Source: Candidatus Krumholzibacteriia bacterium
GTDB lineage: Bacteria > Krumholzibacteriota > Krumholzibacteriia > JAJRXK01
Reading direction: 5' to 3'
Length of the DNA: 64,000 bases
Assembly (NCBI GenBank): GCA_041484665.1
Contig: JBGPIA010000015.1
Coordinates: 1 to 64,000 of the forward strand
In this document: positions 1 to 64,000 of the stretch, piece by piece
How positions within the stretch are numbered: position 1 is the first letter of the stretch
Layout of the letters: each line of letters opens with the position of its first letter
Program-made: the position numbers and the translations under genes
Notes under the pieces: generated by a model
Databases searched by the model: none
The model's input: only the letters and a program-made list of their open reading frames with translations
Told to the model about the DNA's origin: nothing

Positions 1-120
1 CAGATCCTGGGCCCTCACCGTTTCCGGCGACCATCCCAGGTCGCTCTATACCACGGGCGCACAAAGAGCAGAAGGTCGAGCAGACGGTCAGAAATACGCG
101 GATCTCAGTGGCCGTCTACA
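1..120 (-). mobile_element. Terminal segment of an IS21-family-like element extending left out of the window
   Basis: Reverse complement begins TGTAGACGGCCACTGA at 120. This is an IS21-type TG..CA terminus, similar to the end at 664 (GTGGCCGTCTACA vs GTGACCGTTGACA), and abuts an istB remnant. Confidence 0.4.
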
Positions 121-178
121 GATCGTGATCACCCGGTGGTGACCGGTCCGGTCGGAGCGAAGCGACGCTGGCTGGTTC

Positions 179-397
179 CTACTCCGGAGAGGTTCCCTCC
201 TTCCTGCGTGACGGCCCTTGTAGCACGAGCCGGTGGCTGTTGTGAAGCAGCCGGTCCAGGATCGCATCGGCCACCGTGGGGTCACCCAGGTGGTCGTGCC
301 ATTTTTCCGTGGGCAGCTGGCTGGTCATGATCGTCGAGCCTGCGCCGTAGCGGTCCTCCAGGATCTCGAGCAGGTCCTGGCGCTCGCCCTCCACCAC
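179..397 (-). pseudogene. istB: IS21-family helper ATPase IstB, C-terminal fragment
   Basis: [23 protein letters not shown]...[32 protein letters not shown] is the typical IstB C-terminus. The N-terminal and Walker A part is missing. Confidence 0.9.
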
Positions 398-664
398 GCG
401 GTCACGCTGACCAGCCGTGGCGAGAGCTTCCGGCCCAAGGAAAAGCTGCGGGCGGGGCCGGTGGAGGAGCCCGAATAGGCCGGAATGCCCCCTACCTGGG
501 ATACGTCCCGAGGGAAGATCTCGGCTCCCGAGGCATCCTGGGAGGTCGGTTTGAACGCCGAGGGGTTTCAGCAGGCCAGAATTAGGCCCGGAGCGACCCG
601 AGGCCCCACGTGAGCCGGGGGAGAATTGGTGACCGCAAAGGGGGAATTTCCGTGACCGTTGACA
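389..664 (+). mobile_element. Right end of a second IS21-family element (IstB last ~29 aa plus terminal repeats)
   Basis: Plus-strand [23 protein letters not shown] (389-478) matches IstB C-termini. It is followed by the repeated end motifs GGGGAGAATTGGTGACCGC / GGGGGAATTTCCGTGACCGTTGACA ending in CA at 664. Confidence 0.7.
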
Positions 665-782
665 GTGCGCGCAAGTGAGCTTCCAGAAGCTGCCTCGGCG
701 CGACCACGACGGCAGCTCCGAGACGGTGAAGCGCTGGATGCGGCCGCTGCGCGAGCAGTAGCCGGCGCTACGTCAAGGCGGT

Positions 783-2810
783 CTACTGGAGAACGAGGCG
801 CGTCCCTGAGCTCACGACGCCGTCGCCACGGATCACGAAGACGTAGACCGTTTGGCCTCGAGAAAAAGCGCCGTGATTGAGCCGGATCGTGATCGACTTG
901 TCGGACCAGCCGGTGGGCTGCTGGATTTCGAGCCGCGTGCAGTCCTGGTAGCGCGGCTGATCTCCGATCTCGACCCGCGCCTGGGTCCCGAATTGCAGGT
1001 AGATATCGTCCATGTAGATGTTGGCCTTTTCTCTATGCGGCGCGTCGTTGTCGGCGCTGTTGGCGAAGTAGTTTTGGTAGAGAATGGTCTTCCATGGACC
1101 GGCTGGAGAAGCGCATAGATCAGAGGTCTGAAATTTCAGGTTCATCCAATCAAATCCTGTCCGGATCCCTGTGTTAGGCTTGATGATGGTCACGCGGAGC
1201 GAGCCGTCGGACTGGTCCATCGTCCCACAGTAGGCGTAGGTCTCGACCCGGCACCAGCCACCTACCGTTGGCGCGTAGGTCGGTAGGTCGCCGGTCCCTC
1301 GGTCTACGTCCATCCACGATCCGCCGCTATACGTTCCCGTCGGCGTGTATCCGACTGCGCTCGAGCTTTGGGAGCACACGTTGTTGTCTCCACACCCAGC
1401 CTTGCAGTGGATCTCCACGTAGCTCCGAGCAACCGTCGCTGCCGGGCTGATGTACATCGGCCAGTACATCTCAGCATCTTGCGTGTTGACCGGCCAGATT
1501 TCCTGGTTCGGATTGTTCGATGCAAGGCCCCGGTAGTTGGGGCTGATCCGGAAGAACTTCCACTGGGTATTGTGCGTGGGATACAGCGTCATTGGCTCGA
1601 AGTAGACCCACCAGGTCGCGTAGATCTTGGTGAACGTCCCGCCGTTTGGGTAGATGTACTGGAGAGTGCTCTCATAGTAATCCGGGCCTACCAAGTTGCT
1701 CACGATGGACTTGGTCCCCGACCAAGCCTTCGTGGTGCTGATCTTGTCCACGTTCGTATAGCCGGGCAGAGCGTGTGCCCAGTTCGCGCGGGTGTCGGGG
1801 TTGGTGCCGGGGGCCTGCGCCTCGATCCAGTCCCCCGTCCACTCGATGTCCAAGGTGTGCGTGCCGAGGGAGTCGCCCAGGAGTTGGACCAGCCCTCCGT
1901 TGGTGGGAACTCCGGAGAGGGAAGCGATTCTCGGAGCGGTGGGGTTGGCGTACACGCCGCGGAACGTGATCGTTGAGTCGCTCTTGAGAGTCCTCGTCTC
2001 CTGTGAGGGAACTGGCGAGCCCCAACCGGTCACGTCGTGCCAGGTCACGGTGTAGGAGCCAACGTCGCGTCGGGAGAGCGTGGCGCTACGCGTGCCACTG
2101 ATGCCGTAGCCATTGGGGCCGACGAGGCTCCAGGGCGTGTCGAGCCCATCGCGCTCCGGCTGGATGACCACCGTTCCGGTGTGAGGCGGGGGGACGTAGG
2201 TACCGCTGAAGGTGAGCATCCCGCCTTCCTGGAGAGCCGCGGTCTGCTGGGACGGGGCGGGCGAGGTCCATCCTGTCATGCCGTTCCAGGTCACGGTATA
2301 GGAGCCGATCTCGCGTTCAAGGAGCGCCGCGAAGCCTGCACCGGTCGTGGAGAAGTTGTTGGGGCCGAGAAGGGTCCAAGGCGCTTGAGCGATCGAGGGC
2401 TTCGGGTCGACGACCACCGTTCCGGTCGGGGAAGTGGGAGCGGGGGCGATGATGTAGGTGCCGTCGAAGGTGAGCACCCCCCCGGGGCTGAGGGACTGCG
2501 AAACCGGATTGGGTTGAGGCGATGTCCACCCTGCCAGGGGATTCCAAGTGAGCGTGTAGCTGCCGGCCGCCGCATCAACGAGCGTGGAGTCGCTGCGTCC
2601 CGGGAGGCGAAGCCCTTCCGGCGTTTCGAGGAGCCACGCCGGGGAGAGCCGAGCGGGAGTGACCTGAATCTCAACTTGGCCACCCTGCTCGAGCGCGGGC
2701 TCGGCGGCACGTTCTTCCTTCCCGCAGGCGGAGGAGAGCAACCCGAACAGCGGGAGCAGCAGGAGCATCAGCCCCGCCGTATTCGATGTAGCACGGCCCG
2801 AGGGGGTCAC
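783..2810 (-). CDS. Secreted lipoprotein: three tandem Ig-like repeats plus a C-terminal beta-sandwich (polysaccharide-lyase/LamG-like) domain
   Basis: GTG at 2810 with a GGGAG RBS. Lipobox LSSAC follows a hydrophobic stretch. Three ~85-aa repeats (W.L.GP.G..SG..GSYTVTW..GW.SP.P..LTF.G.Y). C-terminal WWVYF..WKFFRI..WCRVETY..IYMDDIY pattern. Confidence 0.75.
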   Translation of the reverse strand: MTPSGRATSNTAGLMLLLLPLFGLLSSACGKEERAAEPALEQGGQVEIQVTPARLSPAWLLETPEGLRLPGRSDSTLVDAAAGSYTLTWNPLAGWTSPQPNPVSQSLSPGGVLTFDGTYIIAPAPTSPTGTVVVDPKPSIAQAPWTLLGPNNFSTTGAGFAALLEREIGSYTVTWNGMTGWTSPAPSQQTAALQEGGMLTFSGTYVPPPHTGTVVIQPERDGLDTPWSLVGPNGYGISGTRSATLSRRDVGSYTVTWHDVTGWGSPVPSQETRTLKSDSTITFRGVYANPTAPRIASLSGVPTNGGLVQLLGDSLGTHTLDIEWTGDWIEAQAPGTNPDTRANWAHALPGYTNVDKISTTKAWSGTKSIVSNLVGPDYYESTLQYIYPNGGTFTKIYATWWVYFEPMTLYPTHNTQWKFFRISPNYRGLASNNPNQEIWPVNTQDAEMYWPMYISPAATVARSYVEIHCKAGCGDNNVCSQSSSAVGYTPTGTYSGGSWMDVDRGTGDLPTYAPTVGGWCRVETYAYCGTMDQSDGSLRVTIIKPNTGIRTGFDWMNLKFQTSDLCASPAGPWKTILYQNYFANSADNDAPHREKANIYMDDIYLQFGTQARVEIGDQPRYQDCTRLEIQQPTGWSDKSITIRLNHGAFSRGQTVYVFVIRGDGVVSSGTRLVLQ
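1951..2681 (-). repeat. Three tandem intragenic ~85-aa Ig-like domain repeats
   Basis: GSYT(L/V)TW...GW(T/G)SP.P recurs three times at regular spacing in the translation. Confidence 0.85.
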
Positions 2811-2868
2811 CGATATGGCTCCCGTAGCGTGGGGTCGGGTTCTTCCAGGCGGGGGGGCGAGTGGTCGT

Positions 2869-2897
2869 AAAATGTGGAACATGGTGCGTCTTGTCAA
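2869..2897 (-). promoter_or_regulatory. Putative sigma70 promoter of the lipoprotein gene
   Basis: Minus strand TTGACA (2897-2892), 17 nt, CATTTT (2874-2869). It lies upstream of the GTG start at 2810. Confidence 0.45.
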
Positions 2898-3597
2898 GAG
2901 CATCGGCTGTGCCGGGGAGCGCTCGCACTTGCGTGAGACCCCGCCCGGCCGGCCCCATAGCCCCGCAGCGGGGTCTGCAGGATTCTGGCGCGTCTGGAAC
3001 CACCCGAATGCACCCCAACGTGGGGCGCCCCAACGGAGAATAAGGACCCTTGTTGGCCCGCGACGAAGGGCGGCAGGATTGTCCGCGTCCCGAGAGCGCA
3101 CCGTGGAGGCGGCAAAGCAGTCCTGCAGCACGGGGGGCCCGCGGTCTTCCTGCGCCGCAGGGTGCCCCGGCGCGGCACGCAGCGCCACAGCCGTATCCGG
3201 GACGCGCGACGTTCGACGCGCCGCGATCACCGGGAGCTCCTCGGCCCGCGCGTCCGCCCGGCTTGCGCTTCGCACTCTCCGGCGTGCGAAGCCTGCCGAA
3301 TCACACGGACGCTAGCATCGTGGAGCGAGGAGATCGAAGGCTGACCCATCCCGAAGAAGGCCAACCTGGCCGTCCCGCCGGGCGATCCGGCTTTGGACGA
3401 AATGCTCGGAAACGATGGGCAACTTGCGGCGTGCGGCTGCGCGCAGCCGGGAAGGCCCTTGCCCGCGTCCCAGCACAGTCGATATCATCAAGCGATGCGC
3501 TGCTCGAGGAGCCATCTGCCAGGGAGCGATCACTGATGTCGGGACACTCTCCCTTCCATGCGCGCAGGCGGCCGCAGCCCCGTGGAGTGGCAGACCC

Positions 3598-4611
3598 GTG
3601 ACGGATTCCGCAGCGGATGGTCTCCCAGCTCCCGGCGGGACGGCCACCGGCCAGGTCCTCTGGCTCGACTGGGACCGGCACCTCAGGACCCGCTCTCTCT
3701 CGCGTAGGCTCGATGCCGAACTCGTCGAGATCTGTTTCGGCGGTGGGCGTCTCCGGCGCTATGCGCGCAGTATGGCTGCGACAGTCCGAGCAATTCGAGA
3801 GCGACGCCCCAGGATCATCATTGCCACGAACCCGTCGATCGTCCTCGGGTACTTCTTGCTGCTACTCCGGACAGTCCACCGTTTCAAACTGATCTCGGAT
3901 GCGCACTACCTCGGCGTCCACGCCCTCCGGGCCCACCGGACGCTCCAGCCATTCTTGGACTACCACAATCGCAACGTCGATCTGGTCATCGTCACGAACG
4001 AGAACCATGCACGGCAGATGGACCATCTTGGGGCCCATGCGTACGTGTGCCCCGACCCCGTCCCCGACCTCGTTGCCCCGTCCGGGTCGCTGCTTCCCGT
4101 GCCAGAGCAGTCCGTGCTCCTCATCTGCTCCTTCGATGTGGACGAGCCGTTTCTCGCCGCCTTCGAGGCGTTCAGGGAGCTGCACCAGCATGGTTACTCA
4201 TTGTATGTTTCAGGCAATGTTCGACGAGGACACATCGACGTCGCGACCTTTCCGTGGGTTACTTTCCTGGGATACGTCGACGAGGACGTTTACTACCACT
4301 ACCTCAGATCATGTTCAGTCGTGATGGACCTGACGGCCTGTGAGGACTGTCTCGTCTGCGGCGCCTACGAGGCCATGGCCCTCGAGAGGCCCCTGATCCT
4401 GTCGGAGACCAAGGCACTTCGCGAGTACTTCGGCCAGGCGTGCATCATGACCGCCAACACGCCGAGCGCGATCGCCGACAGCGTACGCGCGGCATACGCG
4501 CAGCGAAGCGAACTCGCGACCAAGGCAGCAGAGTGGGGTCGGCAGAATCATGGCTACATGAGAGATAGGATCGACGGCCTACGCGCGAGGCTCCGCGCCC
4601 TCGCCCAGTAG
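3598..4611 (+). CDS. Glycosyltransferase, GT-B fold (GT4-like)
   Basis: C-terminal FLGYV..CGAYEAMALERPLILS matches the GT4 EAMA motif. The start is approximate (GTG 3598). Confidence 0.8.
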   Translation: MTDSAADGLPAPGGTATGQVLWLDWDRHLRTRSLSRRLDAELVEICFGGGRLRRYARSMAATVRAIRERRPRIIIATNPSIVLGYFLLLLRTVHRFKLISDAHYLGVHALRAHRTLQPFLDYHNRNVDLVIVTNENHARQMDHLGAHAYVCPDPVPDLVAPSGSLLPVPEQSVLLICSFDVDEPFLAAFEAFRELHQHGYSLYVSGNVRRGHIDVATFPWVTFLGYVDEDVYYHYLRSCSVVMDLTACEDCLVCGAYEAMALERPLILSETKALREYFGQACIMTANTPSAIADSVRAAYAQRSELATKAAEWGRQNHGYMRDRIDGLRARLRALAQ

Positions 4612-4689
4612 TGCCTCGCGCCACACATTCTTACTTAGGGCTAGCCCCGCCCGCTCGCGGGCACCAGGCTCTCAAAGCGGTCCTCGTAC

Positions 4690-5085
4690 TGGCTCCGACG
4701 AGATCGACACGCACACCCTCCAGCGTGAGGAGGCTCTCCGCAGCCGCGCCCCCAGCCCCTCGAGCAGGAGGTCCGGGCACTGCCGACCGCCGACTACCTC
4801 GTGCGCCTGAACATGCACCAGGCGGCCCGCGTCGCCGGCGTCACCCCGTCGCGGATCAGCTACGGCCACGCGTTACTGTTGCGTAACTTCTGGCTCGAAT
4901 CCTGGTTCGCGAGTCCTTGCGACCTACCTAGCAGGCCCGCAACGCTCAGCGACTACCTGACGATGCTCGTGCTGCCACCACGCCCAGCGCGACGCTATCC
5001 TCGAGCTGTCAGAATCAAGACGAGCAACTCCCCCGGAAACGATGACGAGGACCATGACCTCGTGCAAATCCACCCGCATTGGATC
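4690..5085 (+). pseudogene. IS4-family transposase, frameshifted C-terminal remnant
   Basis: Across frames: EIDTHTLQREEALRSRAP / LEQEVRAL..YLVRLNMHQAA..P.RISY / LVLPPRPARRYPRAVRIK, which is a typical IS4 C-terminus. Ends near ..GCATTG. Confidence 0.7.
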
Positions 5086-6161
5086 TAGCCAGCGTCCCAT
5101 CCCTCTCCCTTCAACTTCCTATGCGCCGCGCGCATCCAGTCGACCGAGGCCTGTTTGAGCCCGCTCACGACCCGCACGCCGTCCAGTCCATAGTGGGGCC
5201 GGCCGCCGAAGCTCTGCTTGTTGTGGCTGATATCGCGTTCGTACGCATCGTGGAACTCCATCGAGCCAAGTTCAAAATAGTGCCTGCCACTCTGACGCAT
5301 CCATTCCATGATGCTGTACATAAGCAGGTTGGACGCCCCAATCACCGGTCGCGGGATGCGATTGAAGCCAATCCAGGCGTAGCAGGAATGCCGCGTGCCA
5401 GCGACAATCATCGCGCAAATCGCTCGACCCTCGTGACGGATATAGAATGCGTGGGCCAGCCCACGCTCGATGAAACGGTCCCAGAGGATGGCCATTGACT
5501 CCTCCGAGTAGGGCGGGAACTCCTTGGTCTTCGAGAACTCCAAGTTGAGTTCATGGAAGCTGAGCCACGTTTCGCGATCGCTGACGAGCTGGAACTCGAC
5601 CGCGTCCTTCTTGGCTCGGCGAACCGCCTTACGGCATTCCTTCGTCAGGCGATTGAACAGGTCTCCGGGGACGGTCAGGTCCATCAGCAGGGTCAGGCCG
5701 GCCTGTTCGACGAACCCATTGCCGCGCAGTGGGTAATATTCGTAGAAGTCGCGGCTGAGCTGGTCGCCGATCACGTGCGGGAAAGCGACGCGGATGGCGT
5801 CGATCCGCTCACGGCGGGCCAGCCCGTCAAGCCAGAGCGTCCAAGCCGCCATGAACTGCTGGCGGAGCTTCGGCGGCATGTCAGCCCGCAGGAGTGGGCC
5901 CCCGCGCAATGTGGAGCCGCTGGTCAGAATGCGAAAGTGGAAAAAGCGCGCCTGGCGCTGGGTGAGCAGGAACATCGGCGCTACGGCGACCAACTGGCCA
6001 CCCTCGCTGTAGGCAAGGTGAGAGAAGGACGCGTGCCCCCGGCTGCGTTCGAAATCGATGATGGCCGCGTCTTGACCAGGCCAAGCATGAGGGTTAGCGG
6101 TGACAAAAGTGTCCCAGGCCTCCCTGTAGTTATCCTCAAAGTGAACGAATCTGAAGTCCAT
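5085..6161 (-). CDS. FemAB/BioF2-like GNAT-fold acyl/aminoacyltransferase
   Basis: ATG 6161 with GGAGG RBS. W..FV..P.A, 'CRKAVRRAKK' and 'ASNLLMYSIMEW...YFELG...NKQSFGG' are FemAB/Acetyltransf_6 features. Confidence 0.8.
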   Translation of the reverse strand: MDFRFVHFEDNYREAWDTFVTANPHAWPGQDAAIIDFERSRGHASFSHLAYSEGGQLVAVAPMFLLTQRQARFFHFRILTSGSTLRGGPLLRADMPPKLRQQFMAAWTLWLDGLARRERIDAIRVAFPHVIGDQLSRDFYEYYPLRGNGFVEQAGLTLLMDLTVPGDLFNRLTKECRKAVRRAKKDAVEFQLVSDRETWLSFHELNLEFSKTKEFPPYSEESMAILWDRFIERGLAHAFYIRHEGRAICAMIVAGTRHSCYAWIGFNRIPRPVIGASNLLMYSIMEWMRQSGRHYFELGSMEFHDAYERDISHNKQSFGGRPHYGLDGVRVVSGLKQASVDWMRAAHRKLKGEGWDAG

Positions 6162-6379
6162 TAACAATGCCTCCGTACCGTGACGATGTGCGCTCGCCCC
6201 TCGATGCCATTATCCCTCATCAGGGAGGTCATTGCTGTCAGTGTTGTCTTAACGGGTCCGACCCACATCGTCAAGGGATGACTCCTCAGGCTTGTCGGCG
6301 ACCTCGTTGCCATCCAAACGAGGCCGAGACTCCGGGTAGAGCTATGCTCGAAAGGTGCGGATCCAGCATTGAAGGAGGG

Positions 6380-6690
6380 CGGCGCACCCTCCCCGTGGAA
6401 ACCGATCACTTCTACGGGAGGATCAGAATACGCCCTGGAGAAGATTAGCCGGATCACGGTCCGCAGACCAGAGGAAAGCCCGCGGGACGTGCGCACCGAC
6501 TTGCTACGGCAGGGAGCGCGTAAGCTGCTTGCGGAGGCCCATCGAGGGCGAGCTCGAGGACTTCGTGGCTCAGCCCCGCGATCTCCAGGACGGTCATGGC
6601 CGCCAGCGCGTGGTGCGCAACTGTCATCTGCCCACGCGCAAAGTGTCGACGGGCATCGGGGCGGCGTTGGTGCGGCGGCGCGCTGCGGCG
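6380..6690 (+). pseudogene. IS256-family (Mutator) transposase N-terminal remnant
   Basis: DVRTDLLRQGARKLLAEA | IEGELEDFVAQ..GRQRVVRNCHLPTRKVSTGIG with a frameshift near 6540. Matches the IS256 'RVVRNGYLP.R...TGIG' motif. Confidence 0.8.
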
Positions 6691-6841
6691 AACGCCCGCA
6701 TGCGCTCGCCCAGTTCAGTGGGATGCCGAAAGCCGGTCGGCGCGCTGGTGCTCCGATGCAGTCGGACAGCGGCCAACGGCGTGCCAGCTCGATCTTTCGT
6801 CATAAACCTCCCTGCAAGGGCCACGATGCTGGAGATCGCGG

Positions 6842-7996
6842 TCAGACACTCGACGGGCCGGGGCGAGTACTTACGCTCTTGGATACCAGGCTCTCATAGA
6901 TGTCCTCGTACTGGTGGGCGATCTGGCGCACGTCGCACAATCTCCCGATCTTCTCGGCGTTGCGCGCCGCGGGGAAATCACGCCAGGTGGTGAGGATCTC
7001 CAGAATCCTGCCAGCCATCGTGTGGCTATCGCCGACGGAGACCAGGAATCCGTTAATCCCCTCCTCGACCAACTCCGAAACTCCTCCCACGTCGGTGCTG
7101 ACCACTGGGAGCCCGGCCGCCATGTACTCCGCCACCGAATTCGGCATGCTCTCCGACCGCGAGCACAGCACTCCGACATCCATGGTAGACAGCAGTTCCG
7201 GGACGTCGCGTCGGCGGCCGAGGAAAAGGACGCGCTCGGCGACGCCCAAGCTCTGGGCGAGCGCCTTCAGTCTCCCTTCCTCCCCGTCCTCGTCCCCTTC
7301 TCCGATCACCAGGAACCGCACTCCAGGGACAACCTTCACGACCTCCGCAGCGGCATGGAGAAGAGTGCCGATGGACTTCACCGGTCGCAGATTCGCGCAG
7401 ATACCCACGATCTGAGCGCTGGGTGGGATGTTAAGCCGCGCACGGACCCCCTCGGACACGCCCGGATCGACGTTCGAGTACTCATCGACCTCGATAGCGT
7501 TGTAGACGACCCGAATCTTTTCCTCCGGAACCCCCTCCCGCTCCATCACCCATCCCTTTGTGCTCGTGGAGTTGACAACCACCAGGCGCGCAAATCGGTT
7601 CATCACCCTCTGGGTGACAATCTCGGCTCGGGTTTGCCACTCTTGATTACGGCGTGTCGTAATTATGTCCCGGATTCCAGCGGACTTGCCCAGTGCTACC
7701 CCGACCACATTCGACTCCGCAAACTGTGTCTGAAGGATCTGAATCCCGTTGTTGATCCATAACCGTCTCAGTTTGCGCAGCTTCAACACCGTCGATGGGC
7801 TTCGCAGGGAATCCACATGCAGCTGTTCGAGACTGCAGGGCTCTGCCCATTCGCCAGCCAGGTCTGAACTCTTCAACACGTAGAGGAATACGCGAAATCG
7901 CTCGTGCGAGATATTCCGGATCAGGGTAAGCAGCTGCTTTTCCGTGCCACCAGGGGAATGTCCGATGATGTCGATGAGGAAGCCGACGTGGATCAT
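6842..7996 (-). CDS. Glycosyltransferase family 4
   Basis: GGTEKQL N-terminal motif, NLRPVK, and ESMPNSVAEYMAAGLPVVSTDVGG. ATGA overlap with the upstream gene. Confidence 0.92.
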   Translation of the reverse strand: MIHVGFLIDIIGHSPGGTEKQLLTLIRNISHERFRVFLYVLKSSDLAGEWAEPCSLEQLHVDSLRSPSTVLKLRKLRRLWINNGIQILQTQFAESNVVGVALGKSAGIRDIITTRRNQEWQTRAEIVTQRVMNRFARLVVVNSTSTKGWVMEREGVPEEKIRVVYNAIEVDEYSNVDPGVSEGVRARLNIPPSAQIVGICANLRPVKSIGTLLHAAAEVVKVVPGVRFLVIGEGDEDGEEGRLKALAQSLGVAERVLFLGRRRDVPELLSTMDVGVLCSRSESMPNSVAEYMAAGLPVVSTDVGGVSELVEEGINGFLVSVGDSHTMAGRILEILTTWRDFPAARNAEKIGRLCDVRQIAHQYEDIYESLVSKSVSTRPGPSSV

Positions 7997-9201
7997 TGGG
8001 CGGCGCGACATGCGACGGCAGCCCTCCTCGCCGCCTCGGCGATGAACTCGAGGTCCTGGCGCTGTAGCTGTTGATGCACAGGAAGACAAAGAACATTCTT
8101 CGCCAGGTACTCCGCTTCGGGAAACTCAGAGATTGCCAAGCGAGGATGAGGCTGGCGCCCGAAGATATAAGCCTCGACACCAGCAGCCCTCCCGTGGAAG
8201 TCGACCTCGGGGCGGCGATCCACGTAAACGGGAAGACCGAGTGGACAAACCCCGTCGGGCAGATCTCGGAACACGGGAGTCAGCTCAGCGATGGACGCCA
8301 GAGATTGAAGCAGACTCAGGTAGTTCTGGCGGCGCCGATTCCGGATCTGAAACCAGGGCTCCTTTTCAAGGAGAAAGGAGGAGAGAAATGACATGCCTTT
8401 ATCGTAGCCGAATCTTGGGGCGTCGTAGGACGCAGGAGTTCCTCCTTCGCCCCGCACGGGGGTTTCGGCGCGGCTTCCGGTCGGGTGATGACGGCGCGTC
8501 ATACCTAGCTTAGGCCGGATCGCACGGAGCGCCCGGGCAAGGCCGCCGCCTGCCGCGAGTTCGTAGTCCAACGCCGACCTAAGCACCGCTTTGACGATGT
8601 CCAGGTCGAAATGCCGTTGTCCCTCGGCAGGAGGCTCGGGGCTGGATCGATTGAGTAACAACCCGCCCCCATTTGGAAGAAAGACTGTCTTCTGGAAGCT
8701 GAAGGCACCGACATCTCCGAGGGTTCCCACCCAACGCCCATCGGAGAATTGCGAGTAGAGTCCGTGGGCACAGTCCTCGATCAGGTAGATCCCCTTCTCG
8801 CGGCAGGAGTGGAGAAGAGTCTCAATGTGTTGGGGAAAACCGAAGTAGTGTATCACCATGACGGCCTTCGTCGAAGGAGTCATGCGTCGCATGAGGTCCT
8901 CCGCGTCGATCGACATGTCCCTGCGGACTCGGTAGAATGCCACTTGTGCCCCGCCCCTCAGCACGGCCTCAACTTCAACCCCGCAATGATAGGAGGGGAG
9001 CAAGAGCACACTGCCGGGGGGCAGCTTCATCCATCGAACAGCGTGGAAGATGGCTGCCCTTGCCGAGGAGTAGTGGAACATGCCTGGAAGAGATAGTAAG
9101 GGGTCGTCCGTACGCTTCCGCGAGAATGCATATCGGACGGAGAGATCAGGAAACGTCTTGATGTGCCGCGAGGGAGTAGGGGCGGTCAGTTCGGGCGTCA
9201 T
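7993..9201 (-). CDS. DegT/DnrJ/EryC1/StrS-family PLP-dependent aminotransferase-like protein
   Basis: SSARAA, IHYFG, LIEDCAHG, FSFQKT (PLP lysine), GGGL and C-terminal LCLPVHQ. Confidence 0.88.
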   Translation of the reverse strand: MTPELTAPTPSRHIKTFPDLSVRYAFSRKRTDDPLLSLPGMFHYSSARAAIFHAVRWMKLPPGSVLLLPSYHCGVEVEAVLRGGAQVAFYRVRRDMSIDAEDLMRRMTPSTKAVMVIHYFGFPQHIETLLHSCREKGIYLIEDCAHGLYSQFSDGRWVGTLGDVGAFSFQKTVFLPNGGGLLLNRSSPEPPAEGQRHFDLDIVKAVLRSALDYELAAGGGLARALRAIRPKLGMTRRHHPTGSRAETPVRGEGGTPASYDAPRFGYDKGMSFLSSFLLEKEPWFQIRNRRRQNYLSLLQSLASIAELTPVFRDLPDGVCPLGLPVYVDRRPEVDFHGRAAGVEAYIFGRQPHPRLAISEFPEAEYLAKNVLCLPVHQQLQRQDLEFIAEAARRAAVACRAAQ

Positions 9202-9699
9202 GGATCGACGAGTGTCCTGGGGGCAGCGGGACGACGCACGACAGACCGTTTCGTCAGCGGGCAGCCGTGCTGACGGCTCAAGTGCGGGCAGCTCGACACC
9301 TCACGTGCCTCGGGCATTCTATCATGTTCTCGAGGGAGGGCAAACCCTCGTGGACCCACCGATACCAGATGTAGCAGCCCGAGTCCATGCCTCGCGATAT
9401 AGCGACGCCGATCTCGCCCGGTTCTTTCGGCCGAAGCGCGCTCTTGTCTCCCCGCGGGGGTGGGGCGCAAACCTGTCGGCTCTGCCGACTGATGCCCGTG
9501 AGGGGCTGCCGGCGTGGGGAGCACAGCCTGCGGGACCAATCGGATCCGGTTTCTCGTCGAGCGACGAGCCGATCCTACCCTCGATGGACCTGGATCCGGC
9601 CGACCGAGGGCTCGTGCGGCTGATGCCCTAGTTCGGATGAGTCGACGAGCTGACGCCTCTGTTTCGCGCAGGCAGTGGCGTACCCGGCGCGGGGGCGCT

Positions 9700-10190
9700 C
9701 CGGCCGCTCCCGCCGCTGACGGCCAGCGGCATCGTGGAGTGCGCCCACGGGGTCTGCTGCAGCACCGGCCCGGCGTTCCATCTCCCCTCTGCCCCGGCAG
9801 CGCCGACAGGCCACCCGCCTTGGAGCGTAGCGGAGGCAGCTCATCCACCGTCCCAACCCCAGGTGCCGCCAGTGCCGCGGCGCCTGGCGGTCGTAACCGG
9901 AGGCAGGGCGGCCGCGGCTGCCGCAGCGCGCCTTGCGGCCTCGCGGCCGCACGTCGCCGACGAACCAAGCGCCCACGAAGTAGACGCCGATGATCACCAG
10001 ACCGGTGACACCGAGGAGCTCTCGCACTACAAGAGCGGCGCTCGGGAACCTCCGGATCGGCTACAGGCTTCGACACCCACAGCAGAGCACGGGTCCCGTG
10101 CGCTGCTCACCCCCCAACGACCCCCACCTCCAGCGTCAAGTCAGCCGCCAACTGCCTGCTGGGCACCCACGACATTCCCAAGGAGAGCGC
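9700..10190 (-). pseudogene. ISL3-family transposase N-terminal remnant with left end
   Basis: RELLGV..DVRP..RCG..GYDRQAPRHWRHLGLG..LRYAPRRVACRRC is the ISL3 zinc-finger region. Upstream GCTCTCCTTGGGAATGTCGTGGG resembles an ISL3 terminal IR. Degenerates after ~90 aa. Confidence 0.75.
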
Positions 10191-10374
10191 ATAAATTGCC
10201 CTACCGGCTCCACTTGAATCGGCAGTGCGCGCGCGTTAGGCTAGAGCGAACGCAATTCGAAAGACTCTCCGAGCACCGATAAACGAGACAATCGACGCCT
10301 GCCCGAGCGCCCGGTTCGATTTGCCGCCCAGCGCCTGGCAGGCAACCCAACTCCCACTCCAGAGCGGGTAGTGG

Positions 10375-10980
10375 ATGATACGGTCGCGCAGAGACTATCG
10401 GTTCTACCTCCAGGCGGACAGGCTCGCCTTGCGGATTGACCATGCGAGGCCCCGGTGGTTCCGTGACGAGGAATGGCGCTTCCAGCGCTTGCTGCGCGAG
10501 GTCGAGTTCTACATGAACTGCCGGCAGGCGCTCTGGTGGAAGCCGTACTACTGCTACCTCCGGTGGCGCTATAAGCAGCTCAGCTGGCGGTACGGCTTCA
10601 CGATTCCCCCCAACGTCTTCGGCCCAGGCCTTTCCATCGCGCATCGTGGAACGATCGTGGTCAACGATGAGGCTCGCGTGGGAGCCAACTGTCGCCTGCA
10701 CGTATGCGTGAACATCGGAACGACCGCCGACGCTGGCTCAACGGGCGCACCCCACATCGGCGACAATGTCTACATTGGACCGGGCGCGAAGATCTTTGGC
10801 GACATCGAGATCGCCGACGACATCGTCATCGGCGCGAATGCCGTGGTGAATAAGTCCTTCCAGGAGAAGGCGATCACCATCGCAGGCGTCCCCGCGCGAA
10901 AAATCAGCGACAAAGGCTCCCACAACCTCCTCGTGCGCGCCACCGAGCAGCTCGCCCTGGATGCTCCACGCGGCGGGTAG
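10375..10980 (+). CDS. Hexapeptide-repeat (LbH) O-acetyltransferase, serine-acetyltransferase/WcaB-like
   Basis: GPGLSIAHRGTIVVN..VGANC..PHIGDNVYIGPGAKIFG..IGANAVV..AGVPARKI. Confidence 0.9.
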   Translation: MIRSRRDYRFYLQADRLALRIDHARPRWFRDEEWRFQRLLREVEFYMNCRQALWWKPYYCYLRWRYKQLSWRYGFTIPPNVFGPGLSIAHRGTIVVNDEARVGANCRLHVCVNIGTTADAGSTGAPHIGDNVYIGPGAKIFGDIEIADDIVIGANAVVNKSFQEKAITIAGVPARKISDKGSHNLLVRATEQLALDAPRGG

Positions 10981-11112
10981 CTCAACTCCTTGGCGCAGGA
11001 GCGCCGGGCCACGGTGGGTTGGCGAGTGCCAAGCAACGGATCGGTGGGCGACGACGAAGCCCTCCGCTGCAACCGAACCGCTGCTCACCCACGGCAGTTC
11101 TTCAACACTCTG

Positions 11113-12255
11113 CTATTTCTCCACCGGCGATGGAGTACGCCCTTTGCGATTGCGGTACGCCTGTAGTACTTGGTACTTGGCCTTCCGTACGGGTCGATTC
11201 CGGTAGAGCACATCAACAAGTCTCGACTGTCGCAAAGCATAATATGCAGATGCCAACACCATTGACCATCTATCCTTGTACACAATGACTCGCTGACTCC
11301 TCCGGGCGACAGTAGCGAAGCGGCCCTTGTATCCTTCGTCTCCCCTGGCAAAGTCCATCTCTCTCATTCTACGCTCCACTGCGTACTCGAAGAGAAACCT
11401 CAGAATCACCTGACCCGGCGATCGTTTCCCGTATTTGGGGTTGAAGCTCGGTCGGTATAAGTACATGATGTCGTTGAACTCAAAGAAAATACTAAACGCA
11501 AGATATTCTCTATCAAGCGACAGACTGGCGACCTTTACCCATCCTTTCGGGTGCATTCGCCGGACGAAAGACCTACAAAACTCCCGGGCCTCCGGCTTTC
11601 TGTAGACGCTCGGCGTGGCAGTGCCATTCCAGCGTTCAATGTGCTGAGCGAAAAGGTCGTCTAAACGAGCCAGCGCCGTAGCCGTATCTGAATGGACGGT
11701 GAATTCAAGACTTCCTTGGTGTTTGAACCAGTTCACGTAGGTGTTCAGATTCTTCTTGTGGTACATCTTCCTTGCAGCTGCAATGTCGTTGAGACTCATG
11801 GCCGGGCAGGTGTCGCCCTGCTCCAGGCGAAAGGGCCAGCCTCGCGCCCTGAGAGTTGTAGCCAGCGCGGCCGACTGGGAGTTGTTTTGGTGGAGCTGGT
11901 CCAGGAGAACTTTGTTCCACTTGTTACGGTGCGCTCCAAGGGCATTCACGATCTCTTCGAGTACCGCTGGTGTCTCGGGATCGACAAGCAGGTCCGCGTA
12001 GTCGTTTTGGGGGTACCCGATGAACGTCAAAACCTTGCCGGGTTGGACGCAAAGCGGTGCAATCCCGCGGATAGCGCCGTCCGTGCTCGCGACGATCGTG
12101 AGCAGGTGAGCCCGACGGCCCAACGTTTCGAGCCAGGAGAGCAGCCATTCGAAAGACATGTAGGGCGGAGCGTTAGGATACCTCCTCAGCAGCAGTTCCC
12201 ACGGCTCTTGAAGCTCCCGGAAGGTTTCGATGCTCTCGATGATCTCTATATCCAT
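11113..12255 (-). CDS. GNAT-family acetyltransferase (CelD/BcsL-like, Acetyltransf_6)
   Basis: ATG with GGAGG-region RBS context. W..L..PYMSFEWL, GIAPL, DYADLL, 'RSPGQVIL..MDFARGDEGYKGRF'. Confidence 0.88.
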   Translation of the reverse strand: MDIEIIESIETFRELQEPWELLLRRYPNAPPYMSFEWLLSWLETLGRRAHLLTIVASTDGAIRGIAPLCVQPGKVLTFIGYPQNDYADLLVDPETPAVLEEIVNALGAHRNKWNKVLLDQLHQNNSQSAALATTLRARGWPFRLEQGDTCPAMSLNDIAAARKMYHKKNLNTYVNWFKHQGSLEFTVHSDTATALARLDDLFAQHIERWNGTATPSVYRKPEAREFCRSFVRRMHPKGWVKVASLSLDREYLAFSIFFEFNDIMYLYRPSFNPKYGKRSPGQVILRFLFEYAVERRMREMDFARGDEGYKGRFATVARRSQRVIVYKDRWSMVLASAYYALRQSRLVDVLYRNRPVRKAKYQVLQAYRNRKGRTPSPVEK

Positions 12256-12480
12256 GGAGGTCCCTTGCGCTTCCTATGTACGTCCGTCTATGAGCAGAGG
12301 GTGCGGCGACGCGGTCAGACCCGTTGCGGGGGTCGGCGCGGGGAGAGCGCGCGGCCCGTGGAGAATGGCAGTAGCGTCGCTGTTGTGTGGCGTGGAGGTC
12401 AAGAGCTTGAATCCTGGCCGCAGGCGTCCACTGTCATGAGCGTGCGTGGTGAGTGCTCCGTCGGCTGGCCGGATAGGCAG

Positions 12481-13533
12481 TCAGTTCCAGATCCCAGCCG
12501 TGCGTAGAGCATCGCCGACCTTCATCGACCAGGGTACGACGCCGGCCACCGTCATCACAAAGTCCGCGAAGGACTGCCCATTCAGGACTCCGACGCGCTT
12601 GAGCCCATAGACGTCCGAGCGAGCGTCATTGAATCCAGCTACGGTCGTGAGCGCACACATGTGGCCGACTTCCTGCACGATGTCCCTGGTTCGCGCGTCG
12701 AAGTCGCCGCGTGCTCCGTTGGGATAGCAGAAGAGCGGGCAGGGCGCGCCCGTGCGCTCCTCGATGACGCGCTTGGCGACGCTCAGCTCCTCGCGCACGA
12801 CCTCCGGCGTGCACCGGGAGAGGATGAAATGGGAGACCGTGTGATTCCCGAAGGAGACGAGGCCGGTCCCGCGCATCTCCTCGATCTCTGACCACTCCAA
12901 TGGCTGGTAGATCGCCGGAATCTCCGGCGCTGTGAGCAGCGAGCACGCCAGCCGATCCTCGATCGCCTCCACAATGGCTGCCCGCTGCTCCTGCGGGATG
13001 CTCTTCAGCCTGGCCTTGAGCTGCACGAGGGAACCTCCCCGGGACAGACCGGGGTTGCCGTCGGTCGCGTACTCCGCGCTGAGTGCGGCCAGCGCGTCTG
13101 GAGTGGCGTGGTCGACGGCATACTCGACGCGGTCCGCCCATTGGTGGCGCTTCTCGTCGACGAAGGCCGTAGCCAGGAAGATGGTGGCAGGAACCTGGTA
13201 CTTCCGCAACAGGGGGAAGGCGAGGGTGTAGTTCGATCGGAAGCCGTCGTCCATGGTGACGACGACGGGGTTTGGGGGAAGCGTGCGGCCGTGCAGGTAG
13301 TGATCCATCAGCGTCTCGAGTGAGATGATGCTGAAGTGGTTGCGAAGGTACTCCAAGTGAGCTTGGAACATGTCAACGTGGAGGTGCAGCCCCTGGAAGT
13401 TCTCGACTCCCGTATGGGCCGGGCTGTCCGTGAAGCCGTGGTACATGAGGATGACGATCTTGCGCCGGTTCGCCCACGAGAGCGCCCGCGGAACCTGAAG
13501 CTGCGAAAGAGACCGGTAGAGAAGCTGCCTCAT
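12481..13533 (-). CDS. Polysaccharide deacetylase (NodB/CE4)
   Basis: ILMYHG, TMDDG, GNHTVSH and FCYPNG motifs. Confidence 0.92.
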   Translation of the reverse strand: MRQLLYRSLSQLQVPRALSWANRRKIVILMYHGFTDSPAHTGVENFQGLHLHVDMFQAHLEYLRNHFSIISLETLMDHYLHGRTLPPNPVVVTMDDGFRSNYTLAFPLLRKYQVPATIFLATAFVDEKRHQWADRVEYAVDHATPDALAALSAEYATDGNPGLSRGGSLVQLKARLKSIPQEQRAAIVEAIEDRLACSLLTAPEIPAIYQPLEWSEIEEMRGTGLVSFGNHTVSHFILSRCTPEVVREELSVAKRVIEERTGAPCPLFCYPNGARGDFDARTRDIVQEVGHMCALTTVAGFNDARSDVYGLKRVGVLNGQSFADFVMTVAGVVPWSMKVGDALRTAGIWN

Positions 13534-13594
13534 GAATGCTCGTGGGGGTGGGCCCCAGCGGGCCGAGGGACGGTATCGGCGTTTCCGCCGAAGC

Positions 13595-14782
13595 TCAGTA
13601 TCGGCTCTTGAGGCCACCCCAGGAGGACGTTCCGGTGGGCACCATCTCCGGCGGGCCGAAGACGAAGAACTGTTGCGGAGCGTTCTGATTACGGACTTCG
13701 GTCCTGATCCATGCCGCTGAGATGGTGCCAAGGCGGATGCGAAACTCGTCGCCGATGCCGTTCATGTCATCTCCGCCGTTCGCGAACATCGGTCCGATCA
13801 CGCCGACGAGGGAAGTACCGTCCGGGTTCAGCGAGTGGCCATCGTAGGCCACCGATCCCGCCGGATAGATGAGGGGTGGGGTCTGGAGGATGCCGTCGTA
13901 GTAGAACGTGATCTGGCGATTCGGCCCATCGTAGACCCAAGCGAAATGATGCCATTCGTTCAGGACGATCAACCCGCGACCCCAACGATAGTCGACCATG
14001 CCTCCGCAGGCAGAGCTGTTGTACTGCGCGTCCCAGGACATGTCGCTCGCCTGGGACGCCAGCTGGAAGTAGCATGGATCGGTTTGCAGAACGAAGTCGG
14101 TGCTGTGATTCTCGTGCTTGAGCCACACTCCGAGCGTCCACGTGGTTTGTGCGACTCTGATGGCGCTGGTGTTGACGTTCTTGTTGGCTCCGTAGTGCCA
14201 TCCACTCCCGATCTTGGCCGCCACCAGATCGTTCGAAACCCAGGCGCCACCGGGACGTGCCGCTGCGTGCGCATGCGCCTGATGCGGGCTGGAATCGAGG
14301 AGGGTCCCCACGCCGGGGTCCTGGTCGAAGTGATAGACGACCGCGTAGTCGACCCACGTGTCGGAGGTCGAGGCGGAGACAGCCAGGGGGTTGCCGTAGT
14401 AGAGGTAGAACTGGTTCGACGACTTCGAGAGGGTCTCGGCCCGGACCCAGATCTCCGCCTGCTGGCTGCCCGCGTCGTAGCTCACAATCTCGGCATCCCA
14501 GAGCGTGACTCCATCCCCGCTGGTGAACCGAAGATCGCTTCCGTCGGTCTTGGCCTGCGCGAACACCGCGGGGTGGGCACTGCCATCCAGCCGGACCAGG
14601 AGTGGGAACCGGACGAGCGGTGTGCTTCCTTCGATGGAGTCGGCCTTCGCCGTGAACGGCATGCGGTGCGCCCAGTGATTGTCCAGCCATGATGCCGCCG
14701 AGACTGCGCTGCCCAAGGCGGCGCAGCCCACAAGCGTCGCACCGACGACCCAGGCGGCGGTTCTGACTCGCGCGGTGGGCAT
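13595..14782 (-). CDS. Secreted DUF2341 + LamG-like protein with short C-terminal TSSWGGLKSRY tail
   Basis: ATG 14782 after GAGGAG. Signal peptide (..AVSA|A). DGSDLRFT..EIVSYD..AEIWVRA..YLYYGNP (DUF2341). WHHFAWVYD..FYYDG..DEFRI..WIRTE (LamG). Confidence 0.85.
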   Translation of the reverse strand: MPTARVRTAAWVVGATLVGCAALGSAVSAASWLDNHWAHRMPFTAKADSIEGSTPLVRFPLLVRLDGSAHPAVFAQAKTDGSDLRFTSGDGVTLWDAEIVSYDAGSQQAEIWVRAETLSKSSNQFYLYYGNPLAVSASTSDTWVDYAVVYHFDQDPGVGTLLDSSPHQAHAHAAARPGGAWVSNDLVAAKIGSGWHYGANKNVNTSAIRVAQTTWTLGVWLKHENHSTDFVLQTDPCYFQLASQASDMSWDAQYNSSACGGMVDYRWGRGLIVLNEWHHFAWVYDGPNRQITFYYDGILQTPPLIYPAGSVAYDGHSLNPDGTSLVGVIGPMFANGGDDMNGIGDEFRIRLGTISAAWIRTEVRNQNAPQQFFVFGPPEMVPTGTSSWGGLKSRY

Positions 14783-14962
14783 GGCTCTCTTCTCCTCTCG
14801 GCGATCCGCTCTCGCGGGCGCCTGCAGGCGGGGCGAATATAGCGGAACACCGGATCCCGCAGCAATCGATGGCCCGGATCGTGCGATCCCCTGGGGACGC
14901 GCGCGCTCGGTCGTGCGTCCCGGCCCGGGCGGGCACGCGGGGCCCGGCATCCTCAGCGCGAC

Positions 14963-14977
14963 GCACGAGTCGTGCCA
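14963..14977 (-). promoter_or_regulatory. Putative sigma54 (-24/-12) promoter
   Basis: Minus strand TGGCACGACTCGTGC (GG-N10-GC), about 180 nt upstream of the 14782 start. Confidence 0.5.
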
Positions 14978-15163
14978 TGCTAGACTCCGCGGGCGCTCCC
15001 GCAAGGGGGCAGCAACCCCGGAGATTGGCCTGCGATGGTTCGGTCTACCCGGTTGCCGAGCAGGGCGCCCGCAGCCTCCGGCTCGCGCGTCGTGGATCAG
15101 GGCCCGGCTCGCGCGAAGTGAACGCCGCAACGTGGACCTGCTCCTGCAGCGTGGGGAATTGCG

Positions 15164-17056
15164 ATGTGCGGGATCTGTGGCTTTGCCGGTGAACGCGCTC
15201 GCCTTTCGGCCGCCGATTTGGCGCGCATGAACAGCTCGCTCATCCACCGCGGGCCCGATGACGAGGGCCAGTTGGTCGAGCCCGGCGTCGGGCTGGCCAT
15301 GAGGCGCCTGAGTATCCTCGATCTGGAGGGGGGCCACCAGCCCATCTCCAATGAGGACGGCTCGATCTGGGTCATCTTCAACGGCGAGATCTACAACTAC
15401 CGCGCGCTGCGCGCCGACCTTCAGGCCAAAGGGCACGTGCTCCGGACGCAGAGCGATACGGAGGTGATCGTCCACCTCTACGAGGAGCACGGAAAGGAGC
15501 TGGTCCATCACCTGCGCGGGATGTTCGCCTTTGCCCTGTGGGACCGGCGAGAGCGCAGCCTGCTGCTGGCACGGGACCGGCTCGGGATCAAGCCGCTCTT
15601 CTACTCGTACCACGAGGGCACCCTGCTCTTTGGCTCCGAGATCAAGGCGATCCTCCAGTCCGGCCTCGTCCCCACCGACATCAACTGGCAGGCGGTCGAC
15701 GCGTATCTCACTCTCACCTACATCCCCGCCCCCTACACCATCTACAAGTCCGTGTCGAAGTTGCCGGCGGGCAGCCGGTTGAGCTTCAAGGACGGTCGCT
15801 GCGTCCAAGAGCGCTACTGGGACATCGATCTCACCAGCCGGGACACCGGAGCTTCCGCCGAGGAATGGGAGTCCAGGATCGAGGACAAGCTGTTCGACGC
15901 CGTGAAGTCCCATCTCGTCAGCGACGTCCCGCTGGGCGCTTTCCTCTCGGGAGGAATCGACAGCAGCCTCGTGGTCGCGATGATGTCGAAGGCGCTTGGA
16001 ACACCCGTCGAGACCTTCACCATGGGCTTCGCCGGTAACGGCCTGGGACTGCGCGACGAGCGCCCCTACGCCAGGCTTCTGGGCAGTCGCTACCATGCGG
16101 CCTACAACGAATTCACCGTGGAGCCCCACTTCGAGGACATCCTCGACGAGATCCTGACTGCCTTCGACGAGCCCTTCGCCGACGACTCCATCATTCCCAG
16201 CTACTACATCTCCCAGCTCACGCGTCAGAAGGTCAAGGTTGCGTTGTCGGGCCTGGGCGGCGACGAGCTGTTCGGTGGCTACCATCGTTATCGCGGACTG
16301 CTGTTGAGCAAGCCGTACGGCGTCCTGCCTCGCTTTGTGCGCCGGGGAATCGCCGAAGTCCTCGTCGACCGCTTCCCCGAGCCTTCCGGGGGGAGCGACC
16401 GTATCGACCACGTCAAGCGTTTCGCGCGGTTCGCGGCCCTTCCCCCGGATCAGCGCTATCTCGGTTACGTCTCCTCCCTCGATGTCGCCGGACGCAGGCG
16501 CCTCTATCGCCGCCCGCTGCTCGAGCAGATCGACTTCGAGGCCACCTCGGCGGTGATCACGCAGCCCTTCAATGCATGCGGCTCGGAGGACCTGCTCGAT
16601 CGAGCCTTCTACACCGATCTCATGACCTATCTCCCGGACGACATCCTGGCGCTCTCCGATCGGATGAGCATGTGGCACTCCTTGGAGCTGCGCGTGCCCC
16701 TGATCGATCATGAGCTTGCTGAGCTCGCGGCGAAGATGCCGCCCGAATACAAGGTGCGGCTGCGATCGACGAAGTGGCTCCTGCGGCGCATCGCCCAGCG
16801 GTGGCTACCGAGCGAGATCGTGACTCACCGCAAGCAAGGCTTCGAATCCCCCATGGCCGCTTGGCTTCGCAACGATCTAAGGGAGTATGCGGAGGGCATC
16901 CTCACCGATCCGGCCATCGAGCGTCTGGGCCTGTTCGATCGTCGCGAGATCGCGCGCCTTTTCGACCTGCACTGCAGCGGCCAGCAGAAGAACAACAAGA
17001 TCCTTCTGTCTCTGCTCATTCTTTTCCGATGGATGACCAAGAACGTGGTGCGCTGA
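15164..17056 (+). CDS. asnB: Asparagine synthase (glutamine-hydrolysing)-like amidotransferase
   Basis: MCGICG N-terminal Cys, HRGPD, RRLSILDL, FNGEIYN, FLSGGIDSS, SGLGGDELFGGY and RKQGF. Confidence 0.95.
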   Translation: MCGICGFAGERARLSAADLARMNSSLIHRGPDDEGQLVEPGVGLAMRRLSILDLEGGHQPISNEDGSIWVIFNGEIYNYRALRADLQAKGHVLRTQSDTEVIVHLYEEHGKELVHHLRGMFAFALWDRRERSLLLARDRLGIKPLFYSYHEGTLLFGSEIKAILQSGLVPTDINWQAVDAYLTLTYIPAPYTIYKSVSKLPAGSRLSFKDGRCVQERYWDIDLTSRDTGASAEEWESRIEDKLFDAVKSHLVSDVPLGAFLSGGIDSSLVVAMMSKALGTPVETFTMGFAGNGLGLRDERPYARLLGSRYHAAYNEFTVEPHFEDILDEILTAFDEPFADDSIIPSYYISQLTRQKVKVALSGLGGDELFGGYHRYRGLLLSKPYGVLPRFVRRGIAEVLVDRFPEPSGGSDRIDHVKRFARFAALPPDQRYLGYVSSLDVAGRRRLYRRPLLEQIDFEATSAVITQPFNACGSEDLLDRAFYTDLMTYLPDDILALSDRMSMWHSLELRVPLIDHELAELAAKMPPEYKVRLRSTKWLLRRIAQRWLPSEIVTHRKQGFESPMAAWLRNDLREYAEGILTDPAIERLGLFDRREIARLFDLHCSGQQKNNKILLSLLILFRWMTKNVVR

Positions 17057-17080
17057 GCGGGGCGTCGGCCGCAGGCCGAG

Positions 17081-18244
17081 CTAGCCCACGCGCGGTTGCC
17101 ACAGGACTTGCTTCTGTCCACGCAGGAATCTCACGGTTGCGTGTGCGCAGGAGAGGTTCAAGAGCAGCAGATAGTACGGGCCCGTGGCCAGCGGGAAGCT
17201 GGCGTTCAGCTTGCTCATCACGTACCCGAGCGCAGCCAACAGGTAGAACGTCACCTGGCCAAGGAAGAGCAAACGGAAGCCCGGCCCAGCGGACAACAGC
17301 AAGGCATTCGTCACGAGAGCAACCATCTGCGGTACGAAGGCGCTGTAGCGCAGGACCTTGTGCGAGAGCAGCTGCCAGCTGAACCGGGCGTCCCGCCAGG
17401 GGCTAAGCAGGTGCCGGAGGTCGTAGAGCGCCCAGATCGCGCGCAGCGCCACCCTCACTCTCATGCGGTACTCCTGGCTGGGCGATCCGAGAGCCGGCTC
17501 TCGAAGCACGGCTCTGGGCTCGTAGACCACCCGGTACCCCTGCTCCACGACGCGCAGTGGAAGCACGAAGTCTGGAAGCTGATCCGCGCGCATGGGCTGA
17601 TAGAGGGACTTCCGAACCGCATCGATGCCCCCGTCGACTCCGACCACAGATCCGAACCGCGTCTCCCAAGCCCGCAGCAGATTCTCGTACCGCATGTACG
17701 CGGTGCACCCCTCTCCGGTCACCGAGCCGTCGGGGTTGGTGTAGATCATCTTTCCGGTGACGTAGCCGATCGCCTGGTCGGCGAAGTTGCTGACGATGTG
17801 ACCGATCGCCGGCTTTTCGTAGAGGGAGTTGGCGTCGGCAAACACGAGGATCTCCCCGCGGGCCTGCTCGACGGCGAGATTCAGGCCGGCGGTCTTGCCC
17901 TGGCGCGGCTCCTGCCGGATGAAACGCAGGCGTCCGGCGGACGCAACGACGAGCTCGCGCACGATGTGGTCGGTCGCATCGACGGACTCGTCGGAGATGA
18001 CGATCATGTCCAGCCTGTCGGGCGGATAGTCCGAGTCGAGCTTGTTCGAGATGCTCTCCGCGATGACCCGCTCCTCGTTGTGGGCGACCGTGATGACGGT
18101 GACCAGCGGCTCGTACGCTGCGGCGCCGGGTCGAACGCCAGCCGATCGTCGCGCGAAGAGGAAAAGAAGCGCGGGGTATCCGAGGTAGGTATACGCCAGC
18201 CAGAGGAGCGATAGCGCTAGGAGGAGCTCGCATAGCGTCGTCAT
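17081..18244 (-). CDS. Glycosyltransferase family 2 (membrane, cellulose-synthase-like)
   Basis: N-terminal TM, AHNEE, GKTAGLN, DAN (DxD-like), LPDF, R..R motif and C-terminal TMs. Confidence 0.92.
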   Translation of the reverse strand: MTTLCELLLALSLLWLAYTYLGYPALLFLFARRSAGVRPGAAAYEPLVTVITVAHNEERVIAESISNKLDSDYPPDRLDMIVISDESVDATDHIVRELVVASAGRLRFIRQEPRQGKTAGLNLAVEQARGEILVFADANSLYEKPAIGHIVSNFADQAIGYVTGKMIYTNPDGSVTGEGCTAYMRYENLLRAWETRFGSVVGVDGGIDAVRKSLYQPMRADQLPDFVLPLRVVEQGYRVVYEPRAVLREPALGSPSQEYRMRVRVALRAIWALYDLRHLLSPWRDARFSWQLLSHKVLRYSAFVPQMVALVTNALLLSAGPGFRLLFLGQVTFYLLAALGYVMSKLNASFPLATGPYYLLLLNLSCAHATVRFLRGQKQVLWQPRVG

Positions 18245-18357
18245 CGTCAGCCGTCACCTCGCTTGCGCAGGGATCGCTGGATCGTGTAGCATGGATCATG
18301 CATCCCAGACGCATCGATCTTGCGCAGAGGTCCCGTCCAGGGACCGGAGGCCCCCGT

Positions 18358-19767
18358 ATGGCACGCCCGTTTCGATTCCTCGTGTTCCTCGCCACGCTCT
18401 GCGGCTTCTCGTCGGTGGGCCGCGCGGCGGTGCCATGGTTGAACGTCCATTGGCACCAGCGCCTCGAGATCACGGCGAAACCCGCGCTGATCGATGGCAG
18501 CGAGATCTTCGTCGACTTCGCGCTCCTGCTGAAGCTGAACGGCACCGACCACGCGAGCGTCTTCGCCAACGCCAAGGCCGACGGATCGGATCTCACCGTG
18601 ACGTCCGGCGACGGCATCACGGTGCTGGGTCACGAGATCGTATCCTATGATCGAGTGTCCAAGGGTGCGGAGATCTGGTTCAGGGCCCCGTTCTTCTCCG
18701 GCTCCTACAATCGTTTCTACCTGTACTTCGGAAACCCCGACACCACGATCGTTCGGACACCTGGGGAAGCCTGGACGAACCAACAGCTCGCCGTCTACCA
18801 CTTCTCCGAGGATCCCGGCCAGGGAGTCCTCAAGGACTTCGGTCCCCACAACAACTTCGGGACAACCGGCTCCCCGGGGAACTGGACGAGCGCGGACGTG
18901 GCTGCCGGGCAGATCGGACAGGGTTGGAGGTTCAACGGACAGACGAGCTTCATCGACGGCAGCCGCATCAGCTCGACGGCGGGGAGCTACACCATCAGCG
19001 CCTGGTTCGCCTGCTTCAACCGGAACGTGGATGCGAATTTCGCGTTCGACGCCGACTTCGGGCACGTCTCGGCCAAACGCAATGGCGAGCAGCAATACCC
19101 GGATATCGTCACTGGGAACGGGTTCATCCGGTGGGACCCCGCGCTGCCGGACACGCTGATCCATCACTACGTGTGGACCCTGGACGCCGTCCGTGACAGC
19201 GCACGCTTCTACTTCGATGGGATCGAGCAGGGTCAAAACGTGAACTATGCTCCCAACCCGCCGTACAAGGTCTATACCGGAGGGGGGATCCATGGAAACG
19301 TGGGGATCGCCGGCCCGGTCTTCGAGAACGATCCGCTCGACATGATGGAGGGAATCACCGACGAGTACCACATCTACCAGGGGATCCGCAGCCCCGCGTG
19401 GATCAAGACGGAGTATCGCAACCAGAAGGACCCCGCGAACTTCTTCACGTATCGGCAGGATACGTGGGCCCTGGGCGCCGATCCATTGACCCCGTCGCTG
19501 CTCAAGTTGAACGCCTTCCCCAATCCACTGCGTGGGATGACCGAGATCACGATCGTTGCGGGCCCGGCCGACGTCGAGATCGCCGTGTACGACATCGCCG
19601 GCCACAAGATCCGACTGCTGCGTTCGGGAGCGCTGCCCGAGAGTCCATTCCGCCTGAACTGGGACGGCCGGGACGAAGAGGGTCGGTCCCTGGGCAACGG
19701 CACATACTTCATCCGCGCCTTCAGCAAGGACGGCGTCGCCATCACGAAGGTCGCCCTCATCCGCTGA
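18358..19767 (+). CDS. Secreted DUF2341 + LamG-like protein with C-terminal FlgD-Ig/T9SS-CTD-like domain
   Basis: GGAGG RBS and signal peptide. Paralogous to 13595-14782. Tail AFPNP..VYDIAG..IR.L..WDGRD..G..LGNGTYF..KVALIR. Confidence 0.88.
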   Translation: MARPFRFLVFLATLCGFSSVGRAAVPWLNVHWHQRLEITAKPALIDGSEIFVDFALLLKLNGTDHASVFANAKADGSDLTVTSGDGITVLGHEIVSYDRVSKGAEIWFRAPFFSGSYNRFYLYFGNPDTTIVRTPGEAWTNQQLAVYHFSEDPGQGVLKDFGPHNNFGTTGSPGNWTSADVAAGQIGQGWRFNGQTSFIDGSRISSTAGSYTISAWFACFNRNVDANFAFDADFGHVSAKRNGEQQYPDIVTGNGFIRWDPALPDTLIHHYVWTLDAVRDSARFYFDGIEQGQNVNYAPNPPYKVYTGGGIHGNVGIAGPVFENDPLDMMEGITDEYHIYQGIRSPAWIKTEYRNQKDPANFFTYRQDTWALGADPLTPSLLKLNAFPNPLRGMTEITIVAGPADVEIAVYDIAGHKIRLLRSGALPESPFRLNWDGRDEEGRSLGNGTYFIRAFSKDGVAITKVALIR

Positions 19768-19777
19768 GCCACAGCCG

Positions 19778-20752
19778 TCAGGGCTTCCGGCTCCCTGCCA
19801 TCTCCAGTAGAATGACCTTGAGCATCAGCCCGTACAGGGCCCCCTGGAACGGGGAGCGGGCAAGGCTTTGCCGCAGGCAGGAGCGGGCCTCGGACAGGCG
19901 CCGCGCCTCGACCAGCCCCCAGCAATAGCTCTCGGCGCACCGTTTGACCTTCTTGCGCAACAGTCGCACTAGCGTAGGATCGTCGCGGTACTCGGCGAGC
20001 TGGATTTCAGTCAGCTCCAGCAGGTGCCGCGAATTGCGGAGCCGGTTCGCGGCGTCGTGGATGAGGCTGCGCGGGTGGTTGCGCTTGCGCGAGAGGACAC
20101 GGTCCACGTAGCCCGCGGTGCAGAGGTAGGCAGCCCGGGCGTAGAACTCATCGTCTTCAGCGTAGCAATAGCCCTCGCGAAACGGCCCGGCTCGCTCTGC
20201 CACTTCGCGGCGAAGGGTCAGGCCGCTGGTGTGCATGAAGGCGCCGTGACGGATGATATGGGGAGTGAGCGACTCGGAGAAAAGCCATCCTTCCGGCTCC
20301 ACCTGCCGGTGCGGGATGCTCCGGAAGACGCTCCAGCTATCGACGCCCGAGGCGACCAGCACGCCTGTCTCGTCGAAGATGTCGTAATTGGTGAAGAAAA
20401 GGCCCGCCTCCGGATGCCGCTCGAGGAATGCGAGCGTGGTGGCGAGGCACCCAGGCATCAGGACATCGTCGGCATCGAGGAGCATCAGCAGACGCCCGCG
20501 CGCGCTGGCCATCGCCAGATTCCGCGCGGCGGACGGACCGCGATTGGGCTGACACACGTACCGGACCGCTCCGGCCTCGATGAGCGGGCGCAGCACTTCC
20601 TGGGTGTCGTCGGTCGAGCCGTCGTCCGCGATCACGATCTCCACGCCCGCGACGGCCTGATCGAGGACCGAGGAGACGGCCGCGCCGATGTAGGCAGAGT
20701 AGTTGTAGGTCGGCACGAGGACGGACAAAATCGGTTCGCTGCGGTCCGTCAC
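19778..20752 (-). CDS. Glycosyltransferase family 2
   Basis: SVLVPTYN, DDGSTD, NRGPSAARN, LDADD and ED motifs. GTG start approximate. Confidence 0.92.
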   Translation of the reverse strand: MTDRSEPILSVLVPTYNYSAYIGAAVSSVLDQAVAGVEIVIADDGSTDDTQEVLRPLIEAGAVRYVCQPNRGPSAARNLAMASARGRLLMLLDADDVLMPGCLATTLAFLERHPEAGLFFTNYDIFDETGVLVASGVDSWSVFRSIPHRQVEPEGWLFSESLTPHIIRHGAFMHTSGLTLRREVAERAGPFREGYCYAEDDEFYARAAYLCTAGYVDRVLSRKRNHPRSLIHDAANRLRNSRHLLELTEIQLAEYRDDPTLVRLLRKKVKRCAESYCWGLVEARRLSEARSCLRQSLARSPFQGALYGLMLKVILLEMAGSRKP

Positions 20753-20859
20753 GATGGGGGACCCCCGGGGTGCAGAGGGTAGCGGGTCTCGACGATCGCG
20801 CCGATCCTCGGGGCGGCGCAACCCTGGCGCTGCGCCGTCCCGCCGCAGACGCGACCCCT

Positions 20860-22299
20860 TCAACGCATCAGCAGAACTTTGGTCTGCAGGCTGGCGCGGT
20901 CCCCCGTGGCGCGGACGTAATACGTACCATTCCCGACCGTCGTGCCGCGCTCGTCGCGCCCGTCCCATTGGAGCCGAAGCAGCCTGTCTGCCCGGGACGC
21001 AGGACGAAGGACGCGGACCAGACGCCCCGCGACGTCGTATACGGCGACCCTGATCGTGGGGCTGTCCATCTCCACACCCAGCTCGGCCCAGCCACGGCTC
21101 GGGTTTGGCCAGATGGTGATGCGGCCAACCGCAGGACGCCCACCGTCGCCGGGGGGCCCGACCGCCGTCGAGGTGCCGTTCTCCTGCACCCGGTAGGTGA
21201 AAAACGCTTTCGGGTCGGCTCCGTTGCGATACTCAGTGAGGATGCGATCCGCATCGCGCACGCCCTCGACGATCCGGTACTCGTCAACGACTCCGTCCGA
21301 CAGGTTTAGCGAGTTGTAGAAAGCCGGGCCGGCGATCCCGACGCGGCCCTGGATCGACTCCCCGACATAGACGTGGTACGGAGGGTTCGGTGCGTAGTAC
21401 CCGTGAACCTGCTGCTCGATCCCATCCAGGAAGAAGTGAGCCGTGTCCGCGGCGGCATCCAGCGTCCAGACGTACTGATGAAACAACGTGTCCGCGATTG
21501 CCGGCATCCACGTATAGTACCCCCGCGAGGTCTCGAGCGTCGCGTGCGGAGACCCCACGGTGCGACGCCACGCCACACCCCAGCCGCCGGTCGAGGACTC
21601 GAAGGCTGAAGTTCCCCCTTGGGAGGAGGCCACATTGGAGTACCAGGCGCTGATCGTAAAGCTGCTGTCCGGCGAGCTGATGCTATTGCAGTAGAGCCAG
21701 TCGGTCAGGTTGTCGAAGCGCCACGCCCGGCCGACCTGTCCGATCACCCGATCCGAGCTGGTCCAGCTGCTGCCGGGGCCCACCTGCGCGAAGTTGCTGG
21801 CGGGACCCGAGTCCGGAAGGAACCCGAAGGAGGGATCCTGCTCGAAGTGGTAGACGGCCAGGTGGTCGGCGGGCCACGCGCCCCCGGGCGCAACGGAGAC
21901 GGTCGTGTCCGGGTTGCCGTAATACATGTAGAACACGTTGGCGGTGGTCGAGAGCGCGGCGGCCCGGAACCAGATCTCGGCCGCTCGTCCCACCGGATCG
22001 TAGGACACGATCTCGTGATCCAGCAGCGACGTGCCGTCGCCGGCCGTGAACAGCAGGTCCGATCCGTCCCCTTTGGCCCGGTCGAACACCGTCGACAAGC
22101 TGTCGGAGCTCAGCGTCAGCAGCAGCGTGATGTCCGTGAAGGTTCCCACTCCCGCGATTAGCTCAGGCTTCGCCCGCAGCTCGATCCGGTTGGACCAATT
22201 TCCGTCCAGCCAGTCGGCCGCGCGTGCGATGTGCGGTGCTGTCGGCACCACGCTCAGCGCGCAACAGGCCATCAGGCCGAGCCGAAGCAGTTGTCCCAT
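20860..22299 (-). CDS. Secreted DUF2341 + LamG-like protein with C-terminal FlgD-Ig/T9SS-CTD-like domain
   Basis: Signal peptide (ARA|A), DGSDLLFT..EIVSYD..YMYYGNP. Tail WPNP..VYDVAGRLVR..WDGRD..GTYYVR..KVLLMR. Confidence 0.88.
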   Translation of the reverse strand: MGQLLRLGLMACCALSVVPTAPHIARAADWLDGNWSNRIELRAKPELIAGVGTFTDITLLLTLSSDSLSTVFDRAKGDGSDLLFTAGDGTSLLDHEIVSYDPVGRAAEIWFRAAALSTTANVFYMYYGNPDTTVSVAPGGAWPADHLAVYHFEQDPSFGFLPDSGPASNFAQVGPGSSWTSSDRVIGQVGRAWRFDNLTDWLYCNSISSPDSSFTISAWYSNVASSQGGTSAFESSTGGWGVAWRRTVGSPHATLETSRGYYTWMPAIADTLFHQYVWTLDAAADTAHFFLDGIEQQVHGYYAPNPPYHVYVGESIQGRVGIAGPAFYNSLNLSDGVVDEYRIVEGVRDADRILTEYRNGADPKAFFTYRVQENGTSTAVGPPGDGGRPAVGRITIWPNPSRGWAELGVEMDSPTIRVAVYDVAGRLVRVLRPASRADRLLRLQWDGRDERGTTVGNGTYYVRATGDRASLQTKVLLMR

Positions 22300-22550
22300 G
22301 GCTCTTTCTTGGTTCTCAGGTGGAGCGCCCGGCGAACATGCTGGCGCGTGACGAGCCTCTTCGCGTGATGATCTCCTTCAAGGATAGCACGGCGCCCGCG
22401 GCCGGCCAGAGGAGGCTGGACGAGCTGCACGGTGGCGAGGGAAGCGCCGGAAATCGCGCAGCACGACTCGCCACAACGGGATGCGTACACGCCAGCGTGA
22501 CTTCCGGACGGACGCACGCTCTGCCATGGCGGCGGCAAAGCAATGTCGCG

Positions 22551-23660
22551 CTACTGCCGGCCCCATCGCCGATAGACCGCTGCCAGGCGCTCGAACTGTC
22601 CCGCAAAGGTGCACTCGGTCTTTACGAACCGCTTCGCGGCCAGAGCCATCGCACGACTGCGGGCCGTGTCGGACGCCGCGTCCACGATGGCGTCAACCAG
22701 TGCCGCCTCCCTCCCCGCAGGGACCAGGCGCCCGGTGCTCCCATGCTCGATGATCTCCGGCACGCCGCCGACAGCGGTGGCAACCACGGGGACGTCCAGC
22801 GCCATCGCCTCGAGGACGATGTTCGGGAGACCCTCGGAGAGAGAAGGGTTGATGAGGATGTCAGCGCCCTTGACGCACCCCAGGATATTCCGCTCGAATC
22901 CAGGGCAGAGGATCTTGCGCTGGAGTCCGAGCCGCTGGATGGACGCCCGCACCTTCTCCAGATCGGGCCCGTCACCGAACAGCACGAAGCGCAAGCGCGG
23001 ATCCCGCTGTGAGGCCGTCGCGGCGGCTCGGACCAGACCCTCCTGTCCCTTTTCGCGGCTGAAGCGTCCAGCGGTAACGCACACCACAGCATCCGGCGCG
23101 TAACCGAAACGCTCGCGCAGATCGATGGCCGCAATCTCCGCCAGGCGGTCCGCATCGATCGCGTTCTGCACCACGGTGATCTTGTCGCCGCTGATGAGCA
23201 GCCTGCGGAGCCGCTTTTTCTGGGCCAAGGAGACGGCGATGATGTGATCGGCGAGACGGATCAACGCCCGGTCGATGCCCTGGAACAGATGGACCTTGAG
23301 GTTCGTCTGGGTGTAGCCCCTGGAGAAGGCCAGCCAGCGAGCGGAGGTGTGCCGGACCGCCCTGTAGCCCAGCACCGTCGTGCGATAGTCGTGCGTGCAG
23401 AGAATGTCCACCTCCCTCTCGCGCAGGTAGCGGTGGAGCTGCCGGGCCGCCTGCGGGTCGTATGCGGATCGCACCACGAAGACGTGGGTCGCGATCCCCG
23501 CCTCTGCGATCCGGTCGAGGAACTCTGGCCTGCGCCCGCCTTCGGTGAACGAGGCAATGGTCACCTCGAATGGCGAGCCGAGCGCCTCCCGCGCATGGAG
23601 GTGCAATTGCCTCTCGGGACCGCCGTAGAAGTCGGAGGCACGGACGTGGAGGATCCTCAT
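22551..23660 (-). CDS. Glycosyltransferase family 4
   Basis: GGPERQ, GRFSREKG and EGLPNIVLEAMALDVPVVATAVGG. Confidence 0.93.
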   Translation of the reverse strand: MRILHVRASDFYGGPERQLHLHAREALGSPFEVTIASFTEGGRRPEFLDRIAEAGIATHVFVVRSAYDPQAARQLHRYLREREVDILCTHDYRTTVLGYRAVRHTSARWLAFSRGYTQTNLKVHLFQGIDRALIRLADHIIAVSLAQKKRLRRLLISGDKITVVQNAIDADRLAEIAAIDLRERFGYAPDAVVCVTAGRFSREKGQEGLVRAAATASQRDPRLRFVLFGDGPDLEKVRASIQRLGLQRKILCPGFERNILGCVKGADILINPSLSEGLPNIVLEAMALDVPVVATAVGGVPEIIEHGSTGRLVPAGREAALVDAIVDAASDTARSRAMALAAKRFVKTECTFAGQFERLAAVYRRWGRQ

Positions 23661-23701
23661 GGTGTCTGGGTGTCCCGAGCGGGGCCGCGCCTGCGGTGGC
23701 A

Positions 23702-24433
23702 CTACACCGGCTTGCGGGCGACGACGACCACGCCGCCCCCCAGGCCGATCCTCTCCTTCGCGCTGCGGAGGTTCTCCGCCGAGAAGAGGCGCAAGAGGAC
23801 TGCATTGATCTTGTAGGAGTTCACGAGACGCAGAATGCCCAGGTCCCCCGTGGGGGCGACCGTGGTCATGGAGAGAAGCTCGAAGCGCCGCGCGAGCAGC
23901 CGTCTGAGGTCCCGCCGCGAGAGCCAATTGCGGACCTGGCCGGGCTCGACCGGTCGAACGTCGCGGCTGCGTTCGTAGACGAACTTGTTGACCGTCGTGA
24001 GGATGAGATGGGCCCCCGGCTTCATCAAAGAAGCGACCCGCTCGACGAAACGGGGTTGATCCTCCACGTAGAAGAGCGTCTCCACGCAGACCACGATGTC
24101 GAATGAGGACGCGGCGAAGCCGTGCTGGTAGAAGTCGCCGGCGATGAGCTCTGCGTCGATGTTCCGGGTGCGCGCCACGGCAATGGCGGAGGGAGAGAGA
24201 TCGATCGCGGTGACCTTGCCGAATGCGCCGAGCTTCTCCGTCAGCCAGCCCGTGCCACATCCCACTTCCAGAATGCGCGGTGCGTGGAGATCCAGGGTTC
24301 GCAGGATGTCGAGCACCCGCACGCCGCGGTCTCGAATCCCGTCGGGAATCTCCTCGAAGGCGCCTGCGCGATGCTCGACGTTCCACCGGTCGTAGAACGC
24401 CGTTTGCTCTTCGATCGTGGGCTTGTCTTGCAT
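23702..24433 (-). CDS. Class I SAM-dependent methyltransferase
   Basis: ILEVGCGTG, IDLS, FDIV and MKPGAHL. GGAGGA RBS. Confidence 0.92.
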   Translation of the reverse strand: MQDKPTIEEQTAFYDRWNVEHRAGAFEEIPDGIRDRGVRVLDILRTLDLHAPRILEVGCGTGWLTEKLGAFGKVTAIDLSPSAIAVARTRNIDAELIAGDFYQHGFAASSFDIVVCVETLFYVEDQPRFVERVASLMKPGAHLILTTVNKFVYERSRDVRPVEPGQVRNWLSRRDLRRLLARRFELLSMTTVAPTGDLGILRLVNSYKINAVLLRLFSAENLRSAKERIGLGGGVVVVARKPV

Positions 24434-24969
24434 GACCGTGGTCCTCCCCGATCGAGATCACGAGGGCGGGTGTGGATCGGGACCGGCGACCCTGCCTTGG
24501 CCACCATATACCGTCGCGGGATGACGCGTCTGCCCCCTGATGCGGGGGCGCGGCGCTCCGCCCTGGCGCGCGTCGACGGATTCCTCGATGCTCCAAGGGG
24601 TTGCCGGCGATGGTGGGACGACCGTGGCACTTCCGGGCGGGGGGACGGACCCGATCCAGCGCGGCCCGCCTCGCCAGCAAACCACCGGTCTGGACGAGCT
24701 GCCTGCCGTCAATGGGTCGCACGACGCCATGGTTGCAGGGACGGCGCCCGAGCCCGATACTCAAGGGCGCAGGCCACCGGGGCGCGCTCGCCCGCCGGCC
24801 CTGTACCCGTTGACGAACGATCGGCGGCAAGGCCAAGACGAGCAAACCGGTCCGCACCGCCGCTCCCGCAGGTCGCCACGCTCTTCGCGATCGCAACCGG
24901 CCAGATCCTGTCGTCACGAGCCTTGGAGTCGCCGCAGCCCCGTGCCATCGGGCAACGGAGAGGACCTCA

Positions 24970-27438
24970 ATGCACAGCCGTGTGAATGACGACGGAAGTC
25001 GGATCGGCCGCCACCACTATGCCGGGATGGGGATCATCTCGATGGCGACGCTGCTGCTGGAGCTGTCGCTGACGCGAGTGCTCTCGGTGGCGAACTGGTA
25101 TCACTTCGGTTTCCTGGTGATTTCCACGGCCCTGCTCGGGTTCGGCACCGCGGGGGTTGTGCTCTCCCTGTGGACCGGCTTGCGCGAACGGGTGCCTAAA
25201 GACAAGGCCCTCGCAGGGCTCTCGCTCGCATTCGGTCTGGTGACCATCGCGAGCTTCTGGGTGATGCAGCGGATACCGTTCGACCCCTTCGACTTGCTCC
25301 AGGATCGCAAGCAAGTTGTCTATACGCTGCTGTACTATGCGGTCCTCGCCGCCCCGTTCTTCTGTTCCGGGCTGGCCATCGCGCTCTTGCTCACTCGCGG
25401 CTCGCTCGAGGTGAACCGCCTCTATGCCGCCGACCTCATCGGCGCGGGGCTCGGCTGCGCGGCCATCGCCTTCGTGATGCCCGCATTGGGAGGACCCGGG
25501 TCGGTGGTGTTCTCGGCGACGCTCGGCCTTTTGGCGGCAGCCGTGTTCGGCATGTCGCGGGCTCGCGGGCTGGCGATCCTCAGTGCCGTCATCGGCGTCG
25601 CGACCCTCGTTTTCGCGTCGATGGCGGAACGGGCGCTCCCCATCACCGTCACGCCGAGCAAGCTGCATCCGCTCCAACCCCCGGGACGGTCTCCCATCTA
25701 CACGGCCTGGAATGCTCTGTCCAGGGTCGATCTCTACGAAACCCCGGCGATGCCGGACCAAGGCCGGCCCGATCCTGGGTTCGCCATCATCGTCGACGCT
25801 GGCGCCTCCGGGACGGCCGTCGCGGACCTCAGCATCGGCGTGCGCAACTACCTCGCCCACGCTCCCGAGTATCGACCGTCCGGCCTGGCCTACCTCGGGA
25901 AGGAGCATCCCAGCGTCTTGATCATCGGCTCCGGGGCCGGGCGGGAAGTGCTGGAGGGCCTCTACTTCGGTGCGTCCTCCATCACGGCCGTCGAGATCAA
26001 CCCGATCATCAACGACATCGTGACCAAACGCATGCGCCGCGCGTGGGGCGGCCTCTTCGAGCAACCGGAGGTGCACCTGGTCACGGAAGACGGGCGCAGC
26101 TTCGTCAGGCGTTCGAAGGACAAGTACGATGCCATCATCTCGATCCAGACCATGAGCACCGCCGCGCTTGCCTCGGGCGCGCTCAGCCTGAGTGAGACGT
26201 ACGTGCTGACGCGGGACGCGTTCGAGGACTACATCGACCACCTGACCCCGGACGGCGTTCTGCTGGTGACTCGCCCGCAGCATCAGATCCCGAAGCTGTT
26301 CGCCACGGTGCGCGAAGTGTTCGAGCGGCGCGGCCTGGGGAGCCCCGCCGGTCACCTCTTGGCGTTTCGGGGGCCACTGCTCCCTTTTGGTCATCGTCAG
26401 TTCCTCACGGGCTTGATCTTCAAGAAGTCGCCGCTGACCCCCGCAGATATCGAGATGGCTTCGGAGCGCCTCGGGGTGGGTCGCCCGTATGTGGGAAGCG
26501 AGAGCGGGCCGCCGGAGATCTTCTACTCGCCGACCAGCTCACCCGAGAATCCGTTCGAGACACAATTGGCCAGGCTTGCGAACGCTTTGGACCTACGGGA
26601 AATCTACGCGTCGTCGAGCCAGCTGCTCACCCCGGCCACCGACAACCGCCCGTTCTTCAATCAGAACGTCCGGTGGACGAGCCTGAGGCCGTACCAATTC
26701 CGCGCAGTCCTGACCGGGGGTACCAAGGGCGATCTGGAGTTGCGCCCGGTGGCGGAGATCACGCTGCTGATGCTGCTGGTCCAAGCCGCCGGGGTCGCCG
26801 CCGTGCTGATCCTGCTGCCGTTGGCGAGCTTTGACCGCAAGCGGCTGCGCGTGCCCAGGCGTTGGACGTTCCTGGTCTATTTCGCTGCATTGGGCCTGGG
26901 CTTCATTTTGATCGAGATCGTGCTGCTTCAACGCTTCACCTTGTTCCTGGGACAACCGATCTACACCTATGCCGTGGTCCTGGGCAGCCTGCTCCTCTTC
27001 ACCGGCGGAGGGTCCTATGCGGCGAATCGTTTTCGCGCAACGCCGCGGCGGGTGCTGCCATGGGTCTTGATGGCGCTCCTCGCGGCCATTGGAATGGTGT
27101 TGCTGCTGATGCCGCCGATCCTCTCCCTCACGCTGGGCCTCGCGCTTGGGTGGCGGGTTGCAGTGGCGGTCGCGCTGGTCGCTCCCTTGGGATTCCTGCT
27201 GGGCATTCCCTTCCCGACCGGGTTACGCATCGTGGTGAATGAGGCCACTCCGCTCGTGCCTTGGGCGTGGGCGGTGAATGGCTTTTTCACCGTGATCGGG
27301 TCGGTCGCAGCGATGATCTTGGGAATGGCCTTGGGGTTCGCCGCCGTCCTGCTGATCGCGGGCGGATGCTATGCCGCCGCGCTCGTGGCGATCGCCGGCA
27401 GCGGTAGGGCCGCGGGCGTGACCGCAACCCCCGGTTGA
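24970..27438 (+). CDS. Polytopic membrane protein with central spermidine-synthase/SAM-methyltransferase-like domain
   Basis: N- and C-terminal TM blocks flank VLIIGSGAGRE..VEINP..EDGRSF..YDAI, plus the conserved ATDNRPFF and W.WAVNG motifs. Confidence 0.85.
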   Translation: MHSRVNDDGSRIGRHHYAGMGIISMATLLLELSLTRVLSVANWYHFGFLVISTALLGFGTAGVVLSLWTGLRERVPKDKALAGLSLAFGLVTIASFWVMQRIPFDPFDLLQDRKQVVYTLLYYAVLAAPFFCSGLAIALLLTRGSLEVNRLYAADLIGAGLGCAAIAFVMPALGGPGSVVFSATLGLLAAAVFGMSRARGLAILSAVIGVATLVFASMAERALPITVTPSKLHPLQPPGRSPIYTAWNALSRVDLYETPAMPDQGRPDPGFAIIVDAGASGTAVADLSIGVRNYLAHAPEYRPSGLAYLGKEHPSVLIIGSGAGREVLEGLYFGASSITAVEINPIINDIVTKRMRRAWGGLFEQPEVHLVTEDGRSFVRRSKDKYDAIISIQTMSTAALASGALSLSETYVLTRDAFEDYIDHLTPDGVLLVTRPQHQIPKLFATVREVFERRGLGSPAGHLLAFRGPLLPFGHRQFLTGLIFKKSPLTPADIEMASERLGVGRPYVGSESGPPEIFYSPTSSPENPFETQLARLANALDLREIYASSSQLLTPATDNRPFFNQNVRWTSLRPYQFRAVLTGGTKGDLELRPVAEITLLMLLVQAAGVAAVLILLPLASFDRKRLRVPRRWTFLVYFAALGLGFILIEIVLLQRFTLFLGQPIYTYAVVLGSLLLFTGGGSYAANRFRATPRRVLPWVLMALLAAIGMVLLLMPPILSLTLGLALGWRVAVAVALVAPLGFLLGIPFPTGLRIVVNEATPLVPWAWAVNGFFTVIGSVAAMILGMALGFAAVLLIAGGCYAAALVAIAGSGRAAGVTATPG

Positions 27439-27465
27439 CGGATCCGAGGCAGGGGGGCACCGGGG

Positions 27466-28437
27466 TCAATCCCTCTCCAGACGAACTGCGTCCAGGTACA
27501 GCGCAAAGGACCTCGACGGCTCCGCGACAAACAGAGTCACGGTGCGGATGCGGGTCAGATCCATCGCTCGTCCCCGGGGTGCCTCCTCGATCTCGCGCAA
27601 ACGGATTGCGATTCGATTGGCCGCGGGGTGGATGGCCAGCGCTCGGTTGAAGCGATCCGAGAACGCGTTGTTGTGGTGGACGTCGTCGATCCGCAGGACG
27701 ATTTCCATCGTCTCCGGCGACGCGGAGAACACCTCGAACACCAAGGTGTCGTACCCCGTCCAGTCGGGATACGGCTCCCGCAGCACGAATGCCGGGGTTC
27801 CCGTGGACGAGAAAGTGACGCAGGCGACCCTCGCACGAGGGCGTTGCGCCCAGCCGCTGGGTGGATCGGTCACCTGGATCGCGGCGTCGCGCGCCACGAT
27901 AAACGTCTGCCCCCAAGCGCTCCCGAAATCGCAGAGCCGGGGAAACGCCGCGTTCCTCGCCAGATAGCTGTGGACGACGGTTGCCGCCGGACGCAGTGCC
28001 AGACTCAGGAGCGTGACCGCCACGAGCAGAAGGGGCGCGCGCAGGCGCTGTTTGCTGCCCAAAGCAAGGCGGAGCTTGCTGTCAAAGCACAGCGCGACCA
28101 GCAGGGCGGCTGCGCCACCCAGGACATCCCTCGCCAGATCTAGGACGTCGGCGTCGCGACCGACGAAGGCCTGGATCAGCTCGGTGAGGGCCCCGATGCC
28201 GGCGGTCACCACCAGGGCCAGAACGTACTGTCTCGCCCGCGATCCACCGCGCCAGCGCGTCGACGCGGACGACGCGCGCAGGACCAGGAACCCCACGACC
28301 CCGAAGAGCGGAACGTGTGCCGCATCCTCCAGGGCAGTCCAGAGAAGACTGTGCTGCGGGGTAGGCGCGAACGTCTGCACGCAGAGCGCCGCGACCATCA
28401 GGATGAGCCAGAGGGCCGGACGTGTCGATCGCCTCAC
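27466..28437 (-). CDS. VanZ-like membrane domain fused to a periplasmic carbohydrate-binding-like beta-sandwich
   Basis: HVPLFG..ELIQAFVGRDADVLDLARD (VanZ). DWTGYDTLVF..LRIDD..RFNR..I.L..I..MDLTRI..LYLDAVRL (CBM11/CIA30-like pattern). Confidence 0.75.
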   Translation of the reverse strand: MRRSTRPALWLILMVAALCVQTFAPTPQHSLLWTALEDAAHVPLFGVVGFLVLRASSASTRWRGGSRARQYVLALVVTAGIGALTELIQAFVGRDADVLDLARDVLGGAAALLVALCFDSKLRLALGSKQRLRAPLLLVAVTLLSLALRPAATVVHSYLARNAAFPRLCDFGSAWGQTFIVARDAAIQVTDPPSGWAQRPRARVACVTFSSTGTPAFVLREPYPDWTGYDTLVFEVFSASPETMEIVLRIDDVHHNNAFSDRFNRALAIHPAANRIAIRLREIEEAPRGRAMDLTRIRTVTLFVAEPSRSFALYLDAVRLERD

Positions 28438-28717
28438 GGACAGGGACCCTCCGTCGTGCGGGTCAGGGTGGGGCCGCCGCACCGACACCGTGATTGTGGG
28501 CCGATGCCCCCGGATCGGTCCAGGCTGCGCTGCCCAACCCGGCAGGCAAGGCACTGCCGGGTCCCGCTGCCGGGCCCCGCTGCTGAGTCCCGCCGCTGAC
28601 TCCTACTCCCGAATCGGGCGCGTTGGGGGGCGGCGCCGGCGGGGGTGGATGGGAGCCGATCCAGGGTGTAGACTGTACGGTCGGCTCATGCGCAAACCCG
28701 GGGTACGCGCGAACCCG

Positions 28718-28733
28718 GGGCATGCCTCTTGCT
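28718..28733 (+). promoter_or_regulatory. Putative sigma54 (-24/-12) promoter of the nucleotide-sugar/export operon
   Basis: GGGCATGCCTCTTGCT (GG-N10-GC, TTGCT), 35 nt before ATG 28769. Confidence 0.6.
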
Positions 28734-28768
28734 GCTCTTTGCAGCGGCCCCCGCCGCCCAGGTCGATC

Positions 28769-30097
28769 ATGACGAGGCTTCCGTCGCCACCCACCGTCGA
28801 CGCCGCCCGCACTCTGAGACGCCGGGCCCACGAGCTCATCCCCGGCGGATGCCATACGTACGCCAAGGGGGATGACCAGTACCCCGAAGCAGCTCCCGGT
28901 TTCATCGCCCGCGGCAAGGGCTGCCACGTGTGGGACGTCGATGGCAACGAGTACATCGAGTACGGCATGGGCCTGCGGGCGGTGACGCTCGGCCACGCCT
29001 TCCAGCCCGTCGTCCAGGCGGCGGCGCGGCAGATGGAGCTCGGGAGCAACTTCACGCGGCCCGCTCCCATCGAGGTCGAGTGCGCGGAGAAGGTGCTGGG
29101 CGTCATCAAAGCCGGCGAACAGGTGAAGTTCGCCAAGGACGGGTCCACGGTCATCACGGCCGCGACGAAGTTGGCCCGCGCGCACACGGGTCGCGACATC
29201 ATCGCCTACTGCGCCGATCACCCCTTCTTCTCGTACAACGATTGGTTCATCGGCTCCTGGCAGATGTCGGCGGGGATCCCGGCGGCCTACCAGAGCCTGG
29301 TCGCGACGTTCCGATTCAACGACATCGACAGCCTGCGCGCCGTGTTCGAGCGGCATCCCGGGCAGGTCGCCTGCGTCCTGCTCGAGGCCGAGCGGGAGGA
29401 GCCTCCGCGCGACGGCTTCCTCCAGGAGGCCCTCGCGCTCACCCACCAGCAGGGCGCGCTCTTCATACTCGACGAAATGATCAGCGGCTTCCGCTGGCAT
29501 GTCGGCGGCGCCCAGGCGCTCTACGGCGTGGAGCCCGATCTCGCGGGTTTCGGCAAGGCCATCGCCAACGGCTTCTCGGTTTCGGCCCTGGTGGGCAAGC
29601 GCGAGGTCATGCAGCTCGGCGGTTGGTCCCAGGATCGTGACCGCGTGTTCCTGCTGTCCACCACCCATGGCGCCGAGAGCCATGCCTTGGCCGCTGCAAT
29701 CGCCACCATCGAGGTCTACGAGCGGGAGCCCGTCATCGAGGTCCTCCACCGGCAAGGCGCACAGCTCAAGCGCGGCTGCGACGAAGCTGCACGGGAGCTG
29801 GGGATCTCCGACTACTTCCAGGTCATTGGACGGCCCTGCAATCTGGTGTACGTCACCCGCGACGCGGGCCGGAACCGTTCGCAGCTGTTCCGCACGCTGT
29901 TCATGCAGGAGTTGATCAAGCGCGGCGTGCTCGGGCCGTCGTTCGTGGTGAGCTACTCCCATTCCGACGCCGACATCGCTCGCACGATCCACGCGGTCCG
30001 CGGGGCGCTCGAGGTGTACCGCCGCGGACTGGAGGATGGAGTCGAGGCCGTCCTGGAGGGGCGTCCTGTGCAACCGGTCGACCGCCGGCGGGGCTGA
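28769..30097 (+). CDS. Class III PLP aminotransferase (glutamate-1-semialdehyde aminomutase-like), probably acting on a sugar pathway
   Basis: GKGCHVWDVDGNEYIEY, LDEMISGFR, PDLAGFGKAIANG and STTHG. First gene of the sugar operon. Confidence 0.88.
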   Translation: MTRLPSPPTVDAARTLRRRAHELIPGGCHTYAKGDDQYPEAAPGFIARGKGCHVWDVDGNEYIEYGMGLRAVTLGHAFQPVVQAAARQMELGSNFTRPAPIEVECAEKVLGVIKAGEQVKFAKDGSTVITAATKLARAHTGRDIIAYCADHPFFSYNDWFIGSWQMSAGIPAAYQSLVATFRFNDIDSLRAVFERHPGQVACVLLEAEREEPPRDGFLQEALALTHQQGALFILDEMISGFRWHVGGAQALYGVEPDLAGFGKAIANGFSVSALVGKREVMQLGGWSQDRDRVFLLSTTHGAESHALAAAIATIEVYEREPVIEVLHRQGAQLKRGCDEAARELGISDYFQVIGRPCNLVYVTRDAGRNRSQLFRTLFMQELIKRGVLGPSFVVSYSHSDADIARTIHAVRGALEVYRRGLEDGVEAVLEGRPVQPVDRRRG

Positions 30098-30124
30098 GGC
30101 CCGCCTGCGTGAGGTGAAGCGCGC

Positions 30125-31054
30125 ATGAAAGTCGTGCTTTTCTGTGGAGGGCTGGGACTGAGGCTGCGTGACTACTCACAGCACGTCCCGAAGCCGATGG
30201 TCCGGATCGGCGAGCAGCCTCTCCTGTGGCACGTGATGAAGTACTACGCCCACTACGGCCACAAGGATTTCATCCTGTGCCTGGGATACCGTGGTGACGC
30301 CATCAAGGAGTTCTTCCTCCAGTACAACGAGGCCCTCTCGAACGATTTCGTCATGAAGGACGGGGGCACGGACCTCGAGCTGCACAACCGGGACATCCAT
30401 GATTGGAGGATCACCTTCGTCGACACGGGGCTCAACAGCAACATCGGCGAGAGACTGTGCCAGGTCCGCAAGTACCTCGACGGCGAGGAAGTGTTTCTCG
30501 CCAACTACAGCGACGGTCTCACCGACCTGCCGCTGGATGGCTATCTCGAGTTCGCTCGCCGGCAGGACAAGGTGGCTTGCTTCGTCTCGGTGCGTCCCAC
30601 CGCGAGCTTCCACGTGGTGCGGTGGGGCGCCCAGGGCCTGGTGACCGGCCTCGAGCCCGTGAGCGCCGCGACCCACATCAACTGCGGATACTTCGTGCTC
30701 AAGCGGGAGATCTTCGACTCCATCAAGCCCGGCGATGACCTGGTCGTCCAGCCGTTCCATCGTCTCATTGGACAGCAGCAGCTGGTGACCTACGAGTACC
30801 CGGGCTTCTGGGCGTGCGCGGACACGTTCAAGGACAAGATGCAGCTCGACAACATGTTCGAGCAAGGGGAGACGCCGTGGATGGTCTGGAAGCAGGGCCG
30901 GCGCCCGCCGGAGCGCGAAGGGGACCGTGCGGTCCCGGGCATCGCGTCCGCGACCACAGGGGTGCCAGACGGCCTCACCGCCCGCGGCAACGACCAAGCA
31001 GCTGCGATCCGCCGGGGCGCCGATGCGGGTCGGGGATCCAAGCGAAACGGATGA
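30125..31054 (+). CDS. rfbF: Glucose-1-phosphate cytidylyltransferase
   Basis: VVLFCGGLGLRL..PKPMV.IG..LWHVMKYY..FVDTG..YSDG..GFW.C.DTFKD. Has a ~45-aa low-complexity C-terminal extension. Confidence 0.88.
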   Translation: MKVVLFCGGLGLRLRDYSQHVPKPMVRIGEQPLLWHVMKYYAHYGHKDFILCLGYRGDAIKEFFLQYNEALSNDFVMKDGGTDLELHNRDIHDWRITFVDTGLNSNIGERLCQVRKYLDGEEVFLANYSDGLTDLPLDGYLEFARRQDKVACFVSVRPTASFHVVRWGAQGLVTGLEPVSAATHINCGYFVLKREIFDSIKPGDDLVVQPFHRLIGQQQLVTYEYPGFWACADTFKDKMQLDNMFEQGETPWMVWKQGRRPPEREGDRAVPGIASATTGVPDGLTARGNDQAAAIRRGADAGRGSKRNG

Positions 31055-31058
31055 GGTC

Positions 31059-32123
31059 ATGAAGATCCTCGTGACCGGAAACATGGGCTACGTCGGTCCG
31101 GTCGTCGTGGAGCACCTGCGCAGGACGTTCCCCGACGCCGAGATCGACGGATTCGACGCGGGATTCTTCGGTTCCTGCCTGACCGGTACGGACACCCTGC
31201 CCGAGTGCCTGCTGGACCGGCAGTTCTTCGGCGACGTGCGGGACTGCGACGGCTCGCTCCTGAAGGGAACGGACGTCGTGGTCCATCTCGCGGCGATCTC
31301 GAATGATCCCATGGGGAACGTCTACGAGAAGGTCACCTACGACATCAATCACGTCGCCACGGTGGAGCTCGCCAGGCTGGCTCGCGCCGCCGGTGTGGGA
31401 GCCTTCGTCTTCGCGTCGAGCTGCAGCATGTACGGCTTCGCTGACCGCCAGCCGCGATCGGAAAGCTCTCCGCTCGACCCGCTGACGCCGTACGCGAAAT
31501 CCAAGGTCATGGCCGAGAACGACCTGCGCCAGCTGGCGGCACCGGGCTTCCGGGTGACGAGCCTGCGGTTCGCCACCGCCTGTGGTATGAGCACCCGGCT
31601 GCGGCTGGATCTGGTCCTGAACGACTTCGTCGCCTGCGCGGTGGCCGGACAGACCATCACCGTGCTGAGCGACGGCAGCCCATGGCGGCCACTGATCAAC
31701 GTAAGGGACATGGCCCGCGCCGTGGAGTGGGCGATCGCCAGGGAACCAGCGGGTGCCGACGCCTCGTACCTCGCGATCAACGTGGGATGCGACGAGTGGA
31801 ACTACCAGATCAGGGATCTGGCCAACGCCGTCGCCGCCCGGATCGAGGGAAGCGCGGTCTCGATCAACCAGCAGGCTCCTCCCGACAAACGCTCCTACCG
31901 GGTGGACTTCGAGCTGTTCAAACGCCTGGCGCCTGATCACCAGCCGGCCCTCGATCTCGGTCGCTCGATCCTCGAGCTGGGGGACGGGCTGGCGGCCATG
32001 GGGTTTCAGGACGGCGCGTTCCGCAGCTCGGGCCTGATGCGCATCAACCACCTGACCAGGCTGCGCGAGAAAGGTGTCCTCGACGACGAGCTCCGGTGGA
32101 CCAGGAGGATGGCCATCGCCTAG
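31059..32123 (+). CDS. NAD-dependent epimerase/dehydratase (extended SDR)
   Basis: ILVTGNMGYVG, HLAAISNDP, SSCSMYG, YAKSK and RLDLVLN. Confidence 0.93.
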   Translation: MKILVTGNMGYVGPVVVEHLRRTFPDAEIDGFDAGFFGSCLTGTDTLPECLLDRQFFGDVRDCDGSLLKGTDVVVHLAAISNDPMGNVYEKVTYDINHVATVELARLARAAGVGAFVFASSCSMYGFADRQPRSESSPLDPLTPYAKSKVMAENDLRQLAAPGFRVTSLRFATACGMSTRLRLDLVLNDFVACAVAGQTITVLSDGSPWRPLINVRDMARAVEWAIAREPAGADASYLAINVGCDEWNYQIRDLANAVAARIEGSAVSINQQAPPDKRSYRVDFELFKRLAPDHQPALDLGRSILELGDGLAAMGFQDGAFRSSGLMRINHLTRLREKGVLDDELRWTRRMAIA

Positions 32124-32232
32124 GCTGGTGACTGCGCCCGGTCCCCGCAGGAGACTCCCCAGCGGGTCGCCCTGAGCCCCCGCCGCCGCGACCGGGGGGA
32201 TTCCCATCATTCCACGCGCGAAACGTATTCCC

Positions 32233-33477
32233 ATGAAGAACATCCCTTCCCCTGCGTGCCGGTTCTGTGGCCTCGAGCTGCATCACTCCTTCGTCGACCT
32301 GGGAATGTCGCCGCTCTGCGAGAGCTATCTCAGCGCCGATCAGCTCGATCGCAGCGAGGCCTTCTATCCGCTGCACGTACGCGTCTGCTCCGAGTGCTTT
32401 CTCGTGCAGCTGGAGGAGTACGTCTCGGCAGACGAGATCTTCACTGAATATGCCTACTTCTCCTCCTACTCCACGTCCTGGATCGAGCACGCCCGCAGCT
32501 ACGTCGAGATGATCACGTCTCGGCTCGGGCTGGGCGAGCACAGTCTGGTCGTCGAGCTGGCGAGCAACGACGGATACCTCCTCCAGCACTTCCTGCCGCA
32601 CCGCGTTGCGGTCCTGGGCGTCGAGCCGGCCGGCAACGTAGCGAAAGCCGCCGTGGCAAAGGGAATCCCGACGCTCGTGGAGTTCTTCGGAGAGCGGTCC
32701 GCCACGCGGCTGCGCGACGAGGGGCGCCGCCCCGACCTGATCATCGGGAACAACGTCCTGGCCCAGGTGCCGGACGTGAATGACTTCGTCAAGGGGATGG
32801 CGATCCTGTTGGGTCCCCGGGGGGTGATCACCCTGGAGTTTCCCCACTTGGTACGCCTGATCGACGGGAACCAGTTCGACACCATCTACCACGAGCACTT
32901 TTCCTATTTCTCGCTGCACACCGCGGTTTTGATCCTGCAGCACCACGGGCTCGTGGTCTTCGACGTCGAGGAGATTCCTACGCACGGTGGATCGCTGCGC
33001 GTCTACGCGCGGCCGGCGGACGACCTGTCCAAACCGGTCGGGCGCAGCGTCGCCGATCTGCTGGCGCGCGAGGAGGCGCTGGGGATCGCCCAGCTGGCCT
33101 ACTACCAGGCCTTCGGTGAGCGGGTGAAGCAGACCAAGCGCAAGCTCCTGAGCTTCCTCATCTCCGCCAAGGAATCGGGAAAGCGCGTTGCTGGCTACGG
33201 CGCGCCCGGCAAGGGGAATACCCTGCTGAACTACTGCGGGATCCGGACCGATTTCCTGGACTACACCGTCGATCGTAATCCCTACAAGCACGGCAAGTAT
33301 CTGCCGGGCACGCATATTCCCATCTTCGACGTCGACCGGATCGCACAGAGCCGCCCGGACTATCTCCTCATCCTGCCGTGGAACCTGAAGGACGAGATCA
33401 TGGCGCAGACGTCCTACATCCGCGAGTGGGGAGGCAAACACGTGGTGCCCATCCCGGCGGTGGAGGTGTACGGATGA
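32233..33477 (+). CDS. NDP-sugar C-methyltransferase (Zn-binding, TylC3/NovU-like)
   Basis: CRFC..C..C zinc site, ELASNDGYLL, FDTIYHEH and GYGAPGKGNTLLN. Confidence 0.93.
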   Translation: MKNIPSPACRFCGLELHHSFVDLGMSPLCESYLSADQLDRSEAFYPLHVRVCSECFLVQLEEYVSADEIFTEYAYFSSYSTSWIEHARSYVEMITSRLGLGEHSLVVELASNDGYLLQHFLPHRVAVLGVEPAGNVAKAAVAKGIPTLVEFFGERSATRLRDEGRRPDLIIGNNVLAQVPDVNDFVKGMAILLGPRGVITLEFPHLVRLIDGNQFDTIYHEHFSYFSLHTAVLILQHHGLVVFDVEEIPTHGGSLRVYARPADDLSKPVGRSVADLLAREEALGIAQLAYYQAFGERVKQTKRKLLSFLISAKESGKRVAGYGAPGKGNTLLNYCGIRTDFLDYTVDRNPYKHGKYLPGTHIPIFDVDRIAQSRPDYLLILPWNLKDEIMAQTSYIREWGGKHVVPIPAVEVYG

Positions 33478-34001
33478 TCTTCACCGCCACGCCTCTTGCG
33501 GGAGCGTTCATCGTCGACATCGAGCGCAAGGAGGACCCCAGAGGGTTTTTCGCCCGCTCCTGGTGCCAAAGAGAGGCGAAGGAGCTCGGCATCGACGTGG
33601 AGTGGGTCCAGTGCAACATCTCGTTCAATCATCGGCGGGGCACGCTGCGGGGGATGCACTTCCAGTCCCCGAACTGGGAGGCCAAGCTCGTCCGCGTCAC
33701 GCAGGGATCCATCTTCGACGTCATCGTGGATCTAAGGCGCTCGTCGGCCACCTACAAACAGCACCTCGGTGTGGTGCTGAGCGCCGCCGACCGGCGCATG
33801 CTGTTCGTCCCCAAGGGCTTCGCCCACGGCTTCCTGAGCCTCGACGACCGCACGGAGGTCTTCTACCACATGTCGGAGTTCTACACCCCCGAACAGGCGC
33901 GGGGATTCCGCTGGGACGATCCCCAATTCGCGATCGCCTGGCCCGATGGAGAGAAGATCCTCTCCGACCGCGACCGGGACCTACCCTTCTTTGCGCCATG
34001 A
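33474..34001 (+). CDS. rfbC: dTDP-4-dehydrorhamnose 3,5-epimerase family (RmlC)
   Basis: DPRGFF, GTLRGMHFQ, KLVRV..DVIVDLR and GFAHGF. ATGA overlap. Confidence 0.92.
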   Translation: MIFTATPLAGAFIVDIERKEDPRGFFARSWCQREAKELGIDVEWVQCNISFNHRRGTLRGMHFQSPNWEAKLVRVTQGSIFDVIVDLRRSSATYKQHLGVVLSAADRRMLFVPKGFAHGFLSLDDRTEVFYHMSEFYTPEQARGFRWDDPQFAIAWPDGEKILSDRDRDLPFFAP

Positions 34002-35311
34002 CCAGCCTCGAGGAGCTCTGCACGCACCTGCCAAAGCAGATCGGCGCCGACATGATGGCGCTGGTCGAGGAGCTCTACCCCATCTGCCGGAGCATCACGG
34101 GCGAGGGGCTGCGCGCTACGCTCCAGATCGTTCGCCGGACGATCCCGCTCGTGATCCACGAGGTTCCCAGCGGTACCGCCGTCTTCGACTGGACGGTGCC
34201 CAAGGAATGGAACATCCGGGACGCGTACGTGGCGAACTCCCGCGGCGAAAAGGTCGTGGATTTCCGCCGATCCAACCTGCACGTGGTCAACTACAGTGTT
34301 CCCGTGCGCGCCAGAATGACTCTGGCGGAATTGCGACCCCACCTTCACACCCTGCCGGATCGGCCGGACTGGATCCCCTATCGGACCACCTACTATGACC
34401 AGAGCTGGGGGTTCTGCCTCCGTCACCGGGACTTTCTCGCGCTAAAGGACGACCAGTACGAGGTCGTCATCGACTCGTCATTGGAGGATGGACACCTCAC
34501 GTACGGGGAGCTGCATCTGCCCGGGCAGCAGGAAGACGAGATCCTGCTGACGACCCACGTATGCCATCCCTCGATGTGCAACGACAACCTGTCGGGCATC
34601 GCCGTTCTGACGAGCCTGGCGAACGCGCTGCTGGGCGCGCAGCGGCGGTATTCCTACCGGATCCTCTTCATCCCCGGGACCATCGGTTCCATCACGTGGC
34701 TGGCCCGCAACCGCCAGGGTGCTTCCCGGATCCGTCACGGGCTCGTGCTGGCGGGTGTGGGCGATCGCGGCGCGATCAGCTACAAGCGGAGCCGACGTGG
34801 CGACGCGGAGATCGACCGGGCGGTGATGCAGGTCCTGCGGGATTCCGGTGCCCAGCACAGGATTCTGGACTTTTCTCCGTACGGCTACGACGAGCGACAG
34901 TTCTGCTCTCCGGGCTTCGACCTCCCCGTCGGACGTTTCTCCCGGTCGGAGTACGGGACGTATCCGGAATACCACAGCTCGGCGGACGATCTGGAATTCG
35001 TGGCGGCCGCGTCCCTGGAGGACTCCTACGCGAACTTGATGCGAGTCCTGTTCGTCCTGGAGTCCAACGAGACGTTCACCAACCAGAATCCCTGGTGCGA
35101 GCCTCAGCTCGGCAAGCGCGGCTTGTACGACAACCCGCAGCAGCGGGCCGACTGGGGACAGATCCGGCTGGCTCTTCTGTGGGTGCTGAACCTCTCCGAT
35201 GGAAAGCACTCCCTGCTAGACATCGCCGCACGGTCGCAGGCCGGGTTCGGGGCCATCTTGGGTGCGGCACGGGCGCTTGAGGCGGCTGGACTCCTGCGGC
35301 GGCAGCTCTGA
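33998..35311 (+). CDS. DUF4910-domain M28-peptidase-like protein (DUF2172 insert, C-terminal winged helix)
   Basis: PICRSITG, VFDWTVPKEWNI, IPYRTTYY, HVCHPSMCNDNLSG, GYDERQF, EYHSSADD and EPQLGKRGLY. Confidence 0.9.
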   Translation: MTSLEELCTHLPKQIGADMMALVEELYPICRSITGEGLRATLQIVRRTIPLVIHEVPSGTAVFDWTVPKEWNIRDAYVANSRGEKVVDFRRSNLHVVNYSVPVRARMTLAELRPHLHTLPDRPDWIPYRTTYYDQSWGFCLRHRDFLALKDDQYEVVIDSSLEDGHLTYGELHLPGQQEDEILLTTHVCHPSMCNDNLSGIAVLTSLANALLGAQRRYSYRILFIPGTIGSITWLARNRQGASRIRHGLVLAGVGDRGAISYKRSRRGDAEIDRAVMQVLRDSGAQHRILDFSPYGYDERQFCSPGFDLPVGRFSRSEYGTYPEYHSSADDLEFVAAASLEDSYANLMRVLFVLESNETFTNQNPWCEPQLGKRGLYDNPQQRADWGQIRLALLWVLNLSDGKHSLLDIAARSQAGFGAILGAARALEAAGLLRRQL

Positions 35312-35348
35312 TGCCGACGGACGCGCCCGGGCCTATCCTGCAGGCCCG

Positions 35349-36818
35349 ATGATGGGGATCATGGACGCGGCAAGCAACATCCGCAGAATCGCGCTCTACG
35401 GTCCCTTCGGGTGGGGGAACCTCGGGGACGCGTCCATCCAGGAAGCGATGATGCACAACGTTCGCCTCCGCCTGCGCACGGTGGAGTTCCTGGGAATCTC
35501 GTTGAACCCCGACAACACCGAGGCGATCCATGGCATCCCGTCCATCCCCATCCTGCGGACCTGGACGAGCCGTTCCCAACGGAGCACGCAGCAGGGCCCA
35601 TCGCGCGCAACGCCGCCGGTCGCAGGGGCCGGGGCTGGGATCAAGGCCCGTCTGGCCGGGATCCACGTCCTGCGCCCGATCCTGCGAACGCTGAAGCGCT
35701 GGGCCGAACCGGCGCGGGAGTTCCTCCGCGAGGTCCGTTTCCTGGCGCGCTCGGTCTCGATCCTGCGGCGGGTCGATGTCTTCGTCGTCTCGGGCGGGGG
35801 CCAGATCTCCGACGACTGGGGCGGGCCGTGGGACCACCCCTATTCGCTCCTGAAATGGATGCTCTGTGCCCGGCTGGCCAAAGCCCGCGTCTACGTCGTG
35901 AGCGTCGGAGCCGGCCCCATCCGCCGGCCGCTCAGCGGGTTCCTGTTCCGTGCGGCGCTGCGCCTGGCCCACTACCGCTCGTATCGCGACAGCGGATCCC
36001 TCGCCCTGGTGGCTCCGTTCGGATTCACGCGCCGTGACGACGTCTACCCGGACCTCGCGTTCAGCCTCCCGACCGGTTTGGCACCGCCCGGCACGGACCC
36101 GGGCCATCGTCCGCTCGTGATCGGCCTGAGCCCCATGGCGTACTGCTATCCGAAGGCCGGGCCATGGCCCGAGCAGGACCGCGCTCGGTACGTCCGCTAC
36201 CTGGGCGTTCTCTCCCAGATCACCGCTTCGCTGCTCGCGGCCGGGGACTCCGTCTCCATCCTCCTCTCCCAGATCCGCAACGACCGCTACGCCCTCGACG
36301 ACCTGGCCCGCGCGCTCGCCACCCAAGCCCCGGACGCTTCGAGCGCTCGCCTGCGCGTGGAGCCCACCGAGAGCCTCCCGCATCTGCTCGCCCAGATCGC
36401 GCACACCGACCTCGTGATCACATCGCGGCTCCACGGAGTGATCCTCTCGTACCTGCTCCACAAACCGGTGATCGCGCTGTCTTACGACCCGAAGATCCGC
36501 GCCGTCATGGAGCAATTCGGGCAGACGGCCTACTGTCTGGACCTGGAGAGCGCCACTGCGGAGCTGCTCGGCACGCGGATGGCCTCGCTCCGGTCGGAGC
36601 GCGGGGCCGTCACGGACCGGATCGGCGAGACCCTTGCCGAGCATCGGTCGCAACTGCAGCAGCAGTACGATCGCTTGTTCGGACCGCGCGCCGCTTCGCC
36701 CCGTTGCGAGGATGGCACGGACGACCTCAGCGCACGTGCATCGGGCAGTTCCGACCCACAGCTCGAGGCCGGCCTTCAGCAGCACTCGACCCCGCAGATC
36801 CATGCGGCCGGACACTAG
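35349..36818 (+). CDS. Polysaccharide pyruvyl transferase family protein
   Basis: GWGNLGD, VSGGG, SVGAGP, SYRD..S, PDLAF, RLHG and LSYDPK. Start is one of ATG 35349/35352/35361. Confidence 0.9.
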   Translation: MMGIMDAASNIRRIALYGPFGWGNLGDASIQEAMMHNVRLRLRTVEFLGISLNPDNTEAIHGIPSIPILRTWTSRSQRSTQQGPSRATPPVAGAGAGIKARLAGIHVLRPILRTLKRWAEPAREFLREVRFLARSVSILRRVDVFVVSGGGQISDDWGGPWDHPYSLLKWMLCARLAKARVYVVSVGAGPIRRPLSGFLFRAALRLAHYRSYRDSGSLALVAPFGFTRRDDVYPDLAFSLPTGLAPPGTDPGHRPLVIGLSPMAYCYPKAGPWPEQDRARYVRYLGVLSQITASLLAAGDSVSILLSQIRNDRYALDDLARALATQAPDASSARLRVEPTESLPHLLAQIAHTDLVITSRLHGVILSYLLHKPVIALSYDPKIRAVMEQFGQTAYCLDLESATAELLGTRMASLRSERGAVTDRIGETLAEHRSQLQQQYDRLFGPRAASPRCEDGTDDLSARASGSSDPQLEAGLQQHSTPQIHAAGH

Positions 36819-36822
36819 CCCA

Positions 36823-37911
36823 ATGTCGACCGCCAACGATCCCGGATCCCAGCCGCTCGTCAGCGTGGTCACACCCGTCTACAACGCCGAGCCCTACCTG
36901 GCCGAGTGCATCGAGAGCGTTCTGGCCCAGACCTACGGCAACTGGGACTACACGATCCTCAACAACTGCAGCACGGACCGTTCGCTGGAGATCGCCCGAT
37001 CGTACGCGGCGCGCGACCCCAGGATCCGGGTCGAGAACAACGGCACCTTCCTTGGCCAGACCGGCAATCTGAACAAGGCGATGTCGTTGATCTCGCCGGA
37101 CAGCAAGTACGTGAAGATGGTCTTGGCCGACGACTGGATGTTCCCGAACTGTTTGTGGGAGATGGTCCGGGTCGCCGAGTTGCATCCGACGGCCGGCATC
37201 GTCAGCTCCTACCGCCTGGACGATCGCCGGGTGAACTGCGATGGCCTGCCCTATCCCAGCACCTTCGTCCGCGGCCGGGACATCTGTCGCGCGACCCTGC
37301 TCGGGGACATCTACGTGTTCGGCACCCCGAACACCCTCCTCTACCGAAGCGTCGACGCGCGGCAACGCGTGCCATTCTTCGATCAGGAGAGCCTGCACGA
37401 GGACACCGAGGTCTGCTACGAGATCCTGATGCATCGTGACCTGGGCTTCGTCCACCAGGTCCTGACGTTCACCCGCCGCCAGAACGAGTCGCTGGCGGCG
37501 GCTCGCAAGGTCCATGACCCGCAACATCTCCTCGACAAGCTCATCGTCACCCTGAAGTATGGGCCCCAATTCCTCGACCCGCAGGAGTACGAGGCCTGCC
37601 GCCGGAGGATCGAGGGCGATTACTACGATTTTCTGGCCGCCCGCAGTCTGCGGGGCGCCAGCTCTTCTTTCTGGGAGTATCACCGGGATGGCCTGAGTCC
37701 GACCCGCTATCGCATCCGGCGGAGCACCCTCGCGCGGCACGTCGCCGGCGCGGTGCTGCGCCAGCTCTTCGACCCCCTGGGCCTGGCCCGCAAGCTCCTG
37801 CGTGCCGTCCGCAGGGCGGTCGAGCGGTATCGCGGCGCGGGGCCCACAGCGGGGAGCCCGGATCGGCTGCAGACCACAGGGTCGGTTCCCGTCGACGCGA
37901 GGAAACGCTGA
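36823..37911 (+). CDS. Glycosyltransferase family 2
   Basis: VSVVTPVYN, NNCSTD, LADD and HED motifs. Confidence 0.92.
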   Translation: MSTANDPGSQPLVSVVTPVYNAEPYLAECIESVLAQTYGNWDYTILNNCSTDRSLEIARSYAARDPRIRVENNGTFLGQTGNLNKAMSLISPDSKYVKMVLADDWMFPNCLWEMVRVAELHPTAGIVSSYRLDDRRVNCDGLPYPSTFVRGRDICRATLLGDIYVFGTPNTLLYRSVDARQRVPFFDQESLHEDTEVCYEILMHRDLGFVHQVLTFTRRQNESLAAARKVHDPQHLLDKLIVTLKYGPQFLDPQEYEACRRRIEGDYYDFLAARSLRGASSSFWEYHRDGLSPTRYRIRRSTLARHVAGAVLRQLFDPLGLARKLLRAVRRAVERYRGAGPTAGSPDRLQTTGSVPVDARKR

Positions 37912-38696
37912 TGCTCGGTGCCGTGCGATCGGTGATCCGCCACAAGGATCTGTTGCTCATGCTCACGTGGCGCGACATCCACATCAAGTACAAGCAATCG
38001 ATCATGGGGTTCCTCTGGGCGCTCTTCATGCCCATGATCATCGTGGCCGCCGGGATCATGATCAAGCTGGCGTTCTCGTATATCTCCGCACAGCCGCTCG
38101 CGAAGCAGGGGATCATCACCATATCGGTGAAGTCGTTGCCGTGGGCGTTCTTTGTTTCGAGCGTCCGATTCTCGTCCAATTCCCTCGTTGCCAATCCCAA
38201 CCTGGTGACGAAGATCTACTTCCCGAGGATCATCTTCCCCGTGTCCGCAGTCATCGCCCAATTGTTCGACTTCGTGATCGCCAGCGTTGTTCTGGTGGTG
38301 ATCCTCGCGTTTCTGGGTGTGGGCGCGAGCACCCAGCTCTTGTGGGTGCCGCTGCTCGTCGGCATCCTCATCGTGCTCGTCCTGGGCCTGGGGATCTTCC
38401 TGTCGGCCGCCAACCTGTTCTTCCGGGACGTCAAGTACCTGGTGGAGGTCATCCTTACCTTCGCCATCTTCTTCACGCCGGTCTTCTACGAGGCCGAGAT
38501 GTTCGGACGGCGCGCTGATCTCCTGCTGCTGAACCCGATCGCGCCGATCCTGGAGGGACTGCGGGAGTGTGTGGTCCTGCATCGGGCCCCCGATCCGGGC
38601 TGGATCGGGTACAGCGGGGTCCTTGCTGTCGTGGTGCTGGTTCTCGCGATCAGGTCCTTCGTGAGGTTGGAGCCACGCTTCGCAGAGTCGATCTAG
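37911..38696 (+). CDS. wzm: ABC-2 polysaccharide export permease
   Basis: RDIHIKYKQSIMGFLW, LVTKIYFPR, FRDV, TPVFY and LNP. About 6 TMs. Confidence 0.93.
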   Translation: MLGAVRSVIRHKDLLLMLTWRDIHIKYKQSIMGFLWALFMPMIIVAAGIMIKLAFSYISAQPLAKQGIITISVKSLPWAFFVSSVRFSSNSLVANPNLVTKIYFPRIIFPVSAVIAQLFDFVIASVVLVVILAFLGVGASTQLLWVPLLVGILIVLVLGLGIFLSAANLFFRDVKYLVEVILTFAIFFTPVFYEAEMFGRRADLLLLNPIAPILEGLRECVVLHRAPDPGWIGYSGVLAVVVLVLAIRSFVRLEPRFAESI

Positions 38697-38706
38697 GAGA
38701 CGCCGC

Positions 38707-39903
38707 GTGAGCGACTTCGTTCTCGAGTTCGAGCAGGTATCCAAGAAGTTCCGCCGGGGGCAACTCCACGACTCCCTGCGGGATTTCCTCCCGTCGTTGG
38801 TCAGGACTGCGCTTCGCAGAGCGCGGAGCGCCGAGCTCGGGGAGCGGGAGTTCTGGGCCCTGCGGGACGTGTCGTTCGCCGTACCGAGGGGGACGGCGGT
38901 GGGGATCATCGGGCCCAACGGGGCGGGCAAGAGCACGATCCTCAAGATCCTGACCGGGATCATGAATCCAACCAGCGGCACCAAGAGCGTTCGCGGAAGC
39001 CTGTCCGCGCTGATCGAAGTGGGCGCCGGCTTCCACCCGGATCTCACTGGCCGGGAGAACGTCTTCCTGAATGGGACGATCCTCGGAATGAGCCGGCGGC
39101 AGATCAAGGCGAAGCTCGACGAGATCATCGAATTCTCCGGTTTGAGCGAGTTCATCGACACGCCCGTGAAGCGCTACTCGTCGGGGATGTACGCCCGCCT
39201 CGGATTCTCCATCGCATGTCACGTCGAGCCCGACATCCTGGTCGTCGACGAGGTGCTCAGCGTGGGAGACTGGGCATTCCAGAACAAGTCGATGGAGAAG
39301 ATGAAGAGCATCCTGCGCGGCGGGGCGACCGTGATCTTCGTATCACACAACCTCAAGGCGATCACGGAGCTGTGCGATCGGGCCGTGTACCTCGACAAGG
39401 GCAGGATCCAGAGCACCGGCCGCTCCAGCGAGGTGGTCGACGCCTACATCCGACGGGCCTCGGAAGCGGCTCGCGTCCCGCACGCGCGGGATGCCGAGGC
39501 GGTCATCGATCGGGTCGTGCTGCGGGGCGTGGATGGCGAGGTCGGCGTGTTCCGCCCTGGGGAGAAGGGATTCGTCGACGTGGTCATTTCATCTGCAACG
39601 TGCGACAAGCCGCTGGCCGTCGCCATCGCGCTGAGGGACGAAAACTACAATATGTTCTTCTACATCGACTCGGCGAGGCTCGAGGCCGAGCCGTTCCAGC
39701 TGCGCCCGGGCGAGTCGAAGACTCTGACGTTCGAGCTCGACATGCATCTGGCACCCGGCTCCTACTTCCTGAACGCGGCCTTGACCCGGCCCGATCTCGA
39801 TGTGACCGTGGACCATCGCCCCATGGCCGCAAGCTTCGTCGTGCACTCGGACGTGGACGTACGCGGGGTCGCCAATCTCTACCCGCGGCTCACGCGCTCC
39901 TGA
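38707..39903 (+). CDS. wzt: ABC polysaccharide export ATPase with C-terminal carbohydrate-binding domain
   Basis: GPNGAGKST, YSSGM, VDEVL and SH. ~140-aa Wzt_C-like extension (LAPGSY). Confidence 0.94.
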   Translation: MSDFVLEFEQVSKKFRRGQLHDSLRDFLPSLVRTALRRARSAELGEREFWALRDVSFAVPRGTAVGIIGPNGAGKSTILKILTGIMNPTSGTKSVRGSLSALIEVGAGFHPDLTGRENVFLNGTILGMSRRQIKAKLDEIIEFSGLSEFIDTPVKRYSSGMYARLGFSIACHVEPDILVVDEVLSVGDWAFQNKSMEKMKSILRGGATVIFVSHNLKAITELCDRAVYLDKGRIQSTGRSSEVVDAYIRRASEAARVPHARDAEAVIDRVVLRGVDGEVGVFRPGEKGFVDVVISSATCDKPLAVAIALRDENYNMFFYIDSARLEAEPFQLRPGESKTLTFELDMHLAPGSYFLNAALTRPDLDVTVDHRPMAASFVVHSDVDVRGVANLYPRLTRS

Positions 39904-39912
39904 GGCCGAACG

Positions 39913-41190
39913 ATGGAATCGCGCATCGGCACCCCGATGAGTACCTGCGCTGACAGCACAGCGGCTCTGGATGCGCCGGCCCGGCCCGCGATTGCGCCCA
40001 TGGCCTTGGTGTGTCTCGGGGAGCTTCCGTGGGAGAACTTCTGGAAGCGGAATCAGAGCATGATCTACCACCTGTCCCGGCTGCCGCTCTTCGAGCGCGT
40101 CGTCTTCGTCGATCCGCGGACGGTGTGGGTCCGCGACGAGCTCTTCGCCGGCGCTGGACCGCTCTGGACCCGCACCGTGCGCCTGTTCCGATGCATTCCG
40201 CGGAAGTACGATGACAAGATCCGTGTCTGTTGTCTGACGCACTTCCTCCCGTTCAAACAGCGCTTCCCGGGCGGGGGCCTCTTCGAAGAGTGGATCTTCA
40301 CCACCGTGCTGCGATTCCTGCGGGGCCGGCGACCCTATGTCCTCCTGAACAACAATCCGAACTTTCAGCCCAGGAGTCTTCTCGAGCAGCTCATGCGCGA
40401 GGCTGCGCTGCGGGTGTTCGACCTCTCGGACGATTTCGAGGAGTTCTACGAAGACGAGGCGCGTCGGACGATCTATCGTGACAACATCGAGTTTGCCTGC
40501 ACCCGATCCGAGGTCGTCCTCGCCGTGAACGAGCACGTCCAGCAGAAGTACAGCGTCTACAACCCCAGCACCTACGTCATACCCAACGCGACGAATTTCT
40601 GGAATTTCCGCCGGGACCACTACCGCCCGATTCCCTTTCTCGACAGGATCCGCGCCCAGGGCGGTCCGATCCTCGGCCACACCGGCACCATCAATCGCGT
40701 GCGAGTGGACTACGAACTGCTCGAGTCGCTCGTCCAGCGCAACCCTCGCTGGCAGTTCGTCTTCATCGGAGGCGCCGATCCGAGCTTCCTGTCCATCGTG
40801 GACAGACATCCCAATCTCCACTATCACCCGTCCGTGGCCTACAACGACCTCCCCAATTGGATCCACTACTTCGACGTCGGAATCATTCCTTTCCGGGTCA
40901 ACCAGCACACGAAGGGGAACGACCTCCTGAAGTTCAACGACTACCTCGCCATGGGGAAGGGGATCGTCACGACGAACATGGGGGGTGCGCACAGATACGA
41001 TGGGCTGCTCTGGGTGGCCTCAGACGCGCAGGAGTTCGCCGCTTGCATCGAGCAAGCGCTGGAGGGAACGTCCGAGGAGATGAGGGACCGCAGAATGGAC
41101 GTCGCTCGGCGGAACTCCTGGGAGGCGCGCGCTGGTGCCGTCCACTCCATCCTGGCGAAGCACCTGGAGGCAGGCGCGGCGGATCGCTAG
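39913..41190 (+). CDS. Glycosyltransferase, GT-B (TuaH/GumK-like)
   Basis: W..RNQ, FDLSDD, IPNAT, FDVGIIPF, KFNDYLAMGKGIV and NSW. Confidence 0.85.
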   Translation: MESRIGTPMSTCADSTAALDAPARPAIAPMALVCLGELPWENFWKRNQSMIYHLSRLPLFERVVFVDPRTVWVRDELFAGAGPLWTRTVRLFRCIPRKYDDKIRVCCLTHFLPFKQRFPGGGLFEEWIFTTVLRFLRGRRPYVLLNNNPNFQPRSLLEQLMREAALRVFDLSDDFEEFYEDEARRTIYRDNIEFACTRSEVVLAVNEHVQQKYSVYNPSTYVIPNATNFWNFRRDHYRPIPFLDRIRAQGGPILGHTGTINRVRVDYELLESLVQRNPRWQFVFIGGADPSFLSIVDRHPNLHYHPSVAYNDLPNWIHYFDVGIIPFRVNQHTKGNDLLKFNDYLAMGKGIVTTNMGGAHRYDGLLWVASDAQEFAACIEQALEGTSEEMRDRRMDVARRNSWEARAGAVHSILAKHLEAGAADR

Positions 41191-41256
41191 CGTGGCGGTC
41201 GGATTCGACTCCAGCAGGCAGGGCAGAGTACCGGGCGATCAGGGGGAGACGAGACG

Positions 41257-41913
41257 ATGCTGAACCTGGCTGTCCCCACGGGTGCAACGCGCGCGCTGAC
41301 GATTCTATGCGTAGGGGCGCATTGCGATGACATCGAGATCGGCTGTGGCGGCACGCTTGTCGAGGTGATCCGCAAGCGCCCCGCGCGGGTAACCTGGCTG
41401 ATCTGCGCATCCGATGGTGCGCGCGCGGAGGAGGCGAGGCGATCTGCCGCTCTGTTCCTGCGGGACGCCGCCGAAGTGAAGCTCCTGATCGGGGACCATC
41501 CGGACGGGTTCCTTCCGTACCACGGGGCGCAGGTCAAGGCCGATTTCGAAGCACTCAAGGGGCAGATCGAGCCGGATCTGATCTTCACCCACTACCGTCA
41601 CGATCTCCATCAGGACCATCGCCTCGCCAGTGAGTTGACCTGGAACACGTTCCGGGACCATCTCATCCTCGAGTATGAGGTTCCGAAGTACGACGGCGAC
41701 CTCGGCAATCCCAATGCGTTCTTCCCCCTCTCGGAGGACGTCTGCCGCCACAAGGTGGCCAGCCTCGTGCAGAGCTACCCGTCGCAGGCGAAGAAGAAGT
41801 GGTTCGCCGAGGACCTCTTCATGGCGATGCTGAGACTGAGGGGCATGGAGAGCAACTCGCAAAGCGGTCTGGCCGAGGCGTTCTACTGCAGGAAGCTGCG
41901 GCTCGTTGCTTGA
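41257..41913 (+). CDS. PIG-L/LmbE-family deacetylase
   Basis: GAHCDDIEIGCGGT, R..EA and DLHQDH. Confidence 0.92.
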   Translation: MLNLAVPTGATRALTILCVGAHCDDIEIGCGGTLVEVIRKRPARVTWLICASDGARAEEARRSAALFLRDAAEVKLLIGDHPDGFLPYHGAQVKADFEALKGQIEPDLIFTHYRHDLHQDHRLASELTWNTFRDHLILEYEVPKYDGDLGNPNAFFPLSEDVCRHKVASLVQSYPSQAKKKWFAEDLFMAMLRLRGMESNSQSGLAEAFYCRKLRLVA

Positions 41914-42029
41914 GGCTGCCGCGCGGCAGCTCGACCGCTCGGCTTGTCCGCGGCCGACCGCCAGAGCACCGCCAGGACGGTGGTCCGCACCCTGGACGGG
42001 CGACCGATGAGCGCAGCCGGGGGGAGAGC

Positions 42030-43535
42030 GTGCAGGGGAACGCGCGACCGCGGCGGGACAGGCGAGAGCGCCGGGTGGAGGTCGCTGGGTTGCTCGGTCT
42101 GTGCGCGTGCCTGCTGGGTGCTCTCAGCATCGCAGCTGCAAGGCGCCCGCTCTGGTACGACGAGCTGTTCTCGTTCTACGTCGCGCGTCTGCCGACGCCC
42201 GGCGCGGTGTTGCGCGCCCTGCTGGCGGGCGCCGACAACGGCCCGCCGATCGACTACTGGTTGCGCCACCTGTCCATGAAGTGCTTCGGGGAGACGGCCT
42301 GGGCCCTCCGCTTGCCTTCCATCCTGGCGCTGTCGTGCACGCTGACATGCATCTGGACATTCGCCCGCAGGTGGGCGTCCGTCGCTGCCGCCACAGCGGC
42401 CGTGCTGCTTCCGCTGGGCACCGTCGCGGTGCACTACGCAACGGAGGGCCGGGCCTATGCCACGCTCCTGGCCCTGGCTTCGCTGTCGCTCTTGGCCTGG
42501 CAACGGGCCACCGAGAATCCCCGTAGCCCTGGCCGCCTCGCCGTGCTCTCGTTGGCTCTGGCGGCCGGTCCGCTCTGCCACTACTACGGCGTGCTCAACT
42601 ACGTCCCGATCGTCGTGGGTGAGGCTGTCAGAGTCTTTCGGCGCCGCAAGGTGTCGGTGCCGATCCTCGCGAGCATCGCGATCTCACTGTCCGCCCTCTT
42701 GCTGCTGCTGCCGTTCGTGCCCCACGCGTTGGAGATGAGGGAGCACTTCTGGGCGAGCCGGTTCGGGTTCAGAACGCTGCGCGACGACTATCGGGAGCTG
42801 ATCCGCACGGAGCTCCTGCCGTTCGTCTCCCTGTGCATCTTGGCGTTGCTGGGTGGGGCGTGGCGCGGCCTGCGCCGCACGCGCAGCGAGGGCTGCGGTC
42901 CGCGCGAGGGGGAGATCGCTGCCGCGGCTTCGCTGGCGCTCACACCCGTATCGGTGTGGGCCTTGGCCCTGCTCTACACGAACGCGATGACCTATCGCTA
43001 TGGGCTCGTCGCCGTTCTCGGCGTCGCGCTGCTCGCTGGTCATGCAGTGCTCGTGCTCGAGCGACTGGACCGTCGTCTGGCGTGGGCCGCGATCCTGGTG
43101 ATCGCGGCGGGGGGGCTCGTCACGGTCAAGCAGACCGTCAGGAGCGGCGGATACGGCCCGCTTGCGGCCGGGCTGGAGGAGTTCGTGATCGAGTCGAAGG
43201 CCCGCATCGCGGTGGACAGCCCGCGCTTATTCTTGGAGACCTTTCACTACCTGCCCGCTGCCTACAAGCCCAAGCTGGTCTACCTGACGGACAGAGATGC
43301 CTCGCGGCGGCGCCTGGGATTCGACAACGATGAGATCGCCATCCCGAAGCTGAAAACCGTCGTCGCGCTCGAGACCGAGCCATACTCCGAGTTTTGTGCG
43401 CGGGAGAGAGGGTTCTACGTGATGGCGGCGCAGAGCCGCTACTGGTTGCTCGAGCAGCTCGCCAGGGACGGCGCCGCGGTGGTTCAGATCGCCCAGTTCG
43501 GCAAGATCCAGGTCTTCCGCGTCGCCCTACGGTAG
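42030..43535 (+). CDS. GT-C-fold (family 39/ArnT-like) membrane glycosyltransferase
   Basis: LWYDE, PPIDY, RLPS, EGRAYA and HYYG with multiple TMs. GTG start after GGAGAG. Confidence 0.8.
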   Translation: MQGNARPRRDRRERRVEVAGLLGLCACLLGALSIAAARRPLWYDELFSFYVARLPTPGAVLRALLAGADNGPPIDYWLRHLSMKCFGETAWALRLPSILALSCTLTCIWTFARRWASVAAATAAVLLPLGTVAVHYATEGRAYATLLALASLSLLAWQRATENPRSPGRLAVLSLALAAGPLCHYYGVLNYVPIVVGEAVRVFRRRKVSVPILASIAISLSALLLLLPFVPHALEMREHFWASRFGFRTLRDDYRELIRTELLPFVSLCILALLGGAWRGLRRTRSEGCGPREGEIAAAASLALTPVSVWALALLYTNAMTYRYGLVAVLGVALLAGHAVLVLERLDRRLAWAAILVIAAGGLVTVKQTVRSGGYGPLAAGLEEFVIESKARIAVDSPRLFLETFHYLPAAYKPKLVYLTDRDASRRRLGFDNDEIAIPKLKTVVALETEPYSEFCARERGFYVMAAQSRYWLLEQLARDGAAVVQIAQFGKIQVFRVALR

Positions 43536-43606
43536 AACCGGGCTTTGGCTCCGCTGCGGGCGGGCGCGCGGCCCGCTCGTGCGCGGCTCTTTGCGGGGCG
43601 CAAGCG

Positions 43607-44734
43607 TCAGGGGAGGTGCCAGCTCATGGTGAGATGGACGCCGTTCGGGGTCGGGGCGACGGACCAGGCCACCGCCTGCGCCGATGCCTCTGCGAGGTTG
43701 CCGCTCACGAAGGCATCGACGACGCTCCACAGGTAGAAGGACGCAGAGGTGCCGACGAGGATCGAGCGAATGAGGGCTCTGGTGTCCGTGCGGGACTTGG
43801 CATCGTCGATTGCTCCTTGAGCCGTGCGGCGCTCGTCGTCGTTCTGTGCCTCGTCGCGGCGCCGCTGCGCCGCGTAGAAGTCGCGGCGGGCCCCCAGAAC
43901 CGCTTCTTGAGCCAGAACCGCTCCGGCGACGGAGGCTCCGATGGCCGACGAGAAGATCGCGGCACGGGTGCTCCGGCCAAGGTAACGCTGGCCGGCCCCT
44001 GGCACGAGAGCGCTCCGCAGCGCGGCGCTCCGTCTTCCGGCCCGTGGGAACATCGCCGTGTACTCGCCGAGTGTGTCCGACCTCACGGTTGGCTTGGGGG
44101 TCAACAGCCAGGTCTCGACCCCTGCACCGAGCCAGGACGCGGCGAAGTACCCTGCCCAGATGCCCCGGATCCGCCTCTGGTCCCTCTCCTCGTCCTGCGC
44201 ATCGGACAGCTCGCGCGACGCGGCTGCGATCGCGTCGGCGGCGCTGGCTTGCGTGAGTTCCGCCATCGCCCGGGAAACACGGTCCTGCGCGTCCTTCACG
44301 GTCCCAGCGCTCCGCCACCACATGGCTCCCGAGAACGCCCCGGCCCCCAGGTGGTACCACCCGCGCCGCTCCCCCCGCACCAGGTGGACCAGACCGGGCG
44401 GTTTGAGCATGGCGGAGGGGCCCGCCCAGGAGCGGAACGTCAAACCGGTCTGGTCGCGGGTGAAGCGCCAGCGGGACGTTGCCAGCCCGGGCCCACCTGC
44501 AGTCAACCGGTACTTGCCGGGAGACAGGACCGAGAGCGGCACCGGACCGACGCCGAACACCGGGATCGGACCCTGGATGCTGAGGTAGGTGCTGGATGGC
44601 TCGGCCTTCAGCGCCTCCACCGTATCCGGGGATGGAATCGCCGAACGGATACCCTCCACCTGTCCCCACGCCGCGGCGCAGAACAACAGGTCGATCGCCA
44701 TGGCGCATGGGATCGACCGCCATCGCGGTCTCAC
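43607..44734 (-). CDS. Exported hypothetical protein with duplicated DUF5683-like helical hairpins
   Basis: GTG after GAGGAG and a signal-like N-terminus. SAMLKPPGLVHL and SALVPGAGQRY..YLWSVVDAF. C-terminal beta-strand VHLTMSWHLP. Confidence 0.6.
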   Translation of the reverse strand: MRPRWRSIPCAMAIDLLFCAAAWGQVEGIRSAIPSPDTVEALKAEPSSTYLSIQGPIPVFGVGPVPLSVLSPGKYRLTAGGPGLATSRWRFTRDQTGLTFRSWAGPSAMLKPPGLVHLVRGERRGWYHLGAGAFSGAMWWRSAGTVKDAQDRVSRAMAELTQASAADAIAAASRELSDAQDEERDQRRIRGIWAGYFAASWLGAGVETWLLTPKPTVRSDTLGEYTAMFPRAGRRSAALRSALVPGAGQRYLGRSTRAAIFSSAIGASVAGAVLAQEAVLGARRDFYAAQRRRDEAQNDDERRTAQGAIDDAKSRTDTRALIRSILVGTSASFYLWSVVDAFVSGNLAEASAQAVAWSVAPTPNGVHLTMSWHLP

Positions 44735-44813
44735 ATCGGCTCCTCGCGCTCGACCTCGGCCATTGCGGATGCGCCGCAGACACGCCCACGGATGGACGGG
44801 GTATTCCAGAACC

Positions 44814-46331
44814 TCAACGCATTGCCCCCCGTCGTAGACGTTCGGCCTCGCGGGAGGACCAGGCTCCGGTCCGCGTTTGGGGGAAGCGGGTCGCCGCCCG
44901 CTCCAGAAGCGCGACCGCGCGCGACGTGTCGCCCAGCTCGACGGTCGCCATGCGGGCGGCCTCAACCAGTAATCGCAGCTCTCTCGACGAGCCTGCCACG
45001 TATTCGCTCAACGTGACCATCTCGTTGACGGCCTCTTCCTGTCGGTGCTCCAGGGAAAGGGTTCGGATCAGCATCTCCCACGCATCGTACGTGCAGGGAT
45101 TCTCCGGATAGCGATCGAGGAACTCGCGGTACCCACGCTGCGCCTGCTCCAGAGCGCTCATCCTGGCAGCTTCGTTCCCGCTGCGCAAGTAGTGGTCCGC
45201 GATCTCGAGGTGCGTGCGCAACGCAGCGACACTGATGGGGTACTCGGCCTGCAAGGACCGGTAGCTGTCGATCGCTTCACTCCAGCGATCCAGCCGCTCG
45301 AGGATCTGCCCCTTGGCCAGAATTGCCTCGGGAGCGACGATCGCACTGTCGAATTCCCGCAGCAGACGATCGAGGAATCCAAGCGCCTCGTCCGGTCGCC
45401 CTTGCGCGCCAGCCTCGTCGGCCAGCACCAGCAGGGCCCGCGGAGCCGTCTCGCCCTGGGGGTAGTCCGCCAGCAGCGAGTCGATTTCCGCGCGAATGGC
45501 CTGTGGGGGCGAGTGTGCATGCACCCGCGCCATGACGGTCGCGAACCGGACCTCGGCCGGATCACGGGGAGGGGTGTCCATCGAGCGGAGCTGCTGCTCC
45601 AGGCGACGGAGGATCCGCTCGGCCTCGGCCCACTGGCCGAGGTCCGCGGCGATATCGGCCAGGTGGCCGCGCGCGCCGATCACGACCTTCGCAGACGCGC
45701 TCTCGGCAAGCATGCGCCTGTAGTAGCGGCGGCTCTCCGCATACTGAGTGGAGTCGCTGGGATCGCTCGAGGCACTCGCCTGCAACCGAGCGATGCGCAG
45801 CGGAAGAGCCAGGACCGTGCCGGCGATCCCGGGCTGACCCGGGCGAGGCTCGACCTGTTCGACGATGCTCCTGTAGTACTCGATGGCCTGGGCAATCTCA
45901 CCCCTGCTCTCCGCAATCCTGCCGCGCGAGAGAGAGACCTCGCCCGCGATGTTCGGCTGCTGTGAGAAGGTCGTCGCCATTTGCCGGAAGATCTGGTCCA
46001 CGCGCACGGAATCCTGGAGAGCGCCATGGATCTGCGCCGTGCTGAACAGAGCCCGCGCCGCGATTCCCTGGAGCTCAGTCTGGACTGCGGCCGAGCCACG
46101 GCTCCCGGAGCCCGACCCGGACAGGCAACGGCCGGCGATCTCCTCGTATCGATCTGCGAGGGCTCTCCACCGGTCCTCACCCGTATGCCTCGCGCTCGCG
46201 GAGAGTCGCTGGAACTCCCGGTTGGCTCTCCAGCTGTCCCGCTCAGCCCGGTAGCGCTGCCCGATCTCCTGCCCGCTGCAGCTCGCCAACAGCAGCAGGA
46301 GGGCGCCAAAGGCGAACGGGCGCATGCTCAT
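44814..46331 (-). CDS. Tetratricopeptide-repeat lipoprotein
   Basis: Lipobox LASC. Repeated A...Y/L....YP....A..A TPR (BamD/YfiO-type) motifs. ATGA overlap. Confidence 0.82.
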   Translation of the reverse strand: MSMRPFAFGALLLLLASCSGQEIGQRYRAERDSWRANREFQRLSASARHTGEDRWRALADRYEEIAGRCLSGSGSGSRGSAAVQTELQGIAARALFSTAQIHGALQDSVRVDQIFRQMATTFSQQPNIAGEVSLSRGRIAESRGEIAQAIEYYRSIVEQVEPRPGQPGIAGTVLALPLRIARLQASASSDPSDSTQYAESRRYYRRMLAESASAKVVIGARGHLADIAADLGQWAEAERILRRLEQQLRSMDTPPRDPAEVRFATVMARVHAHSPPQAIRAEIDSLLADYPQGETAPRALLVLADEAGAQGRPDEALGFLDRLLREFDSAIVAPEAILAKGQILERLDRWSEAIDSYRSLQAEYPISVAALRTHLEIADHYLRSGNEAARMSALEQAQRGYREFLDRYPENPCTYDAWEMLIRTLSLEHRQEEAVNEMVTLSEYVAGSSRELRLLVEAARMATVELGDTSRAVALLERAATRFPQTRTGAWSSREAERLRRGAMR

Positions 46332-47161
46332 CGGCCGGTCCTGGTTGCGGAGACGAACATCCGCGTGATCGAGCCGACCAGCACGAATGTGAGCAGGACT
46401 GTGGCCACGATCCGCAGTCCCACGACGCCGGCGACCAATTCGGGGCGCGGCACGGTGGAGGGGCTTACGCGGCTCAGTACGTACGAGAACGGAGCAAGCA
46501 GCCCTGCCGGAACGGCCACCAGGATGATCGTAGGCGCGAAAACCCAGCGGGCGAGGCCCACGGAGTCGCGAATCGCGGACCACATGGACCGGCCCTTCAG
46601 CACCACGAAGGCCGTCGAGTAGGCCAACAACGCGTGGGCCAAGACGACCAGCAGCGGCTTTCCCGCCAGAGCGATCCACCGCAACAGAGAGCTTTCCAGC
46701 CGCGCCTCCACCGGAAGCAAGCCGAACAGTGCGCTCGCGGCCTGTCGTGCCCCCGCCGCCAGCAGCGCGAGGCCGACGAGAGCGGGGGCGCAACGAGTGG
46801 CGACCGCCCAGGCACTCTCCTCATGCGCGAGGCCGAAGGCCGCGGCGAAGCGGAGCGTGGCGACCCCGGGCACCACCCAGGCGAGGAGAATGTCGATCCC
46901 GGCCGCCACTTTGTCGTACATCGCAGGCAGGGCGAAGAAGTGGAATGGGTAGTGGGTCGCCACCTCACCACCCAAGGCCTGGACCAGCGGGGCAGCGAAC
47001 GGGACGAGGGGCGGTTGGTGGAAAAAGACGAGCAGACACAGGATGGGAGCCTGCACGCTCGCGATCATCAAGACCGGCATCCAGATCGAAGAGCGGTCGG
47101 CGACCCCGACCACGCTCCGCCAGGCCAACGCCGCAACGCCGAGTGGCCGGAACCAGTTCAA
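46328..47161 (-). CDS. Hypothetical polytopic membrane protein
   Basis: About 6 hydrophobic segments and an HYP.HF..LP motif. Translationally coupled to the TPR gene. Confidence 0.7.
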   Translation of the reverse strand: MNWFRPLGVAALAWRSVVGVADRSSIWMPVLMIASVQAPILCLLVFFHQPPLVPFAAPLVQALGGEVATHYPFHFFALPAMYDKVAAGIDILLAWVVPGVATLRFAAAFGLAHEESAWAVATRCAPALVGLALLAAGARQAASALFGLLPVEARLESSLLRWIALAGKPLLVVLAHALLAYSTAFVVLKGRSMWSAIRDSVGLARWVFAPTIILVAVPAGLLAPFSYVLSRVSPSTVPRPELVAGVVGLRIVATVLLTFVLVGSITRMFVSATRTGR

Positions 47162-47383
47162 GGTTGGCGCCCCCGGATTCCGCGTGCTCTCCGCAGTTCG
47201 GGACCGGCCAGAGTATAGGATCGGCCGGGAAGATGCGGATCAGCGGGCCATCGGAAGTCCCAGCCGGGGGCGGTGGGCGCCTGCCGCCCTGGTCGCCGCC
47301 GCGCTCTCGAAGAAGGCTAGAGCACCCCCGCTGCGAGCGTCAAGGAGCCGCAAGCCCTGCCTGGGCGATGCTCCGGCAAGTTG

Positions 47384-47830
47384 CTAGAGGGCCTTCAGGT
47401 CCCGCAGGACCTCCTGCGGATGGTCCGCGGGCTTCACCTTCTCGTAGGCGCGGGCGATCTTCCCGGTCTTGTCGATCAGGTAGCTGATGCGGTGGGCGTA
47501 CTGATCGGTGCTCTTCTCGCACGCGCCGTACGCAAGCCCGACGTCGCGCTGGGTATCGCAGAGTAGATCGAACGGGAAGCTGAATTTCTCGGCAAAGGTG
47601 TGGTTGGCGTCGACGGTGTCGAAGCTGATCCCCATGACCGTGCAGTTGAGCTTCTGGAACTCGTGGATTCCGTCCCGGAACCCTTTCCCTTCGGCCGTTC
47701 AACCGGGCGTATCGGCCTTGGGATAGAACCACAGCACGACCGCCTTGCCCTTCAGGTGCGCGAGACGCACGGTCTGCCCTTTGTGGTTCTGCACGCTGAA
47801 CTCCGGAGCTTGTACGCCGACCCTGAGCAT
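47384..47830 (-). CDS. bcp: BCP/PrxQ-type peroxiredoxin, predicted selenoprotein (UGA at codon 44)
   Basis: AGGAGG RBS and ATG 47830. MLRVGVQAPEF..VVLWFYPKADTPG-UGA-TAEGKGFRD..MGISFD..F.LLCD..RISYLIDK.GKI. UGA at 47699-47701 occupies the peroxidatic Cys position. Confidence 0.9.
47665..47683 (-). promoter_or_regulatory. Putative bacterial SECIS element
   Basis: GGGUUCCG-GGA-CGGAAUCC stem-loop starting 16 nt after the UGA. The G-initiated apical loop is ~23 nt downstream of the UGA. Confidence 0.7.
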
Positions 47831-47904
47831 AAGCCCTCCTCTTCTGTGCATGGCCTCCGTCGCCCCGGAGGGGCGCGCCGTCGAGCGCGCAGCCGAAGTA
47901 GACG

Positions 47905-48318
47905 TCAGACACCGAGCACGCGCGCAGCGCGCTCGTATGCGTCGGGCTTCACGTAGACGAGGTAGCCGTAGCCGCCTCGCGCGTCGGTCACACCGTTGCT
48001 CGCGTAGACATTGATCTCCGCGTCGTAGAGCGCGCGGTGGATGTCCACCAGTGCGCCGAGCTGATCGTCACCCTGGATGAGCAGGGCGCGCTGCGGGCCG
48101 GAGAGCTGCATTCCCATCGTTTTCGCCGCCGCGATCAGCAAGTCGACCGACTCGGGGAACAGCTGCAGCTGGGTCTGGGTGGCGCCCATCGGGATGACAC
48201 TGAAGGCCAGCAGGTACACGCCCGCCTCGGCGAGCTGCGAGAGGAACGCATAGGCCTGCCCTGGCTTGTCGGCCACGGTGGCGTAGAAATAATCCACGCG
48301 GCGAATGTGGGCGCCCAT
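47905..48318 (-). CDS. Tandem ACT-domain-like protein
   Basis: GGAGGT RBS. DKPG..L..LAEAGV.L and DQLGAL..I..L.DAEINV repeats. Confidence 0.75.
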   Translation of the reverse strand: MGAHIRRVDYFYATVADKPGQAYAFLSQLAEAGVYLLAFSVIPMGATQTQLQLFPESVDLLIAAAKTMGMQLSGPQRALLIQGDDQLGALVDIHRALYDAEINVYASNGVTDARGGYGYLVYVKPDAYERAARVLGV

Positions 48319-48462
48319 CCGGCACCTCCCCCGTGAAAGGGCCTCCTGCCTGCGATTGAACGCCCACGCGAGATCGGCGTCAATGGGGACGGCCCGTGCG
48401 CAGCAACCGGCCCGCGGGCGATAGCCGTCTCAAGCGGCATGCGCTAGATTGGCCCCCCTGAT

Positions 48463-49812
48463 ATGGCCGCGCGCCGCCGCCCGCTCCTCGCCCTCACCCA
48501 CCGCGACTTCCGCCGGCTGTGGCTGGCTCAGCTCGTCTCCCTCACCGGGTCCCAGATGCAGGCGGTGGCCATCGGCTGGCACATCTACCTGTTGACCCAC
48601 TCGCCGCTGGCGCTGGGGATGGTGGGGCTGACGCGCGTGGTCCCCATCATCGTCTTCTCCCTGTGGGGCGGGATCCTAGCCGATCGCCGCGACCGGCGCT
48701 GGGTGATGTTCTGGGCACAGATCGTCATGACGGCCGTGGCCGCCTCGCTCTCCACCTTGACGTTCGTAGGCCACGAGCGGCTCTGGATGATCTACGCGCT
48801 CAACGCCGTCGCCGCCGCCGCCACCGCCTTCGACGCGCCCGCCCGCCAGGCGCTCATCCCGCGACTGGTGCCGATGGCGGACCTGCCGGGCGCGCTCTCC
48901 CTCAATCTGACGGCGTTCCACACGGCCATGATCGCGGGCCCGGCCGCCGCCGGGTTGCTCATCGCCGGCACCGGGCGGTGGTTGGCGCCGGGCGCAGCGC
49001 CCGCCAGGATGATGGCCGAGAGCGCGGTGGCCGCGCACGGCACGGCAGGGCTGGCGTGGATCTACGCGCTCAACGCCCTCTCGTTTCTGGCGGTGCTGGC
49101 CGCGTTGCGAGCGATGGACCCCTCGCTCGGGCGCGCACCCGGCGACCCGCTGCAGCGGGTCAGCCCGCTGTCCTCGCTCAAGGAGGGACTGCGCTTCGTG
49201 TTCGCCACGCCGCTCATGGTGTGGACCATGGCGCTGGACTTCTTCGCCACCTTCTTCTCGGGAGCGATGTCGCTGCTGCCCATCTTCGCAGACCAGATCC
49301 TGAGGGTCGGGCCCGCGGGGTACGGGACGCTGGCCGCGGCGCCCGCGCTGGGCGCCCTCCTGGGCGCGTTGTTCACCTCCGTACACCCACTCCCCAACCG
49401 GCAGGGACGTGTGTTCCTGTGGGCGGTCGCCGCCTACGGGGCGGCGACGATCGCGTTCGGGTTCTCGCGCAGCTTCCTGCTGACCTTCGCCGCGCTGGCG
49501 GGCTCCGGACTGGCCGACCTCGTCTCCACCGTGATCCGGCAGACCCTGCGCCAGCTGATCACCCCCGACGCGCTGCGCGGCCGCATGACCTCGATCAACA
49601 TGATCTTCTTCATGGGCGGCCCGCAGCTCGGAGAGCTGGAGGCTGGTGTGGTGGCCTCGTTGTTCGCCTCGGCGGCCGTGGGCGCAACGGTTTCGGTCGT
49701 CTCGGGCGGACTGGCAACGTTGGTAGTGGTGGCGGTGATCGCCGGCGCCACGCGCATCGTGCGCGAGTACGATCTCCAGGAGCAGCCGCCCCACCAGGCT
49801 CGGGGAGGCTGA
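48463..49812 (+). CDS. MFS transporter (EntS/MFS_3-like)
   Basis: DFRRLW, GILADRRDRR, PARQALIP and RQLITPDALRGR. About 12 TMs. Confidence 0.92.
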   Translation: MAARRRPLLALTHRDFRRLWLAQLVSLTGSQMQAVAIGWHIYLLTHSPLALGMVGLTRVVPIIVFSLWGGILADRRDRRWVMFWAQIVMTAVAASLSTLTFVGHERLWMIYALNAVAAAATAFDAPARQALIPRLVPMADLPGALSLNLTAFHTAMIAGPAAAGLLIAGTGRWLAPGAAPARMMAESAVAAHGTAGLAWIYALNALSFLAVLAALRAMDPSLGRAPGDPLQRVSPLSSLKEGLRFVFATPLMVWTMALDFFATFFSGAMSLLPIFADQILRVGPAGYGTLAAAPALGALLGALFTSVHPLPNRQGRVFLWAVAAYGAATIAFGFSRSFLLTFAALAGSGLADLVSTVIRQTLRQLITPDALRGRMTSINMIFFMGGPQLGELEAGVVASLFASAAVGATVSVVSGGLATLVVVAVIAGATRIVREYDLQEQPPHQARGG

Positions 49813-49872
49813 GGGCCGCCCGTGCGCGGCGTCAGGTCTCCGAGTCTCGTCTGCGCATCCCACCACCGCATC

Positions 49873-49937
49873 CCCGCAGGGGCCTCCCGCAGGCGACTCC
49901 CGCAGGCGCCTCTCGCCGGCACCTCCCGCCGGCGCCT
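49873..49937. repeat. Five tandem degenerate 13-bp repeats (CCCGCAGGCGCCT)
   Basis: cccgcaggggcct / cccgcaggcgact / cccgcaggcgcct / ctcgccggcacct / cccgccggcgcct, contiguous and intergenic. Confidence 0.85.
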
Positions 49938-50139
49938 CTCCCCGCCGCATTCCGGCGCGCAACGGCCGACCCCCGGCCGGGCTGGAACCCGAGTGCGCTC
50001 CCGGGACTTGAAAGGAGCGTGTCGGGTCCCCTGCGCAACGTGGCCCTGCCGCAACGCCGAGTCCCCAGCCGGGTTGCAGCTGGGTGCTTGGCCGCCCGCG
50101 CAGCAGGAGGAAGGAACGGGGGGTGCATGACCCGGGCGC

Positions 50140-50394
50140 GTGGTCTGCAGAGAAGGCCGCAGCGGGATCGTGGAGTCCGGCGGGGACTACTTTACGGTGA
50201 CGTTCGCGGGGCTGCCGGAGGCCCACGCGGGGCAGCTCGTCCGAGTCGAGGACGGCCGGGCGGTGGAGGTCTGGGTCTCCCTGGGTGCGGACCCGCAGCC
50301 TGGCCCGGCACCCGCTCCAGGCACTGGCTGGGCATCGGGCAGCTTGCCTTCGAGAGCAGCAGCTGACGCGTGGTGCGAGGAGTGGTTGGGATAA
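50140..50394 (+). CDS. Small hypothetical protein
   Basis: 84-aa ORF with protein-like composition (YFTVTF..GQLVRVE..WCEEWLG). Start uncertain. Confidence 0.4.
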   Translation: MVCREGRSGIVESGGDYFTVTFAGLPEAHAGQLVRVEDGRAVEVWVSLGADPQPGPAPAPGTGWASGSLPSRAAADAWCEEWLG

Positions 50395-50507
50395 GGCCCG
50401 CCCTCGTGGGTCGCCCCCCCTCCGAGCCCCGGCGCTGGCGGTCCCGTTCTCGGGATCCTGGCTCCGCGGCGGCGCTCGACCCGGGACGCGGTCCGTCCCG
50501 TCTACGT

Positions 50508-50523
50508 TGGCATTGCTGTTGCA
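50508..50523 (+). promoter_or_regulatory. Putative sigma54 promoter
   Basis: TGGCATTGCTGTTGCA (GG-N10-GC) immediately upstream of ATG 50530/50536. Confidence 0.6.
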
Positions 50524-50535
50524 CCAGGCATGGGC

Positions 50536-51045
50536 ATGGCCTACCTCAGGACCAGCTCTGCCTCCGGCGTCCGCGGCGCGTTGCTGGCGGGGATTGGCGT
50601 CGTCGCGGCGCTGGCCGTCGTCGTCGGTCTGGTGCGCCATCCCTCGGGAACCGATCGAGCGGACGCCACTTCGCCCGAGCAGGCTGCCCTGCTGGCTGCC
50701 CAAGCGCTCGCCGGGCACGACTGGCCGGCGTACCGCCGGCTCTCCGTCACGAGCGTCGACCTCCTGCACGCCGAGGCCGTCAGCCATGGCGGGCGAGGCA
50801 GCTCGTTCGAGGACGCGTTGCGCCCCGCTGCCGAGGCGCGGCTGCGCGCCGAGTTCGATGCGCTGGTGCAGCAGAGACTGCTGAACGAGCGCGACTTGGA
50901 CGGGCTGCAGGTCGTCGCGGCAAAGCCGGGTCCCGATGAATGGCAGTTCGATCTCCAGGATCGCGCCGGCCGGGTGCTCCCCGTCAGCATCTACGTGACC
51001 CGTCTGGACGGACGGTTCCGCGTCACCGCCCTCGAGCCGCACTAG
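50536..51045 (+). CDS. Hypothetical membrane-anchored protein
   Basis: One N-terminal TM followed by an alpha+beta soluble domain. Confidence 0.65.
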   Translation: MAYLRTSSASGVRGALLAGIGVVAALAVVVGLVRHPSGTDRADATSPEQAALLAAQALAGHDWPAYRRLSVTSVDLLHAEAVSHGGRGSSFEDALRPAAEARLRAEFDALVQQRLLNERDLDGLQVVAAKPGPDEWQFDLQDRAGRVLPVSIYVTRLDGRFRVTALEPH

Positions 51046-51267
51046 TCGTAGCCTCAAGGCAAGGTGCAGTGCAGCCGCGCACCCCGAGCGGCTTGGCGCG
51101 GGGGGCGACCGTAGCCTGGCGCGGGTGCGGGCGTGGCGCTATTCTTGCCAGCCGCAGCGGCACGGGGTCGTCGATCGGCCAGCTCGTGCGGATGGCCGCG
51201 CGCGCCGGCGGCCCGGTCGCCCGGCGGGCCGAGGCCCAACCCAAGCTCCACCTGGAGGTCTTCCCCC

Positions 51268-51834
51268 ATGATCCCTGCGACCCAGCTGCGCGTGGGCATG
51301 GTCATCAAGTACAACGGCGATCCCTACCGGATCATGAGTGTCCTGCACGTGACACCGGGGAACTGGCGCGGCATGGTCCAGACCAAGATGCGCAACCTGC
51401 TGACGGGCAACCAGACCGAGAACCGGTTCCGCTCCGAGGACAAGGTGGACCGTGTCACCATCGAGCAGCACCAGATGGAGCACCTCTACCACGATGGTGA
51501 GGGGTACCACTTCATGAATACCGAGACCTACGAGCAGACCCGGCTCACCGACGACGATCTGGGGGATGCCGCCCATTACCTCCTGCCCAACGGCAAGATC
51601 GACGTCGAGTTCTACGAGGGGAACCCCATCGGGGTCTCGCTGCCCAAGACGGTCGACCTCAAGGTGACCGACACCGCTCCCACGCTGAAGAACGCCACGG
51701 TCACGCAGGTGCTCAAGCCCGCCACCCTCGAGACCGGGTTGGTGGTGCAGGTTCCGGGCTTCGTCAACCTCGGCGATGTCATCACCGTCGACACCGACTC
51801 CGGCGAGTACCTGTCGCGGCGCAAGGGCAGCTGA
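51268..51834 (+). CDS. efp: Translation elongation factor P
   Basis: GGAGG RBS. QLRVGM, HVTPGNWRG, FMNTETYEQ, KPATLETG..VPGFV..G..VDT..GEY. Confidence 0.95.
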   Translation: MIPATQLRVGMVIKYNGDPYRIMSVLHVTPGNWRGMVQTKMRNLLTGNQTENRFRSEDKVDRVTIEQHQMEHLYHDGEGYHFMNTETYEQTRLTDDDLGDAAHYLLPNGKIDVEFYEGNPIGVSLPKTVDLKVTDTAPTLKNATVTQVLKPATLETGLVVQVPGFVNLGDVITVDTDSGEYLSRRKGS

Positions 51835-51912
51835 TTCCGTTCGGCGGCACGGCCGCACGGTCGGCGCGGCTGGAGCACGCCTCCCGTTCCCGCTGTGCAC
51901 CGGGGTAGCGTC

Positions 51913-52635
51913 ATGAGCGCAGTTGACGCCCCTTCCTCTCCTCCCCCTGGCGCGCCGATGATCCGCGTGCGCGGTCTGAGGAAGCGATTCCACGACGGCC
52001 AGCGCGCGGTTCCGGTACTGGGCGGCGTCGACATCGATGTGGCCGCTGGCCGTTTCGTGGCGCTGCTGGGGCGCAGTGGGTCGGGCAAGAGCACCTTGCT
52101 CAACTGCATTGCCGGCATCGAGACGGTCGACGCCGGTGAGGTCCGGGTGGACGGGACCGACCTGGCGCGCCTCCCCGACCGGCAGCGCACGCTGTTGCGG
52201 CGCGACCGCATCGGCATCGTGTTCCAGTTCTTCAACCTGCTGTCCACCCTGCCGGTGCGCGACAACGTCGCGCTCCCGGCGCTGCTGCGCGGCGATTCGC
52301 CCAAGCAGGCGCTGGCGCGGGCCGACGCCTTGCTGGCCGAGCTGGGTCTGGAGGGGCGCGGCGGCGAGTGGCCCGACCGACTGAGCGGCGGGGAGCAGCA
52401 GCGCGTCGCCACGGCGCGCGCCCTGATCAACGGCCCGCGCGTCCTGCTCGCCGACGAGCCCACGGGCAACCTGGATACGGCCACGGGCGCGCGGACACTC
52501 GCGCTGTTGCGCGACGTGAACCTGCGGCTGGGCGTCACCGTGCTCATGGCCACCCACAGCCGCGAGGCTGCAGCCGTCGCCGACGCCATCGTCAGCCTCG
52601 TCGATGGGCGAATTGCGGACCCAGCGCCGCGCTGA
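51913..52635 (+). CDS. ABC transporter ATP-binding protein (LolD/MacB-like)
   Basis: GRSGSGKST, FQFFNL, LSGGEQQR and ADEPTGNLD. Confidence 0.95.
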   Translation: MSAVDAPSSPPPGAPMIRVRGLRKRFHDGQRAVPVLGGVDIDVAAGRFVALLGRSGSGKSTLLNCIAGIETVDAGEVRVDGTDLARLPDRQRTLLRRDRIGIVFQFFNLLSTLPVRDNVALPALLRGDSPKQALARADALLAELGLEGRGGEWPDRLSGGEQQRVATARALINGPRVLLADEPTGNLDTATGARTLALLRDVNLRLGVTVLMATHSREAAAVADAIVSLVDGRIADPAPR

Positions 52636-52659
52636 GCGGGCTGCCGCCGCAATCGTGCC

Positions 52660-55404
52660 ATGATTCCGCTTCTGCGTCTGACCCTCCTGCCCTACTGGCG
52701 CCGGCATCCAGTGCTGGCGTTGCTGCCTGCGTTGGGTGTGGCGCTGGGGGTGGCCGCCATCGTCGCCATCGACCTGGGCAGCAGCAGCGCCGTGGAGGGG
52801 TTCCGCCGCACGGCGGAACGGCTGGAGGGCCGCGCGACCCTCCAGATCCTCCCCGGAACCGCTCACCTGGACGGTCGGCTGGCCTGCGAGCTGGCCGAGC
52901 TGCCGGGAGTCGAGGCCGCCGCGCCGGTGCTGGAGTGTTTCGCGCTGGTGCGCCCACGCGGCACTGGCGCGCGCAGCGCAGCGGGCGCTCGTGGCGAAGC
53001 AGGCGAGCGGAGCAGCCTGGCCGCGCACGGCGAAGCGGGCAGCGCAACGCGCGTCGAGGAGGGCGAGCCGCTGCGCGTGCTCGGCATCGATCCGCTGGCC
53101 GAGGCGCGCGTCCGAGCGCTGGGGCTGCCGCAAGCGCAGCAGGGGGAGCTCTTCGCGCGGTTCCTCGGCGAGCCGGGAGCGCTGGCGGTCTCCGATCCGT
53201 TCCTGCGGCGGCACGCACTGGCCGCCGGCGACACGCTCCAGCTGGCGGTGGGGGCCCACGCCCGCACGGCCTTCGTGCTCACCGCGTTGCCGCGTGACGT
53301 CGACGGACTGCGCGTGCCCGACAACCTCGCACTGTGCGACCTGGCCACGGCGCAGGAGCTGGCCGGGCGCGACGACGTCTCCCGGATCGATCTGGCGCTG
53401 GAGGAGCCCGGCCGCGCGCGCGCGTTGGCCGCCATCACCGCGCGGCTCCCGCCCGGCGTCGAGCTCGTTGCGGCCGGCGGCCGGGCGCAGCGCCTGGCCG
53501 GGATGCTCGCCGCGCTGCGCACGAACCTGACCGCGCTCAGCTACCTGGCCCTGTTCGTCTCGCTCTTCTTGATCTACGACTCGATGCTGCTCGCCGTGCT
53601 GCGCCGCCGCCGCGACATCGGCATCCTGCGCTGCCTGGGCGCCACCCGCCGGGACGTGATCGCCGCCTGGACCGCGGAAGCGGCGCTCACGGGCGTCGCG
53701 GGAACCGTGGTCGGCTTCGCCCTGGGGATCGCCGGCGGCGGCCTCGCATTGCGCGGCGTGGCCCAGACTGCCAGCGACCTCTACGGCTACGTGCGCGGCG
53801 ACGCGTTGATGCTGTCCCCTTGGACGTTCGTGAAGGCCGCGGTGGCGGGGCTCCTAGCGACGCTCGTCGCCGCCGCATTGCCCGCGGGCGAGGCGGCGCG
53901 CACGACGCCCGCGCACACGTCGCTGCGCAGCGAGGTGGAGTCCGCCGCCGCGCGGCGCAGTCGTCGCGCGCCGTGGCTCGCGCTGCCGCTGAGCGCGGTG
54001 TTGGCGGGGTGTCTGGCCTGGCCCAGCCGCAGTCCGGTGCCCGGTTACGTCGCGGCGGTGGCGCTGGCGCTGGCGGGCGCGCTGCTGGCGCCCCTCGCAG
54101 GCGACGCGCTGCTGCGCCTGGGCCAGCCGTTGCTGCGCGCCACGCTGGGGATCCTGCCAGCGATGGCCGCGCGCAACATCCGCGCGTCGATGAGCCGCAC
54201 GGCGGTCGCGCTCGCGGCGCTTTCGGTGGCGCTGTCGATGTCGTTGGCCATGGGCACGATGGTGGCGAGCTTCCGTACCGAGCTGCAGGACTGGATCGCC
54301 GACGCGGTGCGCGCCGACGTCTACGTCACGCCCGCCACCGCCCGTCTCGACCGCTTCGACGCCCACCTGGATGCCGCCCTGGTGGATGAGCTGCGCGCGC
54401 GCCCCGAGGTCCTGGACATGGACACATTGCGCGGGCTCCCGGCCCAACTGCTCGGCGCGCGTCTCGCAGACAGCGGCGGGGACGTCGGCGCAGGAAGTCG
54501 CCTGGGCAGCGGCACGGCGGGCGGCGTGGACGGCGCGAGTGCCGCGCCCGAGACCTTGAGCACCGCCATCGTGGGCGTGGAGACCGACGTCTATCGCACG
54601 CGCGCGCGGCCAAAGCTCCTGTCGGGCCCCGCTCCCGAGGAATTCTTCCGACGGCTGCGCGCGGGCCAGGCGGGCATCGCCGAAAGCCTCATGCGCAAGA
54701 CCGGGCTTGCGGCGGGCGACCACCTACGCGTGCGTGCCGCGGGGCGCCTGGTCGAGCTCACCGTGGCCGGCGTCTACCGCGACTACTCCAGCGACCGCGG
54801 GGTGGTGCTCATGGACCGCGCGCCCTGGGAAGCGCTCTTCGGGGCGCGGCAGCCCAACTCGATCGCGCTCTACCTGGATGCCAAAGCGGACGTGGACACG
54901 GAGGTTACGGCACTGCAGCACGACCTGGGCAGCCGCTACCAGCTCCTCTTGCGCAGCAACCGCGCCCTGCGCGAGGAGGCGCTGCGTGTGTTCGATCGCA
55001 CCTTTGCTGTCACGCGCGCCCTGGAGATCATCGGGATCGCCGTCGCGGCGATCGGCGTGCTGGCAGCGCTGTTGGCGATGCTGCTGGAGCGCCGCCGCGA
55101 GCTGGCCACCCTGCGCGCGCTGGGTCTGACGCAGCGCCAGATGGACGCGTTGCTGCTGGCGGAGTCGGCGCTCCTGGCCGTGCTCGCGTGGGCCTTCTCG
55201 CTCGTGTTGGGCACCGCTCTGGCGGAGATCCTGCTGCGCTGGATCAATCTGCGCAGCTTCGGCTGGTCGCTGCCGCTGCGCTTGCCGCTCGGCCAGTGGA
55301 TGGCGAACCTGGGGCTGGCCCTGCTGGCGGCCGTGCTGGCGACCGTCTACCCGCTCGCGCGCGCCCGGCGCGAGAGTCTGGCACTGGCGCTGCGGGAGGA
55401 GTGA
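52660..55404 (+). CDS. ABC transporter permease with duplicated MacB/FtsX domains (AttF/G-like)
   Basis: GVALGVA, RRRDIGILRCLG, ERRRELATLRALG, IN.RSFGW and ends LREE. Confidence 0.9.
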   Translation: MIPLLRLTLLPYWRRHPVLALLPALGVALGVAAIVAIDLGSSSAVEGFRRTAERLEGRATLQILPGTAHLDGRLACELAELPGVEAAAPVLECFALVRPRGTGARSAAGARGEAGERSSLAAHGEAGSATRVEEGEPLRVLGIDPLAEARVRALGLPQAQQGELFARFLGEPGALAVSDPFLRRHALAAGDTLQLAVGAHARTAFVLTALPRDVDGLRVPDNLALCDLATAQELAGRDDVSRIDLALEEPGRARALAAITARLPPGVELVAAGGRAQRLAGMLAALRTNLTALSYLALFVSLFLIYDSMLLAVLRRRRDIGILRCLGATRRDVIAAWTAEAALTGVAGTVVGFALGIAGGGLALRGVAQTASDLYGYVRGDALMLSPWTFVKAAVAGLLATLVAAALPAGEAARTTPAHTSLRSEVESAAARRSRRAPWLALPLSAVLAGCLAWPSRSPVPGYVAAVALALAGALLAPLAGDALLRLGQPLLRATLGILPAMAARNIRASMSRTAVALAALSVALSMSLAMGTMVASFRTELQDWIADAVRADVYVTPATARLDRFDAHLDAALVDELRARPEVLDMDTLRGLPAQLLGARLADSGGDVGAGSRLGSGTAGGVDGASAAPETLSTAIVGVETDVYRTRARPKLLSGPAPEEFFRRLRAGQAGIAESLMRKTGLAAGDHLRVRAAGRLVELTVAGVYRDYSSDRGVVLMDRAPWEALFGARQPNSIALYLDAKADVDTEVTALQHDLGSRYQLLLRSNRALREEALRVFDRTFAVTRALEIIGIAVAAIGVLAALLAMLLERRRELATLRALGLTQRQMDALLLAESALLAVLAWAFSLVLGTALAEILLRWINLRSFGWSLPLRLPLGQWMANLGLALLAAVLATVYPLARARRESLALALREE

Positions 55405-55408
55405 GGCG

Positions 55409-56821
55409 ATGGGTCCCACGCGCGCACCCGCCTGCGCCTGGAGGATCACGGCGGGCGTCGCAGTGCTGCTGGGCGTGGCCGCGGGCAACGCTACGCCTCG
55501 GACTGCTGGGACCGTGGCAGGCGCCGGAGGACGGGTGGTTGCAGGGGCGGCGACGGTCGTGCGGACGTCGACGGTCGTGGGGGCGGCGACGGTCGTGCGG
55601 ACGGCGACCGTTGCGGGGGCAGCCGTGGTCGCGGGGGCGGCGGCGCGCGCGATACCGGTCGCCACCGCGGCGTCCTTCCAGCAAGCTCTGCGGCCGCGCG
55701 CATGGGTGTTCCCACGCGATCACGGCGCCCATCCCTCGTTCCAGACCGAGTGGTGGTATTTCACCGGCATCGTACGGGACCAGGATGGCAAGACGCTGGG
55801 TTACGAGCTCACGTTCTTCCGCTTCGGGCTGGCGGCGCAGCTGCCGCCCGGCGCCTCGGCCTGGCGGGCGCGCGATCTGATCCTGGCCCACCTCGCGGTC
55901 ACCGACGTGCAGGCCGGGCGCTTTGGGATGGAGGAGCGGGTCCAGCGCGCGGCGCTCGCGCTGGCCGGCGCGGATACGGCGGGCCTGCACGTGTGGCTGG
56001 GCGACTGGCAGGCGGTAGAGCGCGGTGGCGGCTTCGCGCTGCAAGCCACCCGCGGCGACCTCGCCGTCGACGTGGAGCTGGTCTCTGCGACCGCGCCCGT
56101 CCTGCACGGCGAACAGGGTCTCTCGCGCAAGACCGAGACGGGCGACCAAGCCAGCTACTACTACAGCCTGCCGAAGCTGGCCACGCGCGGCCGGATCCGG
56201 GTGGCGGGCAGCGAGCGCGCGGTCGAGGGCATGACGTGGATGGACCACGAATTCTTCACCGGCGCAACGCCTGAGGCCGGCCTGGGGTGGGACTGGTTCA
56301 GCGCGCGCCTGGACGACGGCCGCGACGTCATGCTCTACGTCGTCGTCGACTCGCGCGGGGACCGTCACGCGAGCGGGACGCTCATCGAACGTGACGGCGC
56401 GAGCCGTCCCCTCGACGTTACCGGGCTCGTGGCACAGCCGCTCCGCACCTGGCGCAGCCCGCGCAGTGGCGCGACCTATCCGGTCGCCTGGCGTCTTGAG
56501 CTGCCAGTAGAGGGAGCGCTGCTCGCCGTCGATGCGGCGCTGGATGCTCAGGAGGTCCTCGCCGAGCGCTCCGCCGGATTCGCGTACTGGGAGGGGCTGA
56601 GTCGCTTCCGCGGAACGTGGAGGGGGCAACCCGTCGCCGGCGAGGGCTACGTCGAGCTTACCGGCTACGACCGCGGGCGGGCGGGCACCGTGGCCGCTAC
56701 CGCTACGGTCGAGCTGGGTGGAGCCGCGCCGGGTACGATCCGGACGAACCAACCCGCCCCAGTCGGTTCGCAAGGGGAGACATCACCAAAGGTGCCCGCG
56801 AAACCGCCCCCGCCGAAATGA
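55409..56821 (+). CDS. AttH/CrtC-like lipocalin-fold secreted protein
   Basis: FPRDHGAHP.FQTEWWYFTG, ASYYYS, WMDHEF, GWDWF, YP..W, YWEG and GYVELTGY. Confidence 0.9.
   Translation: MGPTRAPACAWRITAGVAVLLGVAAGNATPRTAGTVAGAGGRVVAGAATVVRTSTVVGAATVVRTATVAGAAVVAGAAARAIPVATAASFQQALRPRAWVFPRDHGAHPSFQTEWWYFTGIVRDQDGKTLGYELTFFRFGLAAQLPPGASAWRARDLILAHLAVTDVQAGRFGMEERVQRAALALAGADTAGLHVWLGDWQAVERGGGFALQATRGDLAVDVELVSATAPVLHGEQGLSRKTETGDQASYYYSLPKLATRGRIRVAGSERAVEGMTWMDHEFFTGATPEAGLGWDWFSARLDDGRDVMLYVVVDSRGDRHASGTLIERDGASRPLDVTGLVAQPLRTWRSPRSGATYPVAWRLELPVEGALLAVDAALDAQEVLAERSAGFAYWEGLSRFRGTWRGQPVAGEGYVELTGYDRGRAGTVAATATVELGGAAPGTIRTNQPAPVGSQGETSPKVPAKPPPPK
55544..55633 (+). repeat. Intragenic 18-bp (6-aa) tandem repeat, about 5 copies
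   Basis: ggggcggcgacggtcgtg / cggacgtcgacggtcgtg / ggggcggcgacggtcgtg / cggacggcgaccgttgcg / ggggcagccgtggtcgcg, encoding GAATVV-RTSTVV... Confidence 0.85.
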
Positions 56822-57037
56822 TCCGGCCCCCGCTGCAGGGGGAGCGCACTCGCAACTCCCGTCCCCGCTTGGAGCTGCGGCCACGACCAGCAGGGCGCCC
56901 CGGCGGATTCCGTCGCGTAGGAGGCAGCCGCGTCCGGACCGGTGGGCGGGCCGGGAGTGGGTGGGTTGGAGCCGCAGGGGCATGGCCGCGCGCAGGGGAT
57001 CGGTCCCCCTGAGGATAATCCTGGAAACTGTTTATTG

Positions 57038-57049
57038 ACAATCGATTGT
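57038..57049. promoter_or_regulatory. Perfect 12-bp palindrome, candidate operator
   Basis: ACAATCGATTGT in an AT-rich patch, overlapping a TTGACA (57035-57040). Confidence 0.5.
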
Positions 57050-57105
57050 GTCCGCCCAGCGGCCCGCCCAGGCCCCCTGCACGGACTCGCCTTCAGCTGC
57101 GGCCC

Positions 57106-57135
57106 TTGACACCGAGCTGCTACGTGTGGGATAAT
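57106..57135 (+). promoter_or_regulatory. Strong sigma70 promoter
   Basis: TTGACA, 18 nt, GATAAT with an extended -10 TG. Confidence 0.7.
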
Positions 57136-57435
57136 GCCCCTGCGACTCTAGGCAGTAGGCACACGGGCGACCGTGTTATCCCTGAACTCGCCGATCCACT
57201 CTTTCAGACCGAATCCATACTCGACGCCGCGAAAAGCCGCTGCTCCTGCTTGCAGGGTTCGTGCTTTTCGCATCCGGTCCTGAGTCCCGCAATTCTGCGG
57301 GGAGCGGACACGTGCAGACTGCCGCCCCGGAAGTTGGCTGTCAGGTGGAGCCGCCCCTTGCAGGCGCTCGGCCGAGCAACCGACTCACCTGATCACATAA
57401 AGACCTTCGTCTTTTTCAACGATGGGGGACAATCC

Positions 57436-60400
57436 ATGAAGAGATACCTCTCTCTCGCCTTGTGCCTGGTCGTCGTAGCGACCTGGTCCGGCATGGTCTG
57501 GGCCACGGACGGCACGGCGGGCGCTGTAGCCAGGGACTACAGCGGGTACCAGATCGCAGAGCCTTCCGTAGCCGGCGTGCTCCACGGGGGCGCCGCCACG
57601 GGGCTCAGCAAGGCCGCTCTGGACACGGTCTTCCTCTACGGAGGGCCGGGTTCGCTCAACGGCAAGTTCCAGACGTCCACCCTGCAGCCGGATCGGCAGG
57701 GGTGGGCGGGTGTGGACCTGACCGGATTGGCGCCGCACTGGCACATCGACGCGTTCAATGCGGCGAACATGGCCGCACGACCCGCCTACTGGACGGGCTC
57801 CTACACGGTGCCCGCTACGAACCACGCGATCTGGGCTGGTCTTCTGGCGGGGCCCGCGGGCTTTGTGACCACGGGCTACGGCAACAATTGGCACGATCAG
57901 CTCGACCACAGCTTCACGGTGAGCAACACCGCCGATAGCACGGTCATCAGCTGGGACCTGCAGTTCAACCATGACAGCGAGGACGGTTACGACTTCTTCC
58001 ACGTCCAGTGGGACTCGGCGGGGTCGATGATCAACCTCGCGGATTACACCGGATTCAACGCCGGCGGAGTCGCGGTCGACTTCCATGGCGATATCACGTA
58101 CCACTCGGGCGATTACGTTGGGGCTGGTCACGACCAGGTCCACATCCGCGGCCGGTTCGACTCCGACGGCGCCGCGTCCGACGAGGACGGCCTCAACGCG
58201 ACCGGTGACGGCGCGGTCCAGCTGGACAACATCCAGGTGAACGGCACCAACGGTGTGGGCCTGAGCCAGGCCACCTTCGAGGGCGGCAGCCTCGGCGGCT
58301 GGGCGCTCGTCCAGCATGACTTCGCTGGCGATTTCTCGAAGGTGTACGGCCGGGTGGAGGACACCGATCCGTGCCGTGACAACATCACGCCGCAGATGAC
58401 CTTCATCGACGACAACACCGCTCCCAACAACGATCCGGCGCACCGGACCACCGGCGGCAGCACGTCGCCGACCAATACGTACGGCGTGCCCGGTGGCTGG
58501 GTCGTCAACTATACGGGCGGCCTGACCCTCGGTGAGTCGCCCTGCAGCAACGAGGTATGGTCGCCGGAGCTCAACTGGGATCTGCCCGGCACGGCAGATG
58601 ACCTCGTCGACGGCGGCGCTTTCATCCGCTACGGCGTGTGGCAGCACCTGCCGCTGAACAACGGCATCTTCTGGGTGTGGCACGTGCGCAGCTTCCCGGC
58701 GGCTACCGGTGGCTGGACGGGCATGAAGGATCGCAACTTCGTCTACTACGGTGGCGGCGTTGCGCTCTACACCAACGTACAGAACGAGATTCGCGACCTG
58801 CTGGTGTCATCTCCCACAAAGGTGCAGTTTGCGCTGGGCATGACCGACCTCGCAGATCTGTTCAACTTCCCGGGCAACGACGCCTCGATTTCGCCGACGT
58901 TCGACAACGCCGGCTTCGCGAAGTACGCGGGGGTCGGGCCTGGCGAAGTGACGCGCGAGATCGACCTGTTCAATGATGGCTTCCCGACCACGGGCGCCAT
59001 CTCCTGCACGAGCGCCAGTGATAATGACCTGGCGATCCGCCTCGACATGGCCCGCGACATTCGCGCGAGCTCGCAGCCGAGGAACGTGCCGGGCGACTCC
59101 ATCATCTGCGACTTCGTGGCCCGCAAGCCGGGGTCCTCGGTGGTTGCAAGCTCCATCCACATGGAGTTCCTGCTGGTCGCCAACCCCTGTTTCGACGCGG
59201 AGCGCGCGGGCGGCATCGCGGCTCTGCCGGGCATCGTGCATGAACCCCTGGCATCGACGAACAGGTGGCGCGGCTCCGTAACTGGCCAGCAGTCCAGGAC
59301 GGCTTCCGGCTCGGCCGTTGCCAACCGCTACTTCTTCGACCTGCCGGACGGCCCGGTCACGCTGGCTGCCTACGAGTCTGCGGAAGCCGCGCTGTTCTTC
59401 CCCGGCGATCAGATCCGCTACTACCTCACGGCCTCCACGATCAACCCGGCGGAGACCTCCACGCTGCCTGCCGACACGAGCGGCTTCGGCAGTGGCACCG
59501 GTTACAACCGTGTCTTCACGGTTTACGGCCTGCCGACCTTGACCTGTGGCGCGACGGATACCTCACCTTGCACGCAGCCCAGCATTCTGTTCTGGAACGA
59601 CCAGCCAGATCGCGGTGGCAACGACGAGTGGGGCCAGGCATTCGGCCAGAATGGGTTGGTGTTGCACCAGCAGTACGACACGTACCGGACCAATGGGCCG
59701 AGCTCGCTCGTGTCCGACGGTCTGGGCTCGGCGGGCGCCCACGGCGCCAACTCGGGCCAGCTGGCGGGCTACAACACCCTGTTCTATGACGCCGCTAATC
59801 TCGCCAGCGGGCTGATCAGCGATGGCAGCAGCACGGGGACCAACGACAAGGGCAACGACGTCGCTGCCCTGACAGGCTGGTTCGCGCAGGCTGGCAACCG
59901 GTACGCCGCGTACTGGGGCGATAACATCGCGAACGGCCTGGGTGGCGGCGGCGTCACCTACCGCAGCAACGTGATGGGTGTTACGCTGCGTGGCGACAAC
60001 GTTCGTCCGCGCATCGGGAACCAGACGGCTCCCGAGATCGGTCCGACGGGTGCTGTTGCCGGCTTCAGCCAGCACTTCATCGCGTTCGGTGGATGCTTGT
60101 CCATCAACCTGTTCGACGACATCGTCCCGGGTGCTGCGACCGCCGTGAGTTCGCATCAGTTCCTCCCGGGCCCGTACGCTACCACTCCGTCCGCCTGCGT
60201 GTATAACGCGAGGCAGGACACGATTGCGGGCACGGGGTACGACCGCGTGAACATGACGTTCCCGTACGGGTTCCTGTTCGTTCAGGACGTGTTCCCGAAG
60301 ACCGGCGGCCGGTCGGCGCGTGCGGGGCTCACCCGCGAGGCGCTGACCAGGTTCGGTCACAGCGGGGACCTCGACCAAGGGGTCGTCGCTACGGACCCGA

Positions 60401-60687
60401 TTGCCAGCCGCAGGCTGGTCGTCGACCAGAACCGCCCGAACCCGTTCAACCCGGTCACGAACATCAACTTCGCCGCCCCGGCCCGCGGGCACGTGTCGGT
60501 GAAGATCTACAACGTGCGCGGCGAGCTCGTGACGAAGCTGCTCGATGGCATCGTCGAAGCTGGCCAGCAGTCGGTAACCTGGAACGGGACGGACACCCAT
60601 GGTCGCTCGGTGGCCAGCGGCGTCTACCTGTACGAGGTATCCGGCTTTGATCAGTCCGTGATCAAGAAGATGGCGCTGGTCAAGTAG
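57436..60687 (+). CDS. Large secreted protein (1083 aa) with C-terminal FlgD-Ig/T9SS-CTD-like domain; candidate major surface/S-layer protein
   Basis: GGGGGA RBS and signal peptide MKRYLSLALCLVVVATWSGMVWA. G/T/A/D/N-rich. Tail QNRPNPFNP..KIYNVRGELV..WNGTD..VASGVYLY..KKMALVK. Confidence 0.88.
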   Translation: MKRYLSLALCLVVVATWSGMVWATDGTAGAVARDYSGYQIAEPSVAGVLHGGAATGLSKAALDTVFLYGGPGSLNGKFQTSTLQPDRQGWAGVDLTGLAPHWHIDAFNAANMAARPAYWTGSYTVPATNHAIWAGLLAGPAGFVTTGYGNNWHDQLDHSFTVSNTADSTVISWDLQFNHDSEDGYDFFHVQWDSAGSMINLADYTGFNAGGVAVDFHGDITYHSGDYVGAGHDQVHIRGRFDSDGAASDEDGLNATGDGAVQLDNIQVNGTNGVGLSQATFEGGSLGGWALVQHDFAGDFSKVYGRVEDTDPCRDNITPQMTFIDDNTAPNNDPAHRTTGGSTSPTNTYGVPGGWVVNYTGGLTLGESPCSNEVWSPELNWDLPGTADDLVDGGAFIRYGVWQHLPLNNGIFWVWHVRSFPAATGGWTGMKDRNFVYYGGGVALYTNVQNEIRDLLVSSPTKVQFALGMTDLADLFNFPGNDASISPTFDNAGFAKYAGVGPGEVTREIDLFNDGFPTTGAISCTSASDNDLAIRLDMARDIRASSQPRNVPGDSIICDFVARKPGSSVVASSIHMEFLLVANPCFDAERAGGIAALPGIVHEPLASTNRWRGSVTGQQSRTASGSAVANRYFFDLPDGPVTLAAYESAEAALFFPGDQIRYYLTASTINPAETSTLPADTSGFGSGTGYNRVFTVYGLPTLTCGATDTSPCTQPSILFWNDQPDRGGNDEWGQAFGQNGLVLHQQYDTYRTNGPSSLVSDGLGSAGAHGANSGQLAGYNTLFYDAANLASGLISDGSSTGTNDKGNDVAALTGWFAQAGNRYAAYWGDNIANGLGGGGVTYRSNVMGVTLRGDNVRPRIGNQTAPEIGPTGAVAGFSQHFIAFGGCLSINLFDDIVPGAATAVSSHQFLPGPYATTPSACVYNARQDTIAGTGYDRVNMTFPYGFLFVQDVFPKTGGRSARAGLTREALTRFGHSGDLDQGVVATDPIASRRLVVDQNRPNPFNPVTNINFAAPARGHVSVKIYNVRGELVTKLLDGIVEAGQQSVTWNGTDTHGRSVASGVYLYEVSGFDQSVIKKMALVK

Positions 60688-60734
60688 CCAGCCTGTCTTC
60701 GGATCTGCGACCCGTCCCCTGAACGGGGACAGCG

Positions 60735-60760
60735 ACCGGCGGGGCGAAAGCCCCGCCGGT
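60735..60760 (+). terminator. GC-rich hairpin (terminator or mRNA-stabilising)
   Basis: ACCGGCGGGGC-GAAA-GCCCCGCCGGT, a perfect 11-bp stem with a GNRA loop. Preceded by a second hairpin (GTCCCC..GGGGAC). Weak U-tract. Confidence 0.65.
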
Positions 60761-60779
60761 TCGCGTTGGGAGACGTGCG

Positions 60780-61367
60780 ATGCGCCGCTGGGGCAGAGCG
60801 ATCCTCGTCGCACCGTTGCTGGCGCTCTGCGCCTTGCGCGCAGCGCCGGCTGCGGCCCAGCCCCCGTCGAGCAGTATCGGGATCTTCTTCGACCCCACCG
60901 CCACGACCCACACCGCGCAGGTCGTGGTCGGCCAGCCGTTCGATGCCTACGTGATCGCGCTGCAGCCTCTGGGTGGAATCTACGCGTTCGAGCTGGCCGT
61001 GGTGGTCGACCCTCGGCTGAACGTTCTTTCGCGAACCGCAGCGCAGAACAGCGACGACGTCCTCCCCGGCGACGACAACTGGGCCGTGGGGTTGCGCAGC
61101 GAGTGTCTGCTGGGCTTGGGGCCGTTCGTCCTGCTCACCTACAGGCTCGCGGCACGGGAGGCGGCGGCCGACCTCACCCTATGCCTGACCGGCTCGACGC
61201 CCTCCAGCTTCGATCCGGCGGTTCCGGCGCACCTGGACTGCAATCTGTCCGGCCCCTACCCCTTCACGCTCGCGTACACGGGGTGCGCCGCCGTGGGCGC
61301 GACGCCGACGCCTGCCGCCGCCGCGAGCTTGGGCACGATCAAGGCCCGCTACCGCGGCGCTCCTTGA
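60780..61367 (+). CDS. Small secreted beta-sandwich (cohesin-like) protein with C-terminal ASLGTIKARYR tail
   Basis: GGGAG RBS, signal peptide (AAA|Q), IGIFFD..FDAYV..AFE and a tail matching that of 13595-14782. Confidence 0.8.
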   Translation: MRRWGRAILVAPLLALCALRAAPAAAQPPSSSIGIFFDPTATTHTAQVVVGQPFDAYVIALQPLGGIYAFELAVVVDPRLNVLSRTAAQNSDDVLPGDDNWAVGLRSECLLGLGPFVLLTYRLAAREAAADLTLCLTGSTPSSFDPAVPAHLDCNLSGPYPFTLAYTGCAAVGATPTPAAAASLGTIKARYRGAP

Positions 61368-61433
61368 GGCCGCTGATCGCCCGCGCTCGGCTGTGGCCGC
61401 GCGACGCGACGAAGCGCGAAGGAGGCCCAGTCT

Positions 61434-62297
61434 GTGACCCTGGGACGGCGGAGCCGATCGGCACGCGCTGTTGTCCGGGCCGCGCCGTCCATCGTGGCCG
61501 CCTGGATCGTGGCCGCCGGGTTGCTCCATGCAGCGCCCGCGCGGGCATCGGCTGCGTCCCCGCCTTCGGCGCATACGGTGGCGGCGCCAAGCGCCGCCGA
61601 TCCGCAGGTCCACGCTGCGTTCGGCCGGCTGCTCGCCCTCTACGCCGTCGACGGCCGCGTGCGCTACGCCGCGTGGGCCGCGAGCCGGCCCGACCGACAG
61701 GCCTTGCACGACTACCTTGCCCGGCTGCAGGCGTTGGATCCGGCGGGGCTGCCGCGCGACGACGCGCTCGCCTACTGGATCGACCTGTACAATGCCGCGA
61801 CGCTGAGCCTGGTGCTGGAGCACTATCCCGTGAGGAGCATCCGCGAGATTGGCGCCTTGGCCGGCTCGCCGTGGAAGAGCGAGCTCGTGCGCGTGGCCGG
61901 CCGCGAGCTGTCCCTCGACGCCATCGAGAACGAGATCCTCCGCCCCGCGTTCCACGATCCACGCGTCCACTTCGCCCTCAACTGCGCGTCGGTCAGCTGC
62001 CCGCCGCTGGCCGGTCAGCCCTTCGTGGGGGCGCGCATCGACGAGCAGCTCGACGGCGCGTGCCGCCGCGCGCTCACCGACCCCCGGTGGACCGATCTGC
62101 GCGTGGACCGCATCCGTGTGACGCCGATCTTCGACTGGTACGCCGCTGACTTCCAGCAAGCCGGCCTTACGGTGCGAGAGTTCATCGCGCGCTACCGTCC
62201 GGCCGACCGCGCGGCGCTGCTCGCGCCCACGCGCCCACTGGAATTCGCCGACTACGACTGGAGCCTCAACGACGCGCCGGCCGGGGCGGCGCGCTAG
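61434..62297 (+). CDS. DUF547-domain secreted protein
   Basis: LAYWIDLYNA, SLDAIENEILR, DPRVHFALNCASVSCPPL, IFDWY..DF and YDWSLN. GGAGG RBS. Confidence 0.92.
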   Translation: MTLGRRSRSARAVVRAAPSIVAAWIVAAGLLHAAPARASAASPPSAHTVAAPSAADPQVHAAFGRLLALYAVDGRVRYAAWAASRPDRQALHDYLARLQALDPAGLPRDDALAYWIDLYNAATLSLVLEHYPVRSIREIGALAGSPWKSELVRVAGRELSLDAIENEILRPAFHDPRVHFALNCASVSCPPLAGQPFVGARIDEQLDGACRRALTDPRWTDLRVDRIRVTPIFDWYAADFQQAGLTVREFIARYRPADRAALLAPTRPLEFADYDWSLNDAPAGAAR

Positions 62298-62417
62298 CCG
62301 CCTCGGCGTCTGCGGCGAGTCGTGGCTGGCGCGGCGCGGTGCCCGGCCCGCTCGGGTGCGGCGCCTGGTCACGACGCCGTGCGCGCCGTTACACTTGCAG
62401 GACCCTCGTCCTCGATC

Positions 62418-62432
62418 CGGCATGCAATTTGC
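62418..62432 (+). promoter_or_regulatory. Putative sigma54 promoter of phhA
   Basis: CGGCATGCAATTTGC (GG-N10-GC), about 40 nt upstream of ATG 62473. Confidence 0.55.
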
Positions 62433-62472
62433 GGCCTGGCGGGGCGTGCGTCGTTGGATCCCCGTGCGATCG

Positions 62473-63393
62473 ATGTCCCGTTCCCCACCGGTGCCCATGG
62501 ATCGAGAATCCGACGCCGATGTCGGCGCCCGCGCCGCCCGCTCCGGCGACGCGTCGCCATCCCCACCGCCGCGGGCGCATGCCGGCGGCGCGGATGAGCT
62601 CGTCGTGCTGGACCCCGACCACCCAGGGTTCCGCGATCTGGCGTACCGCGCGCGGCGCAATGCCATCGCGCGGCTGGCACTGGAGTACCAGCCGGGCGAC
62701 CCGGTCCCCGCGGTGGAGTACACAGCGGACGAGCTGGAGGTCTGGCGCACCGTCTGGCGGCAGCTCGCGCCGCTGCACGAGCGGACTGCGTGCCACGCGT
62801 ACCGCCAGTGCTCGCTGCGGCTCCCCTTGCCTGGCGACCGCGTTCCGCAGCTGGCCGAGATCAACGCGCGGTTGGGGCCCGCAACCGGATTCACCATGCT
62901 GCCGGTGGCCGGCCTGGTCTCCGCCCGCACGTTCCTGGGCTATCTGGCGCGTGGCATCTTCCTGTCCACGCAATACATGCGACACCACAGCCGGCCGCTC
63001 TACACGCCGGAGCCGGACGTTATCCACGAGCTGGTCGGACACGCCGCGACGCTGATCGATCCCGAGCTCGCGCAGCTCAATCGGCGGTTCGGCGAGGCGA
63101 TGCTGGCGGCCGATGGGACATCTGCCGTGCGCATCGAGCGTGTCTATTGGTTCAGCCTCGAGTTCGGCGTCGTGCAGGAGGCGGGGGGGCTCAAGGCCGT
63201 GGGCGCAGGCCTGCTGTCGTCGTTCGGCGAGTTGGAGCGCTTCGCCTCACAGGCCCGCCTGCTGCCATTCGATCTGGAAGCGATCGCGGCGGCCCCGTAT
63301 GATCCGACCGGCTATCAAGAGCGCCTCTTCGTGGCGCCGGGCTACCACGAGCTGATCGAGTCGGTGGGTCGATGGCTCTTGCAAGCAGGTTGA
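62473..63393 (+). CDS. phhA: Phenylalanine 4-monooxygenase (biopterin-dependent aromatic amino acid hydroxylase)
   Basis: LDPDHPGFRD..YR.RR, STQYMRH, YTPEPDVIHELVGH, YWFSLEFG and GAGLLSSFGE. Confidence 0.93.
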   Translation: MSRSPPVPMDRESDADVGARAARSGDASPSPPPRAHAGGADELVVLDPDHPGFRDLAYRARRNAIARLALEYQPGDPVPAVEYTADELEVWRTVWRQLAPLHERTACHAYRQCSLRLPLPGDRVPQLAEINARLGPATGFTMLPVAGLVSARTFLGYLARGIFLSTQYMRHHSRPLYTPEPDVIHELVGHAATLIDPELAQLNRRFGEAMLAADGTSAVRIERVYWFSLEFGVVQEAGGLKAVGAGLLSSFGELERFASQARLLPFDLEAIAAAPYDPTGYQERLFVAPGYHELIESVGRWLLQAG

Positions 63394-64000
63394 GGGCGGC
63401 GTGGCGCTTTGCGGCGCTGCTGCTCGTCGTAGGGCAGCGCGGCCCGGCGGCATGGGCGCAGCAGCCAGCGTCCGGTCGAAGGCCCATCCTGATCACCGTG
63501 GACGATCTGCCCATCGCCGCCGGCAGCGTTCATCCAGAGCCGGACGATCGCGCGGCCATTACGCGCGGGCTGCTCGCCGCGCTGCAGAAGCACCGCATCC
63601 AGGCCGTGGGGCTGGTCGCCTGGGGCAAGGTGTCGCGCCCGGGTGACCGGGAGCTGCTCACGCAATGGCTGCGCGCCGGGCACGAGCTGGGCAACCACTC
63701 GCACTCGCATCTCGACTACACGCATACGCCCGCAGAGACTTACGTCGCCGACGTCGAGCGGGGCCGCGCGGCGCTCGCGGAGCTGCTCTTTGCCGATGGC
63801 AAGACGCTGCGTTTCTTCCGGTACCCGTTCCTGTGCGAGGGCGACACCGAATCCAAGCTCGACACCATGCGCGCATACCTGGAGCGGACCGGCCAGCGCA
63901 ACCTGCCCGTCAGCATCGACAACCAGGATTGGTCGTTCGAGGAACCGTGGGTGAAGGCCGCTGCCGCGGGCGACGGTGCGGCGCTGGAGGAGATCACCCA
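63372..64000 (+). CDS. Secreted polysaccharide deacetylase (NodB/CE4), truncated by the window end
   Basis: Own translation from ATG 63372: MALASRLRAAWRFAALLLVV..ILITVDDLP..GHELGNHSHSH..FFRYPFL..DNQDW. The frame is open to 64000. Confidence 0.88.
   Translation, partial: MALASRLRAAWRFAALLLVVGQRGPAAWAQQPASGRRPILITVDDLPIAAGSVHPEPDDRAAITRGLLAALQKHRIQAVGLVAWGKVSRPGDRELLTQWLRAGHELGNHSHSHLDYTHTPAETYVADVERGRAALAELLFADGKTLRFFRYPFLCEGDTESKLDTMRAYLERTGQRNLPVSIDNQDWSFEEPWVKAAAAGDGAALEEIT

Follow-up and report, generated by a model that had tools for sequence, protein, structure and literature searches.

Within the window, the whole stretch of 64,000 nucleotides that was analysed, three DUF2341-LamG paralogues were found in a locus of surface-polysaccharide type, which encodes glycosyltransferases, a deacetylase, an asparagine-synthase-like amidotransferase and GNATs. 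The three ORFs described in the initial annotation were all present, and their coordinates and those of the other features are listed in Table 1. DUF2341 and Laminin_G_3 were detected with Pfam in the three proteins (3/3). As had been claimed, their alignment runs from the signal peptide to the motif ..TE.RN...P..FF, with 39% and 34% identity to the 395-aa protein over this common stretch, after which they diverge: only the 469- and 479-aa proteins exceeded the Pfam cut-off for FlgD_ig, and the 395-aa protein ends with 22 residues past FF, ..VPTGTSSWGGLKSRY. An alignment by MAFFT of the WG of this tail with the WDG of the Ig domain was rejected as chance.

Table 1. Features of the window and of the barrel-lipoprotein module (the latter on contig C9), with positions, strand and evidence or remarks.
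Feature	Position	Strand	Evidence or remarks
Surface-polysaccharide-type locus surrounding the three paralogues	5085..24433	.	context, outside the tag itself
DUF2341-LamG protein with signal peptide and short tail, 395 aa	13595..14782	-	ORF, alignment, Pfam, AlphaFold2
Short tail V381-Y395 of the 395-aa protein	13598..13642	-	sequence, regex
DUF2341-LamG paralogue with FlgD-Ig/T9SS type A-like C-terminal domain, 469 aa	18358..19767	+	alignment, Pfam, NCBIfam
FlgD-Ig/Por_Secre_tail-like domain, residues ~387-469	19516..19764	+	PF13860 30 bits (cut-off 27); TIGR04183 23.5 (cut-off 23)
DUF2341-LamG paralogue with FlgD-Ig/T9SS type A-like C-terminal domain, 479 aa	20860..22299	-	alignment, Pfam, NCBIfam
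FlgD-Ig domain, residues ~396-479	20863..21114	-	PF13860 34 bits; TIGR04183 18.9, below cut-off 23
Exported 1083-aa protein ending in a FlgD-Ig tail; its gene immediately precedes the second tail gene	57436..60687	+	
Second tail-bearing gene, 195 aa, signal peptide, variant tail ..SLGTIKARY..	60780..61367	+	sequence
Module of 703-aa predicted beta-barrel, NTF2-like lipoprotein A and NTF2-like lipoprotein B	C9:87315-90738		single-copy, other contig

The 395-aa protein as a whole had no family match in NCBIfam. Its AlphaFold2 model (mean pLDDT 78.6) matched LamG jelly-roll folds at 9–18% identity and TM ~0.35, and a helix was predicted in the tail at residues 389–394 with pLDDT <50. The fold matches (arabinanase AbnA domain 4, sialidases and neurotoxin binding domains) were generic LamG jelly rolls and do not reflect kinship with toxins. 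The second tail-bearing protein of the window had no Pfam match and was the sole match in its own homologue search. The Rfam scan of the window gave no match.

The consensus of the tail is [VI]P-x4-[ST][WF]G-x-[VLI]K-x-x-[YF], 15 residues, with a basic residue after the near-invariant K. It ends about 75 ORFs of this genome, spread over 46 families; membership of this set required, besides the HMM score, K at +5 and an aromatic residue at +8, and the invariance of K within it is by construction. By round 3 the iterated HMM had strayed into spurious short ORFs, and 11 of the 75 ORFs, several of them fragments, were not called by the gene caller and are excluded from the counts based on 64 genes. 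The regular expression proposed in the initial annotation was matched 43 times in the six-frame set of 141,271 stop-to-stop ORFs, each time 9–17 aa from the stop; of the 4,061 called genes, 38 had a match in their final 20 aa, and the 1.48 million internal residues had none, so that the motif is above chance. A terminal position was also found in 23/23 tails sampled from other genomes, and, among 980 profile matches from the whole library, 146 of the 150 best had a copy at most 20 aa from the end. The exception is one lipoprotein family with internal, N-terminal or tandem copies. The proposed link with signal peptides was observed, one being assigned to 48/64 called tail genes vs 921/3,514 other genes by a home-made heuristic with a background of 26%. 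The tail proteins are small, none of the 64 exceeding 500 aa; the median of the Ig-tailed cargo is 659. No transmembrane segment was found after residue 50 in any of them (0/64), and the column counts revealed no basic cluster.

The tail behaves as a modular element, as had been suggested, alternating with the Ig domain in many families. The 68 cargos of at least 40 aa correspond to 46 families, and 15 cargos have an Ig-tailed homologue in the same genome. Such swaps occur in paralogues up to 72% identical, and in the 72%-identical pair at C1:915835 and C18:9000 the homology ends at a common V-P. Among homologues of the 395-aa protein, P0002 and P0003 carry the tail and P0004 and P0005 the Ig domain; in the tree, P0003 was placed with the Ig forms (support 87/88, unstarred). 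Across the proteome, 215/225 matches to the Ig domain end at most 10 aa from the stop. Mutual exclusivity of tail and Ig domain, also proposed in the initial annotation, nearly holds, but it is not absolute, since one of the 75 tail ORFs overlaps with the 225 Ig-tailed ORFs. For 26/64 tail genes an Ig-tailed gene is at most two genes away, vs a mean of 9.7 (maximum 16) for random genes.

The tail was present in 207/208 genomes of the phylum, assigned from relatives as Ca. Krumholzibacteriota. No description of it was found in Pfam, NCBIfam, PDB and the literature searched, although supplements of T9SS surveys might list such tails. None of 43 tails matched NCBIfam or Pfam (0/43), the tail profile found nothing among PDB sequences beyond two matches at chance level (E 1.1 and 1.4), and all scores of the Atlas search with the last 30 residues were <0.8. 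The motif is hence not confined to a few proteins, is restricted to the terminus apart from the one lipoprotein family, is linked to signal peptides and matches no Pfam or NCBIfam model, the points on which the initial proposal could have failed.

The tail is a real protein motif, selected at the protein level. It is encoded by mixed codons, and K is kept at 98% in 120 DUF4114 homologues while the flanking positions vary; a DNA cassette as its source is unlikely, with a third-position identity of 0.45 vs 0.38 for the background. The tail is predicted to form a short helix. In an AlphaFold2 model based on 113 sequences the helix lies exactly on W246-Y253 (pLDDT ~65 vs ~90 for the body), and N-cap residues occupy position 0 in 73/75 tails. 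A point against the docking-helix reading is that the Eisenberg moment peaks at 150 degrees and not at 100, because K sits among hydrophobic residues.

Multi-copy carriers of the tail led to one protein family. Among the best 150 of 980 matches, in which multi-copy proteins are over-represented owing to their higher scores, 16/17 multi-copy carriers were NTF2-like lipoproteins of a single family, in which each domain has its own copy, an additional copy sits at the N-terminus, or as many as four copies stand in tandem. Their NTF2-like identity is suggested by weak SnoaL_2/DUF4440 matches in 3/15, all below the cut-off, and the genome's own NTF2-like copies had no SnoaL_2/DUF4440 match. This family, whose core members belong to the barrel-lipoprotein module, is homologous to lipoprotein A of that module (hhalign 98.2%, E 5e-14). 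Lipoprotein A was present in 67/71 genomes and the barrel in 70/71, one copy each, and neither matched Pfam, NCBIfam or PDB. The barrel was rejected as a relative of SprA (probability 1.5% against the C-terminal part of SprA) and of the 1105-aa operon protein (probability 0.1%). Lipoprotein A itself ends in a tail-like helix, T/S-[LWM]-G-x-[LR]-R-G-x-[LF]. The pattern xx[GA]x[LRI]R[GA] was found at this end in 30/30 sequences, from which it had itself been derived, vs 55/3,775 control genes, and by statistical measures this end resembles the tail weakly (E 0.003 in one comparison, E 0.041 with a probability of 1.3% in another, and no more than 4.6 bits against the tail HMM). The core lipoprotein B carries the tail in 0/16 cases. 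Accessory paralogues have a strict tail in 12/26 ORFs, and in one genome, G191 (L135), three tailed paralogues follow the core module. The module is the leading candidate for the origin and the reader of the tag; that it reads the tail is possible but somewhat less likely than not.

Type IX secretion, in which SprA, PorU and the PorV-family barrels would read the tail, was considered rather unlikely. The tail occupies the same junction as the type A-like domain, and its genes, as shown above, cluster near Ig-tailed genes. The genome encodes SprA (TIGR04189 499, cut-off 200), PorU (NF033707 495, cut-off 420) and eight PorV-family barrels above the cut-off, most of which immediately follow an Ig-tailed gene, some being orphans. 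SprA was found in 71/71 genomes and the PorV family in 128/128; given that the tag is nearly universal in the phylum, co-occurrence is unable to separate the module from the equally universal T9SS. The linker in other genomes is often [TV]-[AGS]-[VT]-E, resembling the X/(GSA)(VLI) site of PMC4560394; a site of this form was present upstream of the tail in 11/23 tails of other genomes and, at -5/-4, in 28/146 library matches. A PorU-type site before the tail is nevertheless not enriched in this genome (25/75 vs 85/286 control windows), and the would-be P1' is proline in 63/75 tails here and in 89/146 library matches. A precedent within T9SS is given by orphan type B substrates, which share a common orphan shuttle according to PMC12618676; no shuttle gene tied to the tail genes was found in this genome. 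The internal and N-terminal tail copies sit badly with a terminal signal. The GldM, GldN and PorP families had no match in the 94%-complete genome, where some control searches, including that for PorP (PF11751), were equally matchless. Complex prediction for the core PorV (alignment of 34 rows) and the tail (alignment of 43 rows) scored 0.00 in two runs, with controls not folded, which speaks neither for nor against this reading. Size also weighs against this system: the T9SS signals described in PMC12618676 and PMC10202324 are all folded domains of at least ~100 aa. Like the tail, the type A CTD (TIGR04183/PF18962, here in the PF13860 form) sits at the extreme C-terminus of unrelated Sec-signal proteins, at the same junction in paralogues and in the same genomes as SprA, PorU and PorV, but it is a seven-stranded Ig fold of ~100 aa (PMC10202324), and the tail is a predicted helix of ~15 aa, found on small cargo only and with no TIGR04183, PF18962 or PF13860 match. 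Type B (TIGR04131, with PorP/SprF shuttles) and type C (ChiA) are alternatives beside type A with separate reading factors (PMC12618676, PMC10202324); their signals need 100–235 aa, in contrast to the ~15 aa of the tail, which has no TIGR04131 match.

Improbably, the helix could act without any protein reader, sticking to the outer membrane, LPS or surface polysaccharide, or its lysine could be a covalent attachment site. W, V/L and Y/F plus the near-invariant K, followed by a basic residue, suit such roles, and the tail copies of the window lie in a polysaccharide locus; on the other side, the W-G-x-V-K spacing is strict over 46 unrelated families, which suggests a shaped binding site, the helix has just ~8 residues, and the NTF2-like family has R, H or L in place of K. 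There is likewise a small probability that the tail serves as a signal for type II secretion, or as a tag for quality control or a protease in the periplasm. A T2SS-like operon (C4:203729-215586) ends two genes from one tail gene, but this concerns 1/64 genes, and secretins are single in 31/71 genomes and missing from one. In four genomes checked by coordinates, the single secretin lay 36–39 kb from the best PorV match, like pilQ here, and is therefore likely the pilus secretin. CHRD and DUF4114 domains are common cargo of PEP-CTERM, and they are found with the tail, which shares with PEP-CTERM also the V-P start and the polysaccharide-locus context. More generally, PEP-CTERM/exosortase, LPXTG, GlyGly-CTERM and MYXO-CTERM are, like the tail, short C-terminal tags on many unrelated exported proteins. 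Signals of the PEP-CTERM type are tripartite, with a motif, a transmembrane helix and a basic cluster (PMC11980579), the last two of which the tail lacks. The exosortase search (PF09721) had no match in the 93.65%-complete genome, in which its control search matched, and the earlier view that the tail is not of the LPXTG, PEP-CTERM or GlyGly-CTERM type agrees with these data. Docking tags of the cohesin-dockerin type are also portable terminal modules, with repeats in some cases, and tie cargo to a partner at the surface by non-covalent docking, as the tail would; a dockerin, however, is a folded domain that binds calcium, unlike the tail, which has no Pfam match.

The tail is probably an envelope targeting or docking tag. 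That it is a portable helix docking Sec-exported small proteins on an envelope receptor, with the barrel-lipoprotein module as the leading candidate reader, is a reading we give slightly less than even weight; sorting and binding by the tail are inferred. The internal and N-terminal copies in the NTF2-like lipoproteins are easier to reconcile with a docking peptide than with a terminus that is processed. In the proposed mechanism, Sec would export the small tail-bearing protein, and the freed helix, with its S/T cap followed by W, V, K and Y on one face, would bind a groove. Lipoprotein B, without a tail of its own, might offer a vacant site for the cargo helix. The docked cargo would reach or stay at the outer surface by passage through the barrel, by hand-over to SprA or by being merely held, and the tail would be a cheap substitute for the 85-residue Ig domain.

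The near-identical paralogues that differ in the tail alone are a ready-made test of function, and the module makes the search for a reader a specific binding question. The tail labels 1–2% of the genes here, and one small profile could annotate many hypothetical surface proteins. If it is a sorting tag, it would be among the shortest C-terminal ones in diderm bacteria and, as far as searched, the first found without a membrane helix or a folded domain; if the reading holds, the 15 residues and their three-gene reader could also be put to use in engineering as a display system. More speculatively, and doubtful at present, Krumholzibacteriota and their kin may possess a new surface-targeting system, in which a universal barrel and two NTF2-like lipoproteins would read a helix of 15 residues that originated at the end of one of these lipoproteins and was copied onto dozens of small exported proteins, in parallel to a motor-less T9SS for large cargo.

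The three DUF2341-LamG genes proposed in the initial annotation were recovered (Table) and can be aligned across signal peptide, DUF2341 and LamG with 34–39% identity, in accordance with their claimed paralogy. The swapped ends were also confirmed: two paralogues run on into FlgD_ig, with TIGR04183 scores of 23.5 and 18.9 bits (cut-off 23), and the third, a protein of 395 aa, ends 22 residues after the conserved FF. The AlphaFold2 model of this short-tail paralogue (13 sequences) was confident over the body (mean pLDDT 78.6), with a LamG jelly roll fold according to fold search, and placed a low-confidence helix at residues 389–394. The three genes sit within a surface-polysaccharide-type locus. 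Elsewhere in the window, positions 179–397 hold a fragment resembling the end of an IstB-type transposition ATPase, and a peroxiredoxin-like gene (47384–47830) is broken into two short ORFs after ..KADTPG; the split possibly reflects selenocysteine encoded by an in-frame stop.

Table. Features of the window and of genome G000 (C, contig; L, locus).
Feature	Position	Strand	Remarks
DUF2341-LamG gene	13595-14782	minus	short tail
DUF2341-LamG gene	18358-19767	plus	FlgD_ig end, above Pfam cut-off
DUF2341-LamG gene	20860-22299	minus	FlgD_ig end, above Pfam cut-off
Second tail gene of the window	60780-61367		directly behind an Ig-tailed gene
PorU-PorV operon	L002:867-18554 (C2:434866-452553)		
Signal peptide + FlgD-Ig + short tail protein	L007:2011-2466 (C29:20010-20465)		151 aa
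703-aa predicted outer-membrane barrel and two NTF2-like lipoproteins	L085:5316-8739 (C9:87315-90738)		housekeeping region ahead of secDF

The genome (5.45 Mb, 93.65% complete) was scanned with the pattern [ST][WL]Gx[ILV]Kxx[YF], and the C-terminal restriction of the motif was verified: 43 matches were obtained among 141,271 six-frame ORFs, every one 9–17 residues from the stop, and no non-terminal occurrence among 4,061 called genes. A score-based set comprised 75 ORFs (64 picked up by the gene caller) with the consensus [VI]P-x4-[ST][WF]G-x-[VLI]K-x-x-[YF], followed by 0–14 residues. Signal peptides were enriched, since 48/64 tail genes passed the heuristic versus 921/3,514 other genes (p 1e-15), and none of the 64 has a transmembrane segment after residue 50, in line with the initial description of a tail devoid of such a helix. 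None of these proteins exceeds 500 aa; the median of Ig-tailed cargo is 659 aa. The codons of the tail are mixed and selection therefore acts at the protein level. At C26:12322-13748 a gene with a tailed paralogue ends early, with the tail encoded by a second frame that overlaps it; an assembly error or a frameshift probably accounts for this.

Small proteins with signal peptides carry the tail as a portable motif at their C-terminus, where it alternates with a T9SS-type domain. The 68 tail cargos of at least 40 aa fall into 46 families, and the proposed modularity of the endings is reflected in the 15 that have an Ig-tailed homologue in the same genome; the closest pair (72%) stays homologous as far as a V-P common to both, beyond which one has the tail and the other the Ig domain. 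Both endings also occur among database homologues of the 395-aa protein. The Ig domain is terminal in 215 of 225 ORFs carrying it, and mutual exclusivity was valid for nearly all ORFs, failing in a single one with both endings (Table). Among 25 cargos scanned, Pfam named CBM20, DUF4114, CHRD, alginate lyase and FlgD_ig, and 19 had no match. Of 548 homologues in the DUF4114 family, the best 120 include 114 that keep the pattern and four more with a variant tail, and the family model (113 sequences) has a helix exactly at W246–Y253; the tail is predicted to form a short helix.

Profiling over genomes extended the tail to 207 of 208 genomes of the phylum by a strict DNA pattern, with 0–81 copies each (reversed control, 0–2). 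All 23 tails from 20 regions of other genomes end 9–14 residues ahead of the stop. A tail profile (43 sequences) matched 980 representatives at E 0.001 or better, with a copy at most 20 residues from the end in 146 of the best 150.

The tail fails the defining tests for T9SS type A, type B and type C signals and for tripartite signals (0/64 with a later transmembrane segment), and exosortase had no match in the genome (93.65% complete). The tag is described nowhere in the literature searched, which lies largely outside subscription journals and includes PMC12618676, PMC4804311, PMC4560394, PMC10202324 and PMC11980579; a term search of bioRxiv 10.1101/2023.06.07.544157 gave no match. The phage neck protein gp15 (PDB 8fwe), which ends in a tail-like stretch, was rejected (E 1.1, chance level). 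The tail is judged real and undescribed, probably a new form of C-terminal sorting tag.

That the tail is a miniature T9SS signal is doubtful. SprA, PorU and eight PorV-family barrels score above cut-offs in the genome, and SprA is present in 71/71 genomes and the PorV family in 128/128. GldM, GldN and PorP had no match in the same 93.65% complete genome, and from the GldM/GldN result the system is possibly motor-less. PorU-PorV are followed by an M6-like Ig-tailed protein, two DUF5683-like proteins, an NHL lipoprotein, a 1105-aa unannotated protein and an Omp85 paralogue; one operon gene resembles DUF5683 clusters. The operon with four further genes is kept in 24/35 loci, those long enough to show it, the Omp85 gene being beyond the sequence range of the loci counted. 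Most PorV-family paralogues stand directly behind a large Ig-tailed gene (C3, C12, C17, C1, C4, C14), which suggests dedicated shuttle-substrate pairs; some have long C-terminal extensions, and the one at C2:112539 is an orphan. The PorU cleavage site is X/(GSA)(VLI) (PMC4560394); this site is not enriched ahead of the tails of this genome, where proline dominates the would-be P1' position. Direct binding of lipid or glycan, or attachment via lysine, is improbable, and so is a T2SS signal or protease tag. A T2SS-like or second pilus operon with secretin (C4:203729-213512) lies two genes from a tail gene.

Docking is tentatively preferred: the tail would be a ligand by which cargo docks on a receptor in the envelope. 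The likeliest receptor, and also a candidate origin of the tail, is the NTF2-like lipoprotein-barrel module. Among the best 150 library matches, 17 carry at least two tail copies, although the ranking favours and over-represents multi-copy proteins, which counts against this reading; 16 of the 17 belong to one family, mostly lipoproteins, with weak SnoaL/DUF4440 matches and copies arranged one per domain, in tandem rows of up to four, or with an extra one following the signal peptide. Of this family the genome encodes a single tailed protein and a core pair, A and B, the pair standing behind the barrel on C9. The barrel is single-copy in 70/71 genomes (21/29 with a single-sequence query) and lipoprotein A was detected in 67/71. 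Of 30 lipoprotein A loci, 28 had a detected barrel upstream and 29 a lipoprotein B downstream. All 30 A sequences share the ending T/S-[LWM]-G-x-[LR]-R-G-x-[LF], which lines up in register with the tail; core B is tail-less in 16/16. Accessory paralogues show a strict tail in 12/26 ORFs and, by eye, a degenerate one in about eight more. Two further points count against the module as origin or reader: the tail resembles lipoprotein A weakly at profile level, and the module is no more universal in the phylum than T9SS.

The module, near-universal in the phylum and single-copy, is unannotated, with no match in Pfam, NCBIfam or PDB, and is of interest whatever the role of the tail. As candidate reader it is testable and, if the reading is true, tag and reader would constitute a new system.
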